Below, one piece after another: positions 1-64,000 of a stretch of 64,000 nucleotides of DNA. The notes beneath the pieces are model-generated. The model searched no databases. It was not told where the DNA came from and saw only the letters and a list, made by a program, of their open reading frames with translations. How positions within the stretch are numbered: the stretch's first letter is position 1; the number at the start of each line of letters is the position of its first letter. The stretch is taken from assembly GCA_020632215.1 (NCBI GenBank), contig JACKFZ010000007.1, positions 1,187 to 65,186 of the forward strand, in the 5' to 3' direction. The DNA comes from Candidatus Nomurabacteria bacterium. Lineage in GTDB: Bacteria; Patescibacteriota; Minisyncoccia; Phycocordibacterales; JAACPR01. The translations under genes and the position numbers were made by a program.

Positions 1-2712
1 AAAGAAAATTCTGAAATTGTTGATGATACTCAGGAACAAAATAAAATAATTCGTCAAGAATTAGATATTTACTCTGATCAAAATCCGGAGCATGTTTTGA
101 AAAAAGGTTTAGCTATTCCTGAAAGGGCACGAGATGAAATCGTTTTAGAGCTTCGGCCTGAAGCCCATGATGACAAAATGGCCGAGCTTATTTCTATTGC
201 AGAACAAAAGGGAATTGCTAACGTTTTGGATATTGTAGCTAAACTCGACGATCCACACATTAGCGATGACTTCCATCGTTTTTTGGTTGAATATGTGCGC
301 GAGGACTATCCTTTAAATGGTTTGAAAGAATCAATGCCTATTTTCAATGACATCAAGCGAGCTCTGTTTGAAGTGGTTATTCCTGAGAAGTTTGATAAGA
401 CAGGAGAAGATAAAATTCAATTGGGAGAATTAGTATTTAGAATGCAAAACTTTTTGTCTGGAATGATCTCTGTCACTGATGAAAAGTCAACAGAATATCT
501 GACTTTAGAAATTGCTAATCCAGTTGGTAGCAAAGAATTCGTCTTCTATATCTCAGTTCCAAATCGTCGCGCAGACCTTTTTGAAAAACAACTACTGTCT
601 GTTTTTTCAGATGCTAAAGTCACTCTGAGTAAAGATGACTTCAATATTTTTGTTGAAAACGGATACGCAGCTGGCTCTTATGCTAGTTTGAAAAAAATGC
701 CAGCTGAACCTTTGAAAACTATTGAGGAGTTTGAATCTGATCCGCTGGATGTTTTGCTTAATGTTTTTACAAAAATTGACGAGAAAAAAGGAGGTGCTGC
801 GGTACAAATGGTTTTTCGACCTGTTGGTGATTTTTATAACAAACATTTTTCAAAAGGTTTGAAGAAAATGGAAAAAGATGGTGGAATTCCCGAAGAATTT
901 TTTATTCGCAATACTGTTTCTCGTCGTATTATCAAAAATATTAATAATTTAATCAAATCAACAAGTAAAGAAGTTTTGAAAAAAGAAGGCGAAGAAGGAA
1001 TGTTAAAAGAAAAAGATATTGACTCAGGTTTGATGGAAAGAATTCGCAAGAAGAACAAAAGTCCAATAATTTCTACTAATGTTCGCATTGTCACTTCGGC
1101 TGAAACTTTAGCTAAAGCTGAAGATATTCTTTACGAAATTCAATCAGCTTTCAATCAGTTTGAGGATGCTAATGGAAACAGATTTGTTTTTGAAAAAATA
1201 AAAAAGGGAAAACATCGCGATTTTTTTACTGGATTTTCATATAGGAGATTTGATAATAGTTTTGATATACCTTTGAATATTGAGGAAATTGCAACGATTT
1301 TTCATTTACCATCTCGTTCAGAAGCCATCAATAGACAAGTTAGAAAAAACAAAGCAGCTTCTGCTGCAGCACCAATTACTCTTGGTCAAGATGGAATACT
1401 GCTTGGCATTAACGAACATTCAAATGTCAAAACTGAAATATATATGTCACCAGAAGATCGTCTGCGCCATTTTTATGTTATTGGACAGACAGGAACTGGA
1501 AAGACTAATTTTTTGAAAGATTTGATTATTCAAGATATTCAAAATGGTGAAGGTGTTTGTATGATTGATCCTCACGGAAATGATATTGAAGATATTTTGG
1601 CTAATATTCCAAAAGAAAGATATGATGATTTGATATATTTTGATCCATCATACACAGCGCGACCAATGGGACTAAACATGCTTGAATATGATCCTGAATT
1701 TCCAGAACAAAAAACTTTTGTTGTTAATGAGTTGTTTAGTATTTTCCAGAAACTTTATGGTGCTGTGCCAGAGTCTATGGGACCAATGTTCGAACAGTAT
1801 TTTAGAAATGCCACTTTGCTTGTTATCGAAGATCCGGATTCTGGCTCAACATTGCTAGACGTCTCTAGAGTAATGGCAGATAAAGAATACAGACAGCTGA
1901 AAGTTTCAAGATGTAAAAATCCTATTGTTGTTCAATTTTGGAAAGAGATTGCGGAAAAAGCAGGAGGTGAAGCTTCTTTGGCAAATATTGTTCCATATAT
2001 CACTAGTAAATTTGATATCTTTTTGGCTAACGATATTATGCGACCTGTTATTGCTCAAGAAAAATCTAGTTTCAATTTTAGAAAAATAATGGATGAGAGA
2101 AAAATTCTTTTGGTCAATCTTTCCAAAGGAAGGCTTGGAGACATAAACTCTCATTTGATTGGTTTAATTTTGGTAGGAAAAATTTTGATGGCGGCTCTTT
2201 CTCGTGTTGATTCTGGTGGGCAGAAGCTACCAACTTTCTATTTATATATAGATGAGTTTCAAAATATCACAACAAACTCTATTGCTACAATCCTTTCCGA
2301 AGCGAGAAAGTATGGTCTGAGTTTACACTTGGCTCATCAATTTATTGCTCAACTAGAGGATGATATAAAGAATGCGGTTTTTGGTAATGTGGGAAGTATG
2401 GCTGTATTTAGGGTCGGATCAGATGATGCTGATTACTTAGAAAATCAGTTTCTGCCAACTTTTTCGGCAAATGACATTATGAATGTCGATAACTATCATA
2501 ATTATATGAAAATGCTTTCTGGTGGTGTGCCTCAAAAACCATTTAGTATGCGGACTTTACCAGCACCAGAAGGAGATAAAAAAATTATTGAAAATCTAAA
2601 ACAACTTTCTTATTTTAAATTTGGTAAACAACGAGAAGTGGTCGAAGAGGAGATTTTGATGAAATTCAAAAAAGAATCAAAACCAGTGTCTAAATTTTCA
2701 CCACAAATATAA
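1..2712 (+). CDS. TraG/TraD/VirD4-family (type IV coupling protein-like) P-loop ATPase; reading frame is open from nt 1, so the 5' end lies upstream of the window
   Basis: Walker A 'VIGQTGTGKTNFLKDLI' followed by 'CMIDPHGN', Walker B 'FYLYIDEFQNI', and the C-terminal conserved block 'AHQFIAQLED...FGNVGSMAVFRVGSDDADYL' typical of T4CP/TrwB-like ATPases. No stop codon between nt 1 and the first ATG at 97. No N-terminal TM segment was seen. Confidence 0.6.
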   Translation, partial: KENSEIVDDTQEQNKIIRQELDIYSDQNPEHVLKKGLAIPERARDEIVLELRPEAHDDKMAELISIAEQKGIANVLDIVAKLDDPHISDDFHRFLVEYVREDYPLNGLKESMPIFNDIKRALFEVVIPEKFDKTGEDKIQLGELVFRMQNFLSGMISVTDEKSTEYLTLEIANPVGSKEFVFYISVPNRRADLFEKQLLSVFSDAKVTLSKDDFNIFVENGYAAGSYASLKKMPAEPLKTIEEFESDPLDVLLNVFTKIDEKKGGAAVQMVFRPVGDFYNKHFSKGLKKMEKDGGIPEEFFIRNTVSRRIIKNINNLIKSTSKEVLKKEGEEGMLKEKDIDSGLMERIRKKNKSPIISTNVRIVTSAETLAKAEDILYEIQSAFNQFEDANGNRFVFEKIKKGKHRDFFTGFSYRRFDNSFDIPLNIEEIATIFHLPSRSEAINRQVRKNKAASAAAPITLGQDGILLGINEHSNVKTEIYMSPEDRLRHFYVIGQTGTGKTNFLKDLIIQDIQNGEGVCMIDPHGNDIEDILANIPKERYDDLIYFDPSYTARPMGLNMLEYDPEFPEQKTFVVNELFSIFQKLYGAVPESMGPMFEQYFRNATLLVIEDPDSGSTLLDVSRVMADKEYRQLKVSRCKNPIVVQFWKEIAEKAGGEASLANIVPYITSKFDIFLANDIMRPVIAQEKSSFNFRKIMDERKILLVNLSKGRLGDINSHLIGLILVGKILMAALSRVDSGGQKLPTFYLYIDEFQNITTNSIATILSEARKYGLSLHLAHQFIAQLEDDIKNAVFGNVGSMAVFRVGSDDADYLENQFLPTFSANDIMNVDNYHNYMKMLSGGVPQKPFSMRTLPAPEGDKKIIENLKQLSYFKFGKQREVVEEEILMKFKKESKPVSKFSPQI

Positions 2713-2715
2713 TTT

Positions 2716-3288
2716 ATGAATCAAACCTTTGTTGCAATCGGAGCTATCATCTATGTACTTGGTAGTTTTGTATATTTCCGAGATACATTGAAAGGTGATA
2801 CGAAACCTAACAAAATATCTTGGGCACTGTGGGCTTTGATATCTTTTGTCGCTACAGCTATTGGGTTATTAGAAGGTGTAGGTTGGGCAGTCTTGCCAGT
2901 CTTCATGTCTGGTTTAGGTCCGGCTATTATTCTTTTTGTTTCTTTTAAAAATAAAAATGCATATTGGAAATTAGGTACTCTAGATTGGACTTGCGGTATT
3001 TTGTCTCTAATCTCTCTAGTTGTTTGGATTATTACCAGAGATGGTATATTGGCTTTGTCTCTGATTATTTTTACAGATGTATTGGCTTCGTTTCCTACCT
3101 TAGTAAAATCTTGGAAATATCCTGAGACAGAATCTGGGATTGCTTACTTGGCTTGGGTTATAAACGCCGCAACAGCTTTTTTCGCAGCTAATAATTATGA
3201 TTTTGTGAACTTAGCTTTTCCTACTTATATAGTTGTTATGGACGGACTGCTATTTATAGCAGCCTATAGAAAGAAATTTAATTTATGA
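2716..3288 (+). CDS. polytopic membrane protein, function unknown
   Basis: 190-aa ORF with 5-6 hydrophobic helices; 4-bp overlap (ATGA) with the next ORF. Confidence 0.4.
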   Translation: MNQTFVAIGAIIYVLGSFVYFRDTLKGDTKPNKISWALWALISFVATAIGLLEGVGWAVLPVFMSGLGPAIILFVSFKNKNAYWKLGTLDWTCGILSLISLVVWIITRDGILALSLIIFTDVLASFPTLVKSWKYPETESGIAYLAWVINAATAFFAANNYDFVNLAFPTYIVVMDGLLFIAAYRKKFNL

Positions 3289-3815
3289 AAAAATATATCG
3301 AATATATTATTTTATTTACTGCAGGAGGTGGTTTAGGTTTTCAGGTTGTTCATTTTTGGGAACATTTGATGCAAGTTTTTAACTGGATATTTGTTCAAAG
3401 ACAATATGCTTATATGACAGGGCTTGGCATGTCAGCTACTAATTATTTTGGGAATTTGTTTTTTTCTGGATATGGTATGTCTGATCAAACGAGATTGGGA
3501 ATGGAAGTTCTGCATCTTGTTGGTAATGGAATTTTTCTAATAGGGATAATTGCTGTTTGGTATTTTATAAAAAATCGTGAAATCTTATGGGCTTTGATTA
3601 TTGAGGCTTTACATTTTTGTGAACATATATCTCTGACTTTTTCATCAATTTTTACAGGACGATCCATCGGTTTTAGTACTTTATATGGTTTAGCAACAGA
3701 TCCACAATTCATGGTGACTTTCAGAGTTTGGTGGCACTTTATCTTAAATCTGGTGCCTAGTGTTTTGATCGTAGTGGGAATTGTATTATTTTTTAGATAT
3801 AAAAAAGTTAATTAA
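3285..3815 (+). CDS. polytopic membrane protein, function unknown
   Basis: 176-aa ORF, multiple hydrophobic segments, translationally coupled to the upstream ORF. Confidence 0.4.
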   Translation: MKKYIEYIILFTAGGGLGFQVVHFWEHLMQVFNWIFVQRQYAYMTGLGMSATNYFGNLFFSGYGMSDQTRLGMEVLHLVGNGIFLIGIIAVWYFIKNREILWALIIEALHFCEHISLTFSSIFTGRSIGFSTLYGLATDPQFMVTFRVWWHFILNLVPSVLIVVGIVLFFRYKKVN

Positions 3816-4425
3816 TTTTCAAAATCCCTTGCCTGATAACGTTAGGTTTTTCATCTGCAACATCAACAATTGTAGAATTCTGACCAGTGACTTCTCCTGC
3901 ATCAATAACTAAATCAATTAGATCTTTATTTTCCCTTAATTGTTCCAAAATACCTGTAACATTATTGAGATTTTCTTTTCCAGATATGTTGGCACTTGTT
4001 GTTGTGATAGGACAATCTAGTTTTTCTACAATTTTTAAAATAAAAGGAACATCAGGAATTCTGACTCCAAGTTTCTCGTCAGAACCTAATAAGTTAGATA
4101 AATCTTTATCTTTAGATGTGAGTATTAGGGTCAAGGCGCCTGGCAAGTAATTTCCAATTAATTGATTCGCAACTTCGTTTGTCTCAACATATCTTCCCAA
4201 CATATCTTTATTTGAAACTAATATAGATATTGGCTTTTGAGAATCTCTTTCTTTTATCTTTCTAACTTTGTTCACAGCATCTTTATTTGAAATCCTTGCT
4301 CCAAGTCCATATAGCGTATCTGTTGGATAGAGGATAATGCCACCAGTTTTTAATGTTTCCACAATTTTATTTTCTACACCAGTGTCGACTTGATTGAGGT
4401 CATCGATTTTTATGATTTCTGTCAT
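3808..4425 (-). CDS. tsaC: L-threonylcarbamoyladenylate synthase, YrdC/TsaC family
   Basis: 'GGIILYPTDTLYGLG', 'KIKERDSQKPISILV', 'TSANISG' YrdC-domain motifs. Confidence 0.8.
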   Translation of the reverse strand: MTEIIKIDDLNQVDTGVENKIVETLKTGGIILYPTDTLYGLGARISNKDAVNKVRKIKERDSQKPISILVSNKDMLGRYVETNEVANQLIGNYLPGALTLILTSKDKDLSNLLGSDEKLGVRIPDVPFILKIVEKLDCPITTTSANISGKENLNNVTGILEQLRENKDLIDLVIDAGEVTGQNSTIVDVADEKPNVIRQGILKIN

Positions 4426-4480
4426 AAGTGCAATATTAACTCAGTTTTTTTGTTTGTCTAATATATAATATGAGGTAATT

Positions 4481-5002
4481 ATGTTTAGAGTTTTTTCTGG
4501 AATAATTTTATTTTGTGTTGGAGCTAGTATTCTTATCTGGCTTTTAGGATACTTTCAGCCAGAAAATTACTCAGGAGAATTGCAGGAATTTTTTGCTGAT
4601 AGAAGACCAATTATTTGGCAAGCTATGACAGATATAAATTCAATTCCTCATATTAAAAACGATGTTGTTAATATAGAGATTTTAGAGGATAATCATGGCC
4701 TTTTGACTTGGAAAGAAAACACGAAGATGGGGGGATATCGTATTTATCAAATGGTAGAAAAAAAAGAACCTTTTAAATATACTGTCGATCTAGTAGAGAA
4801 CTCAAAAGGTTTAACTGGCACCTGGGTTTATTTTCTAGAAACATCTTCAGATGGTAGTATTGTTACTATACAAGAAGAGAGTAAAAATAATAATATTTGG
4901 ATCAGAGGTATAAATGCTATTCGTGGTCGTGATGTTAATATGAAGCATGCCATGAAAGTTTTAAGAGTATCTTTATTTAGAAGGTTAATTGATTCTCCGT
5001 AA
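4481..5002 (+). CDS. hypothetical protein with N-terminal membrane anchor
   Basis: 173-aa ORF, N-terminal hydrophobic helix, no recognisable catalytic motif. Confidence 0.35.
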   Translation: MFRVFSGIILFCVGASILIWLLGYFQPENYSGELQEFFADRRPIIWQAMTDINSIPHIKNDVVNIEILEDNHGLLTWKENTKMGGYRIYQMVEKKEPFKYTVDLVENSKGLTGTWVYFLETSSDGSIVTIQEESKNNNIWIRGINAIRGRDVNMKHAMKVLRVSLFRRLIDSP

Positions 5003-5004
5003 TT

Positions 5005-5406
5005 ATGGATAAAATTCAAAAAGATAATAGGCAATGGAAAGAGGAATTGGATCCAGAGGTTTATTCGGTGACTAGGGAAAGAGGGACAGAAGCGCCATTC
5101 AGTGGTAAATATTATAAACACAAAGAAAGTGGCAATTATGTTTGCTCTAACTGTGGTTTAGAACTTTTTTCATCAAAAGCTAAATATGATTCAGGAAGTG
5201 GTTGGCCTAGCTTTGATGATCCTGTTGCAAAAGATAATGTTGATCTTGTCCCAGACTATAGTCATGGCATGAGCAGAATGGAAGTTGTCTGTGCCAAGTG
5301 TGATGCCCACCTCGGACATGTTTTTGATGATGGACCACAAGATACAACAGGTAAGAGATATTGCATCAATTCATGTTCATTAGATTTTAAAAAAGAAAAT
5401 AAATAA
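5005..5406 (+). CDS. msrB: peptide-methionine (R)-S-oxide reductase MsrB
   Basis: Two CxxC pairs ('CSNCGLELF', 'CAKCDAHLGHVFDDGP') and 'GSGWPSF' SelR motif. Confidence 0.9.
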   Translation: MDKIQKDNRQWKEELDPEVYSVTRERGTEAPFSGKYYKHKESGNYVCSNCGLELFSSKAKYDSGSGWPSFDDPVAKDNVDLVPDYSHGMSRMEVVCAKCDAHLGHVFDDGPQDTTGKRYCINSCSLDFKKENK

Positions 5407-5408
5407 AT

Positions 5409-5930
5409 ATGAATGATTTTTTAACACCATTTTTATCATATGCAACTCTGGTAATACACATAGTATTAGTCTGTTTACTTATTTTGTTTTTCTTTCAAAA
5501 AGAAAATAAAATATTTAGGATTATCTTTAAAAATGGAATTTTACTTTCTTTTGTGCTGGCTTTCGTCAGTACTGGTATTAGTTTGTATTATTCTGATTAT
5601 GTTGGTTTTGAACCTTGTGTTTTGTGCTGGTATCAGAGAATACCAATGTATGCCTTGGCAATAATTTTATATCTCTCTATTGCTCGTAAAGATGATAAAT
5701 CAGTTATCCCATATGGATTGGCTCTTTCGGTCGTCGGAACAATCTTGGCCATTTATCATACTTATCTCGCTTACTTTTCTCAGGGTTCAAACACTTGCTC
5801 ACCATTTAGTAGTGTCTCATGTACAACAAAATATTTTAATTATTTTGGGTATATTTCAGTACCAACACTTTCTCTAAGCGCTTTTGTTATCATTACGTTA
5901 TTATTAATAGGTAAGAAGAAACATGACTAA
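5409..5930 (+). CDS. DsbB/BdbC-family disulfide bond formation protein
   Basis: Four TM helices, 'PCVLCWYQRIPMY' first Cys pair and a second Cys pair 'CSPFSSVSC' in the second periplasmic loop. Confidence 0.6.
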   Translation: MNDFLTPFLSYATLVIHIVLVCLLILFFFQKENKIFRIIFKNGILLSFVLAFVSTGISLYYSDYVGFEPCVLCWYQRIPMYALAIILYLSIARKDDKSVIPYGLALSVVGTILAIYHTYLAYFSQGSNTCSPFSSVSCTTKYFNYFGYISVPTLSLSAFVIITLLLIGKKKHD

Positions 5931-6408
5931 AATTTTTAATTTACTATTCAAAGTGGCTTTATGTATTATTGTTTTCTCACTTTTTGTGAACACAGTTCCT
6001 TTTGTAAAACACGTCAGTGCTTACCTTGGTGACGTGGCTTTTTCTCTTGGAGATACAAAACAAGCTGTGATAGGAGAAACATCTCTTGTTGTTGAGGTAG
6101 CTGACACAGAAAATGCTAGAAAAAAAGGATTATCTGGTAGAAGTCCTTTGGATACTTACGAAGGACTTTTCTTTGTTTTTGATACTACAGGAGTAAATGG
6201 AATATGGATGAAAGATATGAATTTTCCAATAGATATTATTTGGTTTAATGATCACAAAGAAGTTGTTTATATAGAACAAAATGTTCTACCAGATAGTTTC
6301 CCAGAAGTTTTTGGAACAAGTGTAAATAGTAAGTTTGTGTTAGAAGTTCCTTCAGGTTTTGTCAAAGTGAATAGAATTAAAAAAGGGGACTTATTTACTT
6401 TGTTATAA
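5923..6408 (+). CDS. DUF192 (COG1430) family protein
   Basis: 'VEVADTENARKKGLSGR...GLFFVF...IWMKDMNFPIDIIW' matches the DUF192 signature; N-terminal signal/TM. Confidence 0.6.
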   Translation: MTKIFNLLFKVALCIIVFSLFVNTVPFVKHVSAYLGDVAFSLGDTKQAVIGETSLVVEVADTENARKKGLSGRSPLDTYEGLFFVFDTTGVNGIWMKDMNFPIDIIWFNDHKEVVYIEQNVLPDSFPEVFGTSVNSKFVLEVPSGFVKVNRIKKGDLFTLL

Positions 6409-6424
6409 AAGTGTTGTAAAATGT

Positions 6425-7080
6425 GGTAGTACCTGATGATTGCTCTTTTATTATTTTAATGAAAGGGAGGAAAGTCCGAACACTTGTCCCGTGGCCCAGC
6501 GAAGCTGGGTTTTACGGGACAGAAGGGTAGCGCCCTAAATTTTCGCAAAACGAAAAAAGGGACCAATCACTTTAGTGATTTTGGTGGTAATACCCGTCGC
6601 CAGTGCTACGCACTGGGAATTCGAAATCAGAATGTCGAAATCCGAAAAAATATTAAGTCTTAAAATCTAAACAAATTGTTTATAATTTAAGATTTAGAAA
6701 TTAAAATTTGTTTCGAATTTCGTTTTTAGAATTTCGTGCTTCCGATGCGTAGTATTGGTAGAGGTGCGAGCAGAGACGCCACAATCGAAAGAAAGTGGCA
6801 CCCTTAACGGGGTGAGTACTATGGAAACATAGGTGCTAAATCACATACAAAAATTTCAATTTTTATATGTGATTGCACGATCAGATTTTTCTTTGAAAAA
6901 TCTGATTTAGTGAAACGGCAAAATCCTTACCTAAGTGCAAGACCGTGCCGCGTAAAGATGGCTTCGCCATCCACCCGGAGAGTCGCTAGAACCAAATAGT
7001 AATATTTGGTCCAGATAAATAATCATCTAGGATAGAGAAGCTCTATCTGATACAGAATTCGGCTTATAGGTACAAGCGAA
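6425..7080 (+). ncRNA. rnpB: RNase P RNA, bacterial type A, with an AT-rich expansion hairpin
   Basis: P4 5' strand 'GGAGGAAAGTCCGAAC' at ~6467. 'GTGCCGCGTAAAGATGGCTTCGCCATCCACCCGGAGAGTCGCTAGAACCAAATAG' matches E. coli 'GUGGCACGGUAAACUCCACCCGGAGCAAGGCCAAAUAGG'. P4 3' strand 'ACAGAATTCGGCTTAT' at ~7051. P1 pairing 'GTACCT'(6429)/'AGGTAC'(7068). GC-rich island in AT-rich DNA. Confidence 0.8.
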
Positions 7081-7097
7081 AATATGAGAAAAACCAC

Positions 7098-7130
7098 CTG
7101 CAAAGGTGGTTTTTCTCTTTAATTAATATG
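7098..7130 (+). terminator. Rho-independent terminator after rnpB
   Basis: 'AAAAACCACCTGCAAAGGTGGTTTTTCTCTTT' perfect hairpin plus T-run. Confidence 0.65.
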
Positions 7131-7170
7131 TAGTAGAATATTGATATTACAAGAGGTAAGTTTATTTTTT

Positions 7171-9561
7171 ATGTTTAATTTTAAAATCACAGAAGATCAA
7201 AGTGTGGAGACAATGCAGAAAGGATTGAGGGTTGAGAATGTTCCGTATCTGTTACTATTGCTAACTGTCTTTTTGTTACCAATTATCTTTTTACCACAGT
7301 CGGTATCTAGTTTGTTGGCAACCAAGATGTTTACTCTTCATGTTTTGGTGCTGGTTTCATTTTTCATCTGGATTTTAATGAAGCTGAGAACTCAATCAAT
7401 AAATTTACCTTTTAACCTCTCTGGGCTATCAATTGTATTAATACCAGCCATCTATGTTCTGGCAGCAGTTTTTTCAAAAAATATTCACCTCTCTTTTTTC
7501 GGCAGAGACTTTGCTGTTGATAGTGTTTTGTCAATTCTAACTTTCACCGCTCTTTTAACTCTGACAATCTCTAACCTTAAAGAAAAATCACAGGTAATAT
7601 ATCTATACGCCGTCCTATTTTTGTCATTTATAATAGTGGCTATTGTTCAATTGCTGAATTTGATTCCAATCTTTCCGTCATTTGGCTATTTTTCTAATAA
7701 TGTCATTACAACTATTGGAAAATGGAACGAATTGGCTGTTTTTGCTCTTATTATTGTAGTTCTGTCAATTACAATGGTTCACTTCATTAGATTGACTAAA
7801 GCCGTTCGTGCCGTGGTCTATGGTTCAACAGTTGTTGGCTTAGTCTTGTTAGTAATTATTAACTTCAAAATAGCTTGGTATATTTTAGCTCTTTTTACTC
7901 TTTTCCTATTTGTCTATCTAATCGTTGGTAAGAGAAAAGATGGGCATGGTACTACTATTCCGTTTACACCACTAGTGGTTTTTCTGATCTCTTTCTTGTT
8001 CATTGTTGCTGGGACAAATATTGGTAATGTTGTCTCAGATACTTTAAATATTAATCATTTTGAAGTTCGTCCGTCATGGAAATCGACAACTGAAATTATT
8101 GGTCAAACTTGGTCTAGTAAAAGAGCGATACTTGGCGTTGGTCCAGCTCTTTTTGAAACAGAATGGATTATGAATAGACCTTCTAGAGTTCTGACTACTG
8201 ATTTTTGGAACTTAGACTTTAGGTATGGAGTTGGTTTGATTCCATCTTACTTTTCTACTACAGGAATACTAGGGGCTCTTTCTTGGATATTCTTTCTGGG
8301 CTTAATTTTATTCTATGGATTCAAATCAGTATTTCGAGAATACGAAGATGGAATTCAAAAATATATTATATTCTCTTCATTTTCAGTTACTACCATTTTA
8401 TGGGTTATTAATATTATCTATTTACCAGGAACATTTTTGATTGCTACTACTTTTGTATTCACTGGAATTTTTATTAACAGCTTGTATAGAATTAATCTTT
8501 TACAGTTTAAAGATCTAAAGGTCGATACTGAGCCAAAATTCAATTTCATCTTTATTGCTGTTCTGGTTATTCTTTTGGCAAGTACTATTGGTTTAGTTTA
8601 CAAAGCAACAAATAAATTTGTTGCTCAAATACATTTTCAAAGAGCCATTGTTGATCTTAATGTTCAAGGCAATATTGCATTAGCAGAATCAGATTTGAGA
8701 AAGGCTTTGGAATTGGAGAACAATGATATATATCTTAGATCATTGGCTGAACTAGGAACTATCCGCATTACTCAAATTCTTGGTGACACTGTTACCCCTC
8801 AAGATTTACTAGTAGATCAGTTTAGAAATGTTTTGTCAGGAACTATCTCTAATTATCAGGATGCTATTGCTTTTGATGAGACAAATTACAATAACTACTT
8901 AGGTTTAGCAGAGTTGTATAGAGCACTTGGACCATTAAAGATTTCTGGCTCTTATGACCAAGCAGTAGTTTTCTACAATAGAGTGTCAGAGCTAAAACCT
9001 AATAATCCAGATGTCTTATTGCGAAATGCGAGATTAGAATTTGAACATGGGGATTCTGAGAAAGCCAAAGATCTAATTTCTCAAGCATTACAAATCAAAC
9101 CAAATTATGTAGATGCTGTTTTCCTTTATTCTCAAATTGAGGTCACAGCTGGCAACATTGGTTCGGCTATTGAAGCTATTCAGTCAGCTTCAGTCATTAA
9201 ACCAAATGATCCAACGATTTTCTTCCAATTAGGATTGCTTTATTATAATGATAGTCAGTTTGCCAGAGCAGTAGCTTCATTTGAAAGAGCAGTAGCGTTG
9301 AATCCTAATTTTCAAAATGCTAAATACTTCTTAGGATTGAGTTATCAGAAAACTAATAGAATTCAAGAATCAATTAGCCAATTCGATGATCTGGTTAAAC
9401 TAAATTCAGATAACGACGAAGTCAAATTGATTCTATCTAATCTAAAAGCTGGCCGAGCTCCATTTGTCGGAGCTGAACCACCAATTGATAATCAACCTGA
9501 AAGCCGGGAAGACTTACCATTAAATGATGGTGAATTAACAACTGACGAAGGGGAAGAATAA
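7171..9561 (+). CDS. large polytopic membrane protein (O-antigen ligase/Wzy-like) with C-terminal TPR repeats
   Basis: ~12 hydrophobic helices in the N-terminal 500 aa, then TPR-like repeats ('ALELENNDIYLRSLAELG', 'AVALNPNFQNAKYFLGLSYQ'). The track ORF begins at a TTG at 7141; the first ATG is at 7171. Confidence 0.45.
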   Translation: MFNFKITEDQSVETMQKGLRVENVPYLLLLLTVFLLPIIFLPQSVSSLLATKMFTLHVLVLVSFFIWILMKLRTQSINLPFNLSGLSIVLIPAIYVLAAVFSKNIHLSFFGRDFAVDSVLSILTFTALLTLTISNLKEKSQVIYLYAVLFLSFIIVAIVQLLNLIPIFPSFGYFSNNVITTIGKWNELAVFALIIVVLSITMVHFIRLTKAVRAVVYGSTVVGLVLLVIINFKIAWYILALFTLFLFVYLIVGKRKDGHGTTIPFTPLVVFLISFLFIVAGTNIGNVVSDTLNINHFEVRPSWKSTTEIIGQTWSSKRAILGVGPALFETEWIMNRPSRVLTTDFWNLDFRYGVGLIPSYFSTTGILGALSWIFFLGLILFYGFKSVFREYEDGIQKYIIFSSFSVTTILWVINIIYLPGTFLIATTFVFTGIFINSLYRINLLQFKDLKVDTEPKFNFIFIAVLVILLASTIGLVYKATNKFVAQIHFQRAIVDLNVQGNIALAESDLRKALELENNDIYLRSLAELGTIRITQILGDTVTPQDLLVDQFRNVLSGTISNYQDAIAFDETNYNNYLGLAELYRALGPLKISGSYDQAVVFYNRVSELKPNNPDVLLRNARLEFEHGDSEKAKDLISQALQIKPNYVDAVFLYSQIEVTAGNIGSAIEAIQSASVIKPNDPTIFFQLGLLYYNDSQFARAVASFERAVALNPNFQNAKYFLGLSYQKTNRIQESISQFDDLVKLNSDNDEVKLILSNLKAGRAPFVGAEPPIDNQPESREDLPLNDGELTTDEGEE

Positions 9562-11229
9562 ATGGTCAAAAAAGTTCTACAGTTTGTGGGCCGAGAGATA
9601 AAAGGTCTGCATGAAGCTGCCTATTTGTTAGGACTTTTTGCTTTTTTATCTCAATTATTAGGATTGGTTAGGGATAGGCTATTGGCCGCTCAGTTTGGTC
9701 CATCGTTAGAGTTAGATATTTACTACGCATCATTCCGTATTCCTGATTTATTGTTTGTGATTATATCTTCTCTAGTTTCTTTATCAGTTCTTGTTCCTTT
9801 TATTGTAAAAGTAATAAAGGATAATGAAGCAGAAAGACAAAAATTCATAGATACTATTTTCACAATTGTTTTTTTAATATCTATTTTTTTATCAGCTGCT
9901 GCTTTTATTTTAGCTAAACCTCTTTTGTTGATGTTGTTTCCGGATTTAATGCATGGCTCTCATGCCAACGAGCTTACTTTACTAACCAGGATCACTCTTT
10001 TACAGCCAATATTTCTTTCATTTTCTAGTTTCTATGCTAGTTTTGTGCAGGTTTACAAAAGATTTTTCATTTATGCTATTTCACCACTTTTATACAATCT
10101 TGGGATAATTTCCGGTATAGCAATCTTTTACAAATTTTTTGGATTATCAGGTCTTGCTGTTGGAGTTGTTTTAGGCTCTCTTATGCATTTAATTGTTCAA
10201 GTTCCTTATGTATCAAAATATGGAATTAACCCAAAATTAACTTTTTACCCAGACTTACTATTAGTTAAGCAAGTTTTGAAATTATCACTACCTAGAACAT
10301 TTGCTTTATTGGGTAATCAAATTATTCAAATTATTTTACTAGTTTTCGCTGGTAGTATGGTTGTTGGTTCTATTTCTATCTTCTCTCTTTCTTTTAACCT
10401 TCAGTCAGTACCATTGGCAATTATTGGTATGAGTTATTCTTTGGCAGCTTTTCCAACTTTAGCTAGATTTTTTGCTGATGGTGATATGGAAAGTTTCATT
10501 TTGCAAATTACAAAAGCTGCTAGACACATTCTATTTTGGTCTATTCCAATCACTGTGATGTTTATAGTTTTACGAGCTCAAATAGTTAGAACTATTTTAG
10601 GAACAGATCAGTTCTCGTGGAATGATACGAGACTAACTGCAGCTGCTCTAGCTATATTCTCTATCTCCATAGTGGCTCAAAGTTTGGCTTTGCTTTTTGT
10701 TAGAGGATTTTATTCAGCAGGAGAGACAAAGAAACCTGTATATTTTGCCTTCATTTCTGTTTTAGTAACCATCATTTCTTCTTTTCTATTCATATATTTA
10801 TTTAAGAACAACACTGCATTCTCCAATTTTTTGGAGTCATTATTAAAAGTCGAAGGTCTTAATGGAACAGTAGTTCTGATGTTGCCATTAGCATTTTCTA
10901 TTGGTCAGATTGTAAATGCTGTTTTGCTTTGGTCACATTTTGATAGGGCATACAAGTTTTTTTCAAATATTTTGTGGAGATCAGTTTTTCACTCGGTCGG
11001 TTCTTCTCTAATTGCTGGTTTCTGCACTTTTATTTTCTTGAGATTACTTGATAATGTTTTTGATCTAGAAACTTTGCTTGGAATCTTTGCGCAAGGATTT
11101 TTAGCTGGTGTTGGAGGTTTAATTATAGGTGCTTTAGTTCTACTTCTGTTGGGTAATCAGGAGATACGAACTGTTTGGAAAACTTTGCATCATAAGATTT
11201 TGAAAACCAGATTTATTGGCGGGGAGTAG
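9562..11229 (+). CDS. murJ: lipid II flippase MurJ/MviN
   Basis: N-terminus 'LSQLLGLVRDRLLAAQFGPSLELDIYYASFRIPDLL' typical of MurJ; 14 predicted TM helices; 1-bp gap to the upstream gene. Confidence 0.75.
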   Translation: MVKKVLQFVGREIKGLHEAAYLLGLFAFLSQLLGLVRDRLLAAQFGPSLELDIYYASFRIPDLLFVIISSLVSLSVLVPFIVKVIKDNEAERQKFIDTIFTIVFLISIFLSAAAFILAKPLLLMLFPDLMHGSHANELTLLTRITLLQPIFLSFSSFYASFVQVYKRFFIYAISPLLYNLGIISGIAIFYKFFGLSGLAVGVVLGSLMHLIVQVPYVSKYGINPKLTFYPDLLLVKQVLKLSLPRTFALLGNQIIQIILLVFAGSMVVGSISIFSLSFNLQSVPLAIIGMSYSLAAFPTLARFFADGDMESFILQITKAARHILFWSIPITVMFIVLRAQIVRTILGTDQFSWNDTRLTAAALAIFSISIVAQSLALLFVRGFYSAGETKKPVYFAFISVLVTIISSFLFIYLFKNNTAFSNFLESLLKVEGLNGTVVLMLPLAFSIGQIVNAVLLWSHFDRAYKFFSNILWRSVFHSVGSSLIAGFCTFIFLRLLDNVFDLETLLGIFAQGFLAGVGGLIIGALVLLLLGNQEIRTVWKTLHHKILKTRFIGGE

Positions 11230-11329
11230 ATTAATAAATAATGAATAATTTAAAATTCTTTTTTCTTTATTAAAAATTTAATATTTCTTTAACGAAATTT
11301 TATCTCAAAGATTTATAATTAACATTAAG

Positions 11330-11428
11330 CCTAGTACCAGAGCAAAGCTCGGTACTAGATTAGTCCCGAAATGTCCACAAACCAGAACGAAGTTTGGTTC
11401 GGGTCTGGTTCGGGAGGGGAAGGGGAGC
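11330..11428. repeat. copy 1 of a ~110-bp dispersed hairpin-rich repeat family (also at 35794, 53604, 57751)
   Basis: 'CTAGTACCAGAGCAAAGCTCGGTACTAG ATTAGTCCCGAA...CCAGAACGAAGTTTGGTTCGGGTCTGGTTCGGGAGGGGAAGGGG' shares 'ATTAGTCCCGAA', 'TGGTTCGGG' and paired hairpins with the other copies. Confidence 0.5.
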
Positions 11429-11671
11429 TCCTATTTCTGAAATTTAAGTATTGACTGTCTGATTATTTTATTTAATAACATTATAAAGAAGCATTCCCCA
11501 GAAGTTTATTTTATGGTAGATTTGTGATGTTCGAGGCTATACTCCCTAGACAAGACCCCTGGGGAGACCTTGCGGCCAATCCGAACAAAGGTGCACCCTC
11601 ATACCACAGTTACCTTGTTGCCTCTGGCGACACGAAAGGTTGAGGGTGCACCAGCTTTTATTTTATATGTT

Positions 11672-13474
11672 ATGTCACTAAACAATATTAGAAACTTTAG
11701 CATCATTGCCCATATAGATCATGGAAAGTCGACATTAGCCGACAGGATGCTTGAGATTACCCAGACCGTTGAAAAAAGAAAAATGTCCGATCGTGTGCTT
11801 GATGATATGGAGCTGGAACAAGAGAGAGGAATTACTATCAAAATGCGACCTGTACGAATGAATTATAAAAAAGATAATGAAGATTATGTTTTGAATCTGA
11901 TTGACACTCCTGGGCATATAGATTTTTCATACGAAGTTTCCAGAGCATTGAAGGCTGTTGAAGGATCAATTCTATTGGTAGATTCAACGCAAGGTGTGCA
12001 AGCTCAAACTTTTACTACTTTGGAAATGGCTCAAAAACAGAACTTAAAAATTATTCCTGTTCTTTCAAAGGTCGATTCTCCTCTGGCTAGAGTCGATGAA
12101 GTCAGGGAAGAAATTTGCGACATCTTACTTTGTGAACCAGAAGAAGTTATTCTAACTTCTGGTAGAACAGGAGAAGGTGTTGAAGATTTATTGAAAACTA
12201 TTATTGATAAAGTTCCTGCTCCTAGTAAAAAATTTGAAAATGCAAATGATTTTAGATCTTTAGTTTTTGATTTCCAATACTCAAATCACAAAGGAGTAAT
12301 TGTCTACATTCGAGTTTTGGACGGTGAAGTGAAGAAAGGAGACATATTGCTTTTCAAAGCGGCTAATCAAAAATTCACAGCTTTGGAAGTAGGAACTTTT
12401 AATCCAAAAGAAACAGCCAAAGATAAACTTATTGCTGGAGAAATTGGATATATTGTAACTGGAATCAAACAACCAGGAATCGCTTCTGTTGGAGATACCA
12501 TTGTTCTTCAAAAGAATCTTTTAGAAGCCTTGTCGGGCTATGAACAACCAAAGCCAGTAGTTTGGGCTAGTATTTTTCCTGAAAGTCAGGATGATTTTGA
12601 TAATTTACGACAAGCATTACAGCGACTGAAACTTTCTGACTCATCATTTACTTTTGAAGAAGAAGCTTCTGGAACTTTGGGTAGAGGATTTAGATGTGGA
12701 TTTTTGGGAATGTTGCATCTAGAAATTATTACAGAAAGATTACGAAGAGAATTTGACTTAGACTTAGTTGTAACATTGCCTAGTATTACATACATTGTGC
12801 ATAATCGCAGAGGACAAGCTATTACAGTTTATTCACCAACTTTTTTCCCAGATCATGGCGATATTGAAAGAGTAGAAGAGCCTTGGGTCAATCTGCACCT
12901 CATAGCACCTTCGGAATATTTGGGAGAAATTATGCAGGTTTTGTTCCAACATGAAGCTATTGTTGGTAATACCGAAAACTTAGCAAATAATAGAAATGCT
13001 CTACATGCTCAGATTCCATTGCGTGAGCTGATGAGAAACTTCTTTGATGAGATAAAAAGTGTTTCTTCTGGGTATGCTTCTATGTCTTACGAATTAGCAG
13101 ATTTTAGGGATGCTGATGTCGCCAAGTTAGAAGTTTTGATAGCTGAAGAACCAGTACCAGCTTTTGATCGTATTGTTTCAAAAAATAGATTACAAGAAGA
13201 AGCAGACAAAACTATAGAAAAATTATATAGCGTTCTGCCTCGACAAATGTTTGTGACAAAGATTCAAGCAAAAGCTCTTGGTAGAATTATTTCTTCAAAA
13301 ACACTTTCTGCTTTAAAGAAAAATGTTACTGCCCACTTATACGGAGGAGATATCACTAGAAAAATGAAGTTGAGAGAAAAGCAAAAGAAGGGTAAGAAAA
13401 AGATGCAAGAACGTGGAAAAGTTAATATTTCACATGAGGTTTTTTTGAAAATGATGAAAGGAGGGGAGAAGTAG
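11672..13474 (+). CDS. lepA: elongation factor 4 (LepA)
   Basis: 'NFSIIAHIDHGKSTLADRMLE', 'DTPGHIDFSYEV' and the LepA C-terminal domain. The track ORF starts at 11570, but the first 100 nt look like a structured leader; the likely start is the ATG at 11672 (MSLNNIRNF). Confidence 0.9.
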   Translation: MSLNNIRNFSIIAHIDHGKSTLADRMLEITQTVEKRKMSDRVLDDMELEQERGITIKMRPVRMNYKKDNEDYVLNLIDTPGHIDFSYEVSRALKAVEGSILLVDSTQGVQAQTFTTLEMAQKQNLKIIPVLSKVDSPLARVDEVREEICDILLCEPEEVILTSGRTGEGVEDLLKTIIDKVPAPSKKFENANDFRSLVFDFQYSNHKGVIVYIRVLDGEVKKGDILLFKAANQKFTALEVGTFNPKETAKDKLIAGEIGYIVTGIKQPGIASVGDTIVLQKNLLEALSGYEQPKPVVWASIFPESQDDFDNLRQALQRLKLSDSSFTFEEEASGTLGRGFRCGFLGMLHLEIITERLRREFDLDLVVTLPSITYIVHNRRGQAITVYSPTFFPDHGDIERVEEPWVNLHLIAPSEYLGEIMQVLFQHEAIVGNTENLANNRNALHAQIPLRELMRNFFDEIKSVSSGYASMSYELADFRDADVAKLEVLIAEEPVPAFDRIVSKNRLQEEADKTIEKLYSVLPRQMFVTKIQAKALGRIISSKTLSALKKNVTAHLYGGDITRKMKLREKQKKGKKKMQERGKVNISHEVFLKMMKGGEK

Positions 13475-13676
13475 TTAATAATTTAAAATTAACTTTTAAT
13501 TATTAATTAAAAAAATAACCCTCTACCGTAAAGCATGACCATGCTTGCTATTACTAGTATTCCTATGATGACAAATATTACTCTTGCTATTTTGCGGCTG
13601 TTTTTGTGGAAAAGCATAATAAATTTAAAATTGATATAATGAGTTATTATACTCAGGTGTTAATTATCTGCAACAA

Positions 13677-14057
13677 GTGAAAGAATTTAAAAAGAAAAGA
13701 CAATTGAGAAAGAGAATCTATAGTAAGTTCACCTTATTTGTGCTACTTATTATTTTGATTCTTGTTACCAATGGTGTGTGGGGTGTTTTGCAAAAGGCTA
13801 GAGAAAGTAAGATTAAGCTTGATGTTGCCAGAGAGGAATACAAAACTTTCAAATCTCGACACGATAATCTTGCCAGCCAGGTTTCTTTTCTAGAAACTGA
13901 AGCGGGAATAGAAAAAGAAATAAGGACCAAGTACAATTTTGCTAAACAAGATGAGAAAGCTATTATTATTGTAGACAATGATGAAGAAGATGAATTGACA
14001 GAAGAAGAAAAACCTCGTGGAATATTCGGAACAATCAAATCTTGGTTTACAGATTAA
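13677..14057 (+). CDS. FtsB/DivIC-like septum formation initiator family protein
   Basis: Basic N-terminus, single TM helix, coiled coil, then 'KEIRTKYNFAKQDEKAIIIV' resembling the FtsB/DivIC C-terminal motif. Confidence 0.45.
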   Translation: MKEFKKKRQLRKRIYSKFTLFVLLIILILVTNGVWGVLQKARESKIKLDVAREEYKTFKSRHDNLASQVSFLETEAGIEKEIRTKYNFAKQDEKAIIIVDNDEEDELTEEEKPRGIFGTIKSWFTD

Positions 14058-14104
14058 TTTTGTGATACACTATCGGGGTTATTATTGGTTAATTAGTTTT
14101 ATTT

Positions 14105-14338
14105 ATGAAGAAAGTTACAGTTTATTCAACACCAACTTGTACTTATTGCAAAATGACAAAAGATTTTTTTGCAACAAATAACGTGTCATACGAAGATATA
14201 GATGTTTCTACTAATGAAGAAAAAAGAAATGAAATGGTGGAGAAATCAGGACAAATGGGAGTTCCTGTTCTAGATATTGAAGGTCAAATCATTGTTGGAT
14301 TTGATGAGCCAAAGATTCGAGAAGCTTTAGGGTTGTAG
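14105..14338 (+). CDS. glutaredoxin-like (NrdH/YruB-type) thioredoxin-fold protein
   Basis: 77 aa, 'VYSTPTCTYCKMTKDFF' CxxC active site, 'GVPVLDIEGQIIVGFD'. Confidence 0.55.
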   Translation: MKKVTVYSTPTCTYCKMTKDFFATNNVSYEDIDVSTNEEKRNEMVEKSGQMGVPVLDIEGQIIVGFDEPKIREALGL

Positions 14339-14440
14339 TATATCTAAACAATATAGAGTTTTTCAAAATACCGTGTAACTAACGGTATTTTTTATTAAAA
14401 ATTTATAAATATTTCATAAGTAGTCTTTATACTTTGATGT

Positions 14441-14914
14441 GTGACTAATATATACATAGATGCTTCTAACTTACATTTATCTTCTAAAGAGTTGGGTTTT
14501 GAAATTAATTATAAAAAGTTTATTGGATGGTTGAGACAAAAATATAAACCAACATACATCTATCTGTTTATTGGTTTTGTTCCTAATAACAAGAATACAT
14601 ATAAAAAACTATCTAGACTTGGTTATAATTTAATATTAAAAGACGCTGTTATTGTTGGTAGTAAAAAAATTAAAGGTAATTGTGATACAGAAATAGTGTT
14701 ACAGATGTGTTTAGATTTTTTTGATAACTCTAAGAAAGATTTTATTTTGATATCAGGAGATGGGGACTTTAAATGTGTTGTTGATTTTTTGATAAATAAA
14801 AATAGTAATGTATTAGTTCTTGCTCCTAATTCTCACAGATGTTCGATTTTGTTAAAAAGAACAAGTATTAGAATAACTTATTTGAATAATCATTATCACA
14901 AATTTTCTACCTAA
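14441..14914 (+). CDS. NYN (LabA-like) domain protein
   Basis: 'IYIDASNLH...YIYLFIGF...LISGDGDFKCVVDFL' NYN/LabA signature; GTG start. Confidence 0.55.
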   Translation: MTNIYIDASNLHLSSKELGFEINYKKFIGWLRQKYKPTYIYLFIGFVPNNKNTYKKLSRLGYNLILKDAVIVGSKKIKGNCDTEIVLQMCLDFFDNSKKDFILISGDGDFKCVVDFLINKNSNVLVLAPNSHRCSILLKRTSIRITYLNNHYHKFST

Positions 14915-14924
14915 ACTAAAAAGA

Positions 14925-14968
14925 AAAAGCCCCCGATCAAGACGTATCTTGATAAGGGTCTTTTTCGT
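14925..14968 (+). terminator. hairpin plus T-run after the NYN gene
   Basis: 'CCCCCGATCAAGACGTATCTTGATAAGGGTCTTTTTCG'. Confidence 0.5.
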
Positions 14969-15016
14969 AATGATTGGCTAATTTTATAAAATGTTTTTTG
15001 TTAAGTCAAATCTTTG

Positions 15017-15088
15017 TGCCCTCACTAGGAATCGAACCCAGAATTACCCCTTAGGACGGGGTTGTTATATCCATTTAACTACAAGGGC
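15017..15088 (-). tRNA. tRNA-Arg (anticodon CCT)
   Basis: Reverse complement 'GCCCTTGTAGTTAAATGGATATAACAACCCCGTCCTAAGGGGTAATTCTGGGTTCGATTCCTAGTGAGGGCA': 7-bp acceptor, T-loop GTTCGATTC, anticodon loop GTCCTAA. Confidence 0.8.
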
Positions 15089-15152
15089 TGTAGGTCTTTT
15101 AATCTAACATTTTGTTCTTTATTTTTCTATTTTTTCTGTTAGAATAGCTGGC

Positions 15153-15455
15153 ATGAATGAGGAAGAAAAAGCCCTTTTAGAAGAGTCTATAAAGCTTTCT
15201 AGGGAAAATAACAAGATTCTACGTGGAATGCGCAGAGATGCCAGAATTGAGCGTTTTTGGCACTTTCTTAAGTGGATTGTAATCATTGTGGCAACCATTT
15301 GGTCATATTACCTTATTCAGCCGTATTTAGAGCAATTACAGGGTGCTTATCAGAATATTCAGGACGCAAAGAATGCCGTTAGTGATATTCAAGGTAAGGT
15401 CCAAGTGGATACTTCTCAGATACAAAATTTTTTCAATAATTTGAAAAATAATTAA
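15153..15455 (+). CDS. small hypothetical protein with one TM helix
   Basis: 100-aa ORF; 'WHFLKWIVIIVATIWSYYLI' hydrophobic segment. Confidence 0.3.
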   Translation: MNEEEKALLEESIKLSRENNKILRGMRRDARIERFWHFLKWIVIIVATIWSYYLIQPYLEQLQGAYQNIQDAKNAVSDIQGKVQVDTSQIQNFFNNLKNN

Positions 15456-15468
15456 AAAGTCAGGATAG

Positions 15469-15719
15469 CTCCCTAAATGATTGCTACGCAATCATCGGGC
15501 ACAGCAGTTATTAGAGCATTCACAGTTAGTATAAAAGTTGTTATAAATAAATTATGTCAGGATAGCTCAGTTCCCGCCAGAGGCGGACAGGGTCCGAGCA
15601 TTCACAGTTAGTATAAAAGTTGTTATAAATAAATTATGTCAGGATAGCTCAGTTCCCGCCAGAGGCGGACAGGGTCCGAGCATTCACAGTTAGTATAAAA
15701 GTTGTTATAAATAAATTAT
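15469..15719 (+). repeat. three tandem partial pseudo-copies of the tRNA-Phe 5' region (unit 82 bp; one divergent then two identical)
   Basis: 'GTCAGGATAGCTCAGTTCCCGCCAGAGGCGGACAGGGTCCGAGCATTCACAGTTAGTATAAAAGTTGTTATAAATAAATTAT' at 15556 and 15638, plus a diverged copy at 15469; each starts with the first 17 nt of the tRNA. Confidence 0.85.
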
Positions 15720-15795
15720 GTCAGGATAGCTCAGTTGGTAGAGCATTCGCCTGAAGAGCGAAGGGTCGGCGGTTCGAGCCCGCCTCCTGACACCA
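15720..15795 (+). tRNA. tRNA-Phe (anticodon GAA), CCA encoded
   Basis: 'GTCAGGATAGCTCAGTTGGTAGAGCATTCGCCTGAAGAGCGAAGGGTCGGCGGTTCGAGCCCGCCTCCTGACACCA'. Confidence 0.85.
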
Positions 15796-15842
15796 AATTT
15801 ACAATTACCACTAAACAACGCGAAGCGTTGTGAGCTGACACC

Positions 15843-15862
15843 GAGCCCGCCTCCTGACACCA
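15843..15862 (+). repeat. 20-bp direct repeat of the tRNA-Phe 3' end (att-like scar)
   Basis: 'GAGCCCGCCTCCTGACACCA' is identical to tRNA positions 57-76 and lies 47 bp downstream of the gene; the hairpin 'CAACGCGAAGCGTTG' sits between them. Confidence 0.7.
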
Positions 15863-15926
15863 CTTAATAACTCTGTCATCCCCATCTTGTCTGGGAATGA
15901 TGGAGAAGTAAAAGGTTGATATTTGT

Positions 15927-16487
15927 TTAATCCCAATCCCAATTATTGAATGCTTTGGGAACAAGTTCGCCTTTAGAGTTTTTAACAATTCTATAAAATG
16001 CTAAAGTACCTTTATTGTTTTTTCTTCTTGAAGATATTCCAAATACAAAAGGCTTACTGCTAGAAAACTCTCCGTTAGCGTAATGTTGTATCCATTGTTC
16101 AACATCTGTTGGAGATGGTAAGTGAGAGCTATCTTCGGCTTTAGGATGTGTGTGCACTTCTCCTATTATTTCAAGATTTGCCACTTGGTGACCTTCCAGC
16201 TTTGCTTGTCTCAAAGTTTCTTGTAATTCATTGAAATCTACCTCTACTTCATTTTTAGAACCAGAATTATTTGTTTCTATAATCCCTTTAATATCTATGT
16301 GTACTTTATCTCCACGAACACTCCAGTTACCAATAAGTGCAATATATTTTTCTTGACCAGAGACTAAATCTTCCTCTGTAACTCTAGGAAAATCACCTAG
16401 ATTTCTAGAGTCAATTCTCATGTCGTAATCTAAACTTTCTGTAAGGTAATCAATAGACCTTTCACTTTCGTGGCTCTCTATATTCAT
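15927..16487 (-). CDS. hypothetical protein with JAB/MPN-like (JAMM) metalloprotease motif
   Basis: 'EIIGEVHTHPKAEDSSHLPSPTD' resembles E..HxH..S..D JAMM, but the spacing is longer than canonical. Confidence 0.35.
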   Translation of the reverse strand: MNIESHESERSIDYLTESLDYDMRIDSRNLGDFPRVTEEDLVSGQEKYIALIGNWSVRGDKVHIDIKGIIETNNSGSKNEVEVDFNELQETLRQAKLEGHQVANLEIIGEVHTHPKAEDSSHLPSPTDVEQWIQHYANGEFSSSKPFVFGISSRRKNNKGTLAFYRIVKNSKGELVPKAFNNWDWD

Positions 16488-16528
16488 AGCATAATATTAG
16501 CATTGAATGTGTGAGACAGAAATTGCAC

Positions 16529-17044
16529 TTATTTCGACTTAACATGCAACTTCGTCTTTCTGTTCTTATCAAGTTTTGGTAGGGAAATGGTAAGCAATCC
16601 ATTTTTTTCGGCTGCTTCTGCTAGATCAACATCAACTTCTTCTGGAAGAAGAATATTTCTGGAAAAAGAACCCCAGTATAGTTCTCGGTGGTAATAGTTG
16701 TCATGAGTAATTTCATGACTTTCTTCACGACTACCGTGAATAGTGACCATATCTCGACTGATATCGATATCAAGATCACCAGGTCTAACACCTGCAATCA
16801 TGGCTTTGATGATAATAGAGTCTTCGGTGTTGAAAACATCAACCGCCAATTGACCATCTACAGATTCTTCAAAGCTTTCCAAGTCAGAATTATGCGCTAA
16901 TTGCCGAGAATTTTCGTGTGAATGGTCAGATCGAGCTTCTTCTTGATCTTCAAAATCATCATCGTCGTAATCATCAAAATGATCTGCATGTACGCTCCCA
17001 GTGATTCTTTCTAAAAATGACTTTTTCTTTTTCTTGTTAAACAT
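16529..17044 (-). CDS. Hsp20/alpha-crystallin small heat-shock protein
   Basis: 'AVDVFNTEDSIIIKAMIAGVRPGDLDIDISRDMVTIHG...GSFSRNILLPEEVDVDLAEAAEKNGLLTISLPK' alpha-crystallin domain. Confidence 0.85.
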   Translation of the reverse strand: MFNKKKKKSFLERITGSVHADHFDDYDDDDFEDQEEARSDHSHENSRQLAHNSDLESFEESVDGQLAVDVFNTEDSIIIKAMIAGVRPGDLDIDISRDMVTIHGSREESHEITHDNYYHRELYWGSFSRNILLPEEVDVDLAEAAEKNGLLTISLPKLDKNRKTKLHVKSK

Positions 17045-17783
17045 TGTTTGAAATTTTGTTAAGACGGATGTTCTTTATTTTTTCGAAAATAGGGATGATG
17101 ATAATTATGACAATCCAGACTACTAATAATGCTTTGAATAACAATTCGTTGTTTTTAATTATAAATAAATTGAAAATGGCGTGCAAGACAGTAGCAGCTG
17201 TAAAACCTGTAATAATGTATCTCTTTTTAATTCTTTCCAAAGAAAAATATGAGAATGCTAAGAATATTCCGAGTATTGCGGATGATCCAACATGCACAAG
17301 TGTTGCCCCAACAAATCTAATGTTGGTGGTTAGAAGAGCTGTTGTTGTTTCTCCTGCAACTATTGGTGCAATTAGAAAAAGGGTATTTTCAACAGCCGCA
17401 AAACCGAGGGCAGCTGTTATGAGGTAAATCATCATATCTACTGGTTCATCATTACTAAATCTCTTTAGTCCACCGTGATAAGCAGCTATAAATTTGAAAA
17501 ATTCTTCGAGAAAAGCCCATCCTAAAATAGCAATAGTTCCTAAAATTGGTCTTGTTGTAATGAAGGTTTCTATACTATTTTCTTGAAGAAAAATAACATT
17601 CACAACTAATTGGCCGATAAGAGCTGCGGGCACCGCGATCATTCCAAAGATGAAAGTGTAGAAGATATATTTGGATGGTTCAGGATGTGCCGAATCTTCT
17701 TTGAGCCAAAACCACAACCATATTATTGCTGGTAAGATACCCCCGAGTGCTGCAAATAATATAGTTTCAAAAATTGAGTGCAT
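17037..17783 (-). CDS. PrsW-family intramembrane protease-like protein
   Basis: Polytopic, with 'EEFFKF' (EExxK), 'FIAAYHGG' and 'HAIFNLF' motifs of the PrsW/CPBP-like family. Confidence 0.5.
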   Translation of the reverse strand: MHSIFETILFAALGGILPAIIWLWFWLKEDSAHPEPSKYIFYTFIFGMIAVPAALIGQLVVNVIFLQENSIETFITTRPILGTIAILGWAFLEEFFKFIAAYHGGLKRFSNDEPVDMMIYLITAALGFAAVENTLFLIAPIVAGETTTALLTTNIRFVGATLVHVGSSAILGIFLAFSYFSLERIKKRYIITGFTAATVLHAIFNLFIIKNNELLFKALLVVWIVIIIIIPIFEKIKNIRLNKISNNV

Positions 17784-17804
17784 GCTTATATTTTAACCTG
17801 TATT

Positions 17805-20018
17805 TTAAACAATTGGCCATTTTTCTACCATCAAGATATTCTTTTCTTTATTTTGAGGTAATGATTGCCAGATTTCTTCTGTGACAAAAGGAGTAAAAGG
17901 GTGAAGAGCTTTCAGTATATTTGTTAATGAATTCAGGAGTAGATTTTTTCTTGAAATTATTTCTTCTGATGTTCCTTTTTCAAAAATATTTTTACTTTCT
18001 TCAAGGATGATGTCTGCAAATTCATGCCATACATAGTGATAAAGTTTTTCACCAGCAAGATAAAGTCTGTAATTTTCTATATCTTCCGTTACTTCTTTTA
18101 GAATTTCTTTTTGACTATCAATGATAGTTTTATCTGCTGGAGAGTAAGCTGAAAAATCTTTTGTATATTCAATATCACTAGTATTTTCAATAACAAATCT
18201 AGAAATATTCCAAAGCTTATTTGCAAACTTTTTATAAGCTTTGATTTTATTCTCTGACATATTACTGTCGCTACCAGGACCAACTCCAATGATGAGAGAA
18301 AGGCGAACAGCGTCAGCTCCGTATTTTTCTGAAACTTCTAATGGATCAATGATGTTACCAAGAGACTTGGACATTTTTCTTCCTTTTTCATCACGAACAA
18401 GTCCATGTAGATAAACACTTTTGAAAGGAATATCTCCAACAAGATATGTGCTCATCAAAATCATTCTAGCAACCCAGAAAAATAGAATGTCATAGCCAGT
18501 TTCTAGCAAATCAGTTGGATGATAATTTTTAAAATCATTCGTCTCTTCGGGCCATCCTAAAGTAGAGAAGGTCCAAAGACCAGAAGAAAACCAAGTGTCT
18601 AAAGTGTCTTCATCTTGAGTCCATCCAGATTCTGTAGGAGCTTCTACACCGACATATATTTCATTTTCTTTGTACCAAACAGGAATTTGATGTCCGTACC
18701 AAATTTGTCTTGAAATACACCAGTCACGCAAATTATCAATCCATTGGAAGTATGTTTTCTCAAATCTATCAGGAACTATATTTATTTGATTTGATCTTAC
18801 AACATGTTGCATCAACTCTTTCAAGGAAACTTCTTGTTCGTTTTTAATACCTTTTAATTTTGAATTTTTAATTTTAAATTTTCTATTTACATCTATAAAC
18901 CACTGTCTCATTATTTGTGGTTCTATAACCGCCTCAGTTCTTTCTGCTGTAGCGATATTGTGAACATAGTTTTCATCTGTTTTTTCGACAAGACCTTTTT
19001 GTGCCAATTTTTCTATGATCTTTTCTCGCGCTTCTCTGATTTTCATACCTGCAAATTCACCAGCGATAGGAAGAAGTTTACCGTACTTGTCGATTATTTG
19101 TTCTTTATCTAAATTATGTCGCTCTGCAATTTCAAAGTCCGTAGAGTCATGCCAAGGAGTGATAGTCATAACACCTGTTCCAAATTCCATATCAACAGAT
19201 TCATCCTTGATAATGGTTGCTGTAATAGGTCCATTAATCCATTCCAATTCTATAGTTTGACCATCTTTGTATTCAGCATATCGTTTATCTTCTGGATGCA
19301 TAACGACATACTTGTCACCAAACTTTGTTTCTGGTCGGGCTGTTCCTATAACGAAAGGACCATATTTAAGATAATAGAATTTACCTTTCTCTTCTTTTCG
19401 AACTATCTCATCATCAGAAATAGTTGTCTGACCTTTTGGATCCCAGTTTACAATTCTATCTCCGCGATAAATCAAGCCATCATCGTACATTTTTTTGAAA
19501 GCTGTTCTTACGGCAACTTCTCTTGTTTTGTCTAATGTAAAAGCTTCTCTAGACCAGTCTAGAGACGAACCCATTTTTTTGGTTTGATTGATTATCGTGT
19601 CGTGACTCTCTTGTGCAAACTGACTAACTTTTTTTATAAATTCTTCTCGGCCCAAATCTTGTTTTCTAATTTTTTCTTTTTCCAAAATTTTCTCAACTTT
19701 TGATTGAGTAGCAATAGCGGCATGATCTGTTCCAGGAACCCACAAAGTTCTTTTTCCTTTCATTCTGTGATATCGGACTATGATGTCTTCGATAGCAAGC
19801 ATGACAGCATGACCTATGTGTAGTGTGCCGGTGACATTTGGTGGAGGAAGAACAATAGAGAACTTTTCTGCATCTTTGTCTGTAACACCAGCTTTGATAC
19901 ATTCATCAGGATTAAAAAAACCACTTTCTTCCCAAAGTTTATATATCTCATCCTCTGTAGCTGTCGGATCGTAAGGTTTAAGAAACTTCTCATCCAGATG
20001 CTCATTAGCTTTATCCAT
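17805..20018 (-). CDS. valS: valyl-tRNA synthetase (compact 737-aa form)
   Basis: 'PPPNVTGTLHIGHA', 'RYHRMKGKRTLWVPGTDHAAIATQ', 'KMSKSLGN'; lacks the long C-terminal coiled coil. Confidence 0.85.
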   Translation of the reverse strand: MDKANEHLDEKFLKPYDPTATEDEIYKLWEESGFFNPDECIKAGVTDKDAEKFSIVLPPPNVTGTLHIGHAVMLAIEDIIVRYHRMKGKRTLWVPGTDHAAIATQSKVEKILEKEKIRKQDLGREEFIKKVSQFAQESHDTIINQTKKMGSSLDWSREAFTLDKTREVAVRTAFKKMYDDGLIYRGDRIVNWDPKGQTTISDDEIVRKEEKGKFYYLKYGPFVIGTARPETKFGDKYVVMHPEDKRYAEYKDGQTIELEWINGPITATIIKDESVDMEFGTGVMTITPWHDSTDFEIAERHNLDKEQIIDKYGKLLPIAGEFAGMKIREAREKIIEKLAQKGLVEKTDENYVHNIATAERTEAVIEPQIMRQWFIDVNRKFKIKNSKLKGIKNEQEVSLKELMQHVVRSNQINIVPDRFEKTYFQWIDNLRDWCISRQIWYGHQIPVWYKENEIYVGVEAPTESGWTQDEDTLDTWFSSGLWTFSTLGWPEETNDFKNYHPTDLLETGYDILFFWVARMILMSTYLVGDIPFKSVYLHGLVRDEKGRKMSKSLGNIIDPLEVSEKYGADAVRLSLIIGVGPGSDSNMSENKIKAYKKFANKLWNISRFVIENTSDIEYTKDFSAYSPADKTIIDSQKEILKEVTEDIENYRLYLAGEKLYHYVWHEFADIILEESKNIFEKGTSEEIISRKNLLLNSLTNILKALHPFTPFVTEEIWQSLPQNKEKNILMVEKWPIV

Positions 20019-20071
20019 ATCGTCAAATACTAGCAGAAATACGGTCTAAAATGAAGGTGGTAAGGGAGTAG

Positions 20072-20113
20072 ATAAAAAATCGCCGGGGCGGGAATGTATG
20101 ATATACATCCCGC
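20072..20113 (-). terminator. Rho-independent terminator on the minus strand at the end of the GC-rich non-coding region
   Basis: Minus strand 'GCGGGATGTATATCATACATTCCCGCCCCGGCGATTTTTT'. Confidence 0.5.
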
Positions 20114-20940
20114 ATGATCCCGGCGCAAGGTTTCAGAGTAGTTGATCCGAAAGTTGTTAAAAACTCGCATTGTGTTTCCAGAACTGGAACAATAGAAGAC
20201 CGTGCCTCTATCTGGTTTCACCCAACAATGAAAGTCACACAGTGCTTAGGCGACCTGTGGTAACGTAACTTTCTTCCCTAGGGACCCCGAAGAGTCCTTT
20301 CACACATCACCCGTCAACCTTAATATTTCAACCACAACATTACAATGAAATTAAATATTAGTCAAATAGAAAAAAAGGCGAAGAGGAGAGAGCCTTTTTG
20401 TGTGATGAGCAAGTCGAATCTCGGCGCTTCTGCCAAAGTTCCGGATTCTGGGCTCCTCTCCTCTTCGTCCCACCAAAATACTACTAAAAGTTAAATATGT
20501 CAAACAAAAAGCAAATAAAAAGAAAGGGCGCGCTCGTAATCCAGTTTGTTGTCAGCTCAGGAATCGGACCACGAGGCGCCATAAAATCTGGAGAAAAGGA
20601 GGGGTAGAGAGCACTTGCAACAGTGGAATCTTTACTACCTCCTCTTCTTTCTTTGATGTTGATAGCGCTCTGGGCCACCGCCGGGGGTAAGATTGGGTGG
20701 ATGAGCCCCATCCTGCTACCCAATCACCACACCGGCGGTGGCCTCTGAGACAACAACACAAGCCAAATCTACATTTGATTCTACATTTAACACAGAGATT
20801 GTCAAATCACAAACAAACAAAAAGAAAAGAAGGGCCGGAGCAACCCAAGGTTGGCGCGATAACAACGGGTTATCGCTTTGGAAACGTCACCAACCCTCCT
20901 GGTTCGGGTTGTCCGGCGTTCTGAGTCTAACTCTTTCTGT

Positions 20941-22209
20941 CTAAGAATTCAAACTTAAATTTCCTTCTGCTTTGATTTCTGGATTTACAACAGCTTGCTC
21001 TCTAAAACTTTTTAAATATCCAGCCATACCTATCATCACTGCATTGTCAGTTGATAGCTTTTGCTCAGGGAAAAAGACTTCGATATCTTTTTCTTCAACT
21101 AACTCTTGTAGGTTTTTTCTAATATATTGATTTGATATAACACCTCCTCCAACTATTAGATTTTTAATATCAAATTGATCTATAGCATCTGTTACTTTTT
21201 TCTTTAAAACATCGACAATAGCTTGTTCAAATTCTCTAGCAATTATTTTCTTCATATCATCAGAAATTTCTCCTAGCTCTTGAGTTTTGTATAAAACAGC
21301 AGTTTTTAATCCTGAAAAAGAAAAATCAAAGTCTTTACTATTGACCATTGGTCTTGGGAAGGAGATTTCAGAAAAAGGTAAATCTTTTTCTCTAGCTTCC
21401 TCTGCTAGCTTGGCAATTTCTGGTCCACCTGGATATGGGAGACCTAATAATCTAGCCACTTTGTCATAGGCTTCACCGACAGCATCATCTTTGGTTTGAC
21501 CTATAACTTCATATTTTCCCCATGATTTTATTAAAACTAACTCAGTATGACCGCCAGAAATAAGAAGAGCTAAGGTAGGGAAGTTGATTTTCGGATTTCG
21601 AATTTCGGATTTAGTGCTTCCTCGATTTTGATTAATCAAAATCGAGGATATGTGTCCTTCCATATGATTCACAGGTAAAAGAGGTATTTGCCAAACAATA
21701 GAAAGCGCTTTTGCAAAATTAATACCTGTCCATAGGCAAGGTTCTAGTCCAGGTCCAGATGTTACGGTAATAAGGTCAAGATCAGGTTTTTCGTGTGTTT
21801 CCAAAAAAGAAAAAAGTTTTTCAGTTAATTGAGGTTCTCTTTCCAAAAGTTTTTGGATTTCATCTGTTTTGTCATTCAAGACTTGTTCTGGGATTTCATC
21901 TGTTTTGTCATCCCGGACTTGATCCGGGATCTTGTTAGAATTACTTTCTGTTTGGAATTTGGAATTTGGAATTTGGTTTTTTGTGATTTGGAATTTGGAA
22001 TTTAATTCCTCCAAAAGGGGCACCAAATTTCTCGCATGTTCTCTTTTTGCCACAGCAGGAAAAACCCCTCCATATTCTTTGTGTATATCTATTTGAGAGT
22101 TTAAAGCTTCTGAAATAATTTCAAACTTAGGATTATCTAAATCACCTTCTGCTTCAATAATTGCTAAAGCCGTTTCATCACAAGATGTTTCTATGGATAG
22201 GATTTTCAT
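20941..22209 (-). CDS. tsaD: tRNA N6-adenosine threonylcarbamoyltransferase TsaD (Kae1/Gcp) with a ~60-aa low-complexity insertion
   Basis: 'MKILSIETSCDETALAII', 'TVTSGPGLEP', 'LLISGGHTELVL', 'FSGLKTAV' TsaD motifs; the insertion carries 'IPDQVRDDKTDE/IPEQVLNDKTDE' and 'NSKFQ' repeats. Confidence 0.85.
   Translation of the reverse strand: MKILSIETSCDETALAIIEAEGDLDNPKFEIISEALNSQIDIHKEYGGVFPAVAKREHARNLVPLLEELNSKFQITKNQIPNSKFQTESNSNKIPDQVRDDKTDEIPEQVLNDKTDEIQKLLEREPQLTEKLFSFLETHEKPDLDLITVTSGPGLEPCLWTGINFAKALSIVWQIPLLPVNHMEGHISSILINQNRGSTKSEIRNPKINFPTLALLISGGHTELVLIKSWGKYEVIGQTKDDAVGEAYDKVARLLGLPYPGGPEIAKLAEEAREKDLPFSEISFPRPMVNSKDFDFSFSGLKTAVLYKTQELGEISDDMKKIIAREFEQAIVDVLKKKVTDAIDQFDIKNLIVGGGVISNQYIRKNLQELVEEKDIEVFFPEQKLSTDNAVMIGMAGYLKSFREQAVVNPEIKAEGNLSLNS
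21856..22012. repeat. DNA-level tandem repeats inside the tsaD coding sequence
   Basis: (GGAATTT)n runs 'TTGGAATTTGGAATTTGGAATTTGG...GGAATTTGGAATTT' and a direct repeat 'GGGATTTCATCTGTTTTGTCAT' x2; contains the palindrome 'GACTTGATCCGGGATC', also seen at 35650. Confidence 0.6.
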
Positions 22210-22213
22210 TATG

Positions 22214-22287
22214 TGAGTAATACAGGACTTGAACCTGTGACCTCCACTACGTCAAAGTGGCGCTCTAGCCAACTGAGCTAATTACTC
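22214..22287 (-). tRNA. tRNA-Val (anticodon GAC)
   Basis: Reverse complement 'GAGTAATTAGCTCAGTTGGCTAGAGCGCCACTTTGACGTAGTGGAGGTCACAGGTTCAAGTCCTGTATTACTCA'; the 3' end is 4 nt from the tsaD start codon. Confidence 0.85.
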
Positions 22288-22971
22288 ATTTTGTTCGGAT
22301 ACTTTATCACAAAAGTATGCACTTAAAAACATTAATTCTCGAGATATTTGAACTCTCCCTATTCTTACCAGACAGACACCCTTATAGTGGCTGTAGGTTC
22401 TTTTTCCTAACGTTCGTTTGTCAAAAAAGGTATGTTTAAAATTATCTTTTGGTATTTTAAGCGACTTCGACCAGTATTCAGTTAGCTCCTTTTCATCTTG
22501 GTCTGATCTTAAATGTAGATCACAATAAAAATCTGTATAGTCCAAGTCATACAATTTAATTATTGATTCTATAAAAAACTTCAAGATAATGGGATTTGAA
22601 TTGCCCATACCAGTATCGCCAGTTTTAAATCCTTCCCCTAGATATAGTAGGGCAAGCGCAAGCTTTAAGACACTTTTGTCCCCCAAATGTATTTTAGTCA
22701 ATGTCTCCTTTGCTTTATCTTTTGCAATAGAAATTCTTTTTTCTTTTTCTGCAATATGCCACTCCTTTGCTTTTTCTCTTGCCTTAACCAATCCTTTTTG
22801 CCATTCTCCTTTTAACTTTTCTTTTTGTTTTTGAGTAAGTTGTATGTTTTTAAACCATCCACTTAAAGTGGACTTAGGAATGTTCAGTCTATCACTTATC
22901 TTTCTGATAGATACACCTTGCCTCCGTAAGTTAAGAGCCTTTTCTTTGCTTGAACCACTATACATTAGCAA
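22282..22971 (-). CDS. HTH-domain protein with a possible degenerate single LAGLIDADG motif
   Basis: N-terminal 'RRQGVSIRKISDRLNIPKSTLSGWF' helix-turn-helix; 'LALALLYLGEGFKTGDTG' loosely resembles LAGLIDADG; sits between tRNA-Val and tRNA-Glu. Confidence 0.3.
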   Translation of the reverse strand: MLMYSGSSKEKALNLRRQGVSIRKISDRLNIPKSTLSGWFKNIQLTQKQKEKLKGEWQKGLVKAREKAKEWHIAEKEKRISIAKDKAKETLTKIHLGDKSVLKLALALLYLGEGFKTGDTGMGNSNPIILKFFIESIIKLYDLDYTDFYCDLHLRSDQDEKELTEYWSKSLKIPKDNFKHTFFDKRTLGKRTYSHYKGVCLVRIGRVQISRELMFLSAYFCDKVSEQNE

Positions 22972-23073
22972 TTATTATATATCAGTGGTTTACTTCGTGA
23001 AAGTTTGTAAGACAAAAAATTCAAATCTTCTTTGCCTTTTTACAAAAAAATGATATATTTTGTTGCACTAAAT

Positions 23074-23145
23074 GGCCCTATCGTCTAACGGTTAGGACAG
23101 CAGGTTTTCATTCTGCAAATCGGGGTTCGATTCCCCGTAGGGTCA
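23074..23145 (+). tRNA. tRNA-Glu (anticodon TTC)
   Basis: 'GGCCCTATCGTCTAACGGTTAGGACAGCAGGTTTTCATTCTGCAAATCGGGGTTCGATTCCCCGTAGGGTCA'. Confidence 0.85.
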
Positions 23146-23250
23146 CACGATAAAAAATACATATAGCGAAGCGATATGTATTTTTGTATCGCTTAGATCT
23201 TGCGAATTTTCGTTAAAGCCTGCCCCGTAAATGAGCGGAGCGAATTATAC

Positions 23251-23273
23251 GGGGATTCCCCGTAGGGTCACCA
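23251..23273 (+). repeat. direct repeat of the tRNA-Glu 3' end (att-like), opening the cassette-like array
   Basis: 'GGGGATTCCCCGTAGGGTCACCA' shares 17 identical nt ('ATTCCCCGTAGGGTCAC') with the tRNA 3' terminus, 106 bp downstream of the gene. Confidence 0.7.
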
Positions 23274-23307
23274 TTTAGAGCGCTAGTGTGAGCGCTCGAG
23301 AAACATT

Positions 23308-24147
23308 ATGAATAAACAAGATAGAATAGAAGAATTAAAGAAAATCGGTGTAGCAAAAGAACTATACGTGCTACCTGATTTGATAGAAGATTCTAATTTT
23401 CAAAATTTATTAAATCCACAGGAAATAAATGTTCTGCAAAATCTAAAACAAAACCTTAGAACAGTTACTAATTATAGCGGTATAGTCGCTGATATAGTCT
23501 CAAAATATTATGGATATAAAATATCTAAAGACGTTAATTTAAATTCACTAGAAGAGAAAGTTAATTCGTTAGAAGGAAAGATTTCAGAAAGTAAAAAATC
23601 TCTTGAAGAAGTAGAAAATTTTGCCGAAGTGGCAAAGGGTGCTGGCGCAATGAAGTCTTATGCAAAGATTTTTAAAACTAGAGCAACAAGACATAAGGAG
23701 AAGGCGGATATTCAGTTTAAATATTATTTAATAAGTTTATTTAGTCTGCTTCTTATTACATGGATGGTTTTCTTCTTTAATGTTGTGGAGTTTAATTTTG
23801 TAAAAAATATTATAGCCGAAGATATTTTATTTAAATTTAATATAGGTATTTTTACATTCAAAATACTACTTTTGATTTTTATATTTCAAATCTCTCAATT
23901 CTTTAAGAAATCCTATAATGCAGAGAAACATTTGGAAGAAGTTTATTCAAACAGAAGTGATGTGCTTAATTCTTTACATGCTGTCTATGTATCGATTGAA
24001 AATCCTGTTGAAAAAGATAGGCTATTAAGTATAGGGGCAACTTTTGCATATGAAAGAGGTGAAACTGGTTATATAACTACAAAAGAGGGTGCTGGTGGAG
24101 ATGATGATTATATTGCAAACCTAATAAGCCGATTATTGAGTAAGTAA
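23308..24147 (+). CDS. hypothetical protein: cytoplasmic coiled-coil N-domain, two TM helices, C-domain (array unit 1)
   Basis: 279-aa ORF; hydrophobic 'YYLISLFSLLLITWMVFFF' and 'IGIFTFKILLLIFIFQI'; no recognised motif. Confidence 0.4.
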   Translation: MNKQDRIEELKKIGVAKELYVLPDLIEDSNFQNLLNPQEINVLQNLKQNLRTVTNYSGIVADIVSKYYGYKISKDVNLNSLEEKVNSLEGKISESKKSLEEVENFAEVAKGAGAMKSYAKIFKTRATRHKEKADIQFKYYLISLFSLLLITWMVFFFNVVEFNFVKNIIAEDILFKFNIGIFTFKILLLIFIFQISQFFKKSYNAEKHLEEVYSNRSDVLNSLHAVYVSIENPVEKDRLLSIGATFAYERGETGYITTKEGAGGDDDYIANLISRLLSK

Positions 24148-24281
24148 AAAATACTGCTCGAGAAGGGTCACTATGATATTGTTTAGCTATTAAAAATAGC
24201 CTTACAGACCTTAACCGACCACGGTTCCATCTCGATTCGGCTCACCATTTAGAGCGATAGTTCGAGTGCTCGATAAGTATC
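24148..24281 (+). repeat. inter-unit repeat (boundary motif plus tRNA-3'-half-like segment)
   Basis: 'GCTCGAGAAGGGTCACTATG...AGCCTTACAGACCTTAACCGACCACGGTTCCATCTCGATTCGGCTCACCATTTAGAGCGATAGTTCGAGTGCTCG'; related copies at 24950-25055 and 25330-25504. Confidence 0.6.
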
Positions 24282-24971
24282 ATGGCTGGGAAGAAACAAA
24301 AAATAGAATTCAAATTAGGTATTACTAAAAGAGGTGTTAAAGGTAAAGCAAGTTTCAATTTTGTTTTTACAGATAATGGGGATGTGTATATAACACCGAG
24401 ATTTAAAGAAAAACTATATAAGTCTACAAAAATAACACTACATCCACCAAACATAGAGTACCCTAACAATTACCAATCTTTTTCTTTTCAAAAAGATTCA
24501 ATACCTGATTTAGGAGAAAGCAAAAGACATATACAACAAACAAAGGGTGACTTTGATATAGGTCACGGTCTCCATTTCAGACAATCTATACTTATACATT
24601 CTAGTATATTAAAAAGAGCTTCAATGTTTAATGACACACAAACACATGTGGATATATATTTAGATAAAGGAGAAACAATATTGGATCTAACATTACTTTC
24701 CTCAAATAAAAAATTTAAAGGAATTCCTAATAGAAAACAGGGCTTTAAAAAACTCTTTGATGTTATCATAAAAGACTCTGTCCAATTCTGTTTGGTTTTT
24801 AAAGGTAGAAAAATTCTTTCAAAAGAGCTGCAAGAACTAGAAGAGGTATCAAAAAAAGATATCCATGATTTTGATGGAATTGTTACGATTGGCGGTAATA
24901 CAAAAAATGGATATCCTGTGATAACTTACTTGGATAAAGATTATTTAAGTGCTCGAGCGGGGTCAAAGTAA
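24282..24971 (+). CDS. hypothetical protein (array unit 2)
   Basis: 229-aa ORF, basic N-terminus; the 3' end 'GCTCGAGCGGGGTCAAAGTAA' overlaps the conserved boundary motif. Confidence 0.4.
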   Translation: MAGKKQKIEFKLGITKRGVKGKASFNFVFTDNGDVYITPRFKEKLYKSTKITLHPPNIEYPNNYQSFSFQKDSIPDLGESKRHIQQTKGDFDIGHGLHFRQSILIHSSILKRASMFNDTQTHVDIYLDKGETILDLTLLSSNKKFKGIPNRKQGFKKLFDVIIKDSVQFCLVFKGRKILSKELQELEEVSKKDIHDFDGIVTIGGNTKNGYPVITYLDKDYLSARAGSK

Positions 24972-25055
24972 TTTATAAATTCTATCTAAAATAACCTTAT
25001 GGGGCTTAATCGACTACGGTTCGAGAGGATTTGATAAATTTGATATAATTTATAG
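24972..25055 (+). repeat. inter-unit repeat
   Basis: 'AAAATAACCTTATGGGGCTTAATCGACTACGGTTCGAGAGGATTTG' is homologous to the 24190 and 25365 copies. Confidence 0.55.
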
Positions 25056-25352
25056 ATGATTTATTTATTATTGATTATAATAATTATTTTGTTGTTATAC
25101 ATAGCCTTTTTTACACCAGAAAAAAGAGAGCGACGAAACATAAGAAGGGTTCAGAAAATTTTTAATACCCCCTTACCAGAGCCACCATTATTTAAAATTG
25201 GTGATCCGAGAAATGAAACACACCCTGATGAGACGGTCACTTATGAATACCCAAGTGGAGAAAAAGGTATCAGTAATCGAAAATTGGCCACAATTATTTA
25301 TAAAATGGAGGAAAAAAATCATCCGCTCGAAAAGGGTCAAAATAATTTATAA
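25056..25352 (+). CDS. small hypothetical protein with N-terminal TM helix (array unit 3)
   Basis: 98-aa ORF; the 3' end 'GCTCGAAAAGGGTCAAAATAA' overlaps the boundary motif. Confidence 0.3.
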   Translation: MIYLLLIIIIILLLYIAFFTPEKRERRNIRRVQKIFNTPLPEPPLFKIGDPRNETHPDETVTYEYPSGEKGISNRKLATIIYKMEEKNHPLEKGQNNL

Positions 25353-25504
25353 ATTTATATTAAAATAAACCTTACAGGTCTTAATCGAGCGTGGTTCCAT
25401 CTCGATTCGGCTCACCGTGTGGCGAGCGTAGCGAGCTTTACACGGTCACCAAAACCGAGCATAGTTTATGGTACTCGAGTAAAATAAATTGTTATAATTA
25501 AAAT
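25353..25504 (+). repeat. inter-unit repeat
   Basis: 'AAACCTTACAGGTCTTAATCGAGCGTGGTTCCATCTCGATTCGGCTCACCGTGTGGCGAGCGTAGCGAGCTTTACACGGTCACC'. Confidence 0.6.
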
Positions 25505-25936
25505 ATGAAATTTCAGGGTAGAGAATATAGCACTATAACTGATCAAATACCATCAAAAAAATACTCACTGGATAATTTTTTAGTAGACTGTTTGAGCCAG
25601 GATAATGCATTAGACCCTGGCGAGATTGAACTATACGAAAAACGTTTATTGACTCCTATTTATGAAGAATATGCTGGTTTATTTGAATTAATTGAAGAAG
25701 ATGTAGACATAGCCTCAGAACAAAAAGAAAGGATTAAAAGTCAACTTAATAAATTAATGGGCTTATTTCAAGACATTTCTGTTAGAGACCCAAAAGACAT
25801 AATACTTTCACTACAAAGTCAGAAATATGGAAAAGATTGGCCGGATCAATTTTTTCAAGAGAGATTTGATCCACTAGTTGATATGATTATTAGAAAATTT
25901 ACTGATTCTATAAAAAATCTAGAGGATCAGAATTAA
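25505..25936 (+). CDS. acidic hypothetical protein (array unit 4)
   Basis: 143-aa ORF; followed at 25941 by another boundary-motif copy 'GCTTGAGAAGGTCCATAAAG'. Confidence 0.35.
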   Translation: MKFQGREYSTITDQIPSKKYSLDNFLVDCLSQDNALDPGEIELYEKRLLTPIYEEYAGLFELIEEDVDIASEQKERIKSQLNKLMGLFQDISVRDPKDIILSLQSQKYGKDWPDQFFQERFDPLVDMIIRKFTDSIKNLEDQN

Positions 25937-26041
25937 ATAAATGCTTGAGAAGGTCCATAAAGATTTACAAAAATCTATATCTATTTTAATATCACAAAGT
26001 CTCTATTTTTAAAATTTTTTAACTCAATAAAAGAAGCTAAA

Positions 26042-26626
26042 ATGCGCTACTCAATTTCAAATTTACTTCAAGCAGTTTTTAAACTTTGTGTTCGTTGGTG
26101 GAGAGGTTCTAATCCCAAAGTAGGTGTTCTTTGTGATGGACTGACATTCGTGATGGACAGAGCATCTATTTTGGAGGTTTTGGATAAAGCTTGTAAAGAT
26201 AGGCGACAAGAAAACACCCTCTCTATTGTCTTTGTTGATTTGTGTGGTTTGAAGGCTATAAATGATTTTCATGGTCATAACTATGGAGACGAATATCTTC
26301 GGCAGTTCACTCAAAGTCTTATTTTGCACCTCCGTCCCGATTCACGTATTGGGCGAATTGGTGGAGATGAATTTATTATCATTGTGGAATTAGAAAGTGA
26401 AAAAACTGAGAAAGTTATGGACAGAGTTCAGAAAGAAATCAGTGGGCGATTTACATTCAGTTTTGGGGTATCTGAATACCCTTCTGATTTTACAGACTCT
26501 ATAAGTAATTTGGTTAGTTTAGCTGAAGGACGCATGAGGAAAAGTAGGAATGGTTTATATTCTCGTCTTTCTCCTGAAAGTATTAAAGCTGCTAAAAAAT
26601 TTGTGAGTGGCTTAACTAAAAAGTAG
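26042..26626 (+). CDS. stand-alone minimal GGDEF-domain protein (putative diguanylate cyclase), no sensor domain
   Basis: 'IVFVDLCGLKAINDFHGHNYGDEYLRQF...RIGRIGGDEFIIIVE' closely matches the GGDEF core, including the GGDEF signature. Confidence 0.65.
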   Translation: MRYSISNLLQAVFKLCVRWWRGSNPKVGVLCDGLTFVMDRASILEVLDKACKDRRQENTLSIVFVDLCGLKAINDFHGHNYGDEYLRQFTQSLILHLRPDSRIGRIGGDEFIIIVELESEKTEKVMDRVQKEISGRFTFSFGVSEYPSDFTDSISNLVSLAEGRMRKSRNGLYSRLSPESIKAAKKFVSGLTKK

Positions 26627-26705
26627 CTTGCCTCCGGACGGTTGCGGGTTACTTTTTGTTTAATGATTTTACGTAACTCATAAAAATAAATGCTAAAATA
26701 TTTTT

Positions 26706-27071
26706 ATGCCAAAACCACAAACAATTAGCGAGTACATCAAACAAGCTCCAAAAGAATCCCAAAAGCAATTGAAGGAAATAAGAAAGTGTTTAAAAGAAGT
26801 AACTCCAAAAGCAATTGAAAGTTTGAAGTGGAGCATGCCCGCTTTTTCTTATGACAGAATCCTTTTTACTTATGCAGGCTTCAAAAAACATATTGGATTT
26901 TATCCAACTCCTTCTGTAATAAAAGAATTTAAAAAAGAATTAATAAATTATAAAACAGCAAAGGGATCTATTCAGTTTCCTTTAGATAAACCTTTACCTA
27001 TTTCATTGATAAAAAAGATCGCTAAATTTAGAGTAAAGGAATTGAAAGAAAAAGATGCAAAGTGGATGTAA
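26706..27071 (+). CDS. DUF1801 (YdhG-like) domain protein
   Basis: 'ISEYIKQAPKESQKQLKEIRKCLKEVTPKAIESLKWSMPAFSY...IGFYP' pattern of DUF1801. Confidence 0.45.
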   Translation: MPKPQTISEYIKQAPKESQKQLKEIRKCLKEVTPKAIESLKWSMPAFSYDRILFTYAGFKKHIGFYPTPSVIKEFKKELINYKTAKGSIQFPLDKPLPISLIKKIAKFRVKELKEKDAKWM

Positions 27072-27085
27072 AATAATAAGTTACT

Positions 27086-27322
27086 ATGCTAAAAGAAAAA
27101 CTACATTCAACTCCAAAAGATTTAAAAAATATTTTTGATACTAATTCTGATTTGAAAACAACTTGGAACTCTCTGACACCACTCGCTCGTAATGAATGGA
27201 TTTGTTGGGTGACTTCTGCTAAGAAAAAAGAGACTAGAGAAAAAAGAATAAACAGAATGAAAGCAGATTTGAAAAAAGGGAAAAGGAGACCTTGTTGTTG
27301 GGCTGGTTGTCCTCATAGGTAG
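27086..27322 (+). CDS. YdeI/OmpD-associated (OmdA) family small protein
   Basis: 'WNSLTPLARNEWICWVTSAKKKETREKRINRMKADLKKGKRRPCCWAGCPHR' matches the YdeI/OmdA C-terminal signature. Confidence 0.45.
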   Translation: MLKEKLHSTPKDLKNIFDTNSDLKTTWNSLTPLARNEWICWVTSAKKKETREKRINRMKADLKKGKRRPCCWAGCPHR

Positions 27323-27325
27323 AAT

Positions 27326-27850
27326 ATGATGAAAGCAAGAAAAGTATCAGATAATTTTTTTAATAAAAAAGCCAAAGAAGTGGCACCAGCGCTACTTGGT
27401 AGTTTTTTAATTAGGGAAGTTGGAGGTAAGAAAATCAAAGCTAAAATTGTAGAAACAGAAGCTTATTGTGGCGAAAAAGATTTGGCTTGTCATGCTTCTA
27501 AAGGTCGAACCGGAAGAACTGAAATCATGTATCAGAAAGCAGGAACTATTTATGTTTATCTTTGTTACGGTATGCACTATATGTTGAATATCGTCGTCTC
27601 TAAAAAAGATGATCCAGAAGCGGTGCTTATCAGAGGCATTGAAATCGATGGTGAAAAGATTCATGGACCAGGGAGAGTGACTAAAGCTTTAAATATTAAT
27701 AAAAAACTAAATGGCAAAAAACTTGGCCCAAAAGACGGACTTTGGCTTGAAAAAGGGGAAACTCTCAAACATCAAAAAACTGCTAGAATTGGTGTTCATT
27801 ACACAGGGCCGATTTGGAGTAAGAGGTTGTTGAGGTTTGTGGAGGAGTAG
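27326..27850 (+). CDS. DNA-3-methyladenine glycosylase (MPG/AAG family)
   Basis: 'AKIVETEAYCGEKDLACHASKGRTGRTEIMYQKAGTIYVYLCYGMHYMLNIVV'. Confidence 0.8.
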   Translation: MMKARKVSDNFFNKKAKEVAPALLGSFLIREVGGKKIKAKIVETEAYCGEKDLACHASKGRTGRTEIMYQKAGTIYVYLCYGMHYMLNIVVSKKDDPEAVLIRGIEIDGEKIHGPGRVTKALNINKKLNGKKLGPKDGLWLEKGETLKHQKTARIGVHYTGPIWSKRLLRFVEE

Positions 27851-27892
27851 TAAGTTTATGTTATAATTTTAAAAATTATTTTAAACTTTAAT

Positions 27893-28450
27893 ATGTCAGA
27901 TTTTCTAAAGACGATTCTAATAGATTATCCTTTGCTAGCACCAATTATTTTTATTATTGTCAGAATGTTACCTTTAATAATTCCACCAATCCCTGGACTA
28001 TTGATTGATGTCGTAGGAGTGGCAGTTTTTGGTTGGTTTTATGGATTTCTGTTGGCTGAAACTGGTGTGGTGTTAGCTTCAATGATCTCCTTTTTTATTG
28101 CCAGAAAATTTCGAGAACCTCTTCTGGGGAAATTTATGTCACTACAAAAAATCCATCAATGGGAAAACAAGTTAACAGAACGAGAAAAGTTTTGGGGTTT
28201 GATAAGTGTTAGATTAATATCTAGTCCTTTCTTTGATACCGTCAATTACGCAGCTGGGCTTACGAATATAAAAGCCAGCACATACTTTTGGACAACTATA
28301 ATTGTCTCAGCACCACTCGGTTTTATGATTTACTATTTTGGTGAAGTGATATTAAACGTTCCTATTATTTTGATAGTGAGCGTCATTCTTATAATTCCAT
28401 TCATACTTTGGTTTAAAAGAAAGAAGGGGCAGACACCTGATTTAGTTTAA
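27893..28450 (+). CDS. DedA/TVP38-family membrane protein
   Basis: Polytopic; 'VRMLPLIIPPIPGLLIDVVGVAVFGWFYGFLLAETG' resembles the DedA core. Confidence 0.45.
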   Translation: MSDFLKTILIDYPLLAPIIFIIVRMLPLIIPPIPGLLIDVVGVAVFGWFYGFLLAETGVVLASMISFFIARKFREPLLGKFMSLQKIHQWENKLTEREKFWGLISVRLISSPFFDTVNYAAGLTNIKASTYFWTTIIVSAPLGFMIYYFGEVILNVPIILIVSVILIIPFILWFKRKKGQTPDLV

Positions 28451-28758
28451 TTTAAACCTCAAACTTTCTTAGTAATTCTTTACAAGTGCAGTAACCACCT
28501 AGCTTATACACCCCAATCTTGTTTGTTGAAAATGAAACAGGCAATTGATATTCATTTTCTGATTGTCTGCCGGCAACTGTTGAAGATGTCTATAGGCAAA
28601 TTTTAAGCATGTCTCTGGCACATGCAATGCATTTTCAAATTGCAAAGCCAGAACCCGATCCTGTGCTAGAGAAATATGTCATTCAAAGAATAGATGAATT
28701 GGCAGATTTGGCTGGTTGGGGTTAGGCTTTTTGTTTATTTTATTGATATAATTTTTTT

Positions 28759-29256
28759 ATGAATAAACTATTGACTCAATTTTTCATATTAATACCTTAT
28801 TTACCTATCTTTTGGAAAGAGCATTTTCTACCAGAAAAAATCTATGAAGTATATCCTTGGGTAGCATTGTTCCATATATCTTTTTTATGTTTATATTTTT
28901 CTTTTTATGGAATAAAAAAAGTAGAAGATAATCTAATTAATAAAAACCCAGAAACTTTGAGTAAATTTGGTAAGAATTATAGAACTACTATAATGTCTGC
29001 AGGTATATTATCTTTTGCTGTCGCACTAACTTTAAGTTGGGGAGACAATATGAAATTATCTTTAATTACCGGCTTTTTATTTTTTATATATTCTCTAATT
29101 TTCTTAAAGCAAAAAAGATCTAAGAGAAGTCACTTCGAGATGCAATTTTTTAGTGGTTCTAATTTTGGAGATAATATAAAAAATATTTTAATTTTATTAT
29201 CTGTGTTTGTTATTTTACTTATGTTTATTTTTATTGTTTTTGGTTTCTTGAAATAG
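28759..29256 (+). CDS. hypothetical polytopic membrane protein
   Basis: 165-aa ORF, 4-5 hydrophobic helices. Confidence 0.3.
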   Translation: MNKLLTQFFILIPYLPIFWKEHFLPEKIYEVYPWVALFHISFLCLYFSFYGIKKVEDNLINKNPETLSKFGKNYRTTIMSAGILSFAVALTLSWGDNMKLSLITGFLFFIYSLIFLKQKRSKRSHFEMQFFSGSNFGDNIKNILILLSVFVILLMFIFIVFGFLK

Positions 29257-31035
29257 TTACCCCTCAATAAATCCACCAGCTTGATGAGCCCAAAGTTTAG
29301 CATAGAGACCACCTTGGTTTTCTAATAGTTCTTGATGAGTTCCATCTTCCACTATCTTTCCATCTCTGAGAACTATAATTCTATCCATTTCAGATAGGGT
29401 AGAGAGACGATGAGCAACAGCTAAAACAGTTTTGCCTTTCATTAGTTCCGTTAAAGCTTTTTGAATAGCTACTTCACTTTCACTATCGAGAGCGCTTGTA
29501 GCTTCATCAAGGATTAGGATTTTGGCATTTTTTAAAATGGCTCGAGCGATAGCGATACGTTGTCTTTGACCAGCAGAAAGCTTGACTCCTCTTTCTCCAA
29601 CAAGAGTGTTATAGCCATCAGGTAAAGTTTGAATAAAAGAATGAGCTTGGGCTAGTTTAGCTGCTTCTTCTATCTCTTTATCACTAGCATCTAAATTTCC
29701 ATAAGCAATATTTTCTCTAACACTTCGATGAAAAAGTAATGGTTCTTGAGGAACAATTCCGATCGATTCTCTCAGACTATCAAGTGTAACATCATTGATA
29801 TTTTGTCCATCTATTTTTATAGAACCACTACTAACCTCGTGTTGTCGCAAAATTAATTTAATAAGAGTAGTTTTTCCAGCTCCGGAGGTTCCAACAATTC
29901 CAACTCTTTGAGCGGGTTCAATATTTAAGTTGAGATTTGCCATTACATCTCTACCTTTTATGTTGTAGTCAAATGAAATATTTTCTATTGATATTTGCCC
30001 TTGTGAAGCTGTTAAGTTTTCAGCATTCTTTTTGTCTAAAATAGCATGGGGTATGAGAATCTCTTGTAGACTTTTATTAATCTCGCCATAATTTTTAGCG
30101 AAACGGTTCATATTTTGGCCAATAAACGTTAAGTTATCTATCATCTCTACGACAAGTGCAATAATCATAATAAAAACACCAACTGTAATGAAACCTTGTC
30201 TCCAAAAGAAAAATGTCATAACCAAGGTGCTGACAGTGAAGGCCGCTAATATTATATTGTTGGTCAGTAAAGACCACTCTGCAAATTTCCAAGTTTTTAA
30301 GCCAGCATCTCTATAATCATGAATTGCTTGATTCATTTTTTTAATTTCCCAACCTCTCTGAGAATATTGATGAATAGCAGAAATGTTAGAGGTTGCATCT
30401 ACAGATTTTCCTCGAAGTTCACTTGAGAGACCAGCTTCTGTTTCTGATAGACCTTTTTGTCTCTTTGCTAGCTGATAGTTCAGAGGAAGGAGAATTAAAA
30501 CCCACAGAGCAAAGACAAGAGCAATCCAGACGTTAGTCGTGTAGATCAATATGATACTCACTATGAATCTGATGAAAACTGGCAAATAAGTCCAAAGGAT
30601 TGTTTCTATATTGGCACTTGTGCTTCTCGCTGCTGTGAATAGGTGATTAACTAACGATCCTGCGAATCTATCATCAAAAAAAGATTGACTGTGCCTAGAC
30701 ATGTATTCAAACAATTTTCCATACGATCTAGCTTCAACGCCTGTAATCCAATGCATACCATTAAAACCACTCAATCGATAAAGCAGTGCTCTACAAAATT
30801 CAAAGCCAGCATAAGCTAAAACCCACCACAGAACAGTCTTTGTTCCTTGATCAATATTTTGAGCTGAAAAGTTGGCACTATCTATTAAGCCACGGACAAC
30901 ATATGCACCTAAGGTGCTTATCGATGCTGCAAAAACAACAAAGATTAAAGCCCAGATTGCCCATTTTCTATATGGTTTAGAAACAAAAAAAGCAAAGCGC
31001 ATTGGTCCAAGTGGTATGGATTCTTTTTTAGACAT
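29257..31035 (-). CDS. ABC transporter, fused permease/ATP-binding protein (MsbA-like exporter)
   Basis: Six N-terminal TM helices, Walker A 'GTSGAGKTT', signature 'LSAGQRQRIAIARA', Walker B 'ILILDEATSALD'. Confidence 0.85.
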   Translation of the reverse strand: MSKKESIPLGPMRFAFFVSKPYRKWAIWALIFVVFAASISTLGAYVVRGLIDSANFSAQNIDQGTKTVLWWVLAYAGFEFCRALLYRLSGFNGMHWITGVEARSYGKLFEYMSRHSQSFFDDRFAGSLVNHLFTAARSTSANIETILWTYLPVFIRFIVSIILIYTTNVWIALVFALWVLILLPLNYQLAKRQKGLSETEAGLSSELRGKSVDATSNISAIHQYSQRGWEIKKMNQAIHDYRDAGLKTWKFAEWSLLTNNIILAAFTVSTLVMTFFFWRQGFITVGVFIMIIALVVEMIDNLTFIGQNMNRFAKNYGEINKSLQEILIPHAILDKKNAENLTASQGQISIENISFDYNIKGRDVMANLNLNIEPAQRVGIVGTSGAGKTTLIKLILRQHEVSSGSIKIDGQNINDVTLDSLRESIGIVPQEPLLFHRSVRENIAYGNLDASDKEIEEAAKLAQAHSFIQTLPDGYNTLVGERGVKLSAGQRQRIAIARAILKNAKILILDEATSALDSESEVAIQKALTELMKGKTVLAVAHRLSTLSEMDRIIVLRDGKIVEDGTHQELLENQGGLYAKLWAHQAGGFIEG

Positions 31036-31053
31036 AGTTCTTTTTAAATAATT

Positions 31054-31977
31054 TTATTGAGCTTTTAAGTAAATGTATATATCTTCTAGTGCTTTGACAG
31101 CATCTCCAGCAGCAATGTTGTTTTGATGATAAAGTCCGTCAGTACAATCTCCAGCAGCCCAGATTCCAGCAATAGAAGTTCTTTGATTTCTTGGGTCGAC
31201 TTTGACTTGCTTGTAGTCTGTAAGATCAACGACTCCTTCTAGAAAATCTGTATTTGGTAAAGCTCCTATTTCTACAAAAATTCCTTGGACATCCAGAGTT
31301 TTTTCTTCACTTGTGATTTTATCTTTTATTTTTATTCCAGTTACAAACTTGTCACCAATAATTTCTAAAGTTTCAACATTTTTTAAACCAGTCATTTTTG
31401 GATCCTTTAAAACTGCTTCGACTGTGATAGGATCTGCTTTGTATTCGCTAGAGCTTTGGAGGAGAGTAACACTTTTTGTATAAGCAAGAAGTTGTGCGGC
31501 AGTTTCAAAACCGGCATTTCCTCCACCTATAACTACAACATCTTTATCAGTGAAAAGGGGGCCATCACAACTCGCGCAGTAAGTTATGCCTTTGTGTTCA
31601 TATTGATCTGCTCCAGGTGCAGTTAACTTTCTTCTATGACTTCCTGTGGCTACTAAAATAGTTTTTACCTCATACTCTCCTTTATCAGTTTTCAGCTTGA
31701 AACCATCATTAGTTTTTTCTATTCCTATTGCTATTTCTCCTTCTTTGATATCGACAATGTCACCAGCATAAGCTTTGAGATGATTTTCTAGCTTTTTTGC
31801 CAGTTCTTGACCGGAGATTTGAATGTCACCAATCCAGTTTTCAATACCATCTGACACAGCACTTTGGCTTTGATAGTCTTTTGTAACAAAGATTGTTTTT
31901 AGTTTTTTTCTAGAAGCATAAACACCAGCTGCAACGCCTGCTGGACCACCTCCTAAAATTGCTAAATCGTAGATCAT
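31054..31977 (-). CDS. trxB: thioredoxin-disulfide reductase
   Basis: 'YDLAILGGGPAGVAAGVY' FAD site, redox 'CASCDG', 'VVVIGGGNAGFETA' NADPH site. Confidence 0.8.
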   Translation of the reverse strand: MIYDLAILGGGPAGVAAGVYASRKKLKTIFVTKDYQSQSAVSDGIENWIGDIQISGQELAKKLENHLKAYAGDIVDIKEGEIAIGIEKTNDGFKLKTDKGEYEVKTILVATGSHRRKLTAPGADQYEHKGITYCASCDGPLFTDKDVVVIGGGNAGFETAAQLLAYTKSVTLLQSSSEYKADPITVEAVLKDPKMTGLKNVETLEIIGDKFVTGIKIKDKITSEEKTLDVQGIFVEIGALPNTDFLEGVVDLTDYKQVKVDPRNQRTSIAGIWAAGDCTDGLYHQNNIAAGDAVKALEDIYIYLKAQ

Positions 31978-32078
31978 AATAGTTTAGTGTTAAAAACCAT
32001 ATAATTATACACAAAATGGTTAAATGACAAAGAATTTGAAATATTTTGAGTAAATGGTAATCTCGTTTACTAGAACAA

Positions 32079-32498
32079 ATGAGAATCGAATATGTACGGT
32101 ATGATGATGGAGAGTCTTATCATTCAGTTATTAATCTTGAAAAAAGTAGGACTTTGGAACAAGTATTTCAGGAGCTGGAACGTAGAATACGAAGGATATT
32201 TCAATTTTCCAAAGAAGGTACAAAAGTAAGAGTTTTTTTATCCGAAGGTGACACGGAACGAGAGAGGTTGGCTTTGAGGGCTTTTTCTCTTTTTTACACC
32301 ATCTGTAAAACTCTGAGTTTGGATGGCATTGTAATTGTGATGTCGGAAGAGAGGGGAACTTTTCGTATTTGTAAGGAAATTAAACCAGTTGTTTTTTGGG
32401 AACATTTTAATATTGAGGATGGCTTTTTTATTGCTAGTTGCGAAGGCCACTTGATCATTAGGATTTTCCTAGTTGGAATACTTAAAGAACAATATTAA
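32079..32498 (+). CDS. hypothetical protein
   Basis: 139-aa ORF, no recognised motif. Confidence 0.3.
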   Translation: MRIEYVRYDDGESYHSVINLEKSRTLEQVFQELERRIRRIFQFSKEGTKVRVFLSEGDTERERLALRAFSLFYTICKTLSLDGIVIVMSEERGTFRICKEIKPVVFWEHFNIEDGFFIASCEGHLIIRIFLVGILKEQY

Positions 32499-32567
32499 CA
32501 CGTCAGCACAAAGAAAGGAGAAAATTTGCTGGCATTTTTTTTCTAGGTGTATTACTTTTTTGACTAA

Positions 32568-32993
32568 ATGTTTTTCTGGATAGAGAATGTATATAGAAAC
32601 TCAAAGAACATGATTGAAGTACTGATACATCCAACAAGTTTCAGTCCTTTGATTCCGGCAGAACGGATTAGGATTGTTACTTCGGATGCCGAGGATTTTA
32701 GATTTGCCTACCGAGTCATTTCTGGTATTTACGCTCGGCGTAAGTGTTGGAAGATAGTCTTTCATGGCGATGAAAATGCTCGCGTTCGATCTGTGTGGGA
32801 GAGAGCTAGTATGATTCGCAGAGCGCATCACGTTTTGCGTGAAGGTGGTCTTGTTGTCTTGGGCGACGTCTCCTTTATGTGTTTTTGCCCGACTCATCTC
32901 AGACACATCGAAGAATTTGTGAACCAGCGTTTCGCATATCTTTCTCTCAAATACCAAGGGAACTTTGTGCTCTCATTGGAATTCCAACAATAA
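32568..32993 (+). CDS. hypothetical protein; noticeably GC-richer than its neighbours
   Basis: 141-aa ORF; 'LREGGLVVLGDV' is faintly methyltransferase-like; followed by a hairpin terminator. Confidence 0.3.
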   Translation: MFFWIENVYRNSKNMIEVLIHPTSFSPLIPAERIRIVTSDAEDFRFAYRVISGIYARRKCWKIVFHGDENARVRSVWERASMIRRAHHVLREGGLVVLGDVSFMCFCPTHLRHIEEFVNQRFAYLSLKYQGNFVLSLEFQQ

Positions 32994-33024
32994 AAGCGCC
33001 ACGTATTGTACGCGGCGCTTAAAC
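32994..33024. terminator. hairpin between convergent genes
   Basis: 'AAAGCGCCACGTATTGTACGCGGCGCTT'. Confidence 0.5.
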
Positions 33025-33041
33025 TTTATTGGTCAGAAATA

Positions 33042-34184
33042 TTATTTTATTTTACTTCTTCGTAGAAAAGCTGGAACCGCGCCCCACTCATCGTCATCAT
33101 CTTTTGTTTCTTTTTTGATTTCTTCCTTTACTTCTTTTTTGGGTTTAGATTCGTCTATTGAATTGAATATTCTGCCTTTTGTTTCTGTTTGTGGTTCTTC
33201 TTTAGTAAACAGGGATTTTTTAACAGCACCTTCTGGGAAACCTGAGGCGATAATTGTAACTCTGACATCTCCCTTCTTCATAGAAGGATCGTTAATTGTT
33301 CCAAAAATGACTTTAGCATCTGGATCAATAGATTCTGTGATAAGTTTTGCGGCGTCTTGAATCTCAAACATGGTTAAGTCATCTCCACCTGCAATAGAGA
33401 ACAGAACACCTTTTGCACCGTTAATAGATAGATCAAGGAGGGGAGAGTTAATAGCCATCTTTGCTGCTTCCTCTGCTCTTTTGTCACCACTGGCAGTTCC
33501 GATACCCATTAGAGCTGAACCAGTATCTTTTAAGATTGCTTTGATATCTGCAAAGTCGACGTTAATTGTTCCAGGAGTTGTTATCAAGTCTGATATTCCT
33601 TCAACAGCTTGTTTCAAAATATCATCACACATTGAAAATGCATTTTGAGCAGTTGTTTCTTTTGAAATGTTAGATAGGAGACGATCGTTTGGAATAACAA
33701 TGATTGCATCGACTTCTTTTCGTAAATCTTCCAACGCTTGTTCAGCAATTCTCATTCTGTATTGTCCTTCAAAGAAGAATGGTTTTGTAACAACTGCAAC
33801 TGTCAAAGCTCCTGAATCTTTTGAAATATTAGCGATAACAGGACTTGCACCACTACAAGTTCCACCACCAAGACCTCCAGCAATGAAAACCATGTCAGAC
33901 CCCTTTATTGCTTCTTGGATCTCTTCTTTAGTTTCTTCTGCTGCTCTTTGACCTAGTTCGGGATTCATTCCTGCTCCTAGACCCTTTGTAAGGTTTTTAC
34001 CAATGTGGATTTTTTTCTTTGCTTGTGATTGATGTAAATCTTGTGCATCAGTATTGATAGCAATAAACTCTACACCTTTAACTTTGCTAGATACCATATG
34101 ATTGACCGCGTTTTTACCCGATCCACCAATACCCAAAACCTTGATACGTGCAAAGCTTTCTACTTCTGGTTTAACTTGTGGCAT
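33042..34184 (-). CDS. ftsZ: cell division GTPase FtsZ
   Basis: 'IKVLGIGGSGKNAVNHM', 'GGLGGGTCSGASPVIA' tubulin signature. Confidence 0.95.
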   Translation of the reverse strand: MPQVKPEVESFARIKVLGIGGSGKNAVNHMVSSKVKGVEFIAINTDAQDLHQSQAKKKIHIGKNLTKGLGAGMNPELGQRAAEETKEEIQEAIKGSDMVFIAGGLGGGTCSGASPVIANISKDSGALTVAVVTKPFFFEGQYRMRIAEQALEDLRKEVDAIIVIPNDRLLSNISKETTAQNAFSMCDDILKQAVEGISDLITTPGTINVDFADIKAILKDTGSALMGIGTASGDKRAEEAAKMAINSPLLDLSINGAKGVLFSIAGGDDLTMFEIQDAAKLITESIDPDAKVIFGTINDPSMKKGDVRVTIIASGFPEGAVKKSLFTKEEPQTETKGRIFNSIDESKPKKEVKEEIKKETKDDDDEWGAVPAFLRRSKIK

Positions 34185-34344
34185 AAAATTAGATATTCTC
34201 TCTGTTTAGGTTAAAAACAGACAGATTAACTGATAAGTATCTCGCCTCCGTGAGATTTCCAAACTATAACAGAAGATAGAGTTATAGAAAACCTTGACAT
34301 ATTTGTATTAAAATATCATCAAAAAAGGGCTTTTTCAGAATAAA

Positions 34345-35562
34345 TTAAGGCAAAAACTGTTTGAGCCAGCTGGCTATTTTTTTTCTAGTAGATTTTAAGA
34401 ATTTTTTACCAATGTTATTTTGAATATTGGTATCATCATCTGCATAAAGCCCAAAAACACAAAGTCCATATGATACGGCCCATTGTCCATCTTTGATTTT
34501 GACACCTTGTTCATTAATACATTCTTCAATCTCTGAATTGCAAGCCAAGTGACTTACTTTTGATGGTAATTTTAAGTATGCCTTGGCCAAGTCTTCGATC
34601 GTGGTGATACCCGAACCTCCACCTGTAATAACAATACCTGCCGGTAAAAGTCCGTTTTTACTTATTTTTTTCAAATGTGATTCTATTAATTCAAAAATAT
34701 CAGAAAGTCTAGCGCCGATGATTTCTTCCAGTTTCTTTTTTGGATATTTATTTTCTCCAAACTCGTTATTCAAATCTCTTTTAGCATCTTCTGCTTCATT
34801 TAATGGAATTTGTAATCCTAAGGCAATGTCATTTGTAATATCATTTGAACCAATAGGGAATATTTCTAGAGAAACAGGCAAGTCATTTTCATAAACAACA
34901 ATAGAAACTGTTTCGGACCCAATGTTTGTCAAAACACAGCCGGCAATTTTTTCTGGTTTTGAAAGAGTGACCAAGCTAGCAGCCAGAGGTGCAGCCATAA
35001 CATCAATGATTTCTATGTCAGCTTCTTCAACCGTATTGATCAATTCTGCTAAGTGATGTTCGAGACAAGTGATAAATAGTACTTTGGCTTCGAGTTTTGC
35101 ACCTTTTAGTCCAACAGGATTTCCAAAGACGGGTTTGCTATCAACTAAGTATTCAAGAGGAATGGTGTGAATGATTTTTCTATTGATAGAAATAGTTGGT
35201 GGTATTTGTCTTTCGCTATCTTCTAAAACTTTCTCTATGTCTAGTTCGGTAATTTCAGAATCAGCTCGAGAAATCATAATAGTGCCCGTTGATACATAGC
35301 TTGCAAGACCAATTCCTCCGACAGAAAGAAAGGCTCGACTGATTCTTATACCGCTTTTTTTCTCTGCTTGTCTAACTGCTTTTCGGATACTACGGACAGC
35401 TTCAGTTTGATTGATAATGTATCCATGTCTTAGACCTTTGGACTCTGCAAAACCAGCCCCAATGATTTTTGGGAAAGCAGGATTAATATCATTGTTTTCT
35501 GTAACAATAACTTTTACATTGTGTGTTCCTATGTCAATACCAACAGCGTAGTGTTTTCTCAT
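34345..35562 (-). CDS. ftsA: cell division protein FtsA
   Basis: Actin-like ATPase 'AVGIDIGTHNVKVIV', 'ITGGGSGI'; immediately upstream of ftsZ. Confidence 0.85.
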   Translation of the reverse strand: MRKHYAVGIDIGTHNVKVIVTENNDINPAFPKIIGAGFAESKGLRHGYIINQTEAVRSIRKAVRQAEKKSGIRISRAFLSVGGIGLASYVSTGTIMISRADSEITELDIEKVLEDSERQIPPTISINRKIIHTIPLEYLVDSKPVFGNPVGLKGAKLEAKVLFITCLEHHLAELINTVEEADIEIIDVMAAPLAASLVTLSKPEKIAGCVLTNIGSETVSIVVYENDLPVSLEIFPIGSNDITNDIALGLQIPLNEAEDAKRDLNNEFGENKYPKKKLEEIIGARLSDIFELIESHLKKISKNGLLPAGIVITGGGSGITTIEDLAKAYLKLPSKVSHLACNSEIEECINEQGVKIKDGQWAVSYGLCVFGLYADDDTNIQNNIGKKFLKSTRKKIASWLKQFLP

Positions 35563-35793
35563 GTGTAAATTAAAAGTGTTTATATTTTACACAATAAAAT
35601 GATGATTGTAATGGGGAGAACTTTTTTCAAGCCCGTCGTCCCAGACTTGATCCGGGATCTCGTAAGATTATTACTGAGTCTAATTATTGATAATTGATAA
35701 TTAAAGATTTTGGTCTCCCTGAAGGAGTTCCAAGCGAAGTCGATGGGCGACATTCAGGATTTTGTAAAATCACAACTGAATTCTTTTGTTATT

Positions 35794-35862
35794 AAAAATA
35801 AAAAAATAAAAAATCTATACAAAATTCCCGCCCAGGGTGGGGGCTTACCGCTTACCTCCTTA
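35794..35862. repeat. truncated copy of the dispersed repeat family (same orientation as the 57751 copy)
   Basis: 'AAAAATAAAAAAATAAAAAAT...ATTCCCGCCCAGGGTGGGGGCTTACCGCTTACCTCC' versus 57751 'AAAAAAAATAAAAAAT...ATTCCCACCCCTTATTGGGTGGGGGCTTGCCGCTTACCACTCC'. Confidence 0.5.
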
Positions 35863-35937
35863 AGCTAGATTATAACAATGTCAGATAAAGTTATGTAAAA
35901 GAAAAGTTAAAATAAAAATGAATTACTCAGAAAAACA

Positions 35938-35968
35938 ACAACGGGGTTCGTCAAGACGAACCCCGTTG
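35938..35968 (-). terminator. Rho-independent terminator of the 35997..36887 gene
   Basis: Minus strand 'CGAACCCCGTTGTTGTTTTTCTG' after the stem 'CAACGGGGTTCGTCAAGACGAACCCCGTTG'. Confidence 0.6.
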
Positions 35969-35996
35969 GGTGAAAAACAAGAACAAATACCGAAGC

Positions 35997-36887
35997 TCAG
36001 TAGTACTCGCCGTGGCGATAATCGAAGTTGTCGAATATGCCGCTCATGGTCAGCATGATTTTGTCGAGCTCCAAACCTTTGCGAATGATCTTTGGACGCA
36101 GATCAGAGAGATCGCCTTCACGGTTGATGAAGGAGACCATGACACCTTGCTTGCAACGATGGGACAGATCCTTGTCCGGCTGCTGGTCACGAACGTAGGA
36201 GTTGGCTTCAACTGTCATGTCTACTCCTGAGAGGATGCGTTCACCAACACCTTCCAGACGGCCGCGATTGCCTTGGCCAGAAGGATTGGCGGACGAAGCA
36301 AAGCACAGTTTCCTGTGGTCTTGCCACATCTTGCGGGCGATTTCTTCCGATGGATTTCCGAAATTGATGACGAAGCAGCTGGTGCCTCGTTGATCCATCA
36401 TCAGCTCTCTTGATCCGTCATCGGGAATGATAGGATCATTATCTTTTTCCCAAGGGAGAATGCACCCCAATCGGATGTTGTGAACTTCACACTCCAGGTA
36501 AAGTCGTTCGATTTTGTCTGTGGTCTTTGCGAGGCAGAAGATCTGTTTTGCCGATGTACAGAGCACGACACTGGGCTTATTCGGATTTCGTAGTTTAAGG
36601 TCGAACGTTCTTTTCAGACCTTCATAGTCGGTGGCCATGACGATGTAGCCGGCCTTGGTAGGGGCGACAATTGCACCTCCTTTTTGTCGTAGCATGGTGC
36701 ATGCCACACCAACCGTCTCCTGATTTTTGATAGGATCATCGATATCCCATCGGTATTGTATTTTTTCCTGTGGCATTTTTCTTGCGGGTTGATGTTGGGT
36801 TGTGACGACAGTAAAAACTTCGCCGTTATTTTCTGCGAGCAATATTAACTTTTTATCAATAAAAAGCAAGTTATATATTTTACCCAA
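35997..36887 (-). CDS. second YrdC/Sua5-family protein (296 aa), GC-rich relative to the genome
   Basis: 'GGAIVAPTKAGYIVMATDYEGLKRTFDLKLRNPNKPSVVLC', 'FASSANPSGQG' YrdC motifs; about 50% GC by eye versus roughly 33% for neighbours. Confidence 0.55.
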   Translation of the reverse strand: MGKIYNLLFIDKKLILLAENNGEVFTVVTTQHQPARKMPQEKIQYRWDIDDPIKNQETVGVACTMLRQKGGAIVAPTKAGYIVMATDYEGLKRTFDLKLRNPNKPSVVLCTSAKQIFCLAKTTDKIERLYLECEVHNIRLGCILPWEKDNDPIIPDDGSRELMMDQRGTSCFVINFGNPSEEIARKMWQDHRKLCFASSANPSGQGNRGRLEGVGERILSGVDMTVEANSYVRDQQPDKDLSHRCKQGVMVSFINREGDLSDLRPKIIRKGLELDKIMLTMSGIFDNFDYRHGEYY

Positions 36888-37257
36888 ACACTTTCAGCAA
36901 CCTCTCTTCCTCCTCCTCCATCTTTTTCCCATGATCTAAACCTTTTAAATGCAACATTCCGTGTATAGCTAAATATTTGATATATAAAGTTTTTGTCATT
37001 TCAAAATCTTTTGCTTCGGCTTTGGATTTTTCTAAACAAATAAAAATTTCCCCAGTATTTTTGTCGACAGGGAAGCTAAGAACATTTGGGACATAAGTTT
37101 TTTTTCTGTAATCTTTGTTTAACTTCTTGGCAGTTTTTGGGTCCACAAAAACAAGAGATAGATCATACTTTTTACCTAAGATTTTTTCTTTAATACGAAC
37201 AAAATCCTCTTTAGATGAAAGAGGATTTTGTTTGGAGATGTTTTGGTACGAAAACAT
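36880..37257 (-). CDS. ybeY: rRNA maturation RNase YbeY
   Basis: 'HGMLHLKGLDHG' zinc-binding HxxxHxxxxxH motif. Confidence 0.8.
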   Translation of the reverse strand: MFSYQNISKQNPLSSKEDFVRIKEKILGKKYDLSLVFVDPKTAKKLNKDYRKKTYVPNVLSFPVDKNTGEIFICLEKSKAEAKDFEMTKTLYIKYLAIHGMLHLKGLDHGKKMEEEEERLLKVFG

Positions 37258-37259
37258 AA

Positions 37260-37514
37260 TTATCTTCTTCTTCGAAAACGACCTTCTGGTATCTTGCCAA
37301 GCTTTATCATTTCTTGAACATTTTCTCTCTTTTCTATTGATCGTAGTTTGTTCTTTTTCCTAGTGAATTCAGAAGGAGATCTCTCAAGATAACGTAAAGA
37401 TCGTACTTTCGATAGTACACCTGACTCTTGAACTCGTCTTGTGAAGCGCTTCAAAATACTCCCATTGTTTTCGTTCTTTTTTCTTTTTATTTCAACATTT
37501 ACAGCTGTAGCCAT
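37260..37514 (-). CDS. rpsU: 30S ribosomal protein S21
   Basis: 84 aa, very basic, 'ILKRFTRRVQESGVLSKVRSLRYLE' resembles the S21 core. Confidence 0.6.
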   Translation of the reverse strand: MATAVNVEIKRKKNENNGSILKRFTRRVQESGVLSKVRSLRYLERSPSEFTRKKNKLRSIEKRENVQEMIKLGKIPEGRFRRRR

Positions 37515-37547
37515 AGTGGAGAATAGACTAACATAGGGAGTCTATTG

Positions 37548-37650
37548 TGGCAATAGTTATTAGACACTAGACATCAGAAAAGACACATTACTGATGTCTG
37601 AAGTCTGATGTCTGAAGTCTGATGTCTGAAGTCTGATGTCTAATAACTTA
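37548..37650. repeat. short palindromic repeat cluster of the GACATCAGA family (also at 39415 and 46415)
   Basis: 'TTATTAGACACTAGACATCAGAAAAGACACATTACTGATGTCTGAAGTCTGATGTCTGAAGTCTGATGTCTGAAGTCTGATGTCTAATAA'. Confidence 0.6.
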
Positions 37651-38844
37651 CTTCAACTTCTTTATATACTCTGATAGCTTGCTAATAGAGACATTATCTT
37701 GTTTATGGGTAGACATGTCACGGATAACAACACTATTTTCTAGAGCTTCTCTTTGTCCCATTAGAATAACAAAAGGTACTTTTAATCTATGTGCTTGTTG
37801 CATTTGAGTACTTAGTCGGTCGCGACTAAGACTAGTGAAAACTGGCACTTTTGCCTTTCTAAGTTCATCTAGAACTTTTAGACTTTTTCTCTTTGCTTCT
37901 GGACCAATTTGAATAAAATAGAACTTTATTTTTTCTTTCTTAGGAAGTTGTGATCCTGAAACCTTTTTTAATTTTTTTAAATTTAAACTAACACTAATTG
38001 CGGGGGTATCTTTTTTTAGTCCAATTTTTTTTCCTATATTGTTGTACCTGGTTCCTGTAGCTAATATTTTTCCAGTTTTTCGATCAAAAATAGAAAATAC
38101 AGTATGGCTTGAATAATTTGGGTCACCTAGAATGTCTTTGTTTATTTCGTACGGTATTTCTTGGCTTTCTAGATATTCGACTACTTCTTTGAAGTGATTT
38201 CTGTTTGATTCACTTAGAAAGTTCAGAGGCGATGGAGCATTTTCGACAATCTCATTTTTTATCTGATCTTTACAAAGAATGAGAGAGTGAGCACTGTCTT
38301 TGAAAAGTTGACGGCACTGGCTATTCATTTCACTCAAATGTTTTTTGTAGTAGTTATTTAATTCTTTAATGAAAGTATTGAGAGATTCCTTGCCACCAAC
38401 ATTGTTGATTTCTAATGATAAGTCAGAGTAACCTTCTTCTTTTAATATACAAATAGTAGTTTTGATTAAAAGTGCTTCAGCGATACTTTTCGGAGTACCA
38501 ATAACATGCAAACCAACCTTCTTGTCTTTCAATTTTGTCACTTTACCTCCCTTATCTTCTTTGAAACCTCCTTCGCAATATAGCATTAGTGGTTCGCTTG
38601 GATTTATTTTTGCTAAAGATTCTTTGAAATTGTTTAAAAGAGTTACTACTTCTTCGGTAGAAGGTAGAAGTTCATGGGAAAAAGATATGCTTTTTTTCAA
38701 TGACTTTGCTTTTTGTCTTTCTTCTACAGAGATGGTTGGTGAAGCTAATTCATCAAATCCAAAATATTTTGAAATAAGGTAAGCGTTGGAAATTTGTCTT
38801 GCTTTTTTTTGCATATTAATTATCTTGTCCCGGTAAAAAATCAA
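37648..38844 (-). CDS. class II aaRS-like protein (HisRS/HisZ-like) with C-terminal anticodon-binding domain; catalytic motifs degenerate
   Basis: The C-terminal 'KIKFYFIQIGPEAKRKSLKVLDELRKAKVPVF...PFVILMGQREALENSVVIRDM' matches the HGTP anticodon-binding fold. 'ATGTRYNNIGKKIG...PAISVSL' aligns to HisRS motif 3 (GGGRYDGL) but with substitutions. Confidence 0.4.
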   Translation of the reverse strand: MIFYRDKIINMQKKARQISNAYLISKYFGFDELASPTISVEERQKAKSLKKSISFSHELLPSTEEVVTLLNNFKESLAKINPSEPLMLYCEGGFKEDKGGKVTKLKDKKVGLHVIGTPKSIAEALLIKTTICILKEEGYSDLSLEINNVGGKESLNTFIKELNNYYKKHLSEMNSQCRQLFKDSAHSLILCKDQIKNEIVENAPSPLNFLSESNRNHFKEVVEYLESQEIPYEINKDILGDPNYSSHTVFSIFDRKTGKILATGTRYNNIGKKIGLKKDTPAISVSLNLKKLKKVSGSQLPKKEKIKFYFIQIGPEAKRKSLKVLDELRKAKVPVFTSLSRDRLSTQMQQAHRLKVPFVILMGQREALENSVVIRDMSTHKQDNVSISKLSEYIKKLK

Positions 38845-39376
38845 AGGTATTTATTGGTAATAGTCTGACAAAAGCTCTACCAATAATAAAGTGTTCTTCT
38901 AGTGGTCCCCAAGAACGGGAATCGAGACTTGCCAATCGGTTGTCTCCCATCACAAAATATTCGGTGTCAGATAATTCTGTGGTTTGGAAAGTATCTCTCT
39001 TGCTACTAGTATAATTTTCTTCTAATTTTATTCTCTCACCATTAGTAGTGGTGATGTATACATCATTGCCTTCTAATTGAATAGTTTCTCTTGGCAGACC
39101 GATAATTCTTTTTATAAAAAATTTGGAAGGGTTTTCTGGAAATCTAAAAATGATAACGTCACCTCTTTGGGGTTCATGGAATCTATATGAGAGTTGGTCG
39201 ACAATCAAATATTGACCAGTTTCAAAAGTAGAATACATTGATTCACCACTGACAATGAATGGTTGAGCAATAAAAATTCGGACTGGAATAACTATAACTA
39301 TAGCCAAAATAGCAAAACTTATAATCTCCTTTATAAAACCTATATTTTTATTTGTTTTAGGACTTTCGTTTTCCAT
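38816..39376 (-). CDS. lepB: signal peptidase I
   Basis: 'VSGESMYSTF', 'GDVIIF', 'IKRIIGLPRETI', 'GDNRLASLDSRSWG' boxes. Confidence 0.8.
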   Translation of the reverse strand: MENESPKTNKNIGFIKEIISFAILAIVIVIPVRIFIAQPFIVSGESMYSTFETGQYLIVDQLSYRFHEPQRGDVIIFRFPENPSKFFIKRIIGLPRETIQLEGNDVYITTTNGERIKLEENYTSSKRDTFQTTELSDTEYFVMGDNRLASLDSRSWGPLEEHFIIGRAFVRLLPINTFDFLPGQDN

Positions 39377-39414
39377 TGAGAGTTAAAAGTAACAGCATTG
39401 TAAAGCAAAAAGGG

Positions 39415-39520
39415 GGAATAATCAAATTGTATCTTAGACGTCAGATATTAGACATCAGACGTCAGGGTAGGTATTTTTCTGATATCTGATATCTAATGTC
39501 TGACCTCTGATGTCTAAACC
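39415..39520. repeat. GACATCAGA-family palindromic repeat cluster in the lepB/pth divergent intergenic region
   Basis: 'TTAGACGTCAGATATTAGACATCAGACGTCAGG...TCTGATATCTGATATCTAATGTCTGACCTCTGATGTCTAA'. Confidence 0.5.
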
Positions 39521-39560
39521 GCTTGCACTTTCTTAAACGAGATGTGATTATTTTAATAAT

Positions 39561-40142
39561 ATGAATTGGATAATTGTTGGACTAGGAAATCCTACCGATA
39601 GATATGCAAAGACTCGTCATAATATTGGACGAGATATTGTTGATCAGTTTAGAGAAGAGAATAATTTGCCTGATTGGGAATTTGATAAGATGCACAATGC
39701 TTTGATTTCTAAAGGCAATATCGGTTCTGACTTTCTAACTTTGATTTTACCTGAAACATACATGAATGATTCAGGCGAAGCGTTGAGAAAAATTGTTTCT
39801 GATTCAGAAACAGCTCAACACACTATTGTTCTCTATGATGATCTGGATATGACACTGGGAACTTTAAAGATTTCTTTTAATAAAAATAGCGGAGGTCACA
39901 AAGGTATTGAATCTATTATTAATCACATAAAGACTAAAGAATTCATTAGACTTCGTATTGGTATTTCTCCTGCAAAAAAAGTTGCTGGTGAAGATAGAGT
40001 TAAAAACTTTGTCCTAAGTAAATTTGGATTTTTTGAAAAAGGAAAAGTGAAGGATGTCACCAAGAGAAGTATAGAGGCTTTGGAATTGATCATGAAAAAA
40101 GGGTATGTAGATGCGATGGGGGATGTAAATTCTTGGAAGTGA
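39561..40142 (+). CDS. pth: peptidyl-tRNA hydrolase
   Basis: 'IIVGLGNPTDRYAKTRHNIGRDIVD', 'YMNDSG', 'LYDDLDMTLGTLKI'. Confidence 0.85.
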   Translation: MNWIIVGLGNPTDRYAKTRHNIGRDIVDQFREENNLPDWEFDKMHNALISKGNIGSDFLTLILPETYMNDSGEALRKIVSDSETAQHTIVLYDDLDMTLGTLKISFNKNSGGHKGIESIINHIKTKEFIRLRIGISPAKKVAGEDRVKNFVLSKFGFFEKGKVKDVTKRSIEALELIMKKGYVDAMGDVNSWK

Positions 40143-40565
40143 TATTATGATAGAATATTTTTTGGGTCTGTAATTAACTGGAAAGGAGGTATCAGAACAA
40201 TGAAGAAAAATAGTGCCTGATGAATCTCGTATCCGAACAGCATCAAAAACTGCCTTCACAGGCGATAAATAAATGAAGGTAAGTCTAGGCGTGATGGTGC
40301 TGCGATTCTCTGAAAGAATATTCCAAATCTCTGATTCCATGCGAGTAATCCAGAGGGTTGGCCTTTAATGTTCTTTTTCGTGGACTTGCTGCCACCTGAG
40401 GATTTGTGCGTTTACGGCAAGGGGCCTGACCAGTCCTTAGTGCGTTTCCTCCCCAAGATTAGGGGCTTGCACAAGGTCTAATACTCCCAACTAGTTTTCT
40501 GGTTTAGGAGTTTTTTTATTTCTTTTTTCCAATTCTTGTATTTAAATAAATTTTACATAAAAAGA

Positions 40566-40592
40566 TCCCGGCTCGGAGGCCGGGATGACTGG
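40566..40592 (-). terminator. terminator downstream of rpsA (minus strand)
   Basis: Minus 'CATCCCGGCCTCCGAGCCGGGATCTTTTTATG'; a second hairpin 'TCTTCACCGAAAGGTGGAGATTTTTT' lies at 40650-40685. Confidence 0.5.
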
Positions 40593-40715
40593 TAATGAAG
40601 ACTGGTACGAAAATGTTATTTGTTTAAATTATTTAACGAGATCCTGAATGTCGAAAAAATCTCCACCTTTCGGTGAAGATTTTCTCTCATTCAGGAAGAC
40701 GTAATAGTTTAGAAC

Positions 40716-41795
40716 TTATTTTTCCAACTTTGTAGAAAGAGTCATCTTTCTATCTGTCGGATCGAATAGTGTGATTCGGAATTCGTATGCTTTTCCTAAT
40801 TCTATTTGCTCTCGCATTTTTTCTTCATTTTCAAATTCTGAGATGTGAACTAGGCCAGCAACCCCTTCTTCAATAGAAGCCAAAGCACCATGTTTGTTGT
40901 ATTTGATAACAATACCTTTAACAACGTCATCTTTCTTGTACTTTTTGCTTGCAGATGCCCACGGATCTTCTTTTAGTTGTTTTATAGATAGAGAAATTTT
41001 TCCATCCTTGACTTCGATAATTTTAACTTTCACCTTGTCTCCAACTACAAACATTTTTCTTGGATCTTCAACAAGAGACCAGTCGATTTCAGAAATGTGA
41101 ACCAAACCTTCTAGTCCATCTTCGATCTTTACAAAGATTCCAAAGTCAACCATACCTGTTACTTCACCATCGACAACATCGCCAACCTTGTATTTTTCTG
41201 TTTGTTTTAATTCTTCTTGAGTGCCTACACCTTTTTCTGAGAATATTAGCTTACCATCATCTTCAGCAGCACCGATAATGCTAACTGTAAGTTTTTCTCC
41301 AATAAGTTTTCTCAATTCTTCTAGAATTTTGTCCTTATCACCGTCAGTTACTCGTGGATAATGATCAGCTTTTAGTTGAGAAGCAGGTAGGAAACCTTGA
41401 ACTCCTTGCCATGATAGAAGTAGACCACCTTTGTTGGCATCTTGAACCGCAAGTTCGATTGGAGTTTTATTTTTAATAGCTGCTTCGATTTCTTCCCAGA
41501 TCAAAGCTTGCTTTGCTTCCTTAAGAGAAAGTTCAATGTATCCATCAATACCATTAATATCAACAACTTTCGCTGTAACAGAATCTCCAATATGAAGTTT
41601 TCTAATCAGGTCTCGAGCGATGATATACTCACGACCCATAATAATTCCTGTACCAAAAGGTTTTAGATCTATATAGATAGACGCTTTTCCTAATGCAACA
41701 ACTAAACCTTCCACAAGCTCACCTGCTTTTGGAGGCGTTACGCTATCTTCCAAAAGCTTGAACATTACACTTTTATTTTCTTTTTCCTTTAACAT
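40716..41795 (-). CDS. rpsA: 30S ribosomal protein S1 (four S1 domains)
   Basis: Repeated S1 motifs, e.g. 'VGDVVDGEVTGMVDFGIFVKIEDGLEGLVHISEI'. Confidence 0.8.
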   Translation of the reverse strand: MLKEKENKSVMFKLLEDSVTPPKAGELVEGLVVALGKASIYIDLKPFGTGIIMGREYIIARDLIRKLHIGDSVTAKVVDINGIDGYIELSLKEAKQALIWEEIEAAIKNKTPIELAVQDANKGGLLLSWQGVQGFLPASQLKADHYPRVTDGDKDKILEELRKLIGEKLTVSIIGAAEDDGKLIFSEKGVGTQEELKQTEKYKVGDVVDGEVTGMVDFGIFVKIEDGLEGLVHISEIDWSLVEDPRKMFVVGDKVKVKIIEVKDGKISLSIKQLKEDPWASASKKYKKDDVVKGIVIKYNKHGALASIEEGVAGLVHISEFENEEKMREQIELGKAYEFRITLFDPTDRKMTLSTKLEK

Positions 41796-41967
41796 TTTTT
41801 ATAAAAGCAGGGAGGTCCAGACAATCTTTTCTTGAGAAAATCATAACTTATGACTTACTCGCTCGTATTTTTTGCCTAGATTTAGCTCCGTACTTGGGCT
41901 AATAAAGGATTGCAAAGGATTATACGTATTTTTTATAAAAAGTAAACAAAAAGGTTGGCAAATAGGG

Positions 41968-41996
41968 GTCGAACCTATTTGCTTGCGTTTGAAAAT
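41968..41996 (-). terminator. terminator of the 42008..42439 gene (T-arm-like hairpin)
   Basis: Minus 'GCAAATAGGTTCGACCCCTATTTGCCAACCTTTTTG'. Confidence 0.55.
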
Positions 41997-42007
41997 GAAG
42001 ATGTCGA

Positions 42008-42439
42008 TTATGAGAAGTCAATGGTTACTGTGTAGCAATTTGTATCTGAATCAACGCAGATTTCTCCACTTCTCAGGAGTTCTCTGATTGCTTTTGCGAC
42101 GAGCTCTTTGCTTAGCAGATGAGAACCATATTTTGGTAATAATTTATCGAACACTTCTTTTGGAGTGTTCAGAAAAGGAAATGTAGATATGGTCAAAAAG
42201 ACTCTCGCTTTTATCCTCTCGAAATTTGCTTCATCTCCAGGTCGGGTTATTTTAAAGGGGGGTCTTAAAGGGTCTTTGTACGCGGGGGCACAACCCTTAT
42301 CTGGACCACGCCCCATCTCCTCTTTGAGTTTTCTGAGAAGTTTTTCCTTGCGAAAGTCTCGTATGTTTAACCATACCGAGAGTGCCCAAAAGGGAAAGAT
42401 CATCACAGCCAAAATTGTTTCGAAGATCGTATTGTTCAT
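42008..42439 (-). CDS. hypothetical protein with N-terminal TM helix
   Basis: 143-aa ORF; moderately GC-rich. Confidence 0.3.
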   Translation of the reverse strand: MNNTIFETILAVMIFPFWALSVWLNIRDFRKEKLLRKLKEEMGRGPDKGCAPAYKDPLRPPFKITRPGDEANFERIKARVFLTISTFPFLNTPKEVFDKLLPKYGSHLLSKELVAKAIRELLRSGEICVDSDTNCYTVTIDFS

Positions 42440-42950
42440 GATGTTATGAGGGTTCGGTTCAATGTTTAGTTTTTTCTATTTCAAAAAATACATACATTTT
42501 CATTAAATGTCAATGTTTTTAATATAAAAAGGATGAGAAGAAATTGATGCTGAGCTATTTTTGTGGTATTTTTTGATGAATTTTATTGATTTACCACATT
42601 AGTGATTTTTATGAAATAAAAAATTTTCTACTCTCGCAAAGTGCGTGACAATGCAAGAGTAGTGTGAAAATTGCAATTAGTTTTGGGTGGACTTACCGCC
42701 TTTTCCGTTTTGGAACAGTAGCATTCTTGGACAGGTACCGTTTCTCCTTCCTTCGTTGCACGTTTCTTTGTCCTTTTTCCGAAATTTTTTTTCGGTTTTT
42801 TACTCCTCCATTATTCCTTCTGCCATGAACTTTTTTACCCATAAAACAGATCTCCTTCTAGTATTCTCGTAAGTTTGATTTTAAAAAAGAGACAGTGGAA
42901 CTGCTCTGAAGAAACATCTTACTCAATATCAAAATCTTTTCAAGACCACA

Positions 42951-42985
42951 CTATTAACTATTAACTATTAACTATTAACTATTAA
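42951..42985. repeat. (CTATTAA)5 microsatellite upstream of the MBL-fold gene
   Basis: 'CTATTAACTATTAACTATTAACTATTAACTATTAA'. Confidence 0.85.
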
Positions 42986-43009
42986 CTACCTTATGCTATA
43001 CTCTTTCCC

Positions 43010-43651
43010 ATGATCATTACTTACGAAGGGGCAGAATTTATAAAAATACAGCAAGGAGACACCGTGGTTGCATTTAACCCTGTTTCTAAAGATTCAAAAC
43101 TCAAATCATCTAATTTTGGGGCAGATATAGCTCTGATTACTGCAAACCACCATGATCTAAATGGTGTTGAAACAGTAACAAGAGGAGAAAAAGAACCTTT
43201 CGTCATCAATGGTCCAGGCGAATACGAAGTCGAAGGACTTTTTATTAAAGGATATTCAACAAAAACTAATTATGGTGGAACAGAAAGAATCAATACAATT
43301 TTTTCTACAAAAATAGATAATATAAATGTAGTTTTTCTAGGAGCAATGTCTGATACTGATTTTTCAGCTGACGTGAAAGAAGATTTGGATGATGTTGATA
43401 TACTTTTTGTGCCAATTGGAGGTGAAGGTGTTTTGGATGCCAGTGAAGCCTACAAATTGGCGGTAAAGAGGGAGCCAAAGGTTATTATTCCTATACATTT
43501 TGGAAGTGTCGGATCAAAAGATGCTTTGAAAGATTTTTTGAAAGAAGGAGGTAGTGAAGATGTAAAGCCAGTAGAAAAACTAACCGTCAAAATGAAAGAC
43601 ATTGAAAAGTCAGAAGGGGATATCATTGTTCTGAAATCTAATAACAATTAA
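43010..43651 (+). CDS. MBL-fold metallo-hydrolase (COG2220-like)
   Basis: 'ITYEGAEFIKIQQGDTVVAFNP...ADIALITANHHDLNGV' resembles the beta-lactamase-fold Zn-hydrolase N-terminus. Confidence 0.5.
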   Translation: MIITYEGAEFIKIQQGDTVVAFNPVSKDSKLKSSNFGADIALITANHHDLNGVETVTRGEKEPFVINGPGEYEVEGLFIKGYSTKTNYGGTERINTIFSTKIDNINVVFLGAMSDTDFSADVKEDLDDVDILFVPIGGEGVLDASEAYKLAVKREPKVIIPIHFGSVGSKDALKDFLKEGGSEDVKPVEKLTVKMKDIEKSEGDIIVLKSNNN

Positions 43652-43661
43652 TAAAAGATTT

Positions 43662-43880
43662 ATGAGAAAGTTTTTGGAAGAAATTAGATCAAAAAGTTTA
43701 GAAGACAGAAGATCTTTTGCTTTTACTGCTTCAGCTATTATTACTGGCCTCATTTTTATTATATGGTTAATGACATTAGGAGTTAAACTTGATCTTTTAT
43801 CTAATGATGAGCCAGCAGAAATTTCAGAAAACGAGATAAATAACAATCAGGCTAATGTCATTTCTAACTTCAAAAATTAG
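43662..43880 (+). CDS. small membrane protein
   Basis: 72 aa with one hydrophobic helix 'AIITGLIFIIWLMTLGV'. Confidence 0.3.
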   Translation: MRKFLEEIRSKSLEDRRSFAFTASAIITGLIFIIWLMTLGVKLDLLSNDEPAEISENEINNNQANVISNFKN

Positions 43881-43931
43881 AGAAAAATCGCTGGAAAAAG
43901 GCATCAATTAATGATATAATACTCGCAATAT

Positions 43932-46409
43932 ATGGCTAAGAAAAAGGACGAAAATAAGGAAGAGAAGGGTAATTCTGTTGTGATTGCAAGGGAAGTTATA
44001 GAGGCTCCTATTGGTGCTGAAATGCGTAAATCTTATCTAGATTACGCCATGTCGGTTATTACTGCTCGGGCACTTCCAGATGTTCGTGATGGTCTAAAGC
44101 CGGTACACAGAAGAATTTTATTTTCAATGAATAAGATGGGTCTCAACTCATCTGCTAAGTTCAAGAAATCAGCAACTGTGGTTGGAGACGTTTTGGGTTC
44201 TTATCACCCTCATGGTGATACATCTGTATATGACGCTATGGTTGTGCTGGCACAAACTTTCAAGACCAGATATCCACTAGTGATTGGTCAAGGTAACTTT
44301 GGGTCTATTGATGGGGATCCGCCTGCCGCTTATCGATATACAGAGGCAAAGATGAGTAAACTTTCAGGAGAAATCCTGAAAGATTTGGAAAAAGATACTG
44401 TTGATTTTAGACCAAACTTTGATGCAACAAAAAAGGAGCCAGTTGTTTTTCCATCAGGTGTCCCTAATCTTTTGCTCAATGGAACTCTTGGTATTGCAGT
44501 TGGTATGGCAACAAATATTCCTCCACATAACATCAACGAAGTGCTTGATGCCACTACTCATCTTTTAGAAAATCCAAAAGCGACCACTGAAGATCTACTA
44601 GGTTTTGTGAAAGGCCCAGATTTTCCAACAGGAGGAGTAATTTTTAATCAAAAAGAAATTCACGCAGCTTACGCTAATGGTAGAGGAGGTATGGTGGTTC
44701 GTGGAGAAGCAGAAATTGTTGAAGAAAAAAACGGCTCTTTTCAAATTGTTATTACTTCTGTTCCTTTTAGAGTCAATAAGGCAGATATGATAGAAAAGAT
44801 TGCTTCTTTAGTTAGAGAAAAGAAGGTGGATGGAATAAAGGGCTTGCGAGACGAATCTGCAGAGGATATTCGAGTTGTTATTGATGTAAAATCTTCAGCT
44901 CATCCTCAAAACATACTGAACTATTTGTATAAGCATACTCAGTTAGAGGACACATTCCACTTGAACATGGTTGCTCTTGTTGATGGTGTACCACAAACTC
45001 TTTCTCTAAAAAGTGTTTTGCAAGAATTTGTGAAGCATAGATTTGAAGTTGTTACTCGTCGAACTCAATTTGACCTGGCAAAAGCAAAAGCTCGTGAGCA
45101 CATTTTACTTGGTTTGAAGAAGGCTCTTGATCATATTGATGAAATTATTCAATTGATTAAGAAGTCAAAAGATACTCCCGAAGCGCATGCAAACTTGATG
45201 AAGAAGTTTAAGTTTAGTGATTTGCAGGCGACAGCTATATTGGAAATGAAGCTACAAAGACTAGCTGGTTTGGAAAGAAAGAAAATTGAAGATGAACTAA
45301 AAGAGATTCAGAAACTTATTACTGAGCTTGAGGCGTTATTGAAGAGCGAGACTAAGATGAGAAATCTAATCAAAGGCGAAATAGCTGATATTAGAGAAAA
45401 ATACGGAGATGATCGTCTAACAAAAGTGGTCAAGCATGGTGTAAAGAATCTTTCTCAAGAAGATTTGATACCAGACGAGGAAACGGTTCTTGTTTTGACA
45501 AAGGGTGGATATATCAAAAGAACAAATCCATCTGAGTATAAGAAACAAAAGAGAGGTGGCGTTGGTGTTGTCGACTTGAATACAAAGGATGAGGATTTTA
45601 TACAAAATTTTGTACATGCTTCTACTCATAACGATATTCTATTTTTCACAGATAAAGGAAAAGCCTATCAGCTAAAGATGTATGAAATTCCAGAAGGCAA
45701 AAGAGCAACCCGTGGCAAGTCCATAATGAACTTTTTGAGCTTAGGACAAGATGAAACAGTGACTTCTATTTTGGCTATGCCGAAAGAAATAAAAAAGGCG
45801 GACAGTCTTTCTATTGTTATGGTTACTCAAAATGGAGTTGGAAAGAGAGTTGATGCAGCAAGTTTTCATGATGTGAGAAGAAGTGGTATCTTGGCTATCA
45901 AACTAAAATCTAATGACAGGCTAATTGCTTCTAATTTTGTTGATAAAGGAGACGATGTGGTTGTGGTCAGTCATAAGGGACAATCTATTCGATTCAAAGA
46001 AAATGATGTGCGAGAGATGGGGCGAGCAGCAGCTGGTGTCAAAGTTCTGACTTTGAAAGGTGGTGACAAGGTTGTGGCTTCAGATGTTGTCAAAAAAGAT
46101 AACAAAGACGCAACATTGCTTGTATTTACAGAGCAAGGTTACGGTAAACAAACCAAGATCAAGGAATATAAAGTTCAAAAGAGAGGAGGTTCTGGTATAA
46201 AGACCGCTCAAGTGACATCTAAAAATGGAAATATTATAGCGGGTGTTGTGATAACAGAAGAACATGACGAATTAGTTTCTATGTCAAAGAAAGGTCAGGT
46301 AATAAGAGTTGATATAAAAGAAATACCGTCTCTAGGAAGACAAACACAAGGTGTGCGTGTTATGAAATTGCGAGCAGGTGACAGTTTGGCATCACTCGTC
46401 TGTTTTTAA
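43932..46409 (+). CDS. gyrA: DNA gyrase subunit A
   Basis: '[22 protein letters not shown]', '[14 protein letters not shown]', C-terminal beta-pinwheel repeats; no gyrB nearby. Confidence 0.95.
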
Positions 46410-46414
46410 AGATT

Positions 46415-46492
46415 AGACGTTGGACATTAGGAAAAAGTTATCTACAATTTTGATATCTGATATCTGATATCTGATGTCTATTAAGTTATAAT
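46415..46492. repeat. GACATCAGA-family repeat copy
   Basis: 'TTAGACGTTGGACATTAGG...TGATATCTGATATCTGATATCTGATGTCTATTAA'. Confidence 0.5.
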
Positions 46493-46498
46493 ATCACT

Positions 46499-47026
46499 AT
46501 GTTTTCTGATCCAGAACATAATATCGAGCAGTTTGCTGTTGACCCTGGATCAAAAGTTGTTGACTTGGGGTCAGGAGCAGGTTTTTATAGCTTAGCTTTA
46601 TCAAAGGTTGTTGGTTCTAGTGGTAAAGTTTATGCCGTGGATGTTCAACAAGAACTTTTGACTAAATTAAAAAATGAGTCTATTCGACAAGGTGTAAGCA
46701 ATATTGAAATTATTTGGGGAGATATAGAACATCGAAATGGTACTATGTTAGCCGATAATTCTATTGATCGGGTTATCATTGCAAATACTTTATTTCAAAT
46801 CACTCACAAAGAAGAAGTCTTAGCTGAAGCGAGACGAATTTTAAAACCGAAAGGAACTGTTTTGTGTATAGATTGGACTGACTCTTTTGGTGGGCTTGGA
46901 CCTCCCAATCATTATGTTTTTAAAGAAGATCAAGCCGAGATTCTTTTTAGAAAAGCTGGTTTTGAGTTTGTTAGAAAAATAGAGGCTGGTGATCATCATT
47001 ACGGTATGATATATAGAAAATCATGA
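46499..47026 (+). CDS. class I SAM-dependent methyltransferase
   Basis: 'VVDLGSGAGFYSLALSKVVGSSGKVYAVDV' motif I, 'ILKPKGTVLCIDW'. Confidence 0.7.
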   Translation: MFSDPEHNIEQFAVDPGSKVVDLGSGAGFYSLALSKVVGSSGKVYAVDVQQELLTKLKNESIRQGVSNIEIIWGDIEHRNGTMLADNSIDRVIIANTLFQITHKEEVLAEARRILKPKGTVLCIDWTDSFGGLGPPNHYVFKEDQAEILFRKAGFEFVRKIEAGDHHYGMIYRKS

Positions 47027-48333
47027 ACAAAATTTCACCTTTACAATTAATTCTACTTGTCGTTGCTGGATTTGCCATTGTGGTAGCAGTTATTATATTT
47101 GCTTTCAATAGAAGTAATTCTGGTTCTACAGAAGCGGAAGTGGTAATGTGGGGTACTTTTTCTCCTGATCTAATGATTAATATTGGCAGAACTCTTCAGC
47201 AAAGTAATGTTGATATTTCTAACATTGTTTATATCCAAAAAGATCCAAATACTATCGAAGATGAATTTGTAAGCGCTCTAGCTGAAGGTGAAGGACCAGA
47301 TTTAATTATTCTTAATCAAGATCAGATAATTTCAAATTATAATCGAGTGATTAAGATTCCTTATGAGACTTTTGCCTTGCGAGATTATTTAAATACTTTC
47401 ATTTCAGAAGGTGATCTTTTTGCCTCCGATAACGGTATTGTTGCTGTCCCTCTTTTCATTGATCCTATGGTTATGTATTGGAACAAAAGTCTGTTTTCGG
47501 CCGCTGGTATTTCTTCGCCACCAAAATATTGGAGTGAAGTGATGGGTATTGCGCCTCGTCTAACAAATAGCGATAGTAACTTGATAGTAAGTCAAAGCGC
47601 AGTTGCTTTAGGAGAATTTAGAAATATTAATCACGCCAAGGAAATTTTCTTAAACTTAATATTGCAAGCAGGTAATAATGTAGTAATACCAAATACTGAT
47701 GAAAATGTACGAGGAAGTTACAAGGTTATTTTAGATGAAAGACTCGGCTATACAGTTATTCCAACTGTAGCAGCTATGAACTTTTTCACCCAATTTTCTA
47801 ATCCAACTAAGGATGTCTACTCTTGGAATAGATCTTTACCAAACTCTCTAGATAGATTCATTGGTGGAGACTTAGCTATGTATTTTGGTTTTGTTAGTGA
47901 GCAAAATACTATTCGTCAGAAGAACCCAAACCTAGATTTTGATGTTTCTACTATGCCACAGTCTCAGAATGCTTCAGAACCAAAAGTCTTTGGTCGAATG
48001 TCGGCCATTGCTATTTCTCGCAATAGTCAAAATCCACAAGGTGCTTTCAATGCCATTTTAAAGTTAACTAGTCAGCTTGTTCAAAATCAGATCAAGATCG
48101 AAACTGGCCTACCACCAGTTAGAAGAGATCTGTTGCAGGCTGATCCAAATGATCCTTTTGAAAGCATTTTCTTCACTTCCGCTTTGTGGTCAAAAGGTGT
48201 TAGGGAAGTAGATGCACAAAAAACAACAGAAATTTTGCAATCAATGGTAGAATCTTATGTGACGGGGCGTTCAGATGCTGGAGAAGCGGTAACAAAAGCA
48301 CAGACAGAAATGGAGTTGTTACTTGATCAATAA
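47023..48333 (+). CDS. extracellular solute-binding protein (ABC transporter SBP, family 1-like) with N-terminal TM anchor
   Basis: N-terminal hydrophobic anchor, size and composition typical of sugar SBPs; 4-bp overlap with the upstream gene. Confidence 0.55.
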   Translation: MNKISPLQLILLVVAGFAIVVAVIIFAFNRSNSGSTEAEVVMWGTFSPDLMINIGRTLQQSNVDISNIVYIQKDPNTIEDEFVSALAEGEGPDLIILNQDQIISNYNRVIKIPYETFALRDYLNTFISEGDLFASDNGIVAVPLFIDPMVMYWNKSLFSAAGISSPPKYWSEVMGIAPRLTNSDSNLIVSQSAVALGEFRNINHAKEIFLNLILQAGNNVVIPNTDENVRGSYKVILDERLGYTVIPTVAAMNFFTQFSNPTKDVYSWNRSLPNSLDRFIGGDLAMYFGFVSEQNTIRQKNPNLDFDVSTMPQSQNASEPKVFGRMSAIAISRNSQNPQGAFNAILKLTSQLVQNQIKIETGLPPVRRDLLQADPNDPFESIFFTSALWSKGVREVDAQKTTEILQSMVESYVTGRSDAGEAVTKAQTEMELLLDQ

Positions 48334-48335
48334 CT

Positions 48336-48863
48336 ATGAAAACAAAAGGAATAAAAAGAAGTTTAATAATATCGTTTATAGTTGGATTAATTGCTTTCTT
48401 CTTTCTTTTTAATTTGGCAGGGGCACAGAGTGGGAGAGAAACTAACGCTGTTTCTGTTCCAAGTGGTGGCTCTGGTAGTTCACAGAGTAGTGGCACTATT
48501 ATTTCTGGTGGCTTGGTGCCGTGTGGAAATGGGAATGCTGACGGCAACCTTGTTGAAATTAATGCTGGTTCGTGCACCTTTCAAGACCTTATAGAGTTAG
48601 TTAATCGGATTATAAAATTTCTAGTAATAGCTTCTAGCTTTGTCTTTGTTATTATTGTTGTCTACGCGGGGTGGATTTATATTAGTTCAGGAGGTGATAC
48701 AGGAAAAGTGGCTCAAGCACATAAGATGTTTTTTAATTCTGTTGTAGGGATTATAATAGTTATATCGGCATGGTTGATTATAAAAATGATTTTAGAAGGT
48801 CTAAAGACAGATTCAAAGTTTCAAGAAGTTTTATCGTTTATAGATTTATTATGGCTCGTATAA
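48336..48863 (+). CDS. VirB2/TrbC-like pilin family protein (paralogue 1 of 7)
   Basis: Signal/TM N-terminus, Gly/Ser-rich linker, Cys pair 'LVPCGNG...CTFQDLIELVNRIIKFL', two C-terminal TM helices. Confidence 0.5.
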   Translation: MKTKGIKRSLIISFIVGLIAFFFLFNLAGAQSGRETNAVSVPSGGSGSSQSSGTIISGGLVPCGNGNADGNLVEINAGSCTFQDLIELVNRIIKFLVIASSFVFVIIVVYAGWIYISSGGDTGKVAQAHKMFFNSVVGIIIVISAWLIIKMILEGLKTDSKFQEVLSFIDLLWLV

Positions 48864-49213
48864 GAAAAGTAAAATTATTTATTGTTAGTTTGACTCTATT
48901 CCTACTCCCATTTTTTGTTTTTGCACAAGATGCTGTAGCTAATCCAAAAGGTATCCATAATCCTTTGAGTAAACTTGGTTCTGTTAAAGATGTTCTTTTG
49001 GCTTTGTTAAACATAGTCGTTCAGATAGGAGTGATTGCCGTAGTCTTTTTCATAGTTTTTGCTGGATTTAAAATGGTTTGGGCTAGAGGTAATCCAGAAG
49101 AGTTGGCGAAAGCAAAAAATATTTTATGGTACACCATGATTGGGGGAGCTGTTGTTTTGGGTGCAGAGGCCATTTTACAACTTATAAATAACACAATTGA
49201 TCAATTAAGGTAA
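48851..49213 (+). CDS. VirB2/TrbC-like pilin family protein (paralogue 2)
   Basis: 'MARIRKVKLFIVSLTLFLLPFFVFAQD' signal peptide; 'FAGFKMVWARGNPEELAKAKNILWYTMIGGAVVLGAEAIL'. Confidence 0.5.
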   Translation: MARIRKVKLFIVSLTLFLLPFFVFAQDAVANPKGIHNPLSKLGSVKDVLLALLNIVVQIGVIAVVFFIVFAGFKMVWARGNPEELAKAKNILWYTMIGGAVVLGAEAILQLINNTIDQLR

Positions 49214-49214
49214 T

Positions 49215-49586
49215 ATGCTGGTATTCTTTAAAAAAAATAAAGGACTACTTATATCTCTAACACTGATAACAACACCATTTGTTACTAATGCTGCTACTAC
49301 TGATTTATTTGAATATTTTAATGGTTTGACCAATAGTATTGGTTTTTTTATTAGATTTGCTATGTTGTGGGGGCTGACATTCTTTATATTTGGAGTTTTT
49401 AGATATATCAATGCTGGTGAAAGTCCAGAAAAAAGATCATCGGGAGCAAAAGTTATTACGCACGGACTAATAGCTTTGTTTCTAGCAGTATCTGTTTGGG
49501 CAATTGTCACTCTTTTGGTAAATACTACTATAGGCAAGGATGGCAATGTTAATCAATTTGCACCAAAAAATATAACTGATCTATGA
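49215..49586 (+). CDS. VirB2/TrbC-like pilin family protein (paralogue 3)
   Basis: Same architecture; 'FGVFRYINAGESPEKRSSGAKVITHGLIALFLAVSVWAIV'. Confidence 0.5.
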   Translation: MLVFFKKNKGLLISLTLITTPFVTNAATTDLFEYFNGLTNSIGFFIRFAMLWGLTFFIFGVFRYINAGESPEKRSSGAKVITHGLIALFLAVSVWAIVTLLVNTTIGKDGNVNQFAPKNITDL

Positions 49587-50032
49587 TAAAAGACCTTATT
49601 TTTTTAAAAGAAAATATATTTAAAGTATTAATGGTAGTTACTCTTGCTTTATTTGTTACATCTGTTTTTTATGTTAATTATGTTGATGCACAAGTCAAAA
49701 CACCTGGGCTACAATTGGCAACTCAGGGCAGTAGTTATTGTTCCAAGCTTGGCGGTAGCGGTGCAAATGTAAAAGTCTTTGCATATTGTATTACGCAACT
49801 CGCTGTAGGATCATTTGTGCCGTATATATTTGCACTTGCCTTACTGTCTTTTATGGTGGCTATCTTTTGGTATATTCGTAATGCCGATAATGAACAAAAG
49901 AGAGCAGAAGCTATTAAGTGGATTATTTGGAGTATTGTTGGCTTATTCTTTATGGTCACAGTTTGGACATTTGCCAAGTTCTTTGGAGACTTCTTTGGGG
50001 CTCCAGCAGGGATTATTCCACAGTTTCAATAA
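49583..50032 (+). CDS. VirB2/TrbC-like pilin family protein (paralogue 4)
   Basis: 'MVAIFWYIRNADNEQKRAEAIKWIIWSIVGLFFMVTVW'. Confidence 0.5.
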   Translation: MIKDLIFLKENIFKVLMVVTLALFVTSVFYVNYVDAQVKTPGLQLATQGSSYCSKLGGSGANVKVFAYCITQLAVGSFVPYIFALALLSFMVAIFWYIRNADNEQKRAEAIKWIIWSIVGLFFMVTVWTFAKFFGDFFGAPAGIIPQFQ

Positions 50033-50094
50033 TAGGGTATAAAGATGCTTTTTTAGGGTATAATGTAGAGCGTAATAATTAATTCATTTTTGTT

Positions 50095-50541
50095 ATGAAA
50101 AAAATAGAGAAAATAGCTTTTACTTCTTTAGCAGTTTTGAGTAGTGTTCTGATAGGTGGTTCAAACAGTGCTCATGCGCAATCTGGTACTGGTAGTATAA
50201 CGTCTGGTTCCGGTGGTGTAAGTTCTACTGGTTTGAACACAGGATCAATTCCTAGCAACTCTAACAACGATTTGAATGGTTTCTTGGATCAAATCTCAGC
50301 TATATTGAGAAAGGCCATTGAGATTATAATGGGATTAGCTGTGGTGGTATTTCTTTGGGGAGTGGTTATGTACATAATATCTAAAAGTCCTGAAGAGCAA
50401 GCCAAGGCCAAGGGTTATATGATCTGGGGTATTATCGGACTATTTGTGATGGTTTCTATTTGGGCATTGGTAGGTTTGTTGACTGGCACATTCTTTGGTG
50501 GAGCAATCAGACAAACTCCTCCTGCTATTCCAACACTTTAG
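50095..50541 (+). CDS. VirB2/TrbC-like pilin family protein (paralogue 5)
   Basis: 'VMYIISKSPEEQAKAKGYMIWGIIGLFVMVSIWALVGLL'. Confidence 0.5.
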   Translation: MKKIEKIAFTSLAVLSSVLIGGSNSAHAQSGTGSITSGSGGVSSTGLNTGSIPSNSNNDLNGFLDQISAILRKAIEIIMGLAVVVFLWGVVMYIISKSPEEQAKAKGYMIWGIIGLFVMVSIWALVGLLTGTFFGGAIRQTPPAIPTL

Positions 50542-50657
50542 GACATATATTTTTCCACATTAGTTTTTTTGATTTATAAAATAGCTGTAAATGTGGTATT
50601 ATATAAGTCGATAAACCTTTTGGTTATCAATTAATTTAAAACTAATTTATTTAAAAA

Positions 50658-51035
50658 ATGAAAGCTTTAAAAATAGGAACATTTGTACTTTCAGTTGCTG
50701 CACTCCCTCTAGTTTCTAGTGCCCAATTTGTTGCAACGACAGGAGGTACAGGAAGATTGGAGTCTTTGTTAAAATCTGTTGGTGACCTTATTGCTGCTTT
50801 GATACCGATTATTATGGGACTAGCTCTGATCGTCTTTCTTTGGGGAGTTTTGCTTTATGTTATCTCTAAGTCACAAGAAGATAAGGCAGCTGCTAGAAGT
50901 TATATGATCTGGGGTATTATCGGACTATTTGTGATGGTTTCTGTTTGGGGAATTGTAACAATACTTTCCGACGCTGTCTTCGGTGGAGCAAGAATTGATT
51001 CTCCTCCTGTTTTACCTAGATTCACTCCTAGATAA
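50658..51035 (+). CDS. VirB2/TrbC-like pilin family protein (paralogue 6)
   Basis: 'LLYVISKSQEDKAAARSYMIWGIIGLFVMVSVWGIV', near-identical C-terminus to paralogue 5. Confidence 0.5.
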   Translation: MKALKIGTFVLSVAALPLVSSAQFVATTGGTGRLESLLKSVGDLIAALIPIIMGLALIVFLWGVLLYVISKSQEDKAAARSYMIWGIIGLFVMVSVWGIVTILSDAVFGGARIDSPPVLPRFTPR

Positions 51036-51054
51036 TTGATAATAATTCAACTAC

Positions 51055-51462
51055 TTGAAGAGTCCTATGAAAAAATGTATTGATTTTTCGAAAAAGAAAT
51101 TTTTCCTGCTCAGTGCATTTATTCTAGGCTCTTTTTTTATTTCTTTTGACGTTGATGCGGCTGAAAATATAAAAGTGCCTTACAAAAAAGTAGATTTACT
51201 TTCTAAAATCGCTATAAATATAGTCAATCCAATTATTGTTATGTTTTTTGGGTTAGCTTTAGCTTATTTTGTTTTTGGAGTGCTTAGATTTATTGTTGGT
51301 GGAGAGAATGAGGAAGTTAGACAAAAAGGAAGAGACCACATTCTCTGGGGATTGGTTGGTATGGGAATGATGTTTGGCGCTTGGTCAATATTAAGAATTG
51401 TCACTAATACTTTCAGTTTGAGTGATCAACCATTGAATCTTCTCCAAGGTAGTCAAAAATAA
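51055..51462 (+). CDS. VirB2/TrbC-like pilin family protein (paralogue 7)
   Basis: 'LRFIVGGENEEVRQKGRDHILWGLVGMGMMFGAWSILRIV'. Confidence 0.5.
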   Translation: MKSPMKKCIDFSKKKFFLLSAFILGSFFISFDVDAAENIKVPYKKVDLLSKIAINIVNPIIVMFFGLALAYFVFGVLRFIVGGENEEVRQKGRDHILWGLVGMGMMFGAWSILRIVTNTFSLSDQPLNLLQGSQK

Positions 51463-51464
51463 AA

Positions 51465-51515
51465 AGCGCCCATTACCGGTTCCTCTCGAAAGAGGTTCCG
51501 GCGGGCGTTTTTTTG
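51465..51515. terminator. strong bidirectional GC-rich hairpin terminator
   Basis: 'AAAAAGCGCCCATTACCGGTTCCTCTCGAAAGAGGTTCCGGCGGGCGTTTTTTTGG'. Confidence 0.7.
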
Positions 51516-51527
51516 GTTGGAATGAAT

Positions 51528-52100
51528 TTACAGATCTTCGTGGATGATGAAGATCTGTCCGAAGGTTGGTTGGTTCGGCCTGCTTAGGACCAATCTGATC
51601 CGGACAATCTCCACATCGTGGAGATACAGCTTTTTGCCCGGTAACCAATTTGTTGGTTCAGAGTCAGTAGACCCATCAGGATGAGTCACTTCAAACTGAA
51701 ACCAATTTTCGTCTTGCGGTCTCTTGAACCGCACTGTCTTCCCTCCGACTTGGATTGGTGGTGACCAGTCGGTGAAGATGTTTTTCTTCTCGATCACGGG
51801 TTGGCTGTCAACTCGTTCGAGCAGGTACCTTTCTTTCGCCCACTCATGGTTTTTGTAGGCGAAATAGACGAATGACCCCACGAGGGAACCAACCGTCAGT
51901 ACCCAAAACATTCTCCAGAGGAACTGGCCGAAGCCTAGAACGAAGGACTTTGTCCCAGGCCAGATATTTACCCTACCTCCGCTTGATGATTGGGAGGGGG
52001 GATCTTCGTCAGGCGTAGTCTTGTTTTTGAGAAAAAACCAAACCGAACCAATTATTAATGCAATCCAAAAGATTGCTATTCCAGAGATCCACCAAATCAT
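51528..52100 (-). CDS. membrane protein, possible NfeD-like partner of the upstream SPFH protein
   Basis: Two N-terminal TM helices and a soluble beta-rich C-domain; 4-bp overlap with the SPFH gene; GC-rich. Confidence 0.3.
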   Translation of the reverse strand: MIWWISGIAIFWIALIIGSVWFFLKNKTTPDEDPPSQSSSGGRVNIWPGTKSFVLGFGQFLWRMFWVLTVGSLVGSFVYFAYKNHEWAKERYLLERVDSQPVIEKKNIFTDWSPPIQVGGKTVRFKRPQDENWFQFEVTHPDGSTDSEPTNWLPGKKLYLHDVEIVRIRLVLSRPNQPTFGQIFIIHEDL

Positions 52101-53332
52101 GACTCACCTCCTTCTTGTTCTTGTGTGTGACTTTGTTCTTTAGTACGGCTTACCATGATGCCGATAGGGGACGAAGATCCCCCTTCGGAGTACACGATGC
52201 CACTTTCATTCTTGCCAATTGCATTGGCTCGACGATCTTGAACAACCTGGTCCATAGCATGCCCCAGATCGCTCAATCCAGCCTCATGTAGTTTCTCTAA
52301 TACGATTTTCCACCCTTTACCTTCTGCATCCGCTCTAGCCAAAAGACCTTCTGCTTCTGCTCTCAGTAATTCTTCTCGTGCATTTGCTTCACCAATTCCT
52401 CTCTCGGTAGCAGCATCACGATCACCTTCAGCTTTTCGGCGTTCAGCATCAGCTTTGAGTTCAGCGATGCGTACTTCTACTTGGGCTGCTTCAAGATCTG
52501 CTTGTTCAGGGATGACTCCATATGCCTTTAGGAATAGGCGATTCAGACGTAATCCGTAAGTACCAGCAACTCGATTTACCCGTTCTTGGATGAAATTGTT
52601 GAAAAACGATGCAGTGAATGTCTCAATTCCTTCTCGAAATTCCACGATACTCCGTGGGACATTGTAATTTGGATATTTTTCTCTCTCTGCTGGTGTAAGA
52701 GTATGAGAAAATAAGTCGTTGACTGTATTATCCAGTACATCCTCAACATTTGCCAGATCCACATGATAGCGTAGTGCAAAAAGTACTGGGTTTATGCATT
52801 CCCATTCACAACGAAATAGGAAATCCAAGCTACCTTCAGATAGTTCCACTGCTGGGACTATTTGGGGACGCATGAATGTCCTGCGAATTGCCCAGATAGT
52901 TTTTCTTCTTGATGTAATTGAACTCCGAATATCCAGAGACGACATTTGTGTCGTGCCCTGACCTTCTGTCTCACTGTTATTGAGCTTAACAGCATCAATT
53001 TCAAATGACAGGACTTTCATTGCTGGACTGATAGATAACCACACCCATCCAAACAATTTGTACAACAAAGTGTGAGGATATTGCGGGTTATCTAATGTTG
53101 GTGCTTGTGTTGCACCATTTGGTGATAAGTTAAATCCTAGATCACCACTACCAGAGGCAATGAAACCTTTCTCGTACCCATCGCTGCGGCCAGCAAGAAC
53201 AAAGTGTTCCGCTGGTGCATTCGTGAAGAATGTGTGTGGTGGATTTTTTGAGAAGTAACTGACAAAAAGGAAGCCAAAGACAACCAATGTTATTAGTGTG
53301 AGAACTATGAGAACTATCAGTATTGTTTCCAT
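52097..53332 (-). CDS. SPFH/band-7 (flotillin/stomatin-like) domain membrane protein
   Basis: N-terminal TM helix and the Ala/Glu-rich coiled coil 'AAQVEVRIAELKADAERRKAEGDRDAATERGIGEANAREELLRAEAEG' characteristic of the SPFH C-terminal region; about 50% GC. Confidence 0.5.
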   Translation of the reverse strand: METILIVLIVLTLITLVVFGFLFVSYFSKNPPHTFFTNAPAEHFVLAGRSDGYEKGFIASGSGDLGFNLSPNGATQAPTLDNPQYPHTLLYKLFGWVWLSISPAMKVLSFEIDAVKLNNSETEGQGTTQMSSLDIRSSITSRRKTIWAIRRTFMRPQIVPAVELSEGSLDFLFRCEWECINPVLFALRYHVDLANVEDVLDNTVNDLFSHTLTPAEREKYPNYNVPRSIVEFREGIETFTASFFNNFIQERVNRVAGTYGLRLNRLFLKAYGVIPEQADLEAAQVEVRIAELKADAERRKAEGDRDAATERGIGEANAREELLRAEAEGLLARADAEGKGWKIVLEKLHEAGLSDLGHAMDQVVQDRRANAIGKNESGIVYSEGGSSSPIGIMVSRTKEQSHTQEQEGGES

Positions 53333-53603
53333 ATCAGTAATGCGCCTCCTGCGCCGTTTGTTTTTTGTTTGTTTTTGAGAATTTTGAAACTCATTCCATT
53401 GTTAAGGAGCGAGTGTCTGCCCGCGATTTTACCACATAAAGTGGTCATTTGTCAAGCTAAGAATAAATAAAATATGGCTTTGTTGAGCCGTCAAAATAGG
53501 TTTAGTTTGTATAAAAGTAATATCTATGGTTTAACTACGTTTTTCATTTTTTCTTTAATATTCTTTGTATGTTTCTTGAGAATGGTTTTTATATAATCTT
53601 CAA

Positions 53604-53732
53604 TAGCCCAGAACCAAAGCATAGCTTGGTTCTGGATTAGTCCCGAACCGAACAAAGTTCTGGTTCGGGAGTGGTAAGCGGTAAGCCCCCACCCAAAAGG
53701 GCGGGAAATTTTTATTTATTTTTAAAAGTCGG
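53604..53732. repeat. full copy of the dispersed repeat family; inverted partner of the 57751 copy
   Basis: 'ATAGCCCAGAACCAAAGCATAGCTTGGTTCTGGATTAGTCCCGAACCGAACAAAGTTCTGGTTCGGGAGTGGTAAGCGGTAAGCCCCCACCCAAAAGGGCGGGAAATTTTTATTTATTTTT'. Confidence 0.65.
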
Positions 53733-53765
53733 GCAATGCTTACGCATCACCCTCTTTTATTTTCT

Positions 53766-53847
53766 GTGCCGAGGAGAGGACTTGAACCTCCATGGGTTAC
53801 CCCGCTTGCTCCTAAGGCAAGTGCGTCTACCAATTTCGCCACCTCGG
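53766..53847 (-). tRNA. tRNA-Leu (anticodon TAG)
   Basis: Reverse complement 'GCCGAGGTGGCGAAATTGGTAGACGCACTTGCCTTAGGAGCAAGCGGGGTAACCCATGGAGGTTCAAGTCCTCTCCTCGGCA'; long variable arm. Confidence 0.8.
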
Positions 53848-53918
53848 CATGTGTATAAGTGGATATACTAAACAATTTATTAAAAAATTGCTACTTATGA
53901 AATATTACATATTCCATG

Positions 53919-53992
53919 TCCGCCCAGTAGGACTTGAACCTACGACCGTTCGCTTAAGAGGCGACTGCTCTACCGGCTGAGCTATGGGCGGA
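53919..53992 (-). tRNA. tRNA-Lys (anticodon CTT)
   Basis: Reverse complement 'CCGCCCATAGCTCAGCCGGTAGAGCAGTCGCCTCTTAAGCGAACGGTCGTAGGTTCAAGTCCTACTGGGCGGA'; one non-WC pair at the top of the anticodon stem. Confidence 0.7.
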
Positions 53993-54036
53993 TATTGATT
54001 CATAACATTCTTAACCAAAATTAATAATTTTGCAAA

Positions 54037-54235
54037 TTAAAAAAATGACATGAACAAGAATAGTATCAATAAAATCAGTAGAATAAAAATAAATGTAATA
54101 ATGGAAAATCTAATAATTTTTTCTAGATCTTCTTTATTATTGGGCACATCACCTAATGATAGGGCAGAAATCACTAATGCTGTTAAGTAAGCAAGAAGTT
54201 TCTGAGTAGGATATTTTGTCACGTTCTTTTTCATT
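54037..54235 (-). CDS. possible small two-TM membrane protein
   Basis: 66 aa from 'MKKNVTKYPTQKLLAYLTALVISALSLG'; the longer track ORF extends into the repeat array and is probably artefactual. Confidence 0.25.
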
Positions 54236-54241
54236 ATAGTT

Positions 54242-54526
54242 TGTGCCCGGGGCGGGAATCGAACCCGCATCCCAGAGGGACACGCAAATATTTTATAGCA
54301 AGTCGTGCGTGTATACATGCAACCATACTATTGCTATGTGCCCGGGGCGGGAATCGAACCCGCATCCCAGAGGGACACGCAAATATTTTATAGCAAGTCG
54401 TGCGTGTATACATGCAACCATACTATTGCTATGTGCCCGGGGCGGGAATCGAACCCGCATCCCAGAGGGACACGCAAATATTTTATAGCAAGTCGTGCGT
54501 GTATACATGCAACCATACTATTGCTA
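54242..54526 (-). repeat. three tandem 95-bp pseudo-tRNA-Leu(TAA) copies
   Basis: Each unit shares the 3' 43 nt of the tRNA ('TGCCCGGGGCGGGAATCGAACCCGCATCCCAGAGGGACACG' on plus), has an anticodon loop expanded by 11 nt ('CTTGCTATAAAATATTTG') and an unrelated 5' part; period exactly 95 bp. Confidence 0.85.
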
Positions 54527-54528
54527 TG

Positions 54529-54609
54529 TGCCCGGGGCGGGAATCGAACCCGCATCCCAGAGGGACACGATTTTAAGTCGTGCGTGTATACCAATTCCAC
54601 CACCCGGGC
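54529..54609 (-). tRNA. tRNA-Leu (anticodon TAA)
   Basis: Reverse complement 'GCCCGGGTGGTGGAATTGGTATACACGCACGACTTAAAATCGTGTCCCTCTGGGATGCGGGTTCGATTCCCGCCCCGGGCA'. Confidence 0.8.
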
Positions 54610-54710
54610 AATTGTGTTATAAAATAGATTTATAACACAATATCCAATTAGTAGAAAGCGGTCTGTAGCTATTTCTATTAACTACCGACTGATGACTACT
54701 GACTAGATTG

Positions 54711-54784
54711 AGGTCTAGGCCGGGTTCGAACCGGCGCATAACGGTTTTGCAGACCGTCGCGTTAACCAACTTCGCCACTAGACC
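54711..54784 (-). tRNA. tRNA-Cys (anticodon GCA), U73 discriminator
   Basis: Reverse complement 'GGTCTAGTGGCGAAGTTGGTTAACGCGACGGTCTGCAAAACCGTTATGCGCCGGTTCGAACCCGGCCTAGACCT'. Confidence 0.8.
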
Positions 54785-54790
54785 ACGATT

Positions 54791-55300
54791 TTAAATAATT
54801 CGTTTTACTTTATCTGTGATTTTTTCTGGTTTAAGTTTAAAGTAATTATCAAAATGGTCAAATTTTCTTTTGAGAAAGAAACCATCTCTTTTATCTTTAT
54901 AAAGCCAACAGAATAATTTAATTGATTGGGAACTATCATAATATAGCCTATAAGCTCTTGAATATTTCTTGATGTTTGCTTTTATACCAGCATTTTCTTC
55001 CAATTTTGCTCTCAATATCTTTAAGAATTCGTATCTTCCGCAAGTGAATATAATTCTTAATCTTTTTATCTTATCTTCTAGTTTTTCTATATAAACACAC
55101 CCATTCCCATCAAAGTACCCTAAAACAAAACTATTTAGATATTTTTTAGGAATATCTGGGAATAACATTGTTGTGGATTTGTTCGGATATAAACCAATTT
55201 GTTGTAACGAATTATATATATCTTTGTCTCCAATTCTCAATAAATAAAGTTTCTTGTGATTATTATATTGTGATGAAGAGATTTTATGCTCTGAACTCAA
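54791..55300 (-). CDS. free-standing LAGLIDADG-family homing endonuclease-like protein
   Basis: 'NSFVLGYFDGNGCVYIEK' LAGLIDADG-type motif; 169 aa (single-motif size); 6 bp from tRNA-Cys. Confidence 0.55.
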   Translation of the reverse strand: MSSEHKISSSQYNNHKKLYLLRIGDKDIYNSLQQIGLYPNKSTTMLFPDIPKKYLNSFVLGYFDGNGCVYIEKLEDKIKRLRIIFTCGRYEFLKILRAKLEENAGIKANIKKYSRAYRLYYDSSQSIKLFCWLYKDKRDGFFLKRKFDHFDNYFKLKPEKITDKVKRII

Positions 55301-55515
55301 GAATAGTCTGATGATTTCTATTCGATCATAATCGGTACTTGTTACTCTTAAATATTAGCTCTGATATAAGAAGAATCTTCTAAACTTCCGTCTGCATAGA
55401 GATATCCTAAGACATAAGCCATCTCATAACTCCATTTTTTAAACGAGTCTTTATTGATCTTATACTTTATCCCCACACTAATATTCTAAGTGGTCTAATA
55501 TTATGCTGCAAATCG

Positions 55516-55842
55516 CTATAAACTTCTAGAGATTTCGTCTAGATGTTGTCTAGATTTTTCCCCATTGTCTAAATGAAAAGTCACAAAAGGGATACGAGAA
55601 AGTTTTGATTTTTCTTTCAAATATTCCTTGGCATTCTTTTGATTTCTTTCTAAAAAATCTAGGGCGGCCACTTCTTCATTTTCAGGAAAAACTGTAACAA
55701 AAAAACGAGCTTTTTTTAAGTCTTTAGATAGATCAATGTTTGTGACTGTAATCATTGAAGTTTTATTTGATTCAGTTTGAATAAATTGGCTAATATACTT
55801 TTTCAATTCATCCATCATTTTTTCTCGTTTGTATTCAATCAT
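55516..55842 (-). CDS. rbfA: ribosome-binding factor A
   Basis: 108 aa; 'ITVTNIDLSKDLKKARFFVTVF' resembles the RbfA KH-like core; immediately downstream of infB. Confidence 0.75.
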   Translation of the reverse strand: MIEYKREKMMDELKKYISQFIQTESNKTSMITVTNIDLSKDLKKARFFVTVFPENEEVAALDFLERNQKNAKEYLKEKSKLSRIPFVTFHLDNGEKSRQHLDEISRSL

Positions 55843-55843
55843 T

Positions 55844-57343
55844 TTAAACTATCTTTTTTTCAAATGCTTCGATATGATCACTTTCTGCTAATTCGACTTT
55901 TGTCTCGATTGCTGCACCAAATTCGTTACCTTCTGTTACTTCCGATACTTCAACTTTTTGTGATTGTAGACCTTTTACCATACCGGTTCCAATTTCTTCA
56001 TTTCGTCGCATAATTTTTATCTTTTCTTTGACTTTCAAAATTCCTTCTTTGACTTTTCCTCCAATAACTTGAGTATTTTTTGTTTTATTAAAAATCCTTA
56101 AAATCTTTGCTGAACCTGTAATCTCTTCGGTTTCGATTCGGGGTCTTCTTTCTTCTGCAATATTTTTTAAATAATCACTAACATCGTAAATGACATCAAA
56201 TATTTTTATATCCAATCCTTCTCTTTCTTTTATAACTTCAGCTTGAGAATCTGCATCAACATGGAAGCCAATAATAATTGTGCCTTCATGAGAGCTAGCT
56301 CTTTTTGCATTGGCTTCGCTAATATTTCCAGTGCCTTGAGTGATGATGTTAAAATAAACTCCGTCAACATTTATTTTTCTAATTTCGTGAACGATGGCGT
56401 CACCACTTCCGGCCACATCAGTTTTTATAATTAAAGGAATAGCTAAACCGTTTTCATTACCAATGACATGAGAAACGCCACCTTTCTTGGGTTTATTTTC
56501 TCTATTTTCTTGGCAGTAAGCCTCAGCTTCTTTTTTGTTCTCAAAAGTTTGCACCAGACTTCCTGTTTCTGGCATGTCACTCCAACCAGAAATTAGTATT
56601 GGATTTGAGAAAGTAGCTGATTCTATTTTGTCATTTTTGTCATTTTCAATTGATCGAACAGGAGAAAAAACACAGTCGCTAGCTAAAACTTCGCCAACAT
56701 GTAGTGTCCCGTCTTTGATAACAATTGTTGCGGAGATACCTTTTTTCATATCTTTGTGTGCTTCTATAACAATACCTTCGGCTTTTTTATTTGGGTTTCC
56801 TTTTAGTTCTTCAAGTTCAACCGCTAGTAATATAAGATCAAGCAATTCATCAACATTTTGTCCTGTTTTAGCTGAGATCTCTGCGTAAGGAATATCGCCA
56901 CCTAACCCTTCGAGATATATTTCGTTTTCTATTAGACTGGTTTGTGTTTGGGGAATATTTGCTTTTGGTGAATCGATTTTGTTGATAGCAATGACAAAAG
57001 GTTTACCAGATTTTTTTATAACCTCGTAAGCCTCTAACGTTTGTGGCTTAACTCCATCTTCAGCAGATACAATCAAAACAGCGATATCGGCCACGCTCGT
57101 ACCTTTTGATCTCATGCTTCCAAAAGCTTCATGGCCTGGGGTGTCTAGAAAGGTGATAGTTTTTTCGCCATTTTCACTTTGGTGGGCGACTTCGTATGCA
57201 CCAATGTGTTGAGTAATACCACCACTTTCTTTGGCAGTAATATTAGATTTCCTAATGTAGTCGATAAGTGTGGATTTACCATGATCTATATGACCCATAA
57301 CCACTACTACAGGAGGCCGTTCTTGAAGAGTTTCCTTTGTCAT
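55844..57343 (-). CDS. infB: translation initiation factor IF-2, short form lacking N-terminal domains
   Basis: 'VVVVMGHIDHGKSTLIDYIR', 'DTPGHEAF', 'NKID'; 499 aa only; no nusA upstream. Confidence 0.9.
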   Translation of the reverse strand: MTKETLQERPPVVVVMGHIDHGKSTLIDYIRKSNITAKESGGITQHIGAYEVAHQSENGEKTITFLDTPGHEAFGSMRSKGTSVADIAVLIVSAEDGVKPQTLEAYEVIKKSGKPFVIAINKIDSPKANIPQTQTSLIENEIYLEGLGGDIPYAEISAKTGQNVDELLDLILLAVELEELKGNPNKKAEGIVIEAHKDMKKGISATIVIKDGTLHVGEVLASDCVFSPVRSIENDKNDKIESATFSNPILISGWSDMPETGSLVQTFENKKEAEAYCQENRENKPKKGGVSHVIGNENGLAIPLIIKTDVAGSGDAIVHEIRKINVDGVYFNIITQGTGNISEANAKRASSHEGTIIIGFHVDADSQAEVIKEREGLDIKIFDVIYDVSDYLKNIAEERRPRIETEEITGSAKILRIFNKTKNTQVIGGKVKEGILKVKEKIKIMRRNEEIGTGMVKGLQSQKVEVSEVTEGNEFGAAIETKVELAESDHIEAFEKKIV

Positions 57344-57750
57344 AGGGAGTAGTTAACCATAAAAAAACTAAAAATACAAAGGTGATTTCGTTAATCCATC
57401 GTCTTCCTGCCGCGTCAGACGCGGTCAGGATCTCGTTTAACTTTAGGTACTAATTTTAATTTAAATGATAAAATTACAGATGAAATTACTCTAAAAAAAG
57501 TTTTTAATTTTAATTTAAAGACATCTCATTTTGTTTTGTTTATAAGTTAATGTTCTTATTTTTTATAAGAGGAAGGAGAAAGATAGCTTTAGAAAGTCGG
57601 ATATTTTCGGGGGAGATGGAGTGAAATAATCCAACAACGTCTTTTGTTTCCGTATAGTGCTGTAACTTTCAGAACTCATGTGCCCACGGAAAGTCTAAGA
57701 CCTAGGCTCCTGTGGGTTATTCTTTTTTATAGTGGGTTATTCTTTTTGAT

Positions 57751-57873
57751 AAAAAAAATAAAAAATTTGCACAATATTCCCACCCCTTATTGGGTGGGGG
57801 CTTGCCGCTTACCACTCCCGAACCAGAGCAAAGGTCGGTTCGGGACTAATCCAGAACTAAGCTCCGCTTTAGT
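57751..57873. repeat. full copy of the dispersed repeat family, inverted relative to the 53604 copy
   Basis: Its reverse complement 'CTAGCCCAGAACTAAAGCGGAGCTTAGTTCTGGATTAGTCCCGAACCGACCTTTGCTCTGGTTCGGGAGTGGTAAGCGGCAAGCCCCCACCCAATAAGGGGTGGG' aligns at about 85% with 53604-53720. Confidence 0.65.
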
Positions 57874-57943
57874 TCTGGGCTAGTCTGAGCATAACATATT
57901 CATTCTCAAGAAACATAAAAGAAAAGTTAAAGAAAAAATGAAA

Positions 57944-58429
57944 TTAATTTTTCATCTCCAATATAGCTTTTTCCAAAGCTTCTTTCTCTTCGTCTGTTAG
58001 TGAAACTGAAGCCCTAAAGTTTTTAATTTCTTTGGAAAAAACATTTACTCGGTCTCTTGAGTGAAGAGTGGAGAGGATAAGTCCATCACCTTTTTCATTT
58101 AATAATGCAATTGCGAAACTTTGATGCCCTCCAGAATCTAAACCACTAAAAGCTTTGAAGTTAATATTTTTTAATCCCTGAATACTTCTCGATAATCTTT
58201 GTTCAACTTTTTTTAGATAACTCTCGACATCAGATCTAAAAGAGTCAAATCCACGAATATCTTTTTCTATAGATTTTAGAGCATCTTCAATGGATCCACC
58301 TTTTTCTCCACGAGTTAGTTTTTTAATTCTTATTTCCAAACGAATAATCCAAGCAAAAAGAATTATCAATAAAACCAATAGAATATAGGTTGCTAAGGGT
58401 ATATAATCGATGATAAGGTTTGAATCCAT
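57944..58429 (-). CDS. hypothetical membrane-anchored protein
   Basis: 161 aa with N-terminal TM helix 'LATYILLVLLIILFAWII'. Confidence 0.3.
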   Translation of the reverse strand: MDSNLIIDYIPLATYILLVLLIILFAWIIRLEIRIKKLTRGEKGGSIEDALKSIEKDIRGFDSFRSDVESYLKKVEQRLSRSIQGLKNINFKAFSGLDSGGHQSFAIALLNEKGDGLILSTLHSRDRVNVFSKEIKNFRASVSLTDEEKEALEKAILEMKN

Positions 58430-58459
58430 AATATTTCGAGATTTCGAAATTATACAAAA

Positions 58460-59683
58460 ATGTTTAGCTTTTCTAAAAAAAGAAATACACAGTTTGGGAA
58501 AAGGTCGTCTGAACGAATTTTTTTAGACTATGCCTCCACAACGCCAGTTGACCAAAAAGTTTTTGAAAAAATGAAGCCATTTTTCAGTCATAATTTTTTT
58601 AATCCGGCAGCTCTTTATAACGAAGCTATTTCTATAAAAAAGATAATCAACGACTATAGGATTAAATTGGCAAAATTATTACAGGTTAAAGATAATGAAA
58701 TATATTTTACATCAGGGGGGACAGAGAGTAACAACATCGCATTGCTAGGAATTTTTAATTTTTATAAAAATAAAATTAATAATCCACATTTCATAATTAG
58801 TAAAATAGAACATCCTTCTATTATAGAGACAATCAAATTTATTGAAAAAAAGGGAGGGGAAGTTTCTATGATAGGAGTCAATATCGAAGGAATTATTGAT
58901 TTAGAACAATTGAAGAATTCCTTGCAAGAAAATACTGTATTAGTTTCCATAATTTACGCCAACAATGAAATAGGTGTTGTGCAACCAGTTTCAAAAATTT
59001 CTCGTATTATCAAAAAATATAAAAAAGAAAAATCTATTTCAGAAAATTCGGCTCCATTTTTACATACGGACGCATCCCAGGCTCCAGTTTATCTGGATTG
59101 TAATTGTGATCACTTGAAAGTAGACATGATGACTTTGGATGGTTCAAAAATCTATGGACCAAAAGGTTCTGGTTGTCTAATCAAAAAAAGCTATGTGGAG
59201 ATAGAAAATATTAATTTTGGTGGTGGGCAAGAAAAAGGTTTGAGATCTGGAACAGAAAATGTGCCGATGATAGTTGGTTTTTCTGAAGCTTTTATGAATG
59301 CTCAAAATGATTTCAAAAAAGAAAGCCGAAAAGTTTCTGAAATGAGAAATTATTTTGCTGAAGAATTAAAAAAAGAGCTTCCGGATATTTCCATTAATGG
59401 AAGTACAGAACATAGAATTGCTAATAATTTAAATATTTGTCTTGAAGGTGTGGATGCAGAATTTACAGTGATCAAGTTGGATCAGGAAGGTCTGGCATGT
59501 GCATACACCACTGCTTGTAAGACTTTAGGTGATGAAAGTAAGTCATACGTAGTAGAAGCTTTGAATAATGGTAATTGCGAAGCATCATCTCTGAGATTTA
59601 GTCTTGGTAGAGAGACTGATAAAAGTGAATTAAAAAAAGCTGTAAAAATAATAAAGAAAGTTTTAAATTCAGTAAAGAAATAA
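58460..59683 (+). CDS. cysteine desulfurase (class V aminotransferase, IscS/NifS-like)
   Basis: 'IFLDYASTTP', 'TSGGTESNN', PLP-lysine region 'LHTDASQA', 'LRSGTENVP'. Confidence 0.85.
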   Translation: MFSFSKKRNTQFGKRSSERIFLDYASTTPVDQKVFEKMKPFFSHNFFNPAALYNEAISIKKIINDYRIKLAKLLQVKDNEIYFTSGGTESNNIALLGIFNFYKNKINNPHFIISKIEHPSIIETIKFIEKKGGEVSMIGVNIEGIIDLEQLKNSLQENTVLVSIIYANNEIGVVQPVSKISRIIKKYKKEKSISENSAPFLHTDASQAPVYLDCNCDHLKVDMMTLDGSKIYGPKGSGCLIKKSYVEIENINFGGGQEKGLRSGTENVPMIVGFSEAFMNAQNDFKKESRKVSEMRNYFAEELKKELPDISINGSTEHRIANNLNICLEGVDAEFTVIKLDQEGLACAYTTACKTLGDESKSYVVEALNNGNCEASSLRFSLGRETDKSELKKAVKIIKKVLNSVKK

Positions 59684-59688
59684 TTGCT

Positions 59689-60534
59689 TTGACTCCTCAA
59701 ATCAATTATACTAACTATATTATGGAGGACTTGAACAAGCAGCAAATAGTCTTACTCTGTCTCTTTGTTGCCTTTTTTACATCTATTGTAACGGGTATTA
59801 CGACTGTATCTCTCTTGGATCAAGAACCACAAGCTGTTTCTCAAACAATCAATCGTGTTGTCGAAAAAACTATTGAACGAGTGGTAGAAGAACCTGCTAC
59901 GGAAGATAAGCCAGCTGTCGAACGAGTAGTTGAAACTGTTATTGTTAATCAAGAAGATTTAACAACATCCGCAGTTCAAGACAACACATCTGCTCTAGTG
60001 CGTATATATAGTGTTGACAATCAAAACAATAAAACTTTCGCAGGACTAGGTTTCGTGGTCGACACTACTGGTCTAATAGTGACAGATGCAGCAGTGGGCG
60101 AATCTAGTAATGTTGCGGGAACAATCAGCGGTGTTGATTATAAGTTAAAATTAGAAAAACAAGGAGAACGATTTAATCTATTGTCGATACAAGAAGTTGA
60201 AGATGGAAAAACATTTTCAAAAGTATCTTTTGCTAATGTGCAGAATGTTAAGTTGGCACAGTCAGTCATATTATTATCTGGTAGAGAAAGCAACATAGTT
60301 TCTTCTGGAATCGTGACAAACATAACTTCTGCTAACCAAAAAGTAGAAGGATCTGACACATCACAAACAATTATTACAGGAATTGAAACTTCGGTTGAGT
60401 CAAACAAAATTATAAGGGGTAGTGTCATTTTGAACCTACAAGGGGAAGTCTTGGGAATGTGGGGAGGTACAGATATTGCTTCTAATGTCTTCTTCACATC
60501 AAATAGTATTCAGACTTTTTTGAAAGGGGAATAG
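59689..60534 (+). CDS. membrane-anchored protein with trypsin-like (HtrA-like) fold; catalytic triad apparently not conserved
   Basis: N-terminal TM helix; 'GLGFVVDTTGLIVTDAAV' and 'RGSVILNLQGEVLGMWGG' resemble S1C protease segments, but His and the GNSGG serine box are altered. Confidence 0.4.
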   Translation: MTPQINYTNYIMEDLNKQQIVLLCLFVAFFTSIVTGITTVSLLDQEPQAVSQTINRVVEKTIERVVEEPATEDKPAVERVVETVIVNQEDLTTSAVQDNTSALVRIYSVDNQNNKTFAGLGFVVDTTGLIVTDAAVGESSNVAGTISGVDYKLKLEKQGERFNLLSIQEVEDGKTFSKVSFANVQNVKLAQSVILLSGRESNIVSSGIVTNITSANQKVEGSDTSQTIITGIETSVESNKIIRGSVILNLQGEVLGMWGGTDIASNVFFTSNSIQTFLKGE

Positions 60535-60622
60535 TTTTTAACTTGAAATTAAAAGTTAAAAATTGAAAGTTATGATTTTATATCTTTACAAAATTAAAAA
60601 TTAATTGTATTTTATTGAAATT

Positions 60623-63310
60623 ATGCCACCATTTAAAAATTTCACTACAAAAGCTAGAGATGCAATCAGACAAGCTCATGAACTGGCAGTTGAAAGAGGT
60701 CAAAATCATGTTAATCCTCTTCACCTTCTAACGGCACTCATTTTACAAGAAGAGAGTTTGGTTTCTTCAATTTTGGATAAATTAAATATAGATACTATTT
60801 TACTAACAGATTCCTTGCTGGATTTAATAGAATCACCAGAAGGTACTCAAACTCTTTCTCCTTCTTATCAAATATATTTGGCTCCAGAGTTGGCTCAGGC
60901 TATAGAATATTCAACGAGAGTGGCTCAAGAGTTGCAAGATGAATTTGTATCAACTGAACATCTATTCATCGCTCTGTTCGATGTACCTGGTCACGCAAAA
61001 GAACTACTGGGTAAGTTTAGAATTGATAAAAACGATATTCTAGATATTCTACAAGAATTGAAAAAGAACAAGGGTGCAATGTTAGAAGGAAGAAAAGTGT
61101 TAAAATCTCTTCAAAAATATACGATTAGTCTAACAAAAAAAGCTGCAGAAAATAAATTGGACCCTGTCATTGGTCGAGATAGAGAAATCAATAGAATCGT
61201 GCAGATTCTTTCTCGAAGAACAAAAAACAATCCAATTTTAATAGGAGAAGCTGGGGTGGGGAAAACTGCCATTGTTGAAGGTTTAGCAAATAGAATTGTT
61301 CAAGGTGATGTTCCAGAATCATTAAAAGGTAAGGAATTGGTTTCTTTGGATCTTGGTGCATTGGTAGCAGGTACAAAATATCGAGGTGAATTTGAAGATC
61401 GGCTTAAAAAGATTTTAAAAGAAGTAAAAAATGCTGATGGCAAAATAATTTTGTTTATTGATGAGATACATACCATTGCTGGAGCGGGAGCAGCAGAAGG
61501 ATCTCTGGATGCATCAAATATGTTGAAGCCAGCTTTGGCGCGAGGAGAATTGAAAGCAATCGGAGCGACGACTTTGAAAGAGTATCAGAAGCATATAGAA
61601 AAAGATGCTGCTTTGACTAGACGCTTTCAACCAGTTTTTGTTAGTGAACCGACGGTTGAGGACGCAATTTCTATATTGAGAGGTATCAAAGAAAAATACG
61701 AACTTTACCATGGAGTTAGAATTACTGATGATGCAATTATTTCTGCTGTTAATCTAAGTGTTAGATATTTACCAGATAGACAGTTGCCCGACAAAGCTGT
61801 AGACCTTATCGATGAAGCTGCTTCGAGTTTAAAGATTTCTCTAGAGAATATGCCAGAAGAACTTGAGGATGCAAGAAGGAAAATAATGAGATTAGAGATT
61901 GAAAAAGAAGCTTTGAAAAATGAGACAAAGAAAACTACAAAGATTGCTAATAGACTAAAGAAGGTTGAAAAGAATATTGCAGATCTAAAAGAGAATACCA
62001 GCGAGCTTGAACTTAGATGGAAAAATGAAAAGGAGGCAATTTCTAAAATTAAGGAATTAAAAGAAGAGATGGAAGATTTGCGCGTTGAAGCGGAATCAGC
62101 TCAAAGTGCTTCTGATTTAGCTAAAGCGGCAGAAATCAGATATGGAACTATTCCTCAAGTTGAAAAAGAGTTAAGAGCAGAAGAAAAGAAATTAAAACAA
62201 TTACAAAGCTCTAGACGAATTTTGAGAGAAGAAGTTACTAATGAAGATATTGCCACCATTGTAGCTAGATGGACAGGTATTCCTGTCGAGAGAATGTTGG
62301 AAGAAGAAGTGTCTAAGTTAGCTAGGATTGAAAAAGAATTAAAGAAGAGAATTATTGGACAAGACGATGCTGTAAAAAGAGTTGCTGATACAGTTAGAAG
62401 ATCTCGTGCTGGTATCTCTGATCCAAACAGACCTATGGGATCTTTTATTTTCTTAGGACCAACAGGAGTTGGAAAAACAGAATTAACCAAAGCTTTGGCT
62501 GAGTTTATGTTTGATGATGATAATGCCTTGATTAGAGTGGATATGTCAGAATTTATGGAGAGACATGCTATTTCAAAGCTTATAGGAGCTCCTCCTGGGT
62601 ATGTTGGACATGAAGAAGGGGGAAACTTAACAGAGAGAATCAGACATCGGCCTTACTCCGTCATCTTATTTGATGAAATAGAAAAAGCTCATCCAGAAGT
62701 CTTTAATATTCTTTTGCAGGTTCTAGATAATGGAAGATTAACAGATGCCAAAGGTAGAACTGTTAATTTTAAAAATTCTATTATCATTTTGACTTCTAAT
62801 ATTGGCGCTGAGCATATTGATAAAATGGAAAAGATTGGTTTTGCAGATTCTAAGTCTGAAAAAGCTCAATATACAGAAACAAAAAACAATGTAGAGAAAG
62901 CTTTAAAAGATCACTTTAGACCAGAATTTTTGAACAGATTGGATGATGTGATTATCTTCGACATACTTGGGCAAGATGCAATCAAGAAAATCGTTTCTAT
63001 TCAGATTGATGAAGTTGTCAATCGTCTTGCAGATAAGGGCATCAAATTGAAAGCAACCAAACAAGTTTTTGATTTTCTAGCCAATGAAGGATATGACCCG
63101 CATTATGGAGCAAGACCTCTAAGACGGTTAATTCAAAATAAAATACTAAATGCTGTTGCTCAACTAATTATTGTAAAAGGAATCAAGGAAGGAGATGCTA
63201 TCACTGTAGGTTTACGTAATAAAGAGTTTACTTTCGATCTTAAAAAGAAAGGGAAGAAATCATCATTAATGCGAGAAAGGGATTTGAGTGAGGATGTTTT
63301 GGTATCGTAG
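60623..63310 (+). CDS. clpB: chaperone ClpB (two AAA+ modules with M-domain coiled coil)
   Basis: Clp N-domain, Walker A 'GEAGVGKTA' and 'GPTGVGKTE', long coiled coil between the NBDs. The track ORF starts at TTG 60605; the first ATG is at 60623. Confidence 0.9.
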
Positions 63311-63426
63311 AATACACTTGTCATATTTCGAATAAAAGTTAATATGGCCACTAGAACATGATCATTGATAGATCGTGATTCTTAGATTTCACTAAAACAA
63401 CAACCACAACACGGAAAGGTAAAACC

Positions 63427-64000
63427 ATGAAATATCGTTCTACTCGCGGAAACACCGAGTTCACTTTTCTCGAGGTTCTGCTTCAGGGCTTGGCACCGGA
63501 TGGAGGACTTTTTGTTCCTCAGTACTATCCGGCAATCGGCCATATTCTCGAAGAGATGAGAGGATGGAGCTACTGGAAGGTGGCTGAGTACATCATCGGT
63601 CTCTTCGTTGGTCTCGACATGACCAGTAAAGAAATTCAGAAGATTGTTCGGACTACCTATGCTCGAAAGAAGTTTGGTCGGGATATCGTCCCAATCAAAG
63701 ATCTCGGCAACCGAATGGCTCTGCTGGGTTTGTCTGAAGGACCTACATCGGCCTTTAAAGACATGGCCCTTCAACTCCTTGGTTCTCTGATGGAACATGC
63801 ACTGGACAAGGAGGGAAGAACCCTTAATCTTCTGGGAGCCACTTCTGGTGATACTGGATCTGCCGCCGAAGAAAGCATTCGTGGACGGCGTGGGATGAAT
63901 ATCTTCATGTTGTCTCCGAGTGGAGAGAGGATGACCCCTATCCAAAGAGCCCAGATGTGGACTATTAATGCTCCGAATGTTCACAATCTGGTTGCAGATG
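63427..64000 (+). CDS. thrC: threonine synthase, 5' portion; the ORF runs off the window end; GC-rich
   Basis: 'MKYRSTRGNTEFTFLEVLLQGLAPDGGLFVP', PLP site 'SAFKDMALQLLG', 'LLGATSGDTGSAA'. Not listed in the ORF track because it has no stop in the window; the minus ORF 63382..63984 is its antisense artefact. Confidence 0.85.
   Translation, partial: MKYRSTRGNTEFTFLEVLLQGLAPDGGLFVPQYYPAIGHILEEMRGWSYWKVAEYIIGLFVGLDMTSKEIQKIVRTTYARKKFGRDIVPIKDLGNRMALLGLSEGPTSAFKDMALQLLGSLMEHALDKEGRTLNLLGATSGDTGSAAEESIRGRRGMNIFMLSPSGERMTPIQRAQMWTINAPNVHNLVAD

Follow-up and report, generated by a model that had tools for sequence, protein, structure and literature searches.

Tandem arrays of VirB2-like genes are a known feature of Patescibacteria: Quinonero-Coronel et al. 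2025 (PMC12102498) found 441 of them in 383 assemblies, each with 2-11 members, and give a mean identity of 25% and a maximum of 54%, an array being defined there as at least two PF18895 or PF04956 genes in a Patescibacteria genome, in tandem or with one non-pilin gene between them. The paper also analyses virB4 neighbourhoods: of 1948 assemblies, 1135 have pilin genes close to virB4. Arrays are reported there as commonest in Microgenomatia and Saccharimonadia. In Southlakia epibionticum ML1 (Saccharibacteria) a T4SS-like machine is essential for epibiotic growth, and its array SEML1_0014-0019 comprises six PF18895 genes adjoining VirB6-like, PrgI and VirB4 genes, all six of which were essential in Tn-seq (Wang et al. 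2023, PMC10633639 and supplement).

Seven PF18895 genes in tandem

The DNA analysed here is a 64-kb stretch (the window) of a Candidatus Nomurabacteria MAG, in which seven co-directional genes on the plus strand, between 48336 and 51462, match PF18895 (T4SS_pilin). Their products, p1 to p7, all score above the Pfam gathering threshold of 26.6 bits (28.5-50.1 bits, E 1.7e-6 to 3e-13), and all 80 aligned relatives match the same profile. A family HMM searched against every window ORF of at least 50 aa matched p1-p7 and none besides, which excludes a chance match. By profile similarity p1-p7 are therefore paralogues of PF18895, Pfam's "type IV secretion system pilin" family.

An earlier reading of the window, made from the sequence only (the sequence-only reading), had listed seven tandem small genes, and ORFs were found at exactly the coordinates it gave, although the start of the second gene is likely to lie elsewhere and the seventh is annotated with 131 aa. 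The first protein, p1 (48336-48863; 175 aa; PF18895 28.7 bits), has the longest variable segment, which is Gly/Ser-rich, and an extra C-terminal helix. For p2 the longest ORF spans 48770-49213 (147 aa), but its start is most likely the ATG at 48851 and not 48770, giving 120 aa (48851-49213; 38.1 bits) and an overlap of 13 nt with p1. It is followed by p3 (49215-49586; 123 aa; 31.6 bits), p4 (49583-50032; 149 aa; 38.3 bits) and, after a 62-nt spacer with a TATAAT box, p5 (50095-50541; 148 aa; 50.1 bits), whose variable segment is Gly/Ser/Thr-rich. The most conserved member and the one nearest the family consensus is p6 (50658-51035; 125 aa; 43.1 bits), and the last gene encodes p7 (51067-51462; 131 aa from the ATG at 51067; 28.5 bits), for which a TTG at 51055 would be an alternative start giving 135 aa (the NCBI annotation of 131 aa is consistent with the ATG). 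From the upstream gene for a solute-binding-protein homologue (SBP) through p1 to p7 the intergenic gaps are 2, -13, 1, -4, 62, 116 and 31 nt. The strong terminator that had been noted at the end of the array was confirmed (51461-51514; GC-rich stem, A-run before and T-run after; MFE -29.3 kcal/mol, z = -4.60, none of 200 shuffles as stable); it is shared with convergent minus-strand genes.

The GC content of the array (0.347) is close to that of the window (0.353), and its seven genes are divergent, with a mean identity of 23% and a maximum of 47% (p5-p6, the closest pair), compared with 25% and 54% in PMC12102498. As seven contiguous PF18895 genes they form an array under the definition given there, and the locus is real but ordinary, another example of a kind already published as common in Patescibacteria. 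It differs from the published arrays in belonging to Paceibacteria (Nomurabacteria) and in that no linked virB4 was found in 64 kb. With SEML1_0014-0019 it shares tandem PF18895 genes on one strand (103-185 aa in S. epibionticum), divergent in sequence and alike in structure, and sub-threshold matches to PF04956, seen in two members of that array as in p2. The S. epibionticum array, however, has six genes, lies inside a T4SS cluster without an SBP gene and is experimentally essential, whereas the array described here has seven genes and lies in a gyrA/methyltransferase/SBP context, with no T4SS core gene found in 64 kb. The link to CPR episymbionts that had been drawn from the sequence agrees with the source of the DNA and with the arrays documented in Patescibacteria (PMC12102498; PMC10633639).

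Relation to VirB2 and topology of the proteins

The designation of the seven proteins as VirB2/TrbC-like pilins, made by the sequence-only reading, holds for PF18895, so that similarity to a pilin family is not lacking, but it fails for the TrbC profile PF04956. The gathering threshold of the latter (27.9 bits) was reached by none of the seven paralogues: p2 came closest (25.4 bits, E 1.6e-5), p1 scored 15 bits, the other five had no match, and among the relatives two of 80 matched at E < 0.01. The array member nearest canonical TrbC/VirB2 is p2, which is sub-threshold to PF04956 together with its orthologues. Six genuine VirB2, each encoded between virB1 and virB3 on an MPF_T plasmid, were compared by hhalign: the family obtained a probability of 3.5%, the seven paralogues 0.5% and the p2 orthologue group 12% (E 0.0023, 62 co-linear columns over both helices). 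Foldseek against the PDB gave a best E of 1.5, with an archaeal conjugative pilin at rank 36, the helical hairpin being too simple to discriminate, and in a profile search of PDB sequences the TraM pilin of pKM101 scored E 0.26. Similarity to pilins that have been characterised by experiment does not reach significance.

All seven paralogues had full-length matches to NF045849, a Mycoplasma ICE pilin-like family (E 1e-3 to 3.8e-8), at 18-33 bits and thus below the equivalog cut-off of 40 bits. This family, typified by Mbov_0395, also occurs in a monoderm (Tenericutes) and in an MPF-FATA-type context; the ICE gene, however, is single-copy in a mobile element, whereas the array is chromosomal and housekeeping-linked and has the GC content of the window.

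A signal peptide and two helices had been proposed for the seven proteins, and this topology was borne out by a signal-peptide heuristic, by hydropathy and by AlphaFold models of p6 and p1. In all seven the first 12 residues contain 2-5 Lys/Arg, followed by a hydrophobic stretch, and the heuristic places a plausible signal-peptidase cleavage site after an Ala (-1) in all seven, with Gln following it in five. Both C-terminal hydrophobic helices were seen by a 19-residue hydropathy scan in five of the seven; in p7 it found helix 1 only, and in p2 (read from 48851) it missed the N-terminal hydrophobic segment. The model of p6 (pLDDT 80.5) is a helical hairpin with helices 32-69 and 73-107, and that of p1 has a signal helix (6-29), a low-confidence region (30-81) and a hairpin (82-117/122-158). 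The core motif "W-x-IIG-LF-MV-VW", described earlier as conserved in the whole array, is clean in the family consensus and, among the seven, in p4, p5 and p6, but degenerate in p1, p2, p3 and p7. A Cys pair, attributed earlier to p1, is present there (C63, C80) but not in p1 alone, as p4 has one in its variable segment too (C53, C69), and both pairs are kept in orthologues. The window also encodes a DsbB homologue, which fits the conserved Cys pairs. In a related locus (L014) PKD domains are fused N-terminally to the first two array members, which fits an exposed N-terminal segment. The Agrobacterium Ti VirB2 (PF04956) resembles these proteins in its signal peptide cleaved before Gln, its pair of hydrophobic helices with a short loop between them and its size (~100-120 aa); it differs in that canonical VirB2 is single-copy between virB1 and virB3 whereas seven genes are present here, and in that the host here is monoderm and the sequence relation sub-threshold.

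The proteins might be no pilins at all but small bitopic or hairpin proteins that stay in the membrane, e.g., to organise the membrane or to form part of the translocation channel. The missing significant sequence or fold match to solved pilins would agree with this, as would the weak DctQ-like match of p1, the low Pfam scores to other hydrophobic families and the normal lack of pili in Gram-positive-type T4SSs (PMC12102498; PMC12857230). We regard it as very improbable, because the p2 orthologue group is consistently sub-threshold to TrbC/VirB2 across the whole hairpin, because a predicted cleavable signal peptide with an Ala-Gln site is shared with VirB2, and because the extracellular N-terminal PKD domains of relatives suggest display beyond the membrane.

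Our preferred reading, to which we assign a probability of about 0.7, is that p1-p7 belong to the "VirB2-like pilin" family of Patescibacteria, are exported by Sec, fold as two-helix hairpins and serve as specialised subunits of a T4SS-like machine. Signal peptidase I would cleave the N-terminal signal peptide, at most sites between Ala and Gln, and the mature protein would stay membrane-embedded, its two ends facing outwards and its short charged loop facing inwards. The analogy of T4SS pilins suggests that subunits might then be pulled from the membrane and assembled as a stack that spans the envelope or stands on the surface; this structure would serve the monoderm-type (MPF-FATA-like) T4SS-like machine carried by most Patescibacteria; both polymerisation and dependence on VirB4/VirB6 are presumed in this scheme. 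Polymerisation into a pilus has not been shown for any member of PF18895 (PMC12857230), and the surface filaments that the sequence-only reading invoked for CPR bacteria, never observed for this family, can as yet only be inferred; what the analysis establishes is the family membership, topology, organisation, orthology and selective constraint of the seven genes.

Orthology and selection

Each of p1-p7 has a 1:1 positional orthologue in the related locus L001 (diagonal scores 300-515, off-diagonal scores at most 256), with identities of 59% over globally aligned columns for p1 (51% in the local BLASTP alignment), 57% for p3, 62% for p4 and 79% for p6. Reciprocal best hits were compared over seven related loci. 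They were found in all seven for p2, p6 and p7 (the partner of p7 ends the array in six of them, and in L007 it is gene six of seven), and p1 has the first array gene as its reciprocal best hit in L007, L014 and L015. In most of the loci with a GyrA only ~66% identical, p1, p2, p6 and p7 find their reciprocal best hits at the corresponding place in the array. Because each paralogue has its own positional orthologue and the order is kept, the copies are ancient and individually retained.

Between the window and L001 the hairpin core is 74% identical with a pN/pS of 0.26, and the variable segment 35% identical, with 34 of 144 residues gapped and a pN/pS of 0.61, both ratios being approximate because dS is saturated between the two genomes. 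In no partition of more than three codons did pN/pS exceed 1. Judged from these alignments, purifying selection acts on the hairpin core, and the predicted exposed N-terminal segment is fast-evolving without pN/pS above 1. Near-identical copies or signs of recent duplication were not found in the array, its closest pair, p5-p6, being older than the split from L001. On this comparison the seven paralogues are old and non-redundant.

Several divergent VirB2-like genes also stand side by side in Bartonella and Anaplasma, diderm pathogens in which they are read as antigenic or host-range variants; here, by contrast, the subunits would be fixed and specialised, to judge from positional orthology and purifying selection. 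The sequence-only reading suggested antigenic or functional diversification. On the antigenic view the seven copies might be variants of a single pilin, multiplied and diverged so that the cell can change its exposed surface or suit different hosts, an idea raised for Patescibacteria in PMC12102498. The strong divergence of the paralogues would suit it, as would the predicted exposed segment, which is the fastest-evolving and indel-rich. Positional orthology and core constraint nevertheless argue against recent amplification and against antigenic-variation cassettes: the correspondence with L001 is one to one, p1, p2, p6 and p7 keep their order at the GyrA distance given above, and the proposed check for elevated dN/dS gave values below 1 for core and variable segment alike. 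The lack of near-identical copies, the age of the p5-p6 pair and the individual essentiality of all six members in S. epibionticum, a poor fit with redundancy, point the same way, and we consider antigenic or host-range variation distinctly unlikely.

In our preferred reading p1-p7 would rather not be interchangeable: they would be specialised subunits, of old origin and in a set order, among which p1 may carry a long disulfide-bonded or domain-bearing exposed segment, p2 would be the TrbC-like member, p5 and p6 would be consensus-like and p7 distinct. They would probably build a heteromeric structure or serve as major and minor subunits.

Genomic neighbourhood

Two plus-strand genes precede the array. 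The first, which is probably the first gene of the transcription unit, encodes a class I SAM-dependent methyltransferase (46499-47026; 175 aa; Pfam Methyltransf_31, 7.4e-20) and overlaps by 4 nt the gene of the SBP (47023-48333; 436 aa; Pfam SBP_bac_8/SBP_bac_1), an extracellular, membrane-anchored protein with an N-terminal hydrophobic anchor (residues 1-32), whose stop codon lies 2 nt ahead of p1. No ABC permease or ATPase was found by Pfam beside the SBP gene among the window ORFs scanned. Of the related loci, 11 show the flank upstream of the array, and in every one of these methyltransferase, SBP and array are contiguous, with the SBP gene (32-82% identity) always directly upstream of the array and with gaps of -4 to ~110 nt between methyltransferase and SBP and of 2-26 nt between SBP and the first pilin gene. 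The unit adjoins gyrA; in L016 gyrA is displaced, yet methyltransferase, SBP and array are intact. The region from gyrA to clpB is collinear in related genomes. VirB4, VirB6, PrgI/VirB3 and TrsD were not found among the ORFs scanned in the 64-kb window, nor did the seven related loci whose genes carry Pfam annotation show a T4SS core gene at up to 10 kb from the array. The accessible part of PMC12102498 contains no mention of the methyltransferase-SBP context or of positional orthology.

This arrangement raises the alternative that methyltransferase, SBP and hairpin proteins form an envelope complex of their own, a surface scaffold or uptake device working without VirB4/VirB6. The contiguity in 11 of 11 loci, even in L016, the lack of T4SS genes within 10 kb in the annotated loci and the orphan state of the SBP would all be expected from such a module. 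Since gyrA to clpB is collinear throughout, however, the synteny may reflect shared ancestry alone; moreover, the PF18895 array of S. epibionticum lies inside a T4SS cluster without an SBP, and virB4 lies near pilin genes in many assemblies (1135 of 1948; PMC12102498), so that we hold a T4SS-independent module to be unlikely. Under the T4SS-like reading the array would be co-transcribed with the methyltransferase and the membrane-anchored SBP homologue, any role of which can only be conjectured.

A bolder proposal, which we offer as a long shot, is that methyltransferase, orphan membrane-anchored SBP and ordered pilin set constitute one conserved operon of Paceibacteria that builds a heteromeric surface conduit, its first subunits bearing adhesive or disulfide-stabilised heads (PKD domains on the first array subunits occur in some relatives) and the SBP capturing host-derived molecules at the conduit or through it. 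If true, this would be a T4SS-type pilus with a role in nutrient uptake, whose assembly might not need a linked VirB4 cluster.

At the other end of the window, 45 kb from the array, a gene cut by the window start (1-2712, plus strand; at least 903 aa) had been read as a T4CP-like ATPase. A coupling-protein-type domain of the VirD4/TraD type (residues ~466-806) is indeed present, above the Pfam cut-offs for TrwB_AAD_bind (32.4 bits, cut-off 20.5; match confined to residues 482-530, the P-loop stretch) and TraG-D_C (26.3 bits, cut-off 22), but no tie to the array can be demonstrated. The NCBIfam match to VirD4-like CD1115 (7e-11) is far below its cut-off, as are all NCBIfam matches, and TrwB was found in the PDB at E 0.0033. 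No TM segment was detected in the visible N-terminal 465 aa, the true N-terminus being cut off. The neighbouring genes are a 4-TM ORF, DUF6008, Sua5 and MsrB, with no T4SS or relaxase gene adjacent. According to PMC12102498, a Patescibacteria genome carries ~2 T4CP-like homologues, which seldom lie close to virB4 and are not essential in S. epibionticum.

The minus-strand genes beyond the terminator, called a GC-rich SPFH island in the sequence-only reading, are GC-rich (0.449 vs 0.353), but the SPFH assignment lacks profile support: the ORF at 52097-53332 (minus strand) had no Band_7 match in Pfam at E <= 10, and none in NCBIfam or the PDB. The gene at the equivalent position in L018 has a weak Band_7 match and, in a single comparison, aligns to this ORF at E 0.032.

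The pilin array and its relation to VirB2

Seven co-directional genes, p1 to p7, were recovered on the plus strand at 48336-51462 by ORF listing over 46-54 kb, as the sequence-only reading had described them: p1 (48336-48863, 175 aa), p2 (longest ORF 48770-49213, 147 aa), p3 (49215-49586, 123 aa), p4 (49583-50032, 149 aa), p5 (50095-50541, 148 aa), p6 (50658-51035, 125 aa) and p7 (51055-51462, 135 aa, or 131 aa from the ATG at 51067 as in the NCBI annotation). The second gene stands as an array member, but its start is most likely the internal ATG at 48851 and not 48770; the product then has 120 aa and begins with the expected Lys/Arg-rich stretch. On the 66,457-bp contig these genes are H6775_03545 to H6775_03575, annotated as "hypothetical protein". 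All seven products passed the gathering threshold of the Pfam family PF18895, "T4SS_pilin" (28.5-50.1 bits; threshold 26.6), and their membership in this family is firm. An HMM of the array family, run against the window ORFs of at least 50 aa, matched p1-p7 only.

The claimed topology, a signal peptide with two C-terminal helices, was borne out. Each N-terminus has 2-5 Lys/Arg within residues 1-12 followed by a hydrophobic stretch, and the likely signal-peptidase site has Ala at -1 in all seven paralogues (an A|Q junction in five). A variable segment and then two hydrophobic helices follow, both helices being visible in five of the seven in a hydropathy scan. The AlphaFold models of p6 (pLDDT 80.5; helices 32-69 and 73-107) and p1 (pLDDT 71; low confidence at 30-81; helices 82-117 and 122-158) agree on the hairpin core. 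The array ends, as claimed, at a strong terminator (hairpin of -29.3 kcal/mol, z = -4.6, then a T-run). The core motif WGIIGLFVMVSVW is clean in p4-p6 but not in the other paralogues, and the Cys pair noted in p1 exists, but p1 is not alone, a second conserved pair being present in p4. The ORFs, PF18895 scores, topology, models and terminator thus confirm the array with small corrections. A DsbB homologue is encoded at 5409-5930 (PF02600, 9.1e-17), consistent with the conserved, putatively extracytoplasmic Cys pairs of p1 (C63, C80) and p4 (C53, C69).

The "VirB2/TrbC" label fared less well. The canonical TrbC/VirB2 profile (PF04956) stayed below threshold for all seven paralogues (best p2, 25.4 vs 27.9 bits), and among 80 relatives only two matched it at E < 0.01. 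In hhalign comparisons with six bona fide VirB2/TrbC proteins, each encoded between virB1 and virB3 on MPF_T plasmids, neither the whole family (probability 3.5%) nor the seven paralogues (0.5%) gave a significant alignment; the p2 orthologue group gave a weak one that is co-linear across both helices (12%, E 0.0023). The family profile placed the pKM101 pilin TraM second among PDB sequences at a non-significant E of 0.26, and the sole match of the p2-group profile there was a designed protein. Full-length, sub-threshold matches were obtained from all seven paralogues to the "pilin-like conjugal transfer protein" of Mycoplasma ICEs (NF045849). A weak DctQ match of p1 (21.4 vs 28.3 bits) was treated as hydrophobic-helix noise. 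On sequence, p1-p7 are only weakly tied to pilins that have been studied experimentally; they are probably remote homologues of VirB2, and by analogy they may work like it. That they are instead membrane-resident proteins other than pilins is the most doubtful of the explanations considered. Foldseek found no significant PDB match for the p6 model, only helical bundles with an archaeal conjugative pilin at rank 36; this search is uninformative, a helical hairpin being too simple for discrimination.

A conserved methyltransferase-SBP-pilin unit

Upstream of the array lie genes for a Lactamase_B_3 protein, GyrA, a 175-aa SAM methyltransferase (46499-47026, plus strand) and a membrane-anchored solute-binding-protein homologue (SBP; 47023-48333, plus strand); downstream are two convergent genes of unknown function, four tRNAs, IF-2, a cysteine-desulfurase-like aminotransferase, a trypsin-like protease and ClpB. 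The surroundings are thus those of housekeeping genes. The closest related locus, L001, is a 13.4-kb contig with the same order of Lactamase_B_3, GyrA, methyltransferase, SBP and seven pilins. The methyltransferase-SBP unit, with 4-7 pilin genes after it, was found in ten further distinct Paceibacteria-type places: L003, L004, L005 (identical to L006), L007, L014-L018 and a JGI place for which there is no DNA. Most have the wider frame of Lactamase_B_3 and gyrA on one side and RbfA, IF-2, aminotransferase and ClpB on the other. In L016 gyrA is displaced and the methyltransferase-SBP-array unit is unbroken. A p6 scan of the genome collection contributed six loci, adequate for synteny and too few for statistics. 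The L005 and L006 contigs (JAGXTH010000020.1 and JAGXTH010000100.1) both come from a MAG named as "Simkania sp." (Chlamydiota) and have the Paceibacteria-type gyrA, methyltransferase, SBP and pilin block at identical coordinates; the block probably reflects contamination during binning that was duplicated in the assembly.

The methyltransferase and SBP genes lie directly upstream of the array in all 11 related loci that show this flank; the two are spaced by -4 to about 110 nt, and SBP and the first pilin by 2-26 nt. In the window the two genes overlap by 4 nt and the SBP stop is 2 nt from p1. Among the pilin genes, p2 and p3 are 1 nt apart, p1-p2 overlap by 13 nt and p3-p4 by 4 nt, and spacers of 62, 116 and 31 nt precede p5, p6 and p7. 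These last three spacers carry -10-like boxes, and the tight packing of p1-p4 together with them suggests, as far as we can infer, one long transcription unit from the methyltransferase to p7 with possible internal promoters. The p5 spacer (50033-50094) has the motif TAGGGTATAA in duplicate, with a TATAAT at its end (about 50066), the p6 spacer (50542-50657) has TGgTATTAT at about 50594, and the stretch 50536-50660 folds better than its shuffles (z = -2.6); the spacers before p5 and p6 may hold internal promoters or regulatory structure raising p5-p7 expression.

The methyltransferase and SBP may act together with the pilins. We consider it unlikely that the locus is a module centred on the SBP and independent of any T4SS, a reading favoured by the constant SBP linkage and by the lack of T4SS core genes within 10 kb in the seven related loci with Pfam-annotated genes and of VirB4, VirB6 and PrgI-like genes among the window ORFs scanned; the SBP is itself an orphan, with no ABC permease or ATPase adjoining it. 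An origin of the array as a horizontal-transfer island was rejected because its GC is window-like (0.347 vs 0.353) and the housekeeping synteny is kept. A tblastn search with p5 of 72,556 plasmids gave zero matches, hence no evidence for the PF18895-array family on sequenced plasmids.

Arrays of this kind have already been published. Wang et al. (PMC10633639) described six PF18895 genes of Southlakia epibionticum (SEML1_0014-0019), all essential, adjoining VirB6-like, PrgI and DUF87/VirB4 genes. In the survey of Quinonero-Coronel et al. (2025, PMC12102498), 3,035 Patescibacteria genomes were searched with PF04956 and PF18895; VirB2-like genes occurred in 1,948 VirB4-containing assemblies, near virB4 in 1,135, and in 383 assemblies pilin genes formed 441 arrays with 2-11 members each (mean identity 25%, maximum 54%). 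A term search of that paper returned no mention of a gyrA or solute-binding-protein context. A 2025 review (PMC12857230) regards the T4SS-like systems of Patescibacteria as unique among monoderms for their pilus-making potential and speculates about a conduit through which host material is taken up. Of interest for how Patescibacteria feed on their hosts, a T4SS-like machine with its unusual pilin array is among the few components proven essential in a cultivated member. The window locus is no new kind of system, and what it adds is modest: a conserved gene order, the link to methyltransferase and SBP, and relatives with PKD domains. A Paceibacteria array fixed in such a unit away from virB4 offers two candidate partner proteins that can be tested.

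Distinct subunits or variants

Compared with L001, each window paralogue scored 300-515 against the gene in the same position and at most 256 against other positions, so the duplications are older than the split of the two loci; recent tandem amplification was ruled out by this positional orthology. Amino-acid identity to L001 is 57-79% for the pilins and 77-88% for GyrA, SBP, methyltransferase and Lactamase_B_3. In seven compared loci, with GyrA only about 66% identical, p2, p6 and p7 had reciprocal best hits in all seven and p1 in four; p1 stands first, p7 last in six of the seven, and p2 second in most (first in L016, last in L007). The genes p3 and p4 and the p5/p6 split are lineage-specific. 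Among themselves the paralogues share a mean identity of 23% (maximum 47%, p5-p6).

Elevated dN/dS, for which the sequence-only reading proposed a test, was not found: the L001 orthologues gave approximate values of 0.11-0.40 with dS saturated, and between the window and L001 pN/pS exceeded 1 in no partition larger than three codons. By region, identity is 74% in the hairpin core (pN/pS 0.26) and 35% in the stretch from the signal peptide to helix 1, where 34 of 144 residues are gapped and pN/pS is 0.61. In L014 (Paceibacterota; 7805-9461) PKD_4 domains precede the T4SS_pilin hairpin in the first two array members, of 333 and 226 aa; this suggests that the N-terminal segment is displayed and able to carry adhesion-type domains.

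By these sequence comparisons p1-p7 form an old, ordered and non-redundant subunit set with a fast-evolving, putatively exposed part. Antigenic or host-range variation, put forward as a possibility for Patescibacteria arrays in PMC12102498, is quite improbable here: positional orthology and the core pN/pS speak against antigenic diversification by seven copies, and the pattern is not that of cassette-type variation. Ancient, ordered and individually conserved members favour a heteromeric or major/minor-subunit structure instead. We therefore prefer, at a probability of about 0.7, the reading that p1-p7 belong to a Patescibacteria VirB2-like family whose products would be exported by Sec, processed by signal peptidase into hairpin subunits and built into a structure of the envelope or surface that serves a T4SS-like machine encoded elsewhere, with a fixed and distinct role for each of the seven.

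The ATPase gene and the genes downstream of the array

The ORF at 1-2712, cut by the window edge and at least 903 aa long, was rightly recognised as T4CP-like (TrwB_AAD_bind 32.4 bits and TraG-D_C 26.3 bits, both above Pfam thresholds), but nothing was found that ties it to the array. The alignment of residues 466-806 with a VirD4-like NCBIfam model scores far under the cut-off, the TrwB match in PDB is restricted to the P-loop, and the visible N-terminal 465 residues contain no TM segment. PMC12102498 counts 5,713 coupling-protein-type homologues in 2,918 genomes, just 148 of them near virB4, and reports the S. epibionticum copy as non-essential. Next come an ORF of 190 aa (2716-3288), which has four hydrophobic segments and no family match, and a DUF6008 protein (3285-3815); the three genes (1-3815) may be a small module of their own.

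The "GC-rich SPFH island" beside the array comprises two convergent minus-strand genes at 51528-53332 (190 and 411 aa, one N-terminal hydrophobic segment each). Its GC is indeed raised (0.449 vs 0.353 for the window; GC3 of the 190-aa ORF 0.56), but neither gene matched an entry in Pfam, NCBIfam or PDB, and these searches did not support SPFH. The 411-aa protein has an orthologue (52%) in L001 only, other genes occupying the spot in more distant loci, and this spot is variable among relatives. The gene there in L018 has a weak Band_7 match, and its alignment with the 411-aa protein has an E of 0.032; an SPFH identity of the latter is an unconfirmed possibility. Two other 1-kb stretches, 20001-21000 and 36001-37000, have a GC of 0.45-0.46 (window mean 0.35), so the window has GC rises besides the one at 51-53 kb.

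Follow-up and report, generated by a model that had tools for sequence, protein, structure and literature searches.

A scattered, hairpin-rich intergenic repeat of mosaic build in a Nomurabacteria-like genome of the candidate phyla radiation

What are the two inverted copies of a hairpin-rich sequence that stand on either side of the infB region in a 64,000-nt stretch (the window) of a Nomurabacteria-like genome? A sequence-only reading had proposed that they could mediate inversion of the enclosed segment, or else mark the ends of a composite element, and that the repeat might be transcribed as an RNA. We find a scattered repeat that is non-coding, intergenic, lineage-specific and mosaic, and consider it best explained as a REP/REPIN/BIME-like intergenic repeat of this lineage (probability about 0.62), not as a DNA switch or a gene-carrying transposon.

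The unit is built in two layers, a module Y of about 120 nt that carries an insert X of 62 nt. Module Y runs from a T-rich left arm through a variable block with a TATAAT-like box and a conserved GAG(T)GGTAAGCGGYAAGCCCCCACCC with a small hairpin to a T-rich tail; X consists of H1 and H2, related imperfect palindromes some 28 nt long with one bulged base each, linked by ATTAGT. Copies A and B comprise Y and X, copy C is an older, diverged version of the same, and copy D is Y alone.

53542..53724, plus strand: copy A, full unit (Y with insert X); repeat search, BLAST and segment identity counts
53542..53584, plus strand: copy A, T-rich left arm ('P-left') TTTCATTTTTTCTTTAATATTCTTTGTATGTTTCTTGAGAATG; 41/43 identical to B, also in D
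53585..53606, plus strand: copy A, poorly conserved block with TATAAT box, ending in TAG before X; 8/19 identical to B over 53585-53603
53607..53668, plus strand: copy A, insert X, 62 nt; folding and covariance model
53607-53634, plus strand: copy A, hairpin H1, followed by the linker ATTAGT
53641-53668, plus strand: copy A, hairpin H2, imperfect palindrome of about 28 nt with one bulged base
53669..53705, plus strand: copy A, conserved block GAGTGGTAAGCGGTAAGCCCCCACCC and hairpin H3 (CCCACCC-AAAA-GGGCGGG); 24/25 identical to B, 22-mer identical in D
53706..53724, plus strand: copy A, T-rich tail; from the sequence
57751..57943, minus strand: copy B, full unit (Y with X); repeat search and BLAST, matched base for base by Logan contig L003
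57818..57879, minus strand: copy B, insert X (H1-linker-H2), 62 nt; covariance model (95.8 bits) and folding
11277..11445, plus strand: copy C, older, diverged unit between murJ and lepA; BLAST, identical in two Logan assemblies
11330..11413, plus strand: copy C, insert X, 84 nt; covariance model (78.9 bits)
35794..35922, minus strand: copy D, module Y without X; BLAST, alignment and 22-mer match

The repeat search returned an inverted pair at 53604-53701 and 57785-57882 (98 nt, 88% complementary) and a second one just outside it at 53542-53584 and 57901-57943 (43 nt, 88%; 93% with one gap by BLAST), and together these give an A/B inverted repeat of about 185 nt (53542-53724 against 57943-57751). 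The inverted pair described in the sequence-only reading is therefore real and its identity of about 85% holds (139/164 over 53542-53705), but the length of 110-130 nt given there is too short, the full repeat including a poorly conserved 19-nt middle block. The further copies named there were also recovered, C at 11330-11428 in the orientation of A and a truncated D at 35794-35862 in that of B, except that D also carries the left arm, to about 35922; the sequence has all the hairpins and the GGTAAGCGGTAAGCCCCCACCC block exactly as quoted. This 22-mer occurs three times in the window at up to three mismatches, against 0.00 expected. A covariance model of the two-hairpin core, run on the window, detected A (100.5 bits), B and C only, with the next best score below 9 bits, and neither the model nor BLAST revealed further copies in the 64 kb. 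Copies B, C and D are reproduced by independent assemblies. Searched at gathering and at permissive thresholds, Rfam has no family like the units, no conserved ORF is present (small ORFs vary from copy to copy), and no terminal inverted repeats or target duplications were seen at the copies.

All four copies occupy spacers. Copy A lies between the promoter region of a gene for a 411-aa membrane protein and the ancestral terminator of a tRNA cluster, antisense to local transcription. Copy B starts immediately 3' of the DUF4446 stop codon, sense to local transcription and about 400 nt upstream of infB. The arms of copy C, left and right, resemble Y only weakly, and copy D has the terminator of a sua5/tsaC-like gene on one side and ftsA on the other.

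The bracketed segment and its flanks were compared with relatives.

53766..57343, minus strand: bracketed block in ancestral gene order and orientation; tRNA and ORF annotation, synteny
53725..53765, minus strand: ancestral hairpin with T-run, terminator-like and not derived from the repeat, just downstream of tRNA-Leu(tag); kept in the closest relative
57344..57750, minus strand: remainder of the expanded DUF4446-infB spacer; spacer comparison with the relative

The block holds infB, rbfA, a LAGLIDADG ORF, tRNA-Cys, tRNA-Leu(taa), a tandem array (95 nt x 3.5, partial tRNA-Leu copies), tRNA-Lys and tRNA-Leu(tag), in agreement with the content, four tRNAs included, read from the sequence before. 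In 75 of 80 distant relatives, rbfA directly follows infB; DUF4446 is directly upstream of infB on the same strand in all 46 in which it is detectable, and an aminotransferase gene divergently upstream in 69/69; the DUF4446-infB spacer has an estimated median of about 33 nt. A relative with an infB 61% identical (L096) has DUF4446-infB-rbfA-tRNA Cys/Leu(taa)/Lys/Leu(tag) in the order of the window, and its next genes, for pilins, a solute-binding protein, a methyltransferase and gyrA, match the window exactly. Gene order within the block and on either side of it is colinear with that of relatives, and DUF4446 is in place in 46/46; the block is therefore ancestral and in its ancestral orientation.

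Both sites are without a copy in the closest relative found (contigs L095 and L099 of the same sample; its infB is 83% identical), and the covariance model finds nothing there. The DUF4446-infB spacer of this relative measures 69 nt against 600 nt here, and the two share only the last ~25 nt before the infB ATG. The remaining spacer in the window contains a 20-nt x2 repeat (57712-57751) and about 270 nt without assignment; a second hairpin family has one copy in the DUF4446-infB spacer, at about 57400-57436. On the other side, homology of L099 to the window ends at 53723 (L099 1-110 corresponds to window 53832-53723, 91%); this relative keeps the terminator of tRNA-Leu and the 411-aa ORF's promoter, and the stretch between them is unrelated. 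A and B thus sit in adjacent spacers in opposite orientation and therefore bracket the infB-rbfA-tRNA block. Since the block and its flanks are ancestral and unrearranged and the closest relative is without copies, the bracketing is a by-product of two insertions or duplications, and does not delimit a functional unit.

The same comparison bears on the proposal that A and B are the ends of a composite mobile element that brought in the tRNAs, LAGLIDADG, rbfA and infB. Inverted repeats at both ends and a homing-endonuclease gene inside would suit such an element, but relatives without the repeats have infB-rbfA-tRNA(Cys, Leu, Lys, Leu) and the genes outside in this very order and orientation. 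Nothing but the LAGLIDADG ORF and the 95-nt tandem array is lineage-specific, each as a separate insertion within the block, and no transposase was found among the window ORFs scanned. Synteny refutes the composite element.

We regard as highly improbable an inversion of the 4.2-kb infB-rbfA-tRNA segment through recombination, homologous or site-specific, of A with B, even though some 185 nt at about 85% identity stand inverted 4.1 kb apart and several short-read assemblies break within both copies. The break points do not lie where a recombinant junction of A x B would be expected, and the one resolved junction, on L003 from an independent assembly, runs from DUF4446 through copy B into B's own inner flank, the reference configuration. 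A and B are identical over at most 23 nt at a stretch, the window ORFs scanned include no invertase or recombinase gene, and the segment is in ancestral orientation relative to both flanks. Invertible segments such as hin, fim and the shufflons likewise have inverted repeats around a few kb, but there the repeats are short and exact and here they are long and imperfect, and the cargo here, ancestral and essential, consists of housekeeping genes and offers neither a promoter nor a variable gene that could be switched. At most, the A/B pair may be a weak substrate for rare homologous recombination.

Within the unit, conservation is sharply uneven. Between A and B the left arm (41/43), the H1 arms (12/13 and 11/12), the linker (7/7), the outer arms of H2 (19/19) and the GGTAAGCGG block (24/25) are well kept, and the variable block (8/19), the H1 loop (1/3) and the inner part of H2 (4/9) are poorly kept. 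The two H1-arm differences form one compensatory pair. In copy C, H1 has three compensatory pair changes and H2 has an 11-nt insertion plus a duplicated TCTGGTTCGG(G). Among the three copies with X, 3/12 pairs of H1 and 4/24 of H1 and H2 together changed on both sides, and 94.4% of cells are paired as compared to 44-49% when the partner is slid by one column either way. Judged from these alignments, the predicted stems are conserved or changed in a compensatory way and the loops are scrambled, which bears out the earlier description of a dispersed hairpin-rich family; such changes in a palindrome can, however, have a neutral origin through hairpin-templated repair. As DNA, the insert of copy A has a predicted fold of -20.1 kcal/mol (z -8.4).

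The insert also shows clean presence and absence. The junction in copy D, TTAAG|GAGG (35859|35858), is without X and equals the flanks of X in copy C. To the left, X is flanked by TTAAG in C, as in the empty site of D, and by ATAG and CTAG in A and B (n=3 X copies). Slippage at an unstable palindrome could just as well have deleted X from D.

Such a loss is part of an unlikely alternative in which the units are plain segmental duplications of AT-rich spacer DNA, made by recombination or gene conversion without dedicated mobility, with stems kept by hairpin-templated repair and not by selection. Only four copies were seen in the 64-kb window, A and B are both the nearest to each other and the most similar, and the absence of a transposase among the window ORFs scanned and of visible terminal inverted repeats or target duplications fits as well; the genome has other local duplications, the perfect tandem partial-tRNA arrays. 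On the other hand, near-perfect blocks beside scrambled loops within one unit argue for constraint over recent neutral copying, and X in the strongly diverged Y context of copy C still keeps the linker GATTAGTCCCGAA and CTGGTTCGGGAG exactly. Moreover, in several samples the short-read assemblies are interrupted within H1 of A and B, even though the longest run common to these two copies is 23 nt, a hint of further copies elsewhere.

A further alternative is a small RNA or leader, module Y being a small transcription unit that has spread to several sites and X either carried along with it or belonging to the RNA. The T-rich arm and TATAAT-like box would then serve as promoter, H3 with its U-rich tail as terminator, and the conserved single-stranded GGUAAGCGGUAAGCCCCCACCC as a seed or protein-binding site. 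A TATAAT/TATGCT box does lie 6-18 nt upstream of the structured part in all four copies, preceded by TGT in B and D, and by eye a candidate weak promoter (TTAACT/TTAATA-17-GAGAAT) can be seen in the conserved left arm. Of all parts, the GGTAAGCGG block is conserved best, and the predicted folds leave most of it unpaired; H3 is followed by a T-run in A and D, and D begins right after the canonical terminator of the upstream gene, like an independent unit. Against this, a consensus scan gave no promoter-like or terminator-like site at the repeats, and the block that bears the TATAAT is the least conserved part (8/19). The third-hairpin variation reported earlier is present, the reverse strand reading CCCGCCC..GGGTGGG in A and D versus CCCACCC..GGGTGGG in B. 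The RNA strand suggested by it depends on a single H3 position, G.U on that strand and A.C on the other in A and D, but copy C has G.U pairs on the other strand, and the strong folds predicted for DNA or RNA have equal energies on both strands and hence no strand preference. On the forward strand, the A.C mismatch interrupts H3 in A and D, and in D this hairpin is unable to close, its loop being 1 nt. Copy A as a small RNA would be antisense to a tRNA gene, no complementary target was found in the window, and no Rfam family matches. We therefore consider a small RNA or leader rather improbable.

The preferred reading, an intergenic repeat of the REP/REPIN/BIME kind, has counterparts in known systems. 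REP sequences and REPINs with their RAYTs in Pseudomonas and Enterobacteria (PMC3116915, PMC3337134), where REPINs are defined and precise doublet excision is described, are short imperfect palindromes in extragenic space, as here. Shared features further include a doublet of two related hairpins with a short spacer, stems conserved or compensated with free loops, no target-site duplication, clean presence or absence of the doublet (X missing from D at the junction of C), and dispersal in both orientations relative to transcription. Unlike REPINs, which number tens to hundreds, there are three doublets in these 64 kb; sequence similarity is neither expected nor seen, and whether H1 and H2 are inverted as in REPINs is not resolvable by sequence. 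Classical REPINs also lack a second repeated module, whereas the doublet here is embedded in Y. In this respect the bacterial interspersed mosaic elements (BIMEs) of E. coli and the pneumococcal BOX elements are closer: they are mosaics of modules (here Y with X, Y alone and an expanded X), lie between co-directional genes or after gene ends, and form stable stem-loops able to act on mRNA ends, matched here by predicted folds. They belong to a different phylum and differ in sequence, and the comparison covers build and position. Finally, mini-elements derived from IS200/IS605 are short, carry at either end an imperfect hairpin that has an extrahelical base, and insert without duplication beside a short conserved word (compare TTAAG in C and the empty site of D). 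The hairpins here are terminal, not subterminal, the flanking word varies (ATAG and CTAG in A and B), and no TnpA or TnpB was seen in the window.

We suggest that X most likely acts in the manner of a REP doublet (REPIN) or of a palindromic mini-element derived from IS200/IS605. Such an element would be non-autonomous, its hairpins forming in single-stranded DNA and being recognised in trans by an enzyme of the HUH/Y1 superfamily (PMC6006769) encoded elsewhere in the genome, and its movement would leave no target-site duplication. Mobilisation of this type would account for stems and bulges being conserved, loops being free and X being cleanly present or absent; no HUH/Y1 transposase or RAYT, and no recombinase, invertase or other transposase gene, is found among the window ORFs scanned (64 kb). 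Units of Y and X may then have spread through duplication or gene conversion.

The family appears from sequence searches to be restricted to the lineage of this Paceibacteria/'Nomurabacteria' genome: GTDB representative genomes contain 0 exact matches, viral contigs 0, JGI metagenomes only two weak pattern matches, and the loci of relatives (1.19 Mb) no copies. After insertion into a spacer, the hairpins probably become part of the transcripts of adjoining genes. Sense orientation between co-directional genes is found for copies B, C and D, and there, like REP, BIME and BOX elements, they may serve as stem-loops at 3' ends or between cistrons, with an influence on mRNA stability or read-through.

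A repeat search of the window, which is gene-dense with a G+C content of about 35% and about 16% spacer DNA, returned an inverted pair of 98 nt at 88% identity (53604-53701 and 57785-57882) and, directly outside it, a second inverted pair of 43 nt (53542-53584 and 57901-57943). As the two pairs adjoin, the repeat is about 185 nt long, and a diverged block of 19 nt lies at its centre. The sequence-only reading had put copies A and B at about 85% identity, and the count bears this out (139 of 164 positions over 53542-53705, longest identical run 23 nt) for a unit longer than the one it described. The hairpins and the 22-mer it quoted are present in the sequence as given, and its two further copies, C (from 11330) and D (from 35794), both exist. 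The four copies occupy unrelated loci, all in spacers between co-directional genes, three in sense and one (A) in antisense orientation relative to their neighbours:

53542-53724, plus strand: copy A, in the spacer between the tRNA cluster and a 411-aa ORF, antisense orientation
57943-57751, minus strand: copy B, in the spacer between DUF4446 and infB, sense orientation
about 11277-11445, plus strand: copy C, with its two-hairpin insert X at 11330-11413, in the spacer between murJ and lepA, sense orientation
35922-35794, minus strand: copy D, truncated, in the spacer between a sua5-like gene and ftsA, sense orientation

A covariance model of the two-hairpin core, run with filters off, recovered A, B and C at 100.5, 95.8 and 78.9 bits, with everything else in the window below 9 bits, and neither this model nor BLAST with short words found a further copy there. 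Logan assemblies of other sequencing runs reproduce B, C and D base for base, so these copies are not an assembly artefact. The repeat observation is correct and far beyond chance.

Read in the direction of copy A, the unit runs from a 43-nt T-rich left arm through a variable block of about 19 nt carrying a TATAAT/TATGCT box to hairpin H1, an ATTAGT linker and hairpin H2, followed by the block GAG(T)GGTAAGCGGYAAGCCCCCACCC, which contains a small hairpin, H3, and then by a T-rich tail. H1 and H2 are 28-nt imperfect palindromes, each with one bulged base that is kept, and they are related to one another and lie 6 nt apart in all three copies that carry them (A, B and C). Between A and B, the left arm (41/43), the linker (7/7), the outer arms of H2 (19/19) and the GGTAAGCGG block (24/25) are well kept, while the variable block (8/19), the H1 loop (1/3) and the inner part of H2 (4/9) are poorly kept; the H1 arms agree at 12/13 and 11/12 positions, and both changes belong to one compensatory pair. 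Across A, B and C, 94.4% of the stem cells are paired, a one-column slide of the partners lowers this to 44-49%, and in four pairs both sides have changed. Folding of the core is strong on both strands, whether as DNA or as RNA, and therefore favours neither. The proposal that variation in the H3 stem hints at a transcribed strand turns on a single G.U versus A.C position common to A and D; G.U pairs in copy C are on the other strand, which makes the strand of any transcript ambiguous. No copy has an Rfam match at the gathering threshold or at E≤10, nor in the window-wide search at E≤0.05. We regard a family of small-RNA or leader genes as an unlikely account of the units. A coding reading was rejected: no ORF is conserved across the copies, the reverse-strand ORFs of 30-79 aa that cross X in A and B have their frame broken in C, Shine-Dalgarno sequences are absent, and forward-strand ORFs differ from copy to copy. 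A spurious 79-aa ORF spanning copy B has no database record.

Copy D lacks H1, linker and H2 but keeps left arm, TATAAT box, GGTAAGCGG block, H3 and tail. The junctions were read directly off the sequences, as MAFFT aligns the left part of D poorly. D passes from TTATAATCTAGCTTAAG straight into GAGGTAAGCGG; in C, X is preceded by TTATAATTAACATTAAG and followed by GAGGGGAAGG; and in A and B it stands between (A/C)TAG and GAGTGGTAAGCGG. D thus reads TTAAG-GAGG where C reads TTAAG-X-GAGG, a comparison of paralogous copies in which a slippage deletion would look alike. From the D and C junctions, the 62-nt X appears to be a discrete module inside Y, the unit of left arm, conserved block and tail, present or absent without duplication or footprint. 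Because X sits at the same place in Y and their similarity is the highest, A and B descend from a single Y+X unit; C, with its expanded H2, is an older Y+X. The module sets consequently vary (A and B, Y+X; D, Y alone; C, an enlarged X in a diverged Y), and the 64 kb holds three doublets and one doublet-free unit. No direct repeats that could represent a target-site duplication flank A, B or D, and the whole unit has no terminal inverted repeats, since one and the same strand is T-rich at both of its ends. That the units are passive duplicates, with stems kept by hairpin-templated repair, is in our estimate improbable.

The sequence-only reading had further suggested that A and B, which bracket the infB-rbfA-tRNA(Cys, Leu, Lys, Leu) block in inverted orientation, might mark the ends of a composite element. 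Comparison of gene order speaks against this. Among the GTDB species representatives, the best infB relatives are Paceibacteria/Parcubacteria MAGs of ≤53% identity. In a set of 80 distant relatives, rbfA directly follows infB in 75; DUF4446, wherever it could be detected (46 relatives), precedes infB on the same strand; and a class-V aminotransferase gene sits upstream in divergent orientation in 69 of 69. For the DUF4446-infB spacer, the median estimate is about 33 nt in the relatives versus 600 nt in the window. In the relative L096 (infB 61% identity) the order is DUF4446-infB-rbfA-tRNA-Cys-tRNA-Leu(taa)-tRNA-Lys-tRNA-Leu(tag), continuing into pilin genes, a solute-binding protein gene, a methyltransferase gene and gyrA, which is the order of the window on both sides of the bracket. 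The closest relative found (Logan run SRR32414324; infB 83%, ftsA 88% identity) has tRNA-Cys directly after rbfA and a DUF4446-infB spacer of 69 nt, of which the last ~25 nt only (TTTTTATGGTTAACTACTyCCT-ATG) are common to the window. It keeps the terminator hairpin of tRNA-Leu(tag) and the promoter of the homologue of the 411-aa ORF, the 155 nt between them being unrelated to copy A, and the covariance model found no X in its contigs; at the site of copy D, its contig L098 starts 306 nt upstream of ftsA, inside repetitive sequence of its own. With block and both flanks colinear in relatives, the block is ancestral and stands in ancestral orientation to both flanks, which excludes a composite element as well as a fixed inversion. 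Moreover, A and B are non-coding and supply no transposase for a mobile unit, and the supposed cargo is in place in relatives without the repeats. A and B are two lineage-specific insertions that flank an ancestral block, and the bracketing is incidental.

Nor does anything support the related idea of a recombinational switch, in which the A/B pair would flip the block. The reference orientation, which is the ancestral one, is the only one seen; an independent assembly (L003) is in the reference state, joining DUF4446, the complete copy B and B's own inner flank in one contig; the longest identical run is the 23 nt mentioned; and a Pfam scan of 30 window ORFs found no recombinase, invertase, transposase or HUH/Y1 domain, while the neighbours scanned on either side gave no recombinase domain. 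A rare RecA-type inversion in a subpopulation is conceivable. As candidate recombinases, the 411-aa ORF (no Pfam match; on inspection a membrane-anchored coiled-coil protein) and a 190-aa ORF (which reads as a membrane protein) were rejected, and 20 further window ORFs carry housekeeping or unknown domains save one. This 229-aa ORF (22282-22971, minus strand), which adjoins tRNA-Val and has an N-terminal homeodomain-like HTH_23 domain (E 1.4e-05), is the sole window ORF hinting at a mobile-element protein; HTH_23 domains are found in some transposases, and the ORF may be what is left of a transposase, or encode a regulator.

Contigs of three samples end at one base 12 nt into H1 of B (3' ends of L001, L002 and L004), and contigs of two samples at one base in H1 of A (5' ends of L005 and L006), whereas contigs always run on through C and D. 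The positions fit neither an A x B recombinant junction nor a flipped hairpin. The breaks could arise from further near-identical copies elsewhere in the genome, from population heterogeneity or from loss of coverage at hairpins; their location inside H1 of A and B hints at more copies. In practice, the repeats break short-read assemblies of the host at fixed points, and mis-assembly or rare inversion could occur at the inverted pair, which encloses essential genes.

Beyond the window, an exact scan with the 22-mer gave no match in the GTDB representative genomes, a set to which the source MAG does not belong, and an exact-pattern scan of viral contigs likewise gave none. Scanning JGI metagenomes with GATTAGTCCCGAAN{10,30}GGTTCGGG produced two weak matches, one a chance match inside an ORF and the other a single hairpin lying upstream of rpmI in a different organism. 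The covariance model detected no family member in 1.19 Mb around infB of the 80 relatives, and neither the family nor an analogous dispersed family was found in this sequence or in about 23 kb of the closest relative. The repeat family is lineage-specific. A role as DNA-uptake sequence was also considered and dropped: GGTTCKGG occurs 13 times versus 1.5 expected, with 8 of the 13 inside the repeats and the rest patternless.

Taken as a whole, the repeat fits a new lineage-specific member of the class of extragenic palindromic mosaic repeats, given its extragenic bulged palindromes, the doublet of related hairpins, constrained stems with free loops, the apparently clean presence or absence of the doublet, the lack of whole-unit terminal inverted repeats and target duplications, modular variation, occurrence in both orientations and lineage specificity. 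Like REPs and REPINs, which are short imperfect palindromes found extragenically only, H1 and H2 lie in spacers. A REPIN consists of two REPs in inverted orientation with a short spacer, a doublet inserted or excised cleanly without target duplication, and REP/REPIN-RAYT systems comprise a cognate, usually REP-flanked RAYT gene (HUH/Y1 transposase) and tens to hundreds of copies per genome (PMC3337134, PMC3116915). Direct and inverted alignments of H1 with H2 score alike, and it is the asymmetry in arm length and bulge (13/12 versus 12/13) alone that suggests inversion. X is best modelled on a REP doublet or an IS200/IS605-derived palindromic mini-element, which would have been moved as single-stranded DNA by an HUH/Y1 enzyme (PMC6006769); we do not claim REPIN-RAYT membership for it, since it is ambiguous how H1 and H2 are oriented to each other and both the enzyme search and the copy count covered the 64 kb alone. 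For the mosaic Y+X unit, we take the nearest counterpart to be a BIME or BOX element, as a functional analogy and not a homology, with modules combined in variable sets between copies as in A to D. The repeat differs from MITEs such as Correia in having neither terminal inverted repeats nor target-site duplication, and from site-specific invertible switches in having no adjacent recombinase domain and a single observed orientation. By analogy, the hairpins might act on neighbouring transcripts as 3'-end or intercistronic stem-loops. Less likely still than the small-RNA account is its stronger form, in which the units would be functional RNA genes or leaders and not selfish DNA: a multi-copy small-RNA family of a candidate-phyla-radiation bacterium, with a conserved, single-stranded GGUAAGCGGUAAGCCCCCACCC seed, recently set beside the essential infB, lepA and ftsA, with the REPIN-like insert as a modular stabiliser. 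In a bolder variant, the A/B pair could let the infB-tRNA block flip now and then in part of the population.

Several other features of the window's spacers were recorded alongside the mosaic repeat:

21907-21931, minus strand; 35635-35659, minus strand; 40564-40589, plus strand: second dispersed hairpin family; a diverged copy at about 57400-57436, minus strand, upstream of infB
54242-54569: perfect tandem array, 95 nt x 3.5, 100% identical, partial tRNA-Leu(taa) (3' part) plus spacer
15514-15736: perfect tandem array, 82 nt x 2.7, 100% identical, partial tRNA-Phe (5' part) plus spacer
54791-55300, minus strand: free-standing LAGLIDADG_3 ORF of 169 aa with a 215-nt spacer, between rbfA and tRNA-Cys
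6424-7082, plus strand: candidate bacterial RNase P RNA (class A), 52.6 bits versus a gathering threshold of 100, E 2.7e-13
20019-20940: spacer between tsaD and leuS (both minus strand), 922 nt, 46% G+C in a 35% genome

The second family, GATCCCGG-loop-CCGGGAYGAC, has three exact pattern matches versus none expected; on the coding strand of tsaD, ftsA and infB, its minus-strand copies precede the likely gene starts by about 60-100 nt, and the Logan contigs L089 and L090 both start right at the infB copy. Both partial-tRNA arrays abut their intact tRNA gene, and L096 has 46 nt alone between tRNA-Leu(taa) and tRNA-Lys. The LAGLIDADG_3 ORF is absent from L095, L096 and L097, where tRNA-Cys directly follows rbfA, and a homologue lies downstream of rbfA in L020. 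Immediately inside copy B, a 20-nt direct repeat occurs twice (57712-57751; GTGGGTTATTCTTTTTGATA, plus strand), part of the ~530 nt added to the DUF4446-infB spacer in the host lineage. At 659 nt for a 367-position model, the candidate RNase P RNA would carry large insertions. The tsaD/leuS spacer has many GC hairpins and no Rfam match at E≤0.05, and could hold an unrecognised structured RNA or leader. At 23265-25416, repeated spacer blocks of 44-59 nt and 80-85% identity (three families, D7, D9 and D10) precede successive ORFs of unknown function, DUF6161 among them, in a layout like a small cassette-like gene array, and tandem repeats of a CTGATGT-type heptamer occur in three spacers (37591-37641, 39478-39517 and 46449-46488).

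The mosaic repeat implies no new kind of mechanism, and its practical consequences are modest. Candidate-phyla-radiation genomes are usually called small and streamlined; here several spacers of one conserved neighbourhood are each enlarged by a different lineage-specific sequence, namely the mosaic hairpin repeat, the second hairpin family, the free-standing LAGLIDADG gene and the perfect tandem partial-tRNA arrays, and the closest relative is without all of them at the same sites. If the full genome were to hold a cognate HUH/Y1 enzyme, REPIN-type systems would be extended to this phylum.

What the first reader, a model, noticed from the sequence alone, without database searches (positions are those of the whole stretch)
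54242..54609. Three tandem 95-bp pseudo-tRNA-Leu(TAA) copies with an expanded anticodon loop next to the intact gene
Each repeat reproduces the 3' 43 nt of tRNA-Leu(TAA) exactly. The anticodon loop is enlarged from 7 to 18 nt ('CTTGCTATAAAATATTTG') and the 5' half is replaced by unrelated sequence, so the copies cannot fold into tRNAs. Together with the tRNA-Phe locus, this is the second pseudo-tRNA tandem array in 64 kb, which is unusual for a streamlined genome. The repeats might be transcribed with the tRNA and yield tRNA-derived fragments.
Basis: seen in the sequence. Interest (0 to 1): 0.55.

Follow-up and report, generated by a model that had tools for sequence, protein, structure and literature searches.

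The report
Tandem pseudo-tRNA-Leu repeats carrying promoter boxes
Right after a leucine tRNA gene of a tiny uncultured (Patescibacteria) bacterium sit three identical 95-base copies of the gene's back end, each joined to a short promoter-like box; the same module occurs in a distant relative, so it is a real, inherited, copy-number-variable repeat and not an assembly error, though probably not a new kind of biology.

Summary
Window 54242-54526 holds 3 perfect 95-nt units directly 3' of tRNA-Leu(UAA) (54528-54609, minus strand). A homologous 87-nt unit lies at the same place in another Paceibacteria lineage (IF-2 58% identical; four assemblies; 1-2 copies plus a decayed one). It has the same breakpoints and nearly the same 15-nt 'expanded loop'. 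An independent read-set unitig of a 99.45%-identical strain stops exactly at the predicted repeat branch. So the unit itself is not an artefact, though the copy number is unverified. The 'expanded anticodon loop' contains TGCTATAAA, an extended -10 promoter motif. The same motif precedes real tRNA genes here and keeps a conserved 7-nt distance to the 43-nt block. My best reading is a minisatellite made by duplicating [tRNA-Leu 3' part + promoter-bearing spacer]. Recombination with the gene keeps it identical and multiplies an internal operon promoter. The tRNA-Phe array fits the same scheme. The closest known case is the E. coli tyrT 178-bp repeats. Partial tRNA copies flank 14 of 42 tRNA genes in relatives, so this is not unusual for the clade. 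Interest is moderate.

The parts
54528..54609 (-). Intact tRNA-Leu(UAA) gene. Its last 43 nt, counted with 54527, are the proximal copy of the repeated block.
   Evidence: ARAGORN; Rfam tRNA 62.5 bits. 100% identical over 83-84 nt to the tRNA of relatives L006 and L007.
54432..54526 (-). Pseudo-unit 1. It comprises the spacer J (54526-54507), tRNA 19-35 (54506-54490), a 15-nt box region (54489-54475), and the 43-nt block of tRNA 40-73 plus CA (54474-54432).
54337..54431 (-). Pseudo-unit 2, identical to unit 1.
54242..54336 (-). Pseudo-unit 3, identical to units 1 and 2. It is followed by GGGCACAA..., the trailer type seen after the tRNA in relatives.
   Evidence: compared.
54482..54490 (-). 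Extended -10-like box TGCTATAAA in unit 1. Identical boxes lie at 54387-54395 and 54292-54300. Each hexamer is followed by 7 nt and then the 43-nt block.
   Evidence: Motif search: 15 hits against 5.6 +/- 2.5 expected. The spacing is conserved in the L015 unit.
54611..54641 (.). Perfect 13-bp palindrome just upstream of tRNA-Leu(UAA). It carries TGTTATAAA on both strands and is the likely promoter or processing hairpin of the real gene.
   Evidence: (I2).
54037..54234 (-). 65-codon ORF with two hydrophobic segments, lying between the array and tRNA-Lys. It would be the first thing transcribed from the last unit's box. Its coding status is unknown.
   Evidence: No Pfam or PHROG hit. Not on record as a called gene.
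53766..53991 (-). tRNA-Lys(CUU) and tRNA-Leu(UAG), the downstream members of the conserved Cys-Leu(UAA)-Lys-Leu(UAG) cluster.
   Evidence: Same order in L007, L011, L014-17 and L018.
15459..15795 (+). Second array of the same kind. It has one older and two identical copies of [tRNA-Phe 5' 13-17 nt + hairpin insert + positions 22-29 + 34-nt upstream spacer with TGTTATAAA], followed by the intact tRNA-Phe (15720-15795).

Best explanation
The array is a genuine tRNA-linked minisatellite inside the rbfA-Cys-Leu(UAA)-Lys-Leu(UAG) tRNA operon of a Candidatus Nomurabacteria (Patescibacteria) genome. Its unit arose by duplicating a segment that runs from tRNA-Leu(UAA) position 40 to the 3' end and on through the intergenic spacer. 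That spacer carries an extended -10 promoter box (TGCTATAAA). The so-called expanded anticodon loop is therefore the junction 'promoter box | tRNA position 40'. The tRNA-derived parts of the unit (43 nt and 17 nt) are kept identical to the neighbouring functional gene by gene conversion. Copy number moves up and down by unequal recombination or replication slippage between the 43-nt repeats. Its most likely effect is to multiply an internal promoter that reads into the downstream part of the operon (small ORF, tRNA-Lys, tRNA-Leu(UAG)), with the 43-nt tRNA fragment as a passenger leader. Shown here: the anatomy, homology with a second lineage, concerted evolution with the tRNA, and motif identity with real tRNA upstream regions. 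Inferred: promoter activity, the recombination mechanism, and any selective benefit.
For: (1) The anatomy and perfect periodicity are clear.
(2) A homologous unit occurs in another lineage (L014-L017; IF-2 58% identical, and not the sister lineage). It has the same breakpoints (tRNA 41-82 exact), the same 17-nt block with 1 change, and box GCTATTAAAATATTG against GCTATAAAATATTTG here. It has an 87-nt period. One copy is present in three assemblies, and two copies in L015.
(3) In that lineage the array ends in a diverged copy of the spacer. This copy keeps only the TGCTATAGA box and leads into tRNA-Lys 35 nt later, as expected if the box is the spacer's promoter.
(4) One T-loop difference separates the lineages (GATTCC here, GACTCC in L014-17). 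Each lineage's units match their own tRNA, which indicates gene conversion.
(5) TGNTATAAA is enriched in the window (15 hits against 5.6 +/- 2.5 expected; 0 of 100 shuffles reach 15). Eight of the 15 hits are tRNA-linked. It lies 8 nt before tRNA-Phe and before each Phe pseudo-unit, and 19 nt before tRNA-Leu(UAA). TGTTATGAA lies 7 nt before tRNA-Lys. A looser form is found in 18 of 46 tRNA upstream regions against 8.5% background.
(6) The distance from hexamer to block is 7 nt in both lineages, despite two compensating indels.
(7) The Phe array and a decayed tRNA-Lys 5' array in L018 (period 74, 73% identity) are also tandem copies of a promoter-bearing spacer plus a clipped tRNA edge.
(8) A Logan unitig from a 99.45%-identical strain ends at 54540. 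This is exactly where a k=31 graph of the window must branch because of the repeated block.
(9) Relatives L007 and L011 show the compact ancestral cluster without units.
Against: There are no transcription data. The sigma-70 two-hexamer scan called no promoter in the units, and no -35 element is conserved, so the reading rests on the extended -10 class alone. AT-rich -10-like strings are easy to find in a 34% GC genome. tRNA-Lys has its own closer box, so an extra promoter may be redundant. The simple duplication model does not explain why the spacer contains 17 nt identical to tRNA 19-35. It also does not explain why, in the window, the last unit is followed by a 43-nt block rather than by a recognisable spacer copy (no significant similarity). 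The distribution is patchy: present in 2 lineages, absent in 6. That needs several losses or horizontal spread. The copy number of 3 may be an assembler's guess.
Confidence: 0.5

Rival explanations
1. The array is a neutral minisatellite with no function. A partial duplication of tRNA-Leu(UAA) is repeatedly homogenised and resized by recombination. The promoter-like box is incidental AT-rich sequence, helped by the fact that the anticodon-loop DNA TAAAAT is already -10-like.
For: Units are 100% identical, which is typical of recent unequal crossing-over. Folding of a unit is not more stable than shuffles (z = -1.42). The outermost copy in L014-17 has decayed. Six related lineages do without it. 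Partial tRNA copies are common in the clade (14 of 42).
Against: The non-tRNA box is conserved, and its spacing is preserved by compensating indels, between lineages whose IF-2 is only 58% identical. Meanwhile the adjacent spacer J has diverged beyond alignment apart from AGCAA. Direct repeats of 43 nt should be lost easily, yet at least one unit persists in both lineages.
Confidence: 0.25
2. The units are attachment-site scars. An integrative element with a tRNA-Leu-like attP recombined in or near the anticodon stem-loop. The units are attL/attR remnants left after the element's interior was lost, later amplified.
For: A roughly 40-nt identity block running from the anticodon arm to the 3' end is the classical footprint of tRNA-targeting integrases; Hackl et al. 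(10.1101/2020.12.28.424599) describe att sites of about 40 nt as partial tRNAs in streamlined Prochlorococcus. The outermost unit keeps the ancestral trailer. The same unit in non-sister lineages would fit a shared mobile element.
Against: No integrase, recombinase or transposase was found among 50 window ORFs scanned with Pfam. None lies next to the units in L014-17. No element body is present in any of 5 assemblies, and both lineages would need the same interior deletion. There were no viral-contig matches to the tRNA 3' end, the unit junction or the box. The Phe array duplicates the 5' end, which integrases rarely use.
Confidence: 0.1
3. The units are functional small RNAs or processing modules. 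Each unit would give a 3'-tRNA-half-like RNA or an RNase entry site that modulates maturation of the operon, by analogy with rtT RNA of the E. coli tyrT operon.
For: E. coli K-12 has 3.1 tandem 178-bp units after tyrV. Each carries the last 19 nt of tRNA-Tyr and is annotated as small RNA RttR; 10.1101/2024.07.17.603846 states that rtT RNA is involved in tyrT transcript processing. The predicted start of transcription coincides with the first base of the 43-nt block. AGCAA at the start of the spacer can pair with TTGCT in the box in both lineages.
Against: No acceptor 5' strand is present, so RNase P, CCA-adding enzyme and LeuRS have no normal substrate. There is no significant structure. No Rfam family matches, including RtT; only a sub-threshold YrlA hit driven by the T-arm (21.9 bits against a 69-bit cutoff). 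Only two lineages are available, so covariation cannot be tested.
Confidence: 0.1
4. The array is an assembly artefact: the assembler went round a de Bruijn loop too many times, or created the repeat.
For: Perfect identity, a period (95) below common final k values, and a total length (285 nt) beyond a short read all mean the number of copies cannot be fixed by graph structure alone. The copy number also differs between assemblers in the relative (1 in the k141 contigs, 1-2 in scaffolds).
Against: The unit-specific junctions must exist in reads. An independent sample's unitig breaks exactly at the predicted branch. A homologous unit occurs in four other assemblies. Assemblers usually collapse tandem repeats rather than expand them.
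Confidence: 0.05

Closest known systems
E. coli tyrT-tyrV operon 178-bp repeats (rttR / rtT RNA, tpr)
   Same: It is a tandem array directly 3' of a tRNA gene, on the same strand, with about 3 copies. Each unit contains an exact copy of the tRNA's 3' end. I checked this in K-12 MG1655: period 178, 3.1 copies, 95% matches, and a 19-nt tRNA-Tyr 3' end in each unit plus one in the tyrT-tyrV spacer.
   Different: The unit here is 95 nt, not 178. The tRNA-derived part here is 60 nt (43 + 17), not 19. Identity here is 100%, not 95%. There is no sequence or Rfam similarity. The unit here carries a promoter-like box and lies between tRNA genes of one operon, not at the operon's end.
Partial tRNA genes left as attL/attR by tRNA-targeting tyrosine integrases (for example tycheposons of Prochlorococcus)
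   Same: A direct repeat of about 40 nt made of the 3' part of a tRNA gene lies next to the intact gene in a streamlined genome (10.1101/2020.12.28.424599).
   Different: No integrase or cargo lies between or beside the repeats. The spacing is only 52 nt. The arrangement is tandem and perfectly periodic.
Tandem promoters of stable-RNA operons (for example rrn P1/P2 in E. coli; from my own knowledge, not tested here)
   Same: Several promoters in series, about 100 nt apart, read into the same stable-RNA genes.
   Different: Here the promoters would be identical copies made by a recent duplication. They are embedded in tRNA-derived sequence, and their activity is unproven.
Pseudo-tRNA tandem duplications of organelle genomes (tandem-duplication/random-loss; from my own knowledge)
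   Same: Slippage or unequal recombination at tRNA genes produces arrays of truncated tRNA copies.
   Different: This is a bacterial chromosome. The unit is conserved across lineages and kept identical to the live gene.
Split tRNA 3'-half genes of Nanoarchaeum equitans (from my own knowledge)
   Same: A tRNA 3' portion is preceded by its own promoter-like element.
   Different: This is a bacterium. An intact tRNA-Leu(UAA) lies alongside. No matching 5' half or complementary leader was found in the window. The break is at position 39/40, not 37/38.

Membership tests
Functional tRNA gene | Cloverleaf with an acceptor stem, accepted by tRNA models | tested here: not met
   ARAGORN and Rfam tRNA call only 54528-54609. 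The units get no tRNA hit even at E <= 10. Positions 1-18 are absent.
RtT RNA / tyrT-type tRNA-linked repeat | Tandem units 3' of a tRNA gene, each containing the tRNA's 3' end | tested here: met
   for the window; for the E. coli reference.
RtT RNA / tyrT-type tRNA-linked repeat | Sequence or structure similarity to the Rfam RtT family | tested here: not met
   No RtT match at the gathering threshold or at E <= 10.
RtT RNA / tyrT-type tRNA-linked repeat | A discrete RNA released from the operon transcript | not testable with these tools
   Needs RNA data.
Integrase att-site scar | Direct repeat equal to the 3' segment of the target tRNA | tested here: met
   43-nt exact block.
Integrase att-site scar | Integrase or mobile-element genes between or adjacent to the repeats | tested here: not met
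   50 window ORFs scanned with Pfam showed no recombinase. None is called near the units in L014-17.
Integrase att-site scar | A matching attP on a virus or plasmid | tested here: not met
   0 hits in viral contigs for the 3' end, the unit junction and the box pattern. Only tRNA-level similarity was found in phage records.
Extended -10 (TGn) sigma-70 promoter | TGnTATAAT-like sequence on the transcribed strand, upstream of a transcribed unit | tested here: met
   TGCTATAAA in each unit. The same motif lies 7-19 nt upstream of real tRNA genes and is enriched.
Extended -10 (TGn) sigma-70 promoter | Transcription initiates 6-8 nt downstream | not testable with these tools
   Needs 5'-end mapping.
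Minisatellite / VNTR | Copy number varies among related genomes | tested here: inconclusive
   Counts are 3 copies here, 1 in L014, L016 and L017, and 2 in L015. The assemblers differ, and repeats of this size can be collapsed.

The most novel reading that the evidence does not exclude
Each unit may be an independently transcribed mini-gene. An extended -10 promoter built on the anticodon-loop DNA would fire exactly at tRNA position 40 and make a 3'-tRNA-Leu-half RNA. Selection would have kept this module in divergent Paceibacteria. It would then belong to a wider, undescribed set of tRNA-matched elements in Patescibacteria. That set includes the structured ~170-nt trailer elements that end in a copy of their own tRNA's 3' end, seen in L008, L009, L014-17 and L021 and, in reduced form, at the window's tRNA-Glu. 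These elements might regulate tRNA maturation or act as decoys.
Probability: 0.12. Interest if true: 0.75.

Novelty: new variant of a known kind. Interest (0 to 1): 0.42.

Why it matters
If the promoter reading holds, it shows how a genome with single-copy tRNA genes can tune tRNA output: it duplicates promoter-bearing spacers together with clipped tRNA edges. It would also explain why such pseudo-tRNA arrays recur (Leu and Phe here, Lys in a relative). In practice, these arrays break short-read assemblies at tRNA genes and can be mistaken for att sites or pseudogenes, so knowing their anatomy helps the annotation of CPR genomes. The comparison also showed that tRNA flanks in Paceibacteria are a hot zone of partial tRNA copies and of a conserved structured trailer element that no Rfam family covers. 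That element may be the more interesting lead.

Tried and rejected
- **Group I intron remnant in tRNA-Leu(UAA).** Divergence starts after U34, the cyanobacterial intron site. I rejected this because the 3' boundary does not restore AAAAUCG, no intron model matches, and the insert is only 15 nt.
- **Link to the neighbouring LAGLIDADG ORF (54791-55300).** It is a real endonuclease homologue (Pfam 1.8e-06; PHROG 5.7e-25) and is absent from relatives. Nothing ties it to the array.
- **Split-tRNA 5' half.** There is no second copy of positions 1-18 in the window.
- **Coding potential.** ORFs of 50-105 codons run through the array on both strands. The period of 95 is not a multiple of 3, and the relative's 87-nt unit has no shared start. 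A protein search with the 105-aa ORF found only an antisense-tRNA ORF.
- **Y RNA-like (YrlA).** The hit is sub-threshold and driven by the T-arm.
- **Templated origin of the spacer or box from elsewhere in the window.** Only chance-level hits were found.
- **A decayed fourth unit downstream in the window.** Not significant: 472 of 500 shuffles scored as well.
- **Collection scans.** The metagenome scans found nothing, twice. The genome scan found 4 single-copy tRNA loci and no array. Exact-protein look-ups for ORFs spanning the array and for the small ORF found nothing.

Full report
**What is there**

The window is AT-rich (about 34% GC). Its IF-2 is identical to a protein that NCBI names from a Candidatus Nomurabacteria bacterium. 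The neighbouring genes (ClpB, cysteine desulfurase, DUF4446, IF-2, RbfA, T4SS-type pilins, GyrA) are syntenic with Paceibacteria contigs.

On the minus strand the order is:
- rbfA (55842-55516)
- a LAGLIDADG-type ORF (55300-54791)
- tRNA-Cys
- tRNA-Leu(UAA) (54609-54528)
- three 95-nt units (54526-54242)
- a 65-codon ORF (54234-54037)
- tRNA-Lys
- tRNA-Leu(UAG)

TRF reports period 95, 3.5 copies and 100% identity. The extra half copy is the 3' end of the real gene.

**Anatomy of a unit (minus strand)**

- 20-nt spacer: TAGCAATAGTATGGTTGCAT
- 17 nt identical to tRNA positions 19-35: GTATACACGCACGACTT
- 15 nt, GCTATAAAATATTTG, in place of AAAAT
- 43 nt identical to tRNA 40-73 plus CA

No tRNA model accepts the units. 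A unit does not fold better than shuffled sequence (z = -1.42).

**Is it real?**

- Two Logan contigs from other sequencing runs cover IF-2 to tRNA-Leu. One is 100% identical to the window and the other 99.45%.
- The 99.45% one ends at window position 54540. A k=31 de Bruijn graph built from the window alone must break at exactly that base, because the block CGTGTCCC... has two different predecessors. So a second copy of the block with a different upstream base exists in an independent sample.
- Stronger evidence comes from four ENA assemblies of another Paceibacteria species (L014-L017; IF-2 58% identical to the window's). These carry the following directly after their tRNA-Leu(UAA): AGCAAGAAATAAGT GTACACGCACGACTT GCTATTAAAATATTG CGTGTCCC...GGGCACA.
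- That unit is 87 nt. It occurs once in three assemblies and twice in one.
- Its breakpoints are the same as in the window, and the 15-nt segment differs only by two compensating indels.
- The unit is therefore not an artefact and not private to this genome. The exact copy number in the window remains unverified.

**Evolutionary behaviour**

- An IF-2 distance tree puts the window with L010 and L011, and puts L014 nearer L007 and L018. L011, L007, L018, L021, L008 and L009 lack the unit. The distribution is therefore patchy.
- The two lineages differ at one T-loop base (GATTCC against GACTCC). In each lineage the units carry that lineage's own tRNA variant. This indicates gene conversion or repeated re-duplication from the live gene.
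- Outside the tRNA-derived parts, the 15-nt segment and AGCAA are conserved, while the rest of the spacer is not alignable.
- In L014-17 the array ends in a 76-nt stretch before tRNA-Lys. Its first 41 nt are a diverged copy of spacer + 17-mer + box (GCAGGAAACAAGT GCGCATGCACAACTT GCTATAGATAATG), followed by a 35-nt leader.
- That layout is what a tandem duplication of [tRNA 40-3' end + spacer] predicts. It identifies the 15-nt segment as part of the Leu-Lys spacer, not as an insertion into an anticodon loop.

**What the conserved segment looks like**

- TTGCTATAAAAT contains TGCTATAAA, the extended -10 promoter form (TGnTATAAT; established sigma-70 knowledge).
- In the window TGNTATAAA occurs 15 times against 5.6 +/- 2.5 expected, and 0 of 100 shuffles reach 15. 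Eight of these sites are tRNA-linked: three in the Leu units, three lying 8 nt before tRNA-Phe or its pseudo-copies, and two in the palindrome 19 nt before tRNA-Leu(UAA).
- tRNA-Lys has TGTTATGAA 7 nt upstream, tRNA-Glu has TGATATATT, and tRNA-Arg has TGTTAGATT.
- A loose form of the motif is present in 18 of 46 non-redundant tRNA upstream 40-mers, against 8.5% of random 40-mers.
- In both lineages the hexamer is followed by 7 nt and then the first base of the 43-nt block.
- A start of transcription would therefore fall at the block's first base. This last step is inference; no RNA data are available.
- The classical -35/-10 scan does not call these sites.

**The same scheme elsewhere**

- The tRNA-Phe array (15459-15719) consists of copies of the 34-nt upstream spacer with its TGTTATAAA box plus the first 13-17 nt and positions 22-29 of the tRNA. 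These are interrupted by hairpin-forming inserts.
- In L018 a decayed array (period 74, 3.4 copies, 73% identity) of [tRNA-Lys 5' fragment + AT-rich upstream region with TATAAT] precedes tRNA-Lys.
- Across 8 lineages, 14 of 42 tRNA genes have a partial copy of at least 15 nt within 1.5 kb. Pseudo-tRNA fragments are therefore ordinary in this clade.

**Rival origins**

- *Integrase att scars.* They would explain a ~43-nt 3' block and the ancestral-type trailer after the last unit. However, none of 50 window ORFs is a recombinase, no element body exists in any assembly, and viral contigs have no match.
- *A functional RNA in the manner of rtT.* This cannot be excluded, but it has no structural support.
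- *A group I intron remnant, a split-tRNA half, and a coding reading.* I examined and rejected these.

**Comparison with known systems**

The nearest precedent is the E. coli tyrT operon. In K-12 I confirmed 3.1 tandem 178-bp units after tyrV. Each carries the last 19 nt of tRNA-Tyr, and they are annotated rttR and tpr. A preprint states that rtT RNA is involved in tyrT transcript processing (10.1101/2024.07.17.603846). The window's array is the same kind of object: a tRNA-linked tandem repeat with tRNA 3' ends. It is not a member of that RNA family. It differs in carrying a larger tRNA part, a promoter-like box, cross-lineage conservation, and a position inside the operon.

**Verdict**

The array is real, more than chance, and explained in outline as a recombination-maintained minisatellite derived from the tRNA gene and its promoter-bearing spacer. 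Promoter multiplication is the most likely effect, at about even odds for the whole statement. It is a new variant of a known kind and of moderate interest.

Noticed in passing
L008 2625-2809 and 3803-3964; L009 1439-1654 (minus strand) and 6714-6901; L014 10119-10546, 10916-11430, 11552-11744 and 1632-1809 (minus strand); L021 13857-14034 (minus strand): A conserved structured element of about 150-200 nt follows many tRNA genes in related Patescibacteria. It always ends in an exact 15-21 nt copy of that tRNA's own 3' end. Inside it, segments complementary to that tRNA's acceptor 3' strand and T-arm flank a conserved hairpin and pair with the terminal copy; 23 of 50 predicted pairs show compensatory changes in 4 copies. 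G-U pairs place it on the tRNA-sense strand. It is tandemly duplicated in some assemblies (Cys period 214 x2, Lys x3). Copies within a genome resemble each other more than copies at the same tRNA in different genomes. It has no Rfam match. Its nature is unknown.
   Followed up: partly
window 23147-23274: tRNA-Glu is followed by a terminator-like hairpin, then a second hairpin whose loop carries TGAGCGGAGCGAA, and then an exact 18-nt copy of the tRNA's 3' end. The copy ends in CCA, whereas the gene itself does not encode CCA. The loop motif is the signature of the trailer-element family, and this is its only exact occurrence in the window. This looks like a reduced member of the trailer-element family.
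   Followed up: partly
window 15796-15862: tRNA-Phe has an exact 21-nt copy of its 3' end (including CCA) 46 nt downstream. A GCGAAGC-type mini-hairpin lies between them. This is in addition to the 5' pseudo-copies upstream.
   Followed up: partly
window 54710-55515: A 169-codon single-domain LAGLIDADG endonuclease ORF (Pfam 1.8e-06; PHROG endonuclease 5.7e-25, matching only the C-terminal half of a 308-position profile) sits between rbfA and tRNA-Cys. In relatives, tRNA-Cys follows rbfA within a few bases. The window's tRNA-Cys also has a different acceptor stem (GGTCTAG) from its nearest relatives (GGCGTGG) and resembles that of the distant L008. This suggests a horizontally replaced segment.
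   Followed up: partly
window 20019-20940: A 920-nt stretch between leuS and tsaD has no convincing ORF and about 45% GC in a 34% GC genome. No Rfam match was found even at E <= 1. It may be an undescribed structured RNA or a decayed gene.
   Followed up: partly
L018 3047-3130 and 3566-3626; L014 1632-1650 and 1961-1976: tRNA-Tyr in relatives also carries partial copies. In L018 and L019 there is a 61-nt copy (positions 24-84) about 436 nt downstream. In L014 and L015 there is both a 19-nt 3' copy downstream and a 16-nt 5' copy upstream.
   Followed up: no
L008 3950-3985: After the trailer element of tRNA-Trp, the acceptor 3' strand is itself tandemly duplicated (CTAGACCCGCAA x2). This is another small-scale duplication of a tRNA 3' end.
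   Followed up: no
L022 9612-15837: One ENA contig carries two divergent IF-2/rbfA/DUF4446/ClpB sets in inverted orientation, meeting at the tRNA cluster. It is probably a chimeric join of two related genomes at conserved tRNA genes.
   Followed up: no
window 51528-53332: Two genes (411 and 190 codons) next to tRNA-Leu(UAG) have 42-44% GC against about 34% elsewhere. They have no Pfam or PHROG hit. Relatives have a Band_7 protein plus a 157-codon partner at this position.
   Followed up: no
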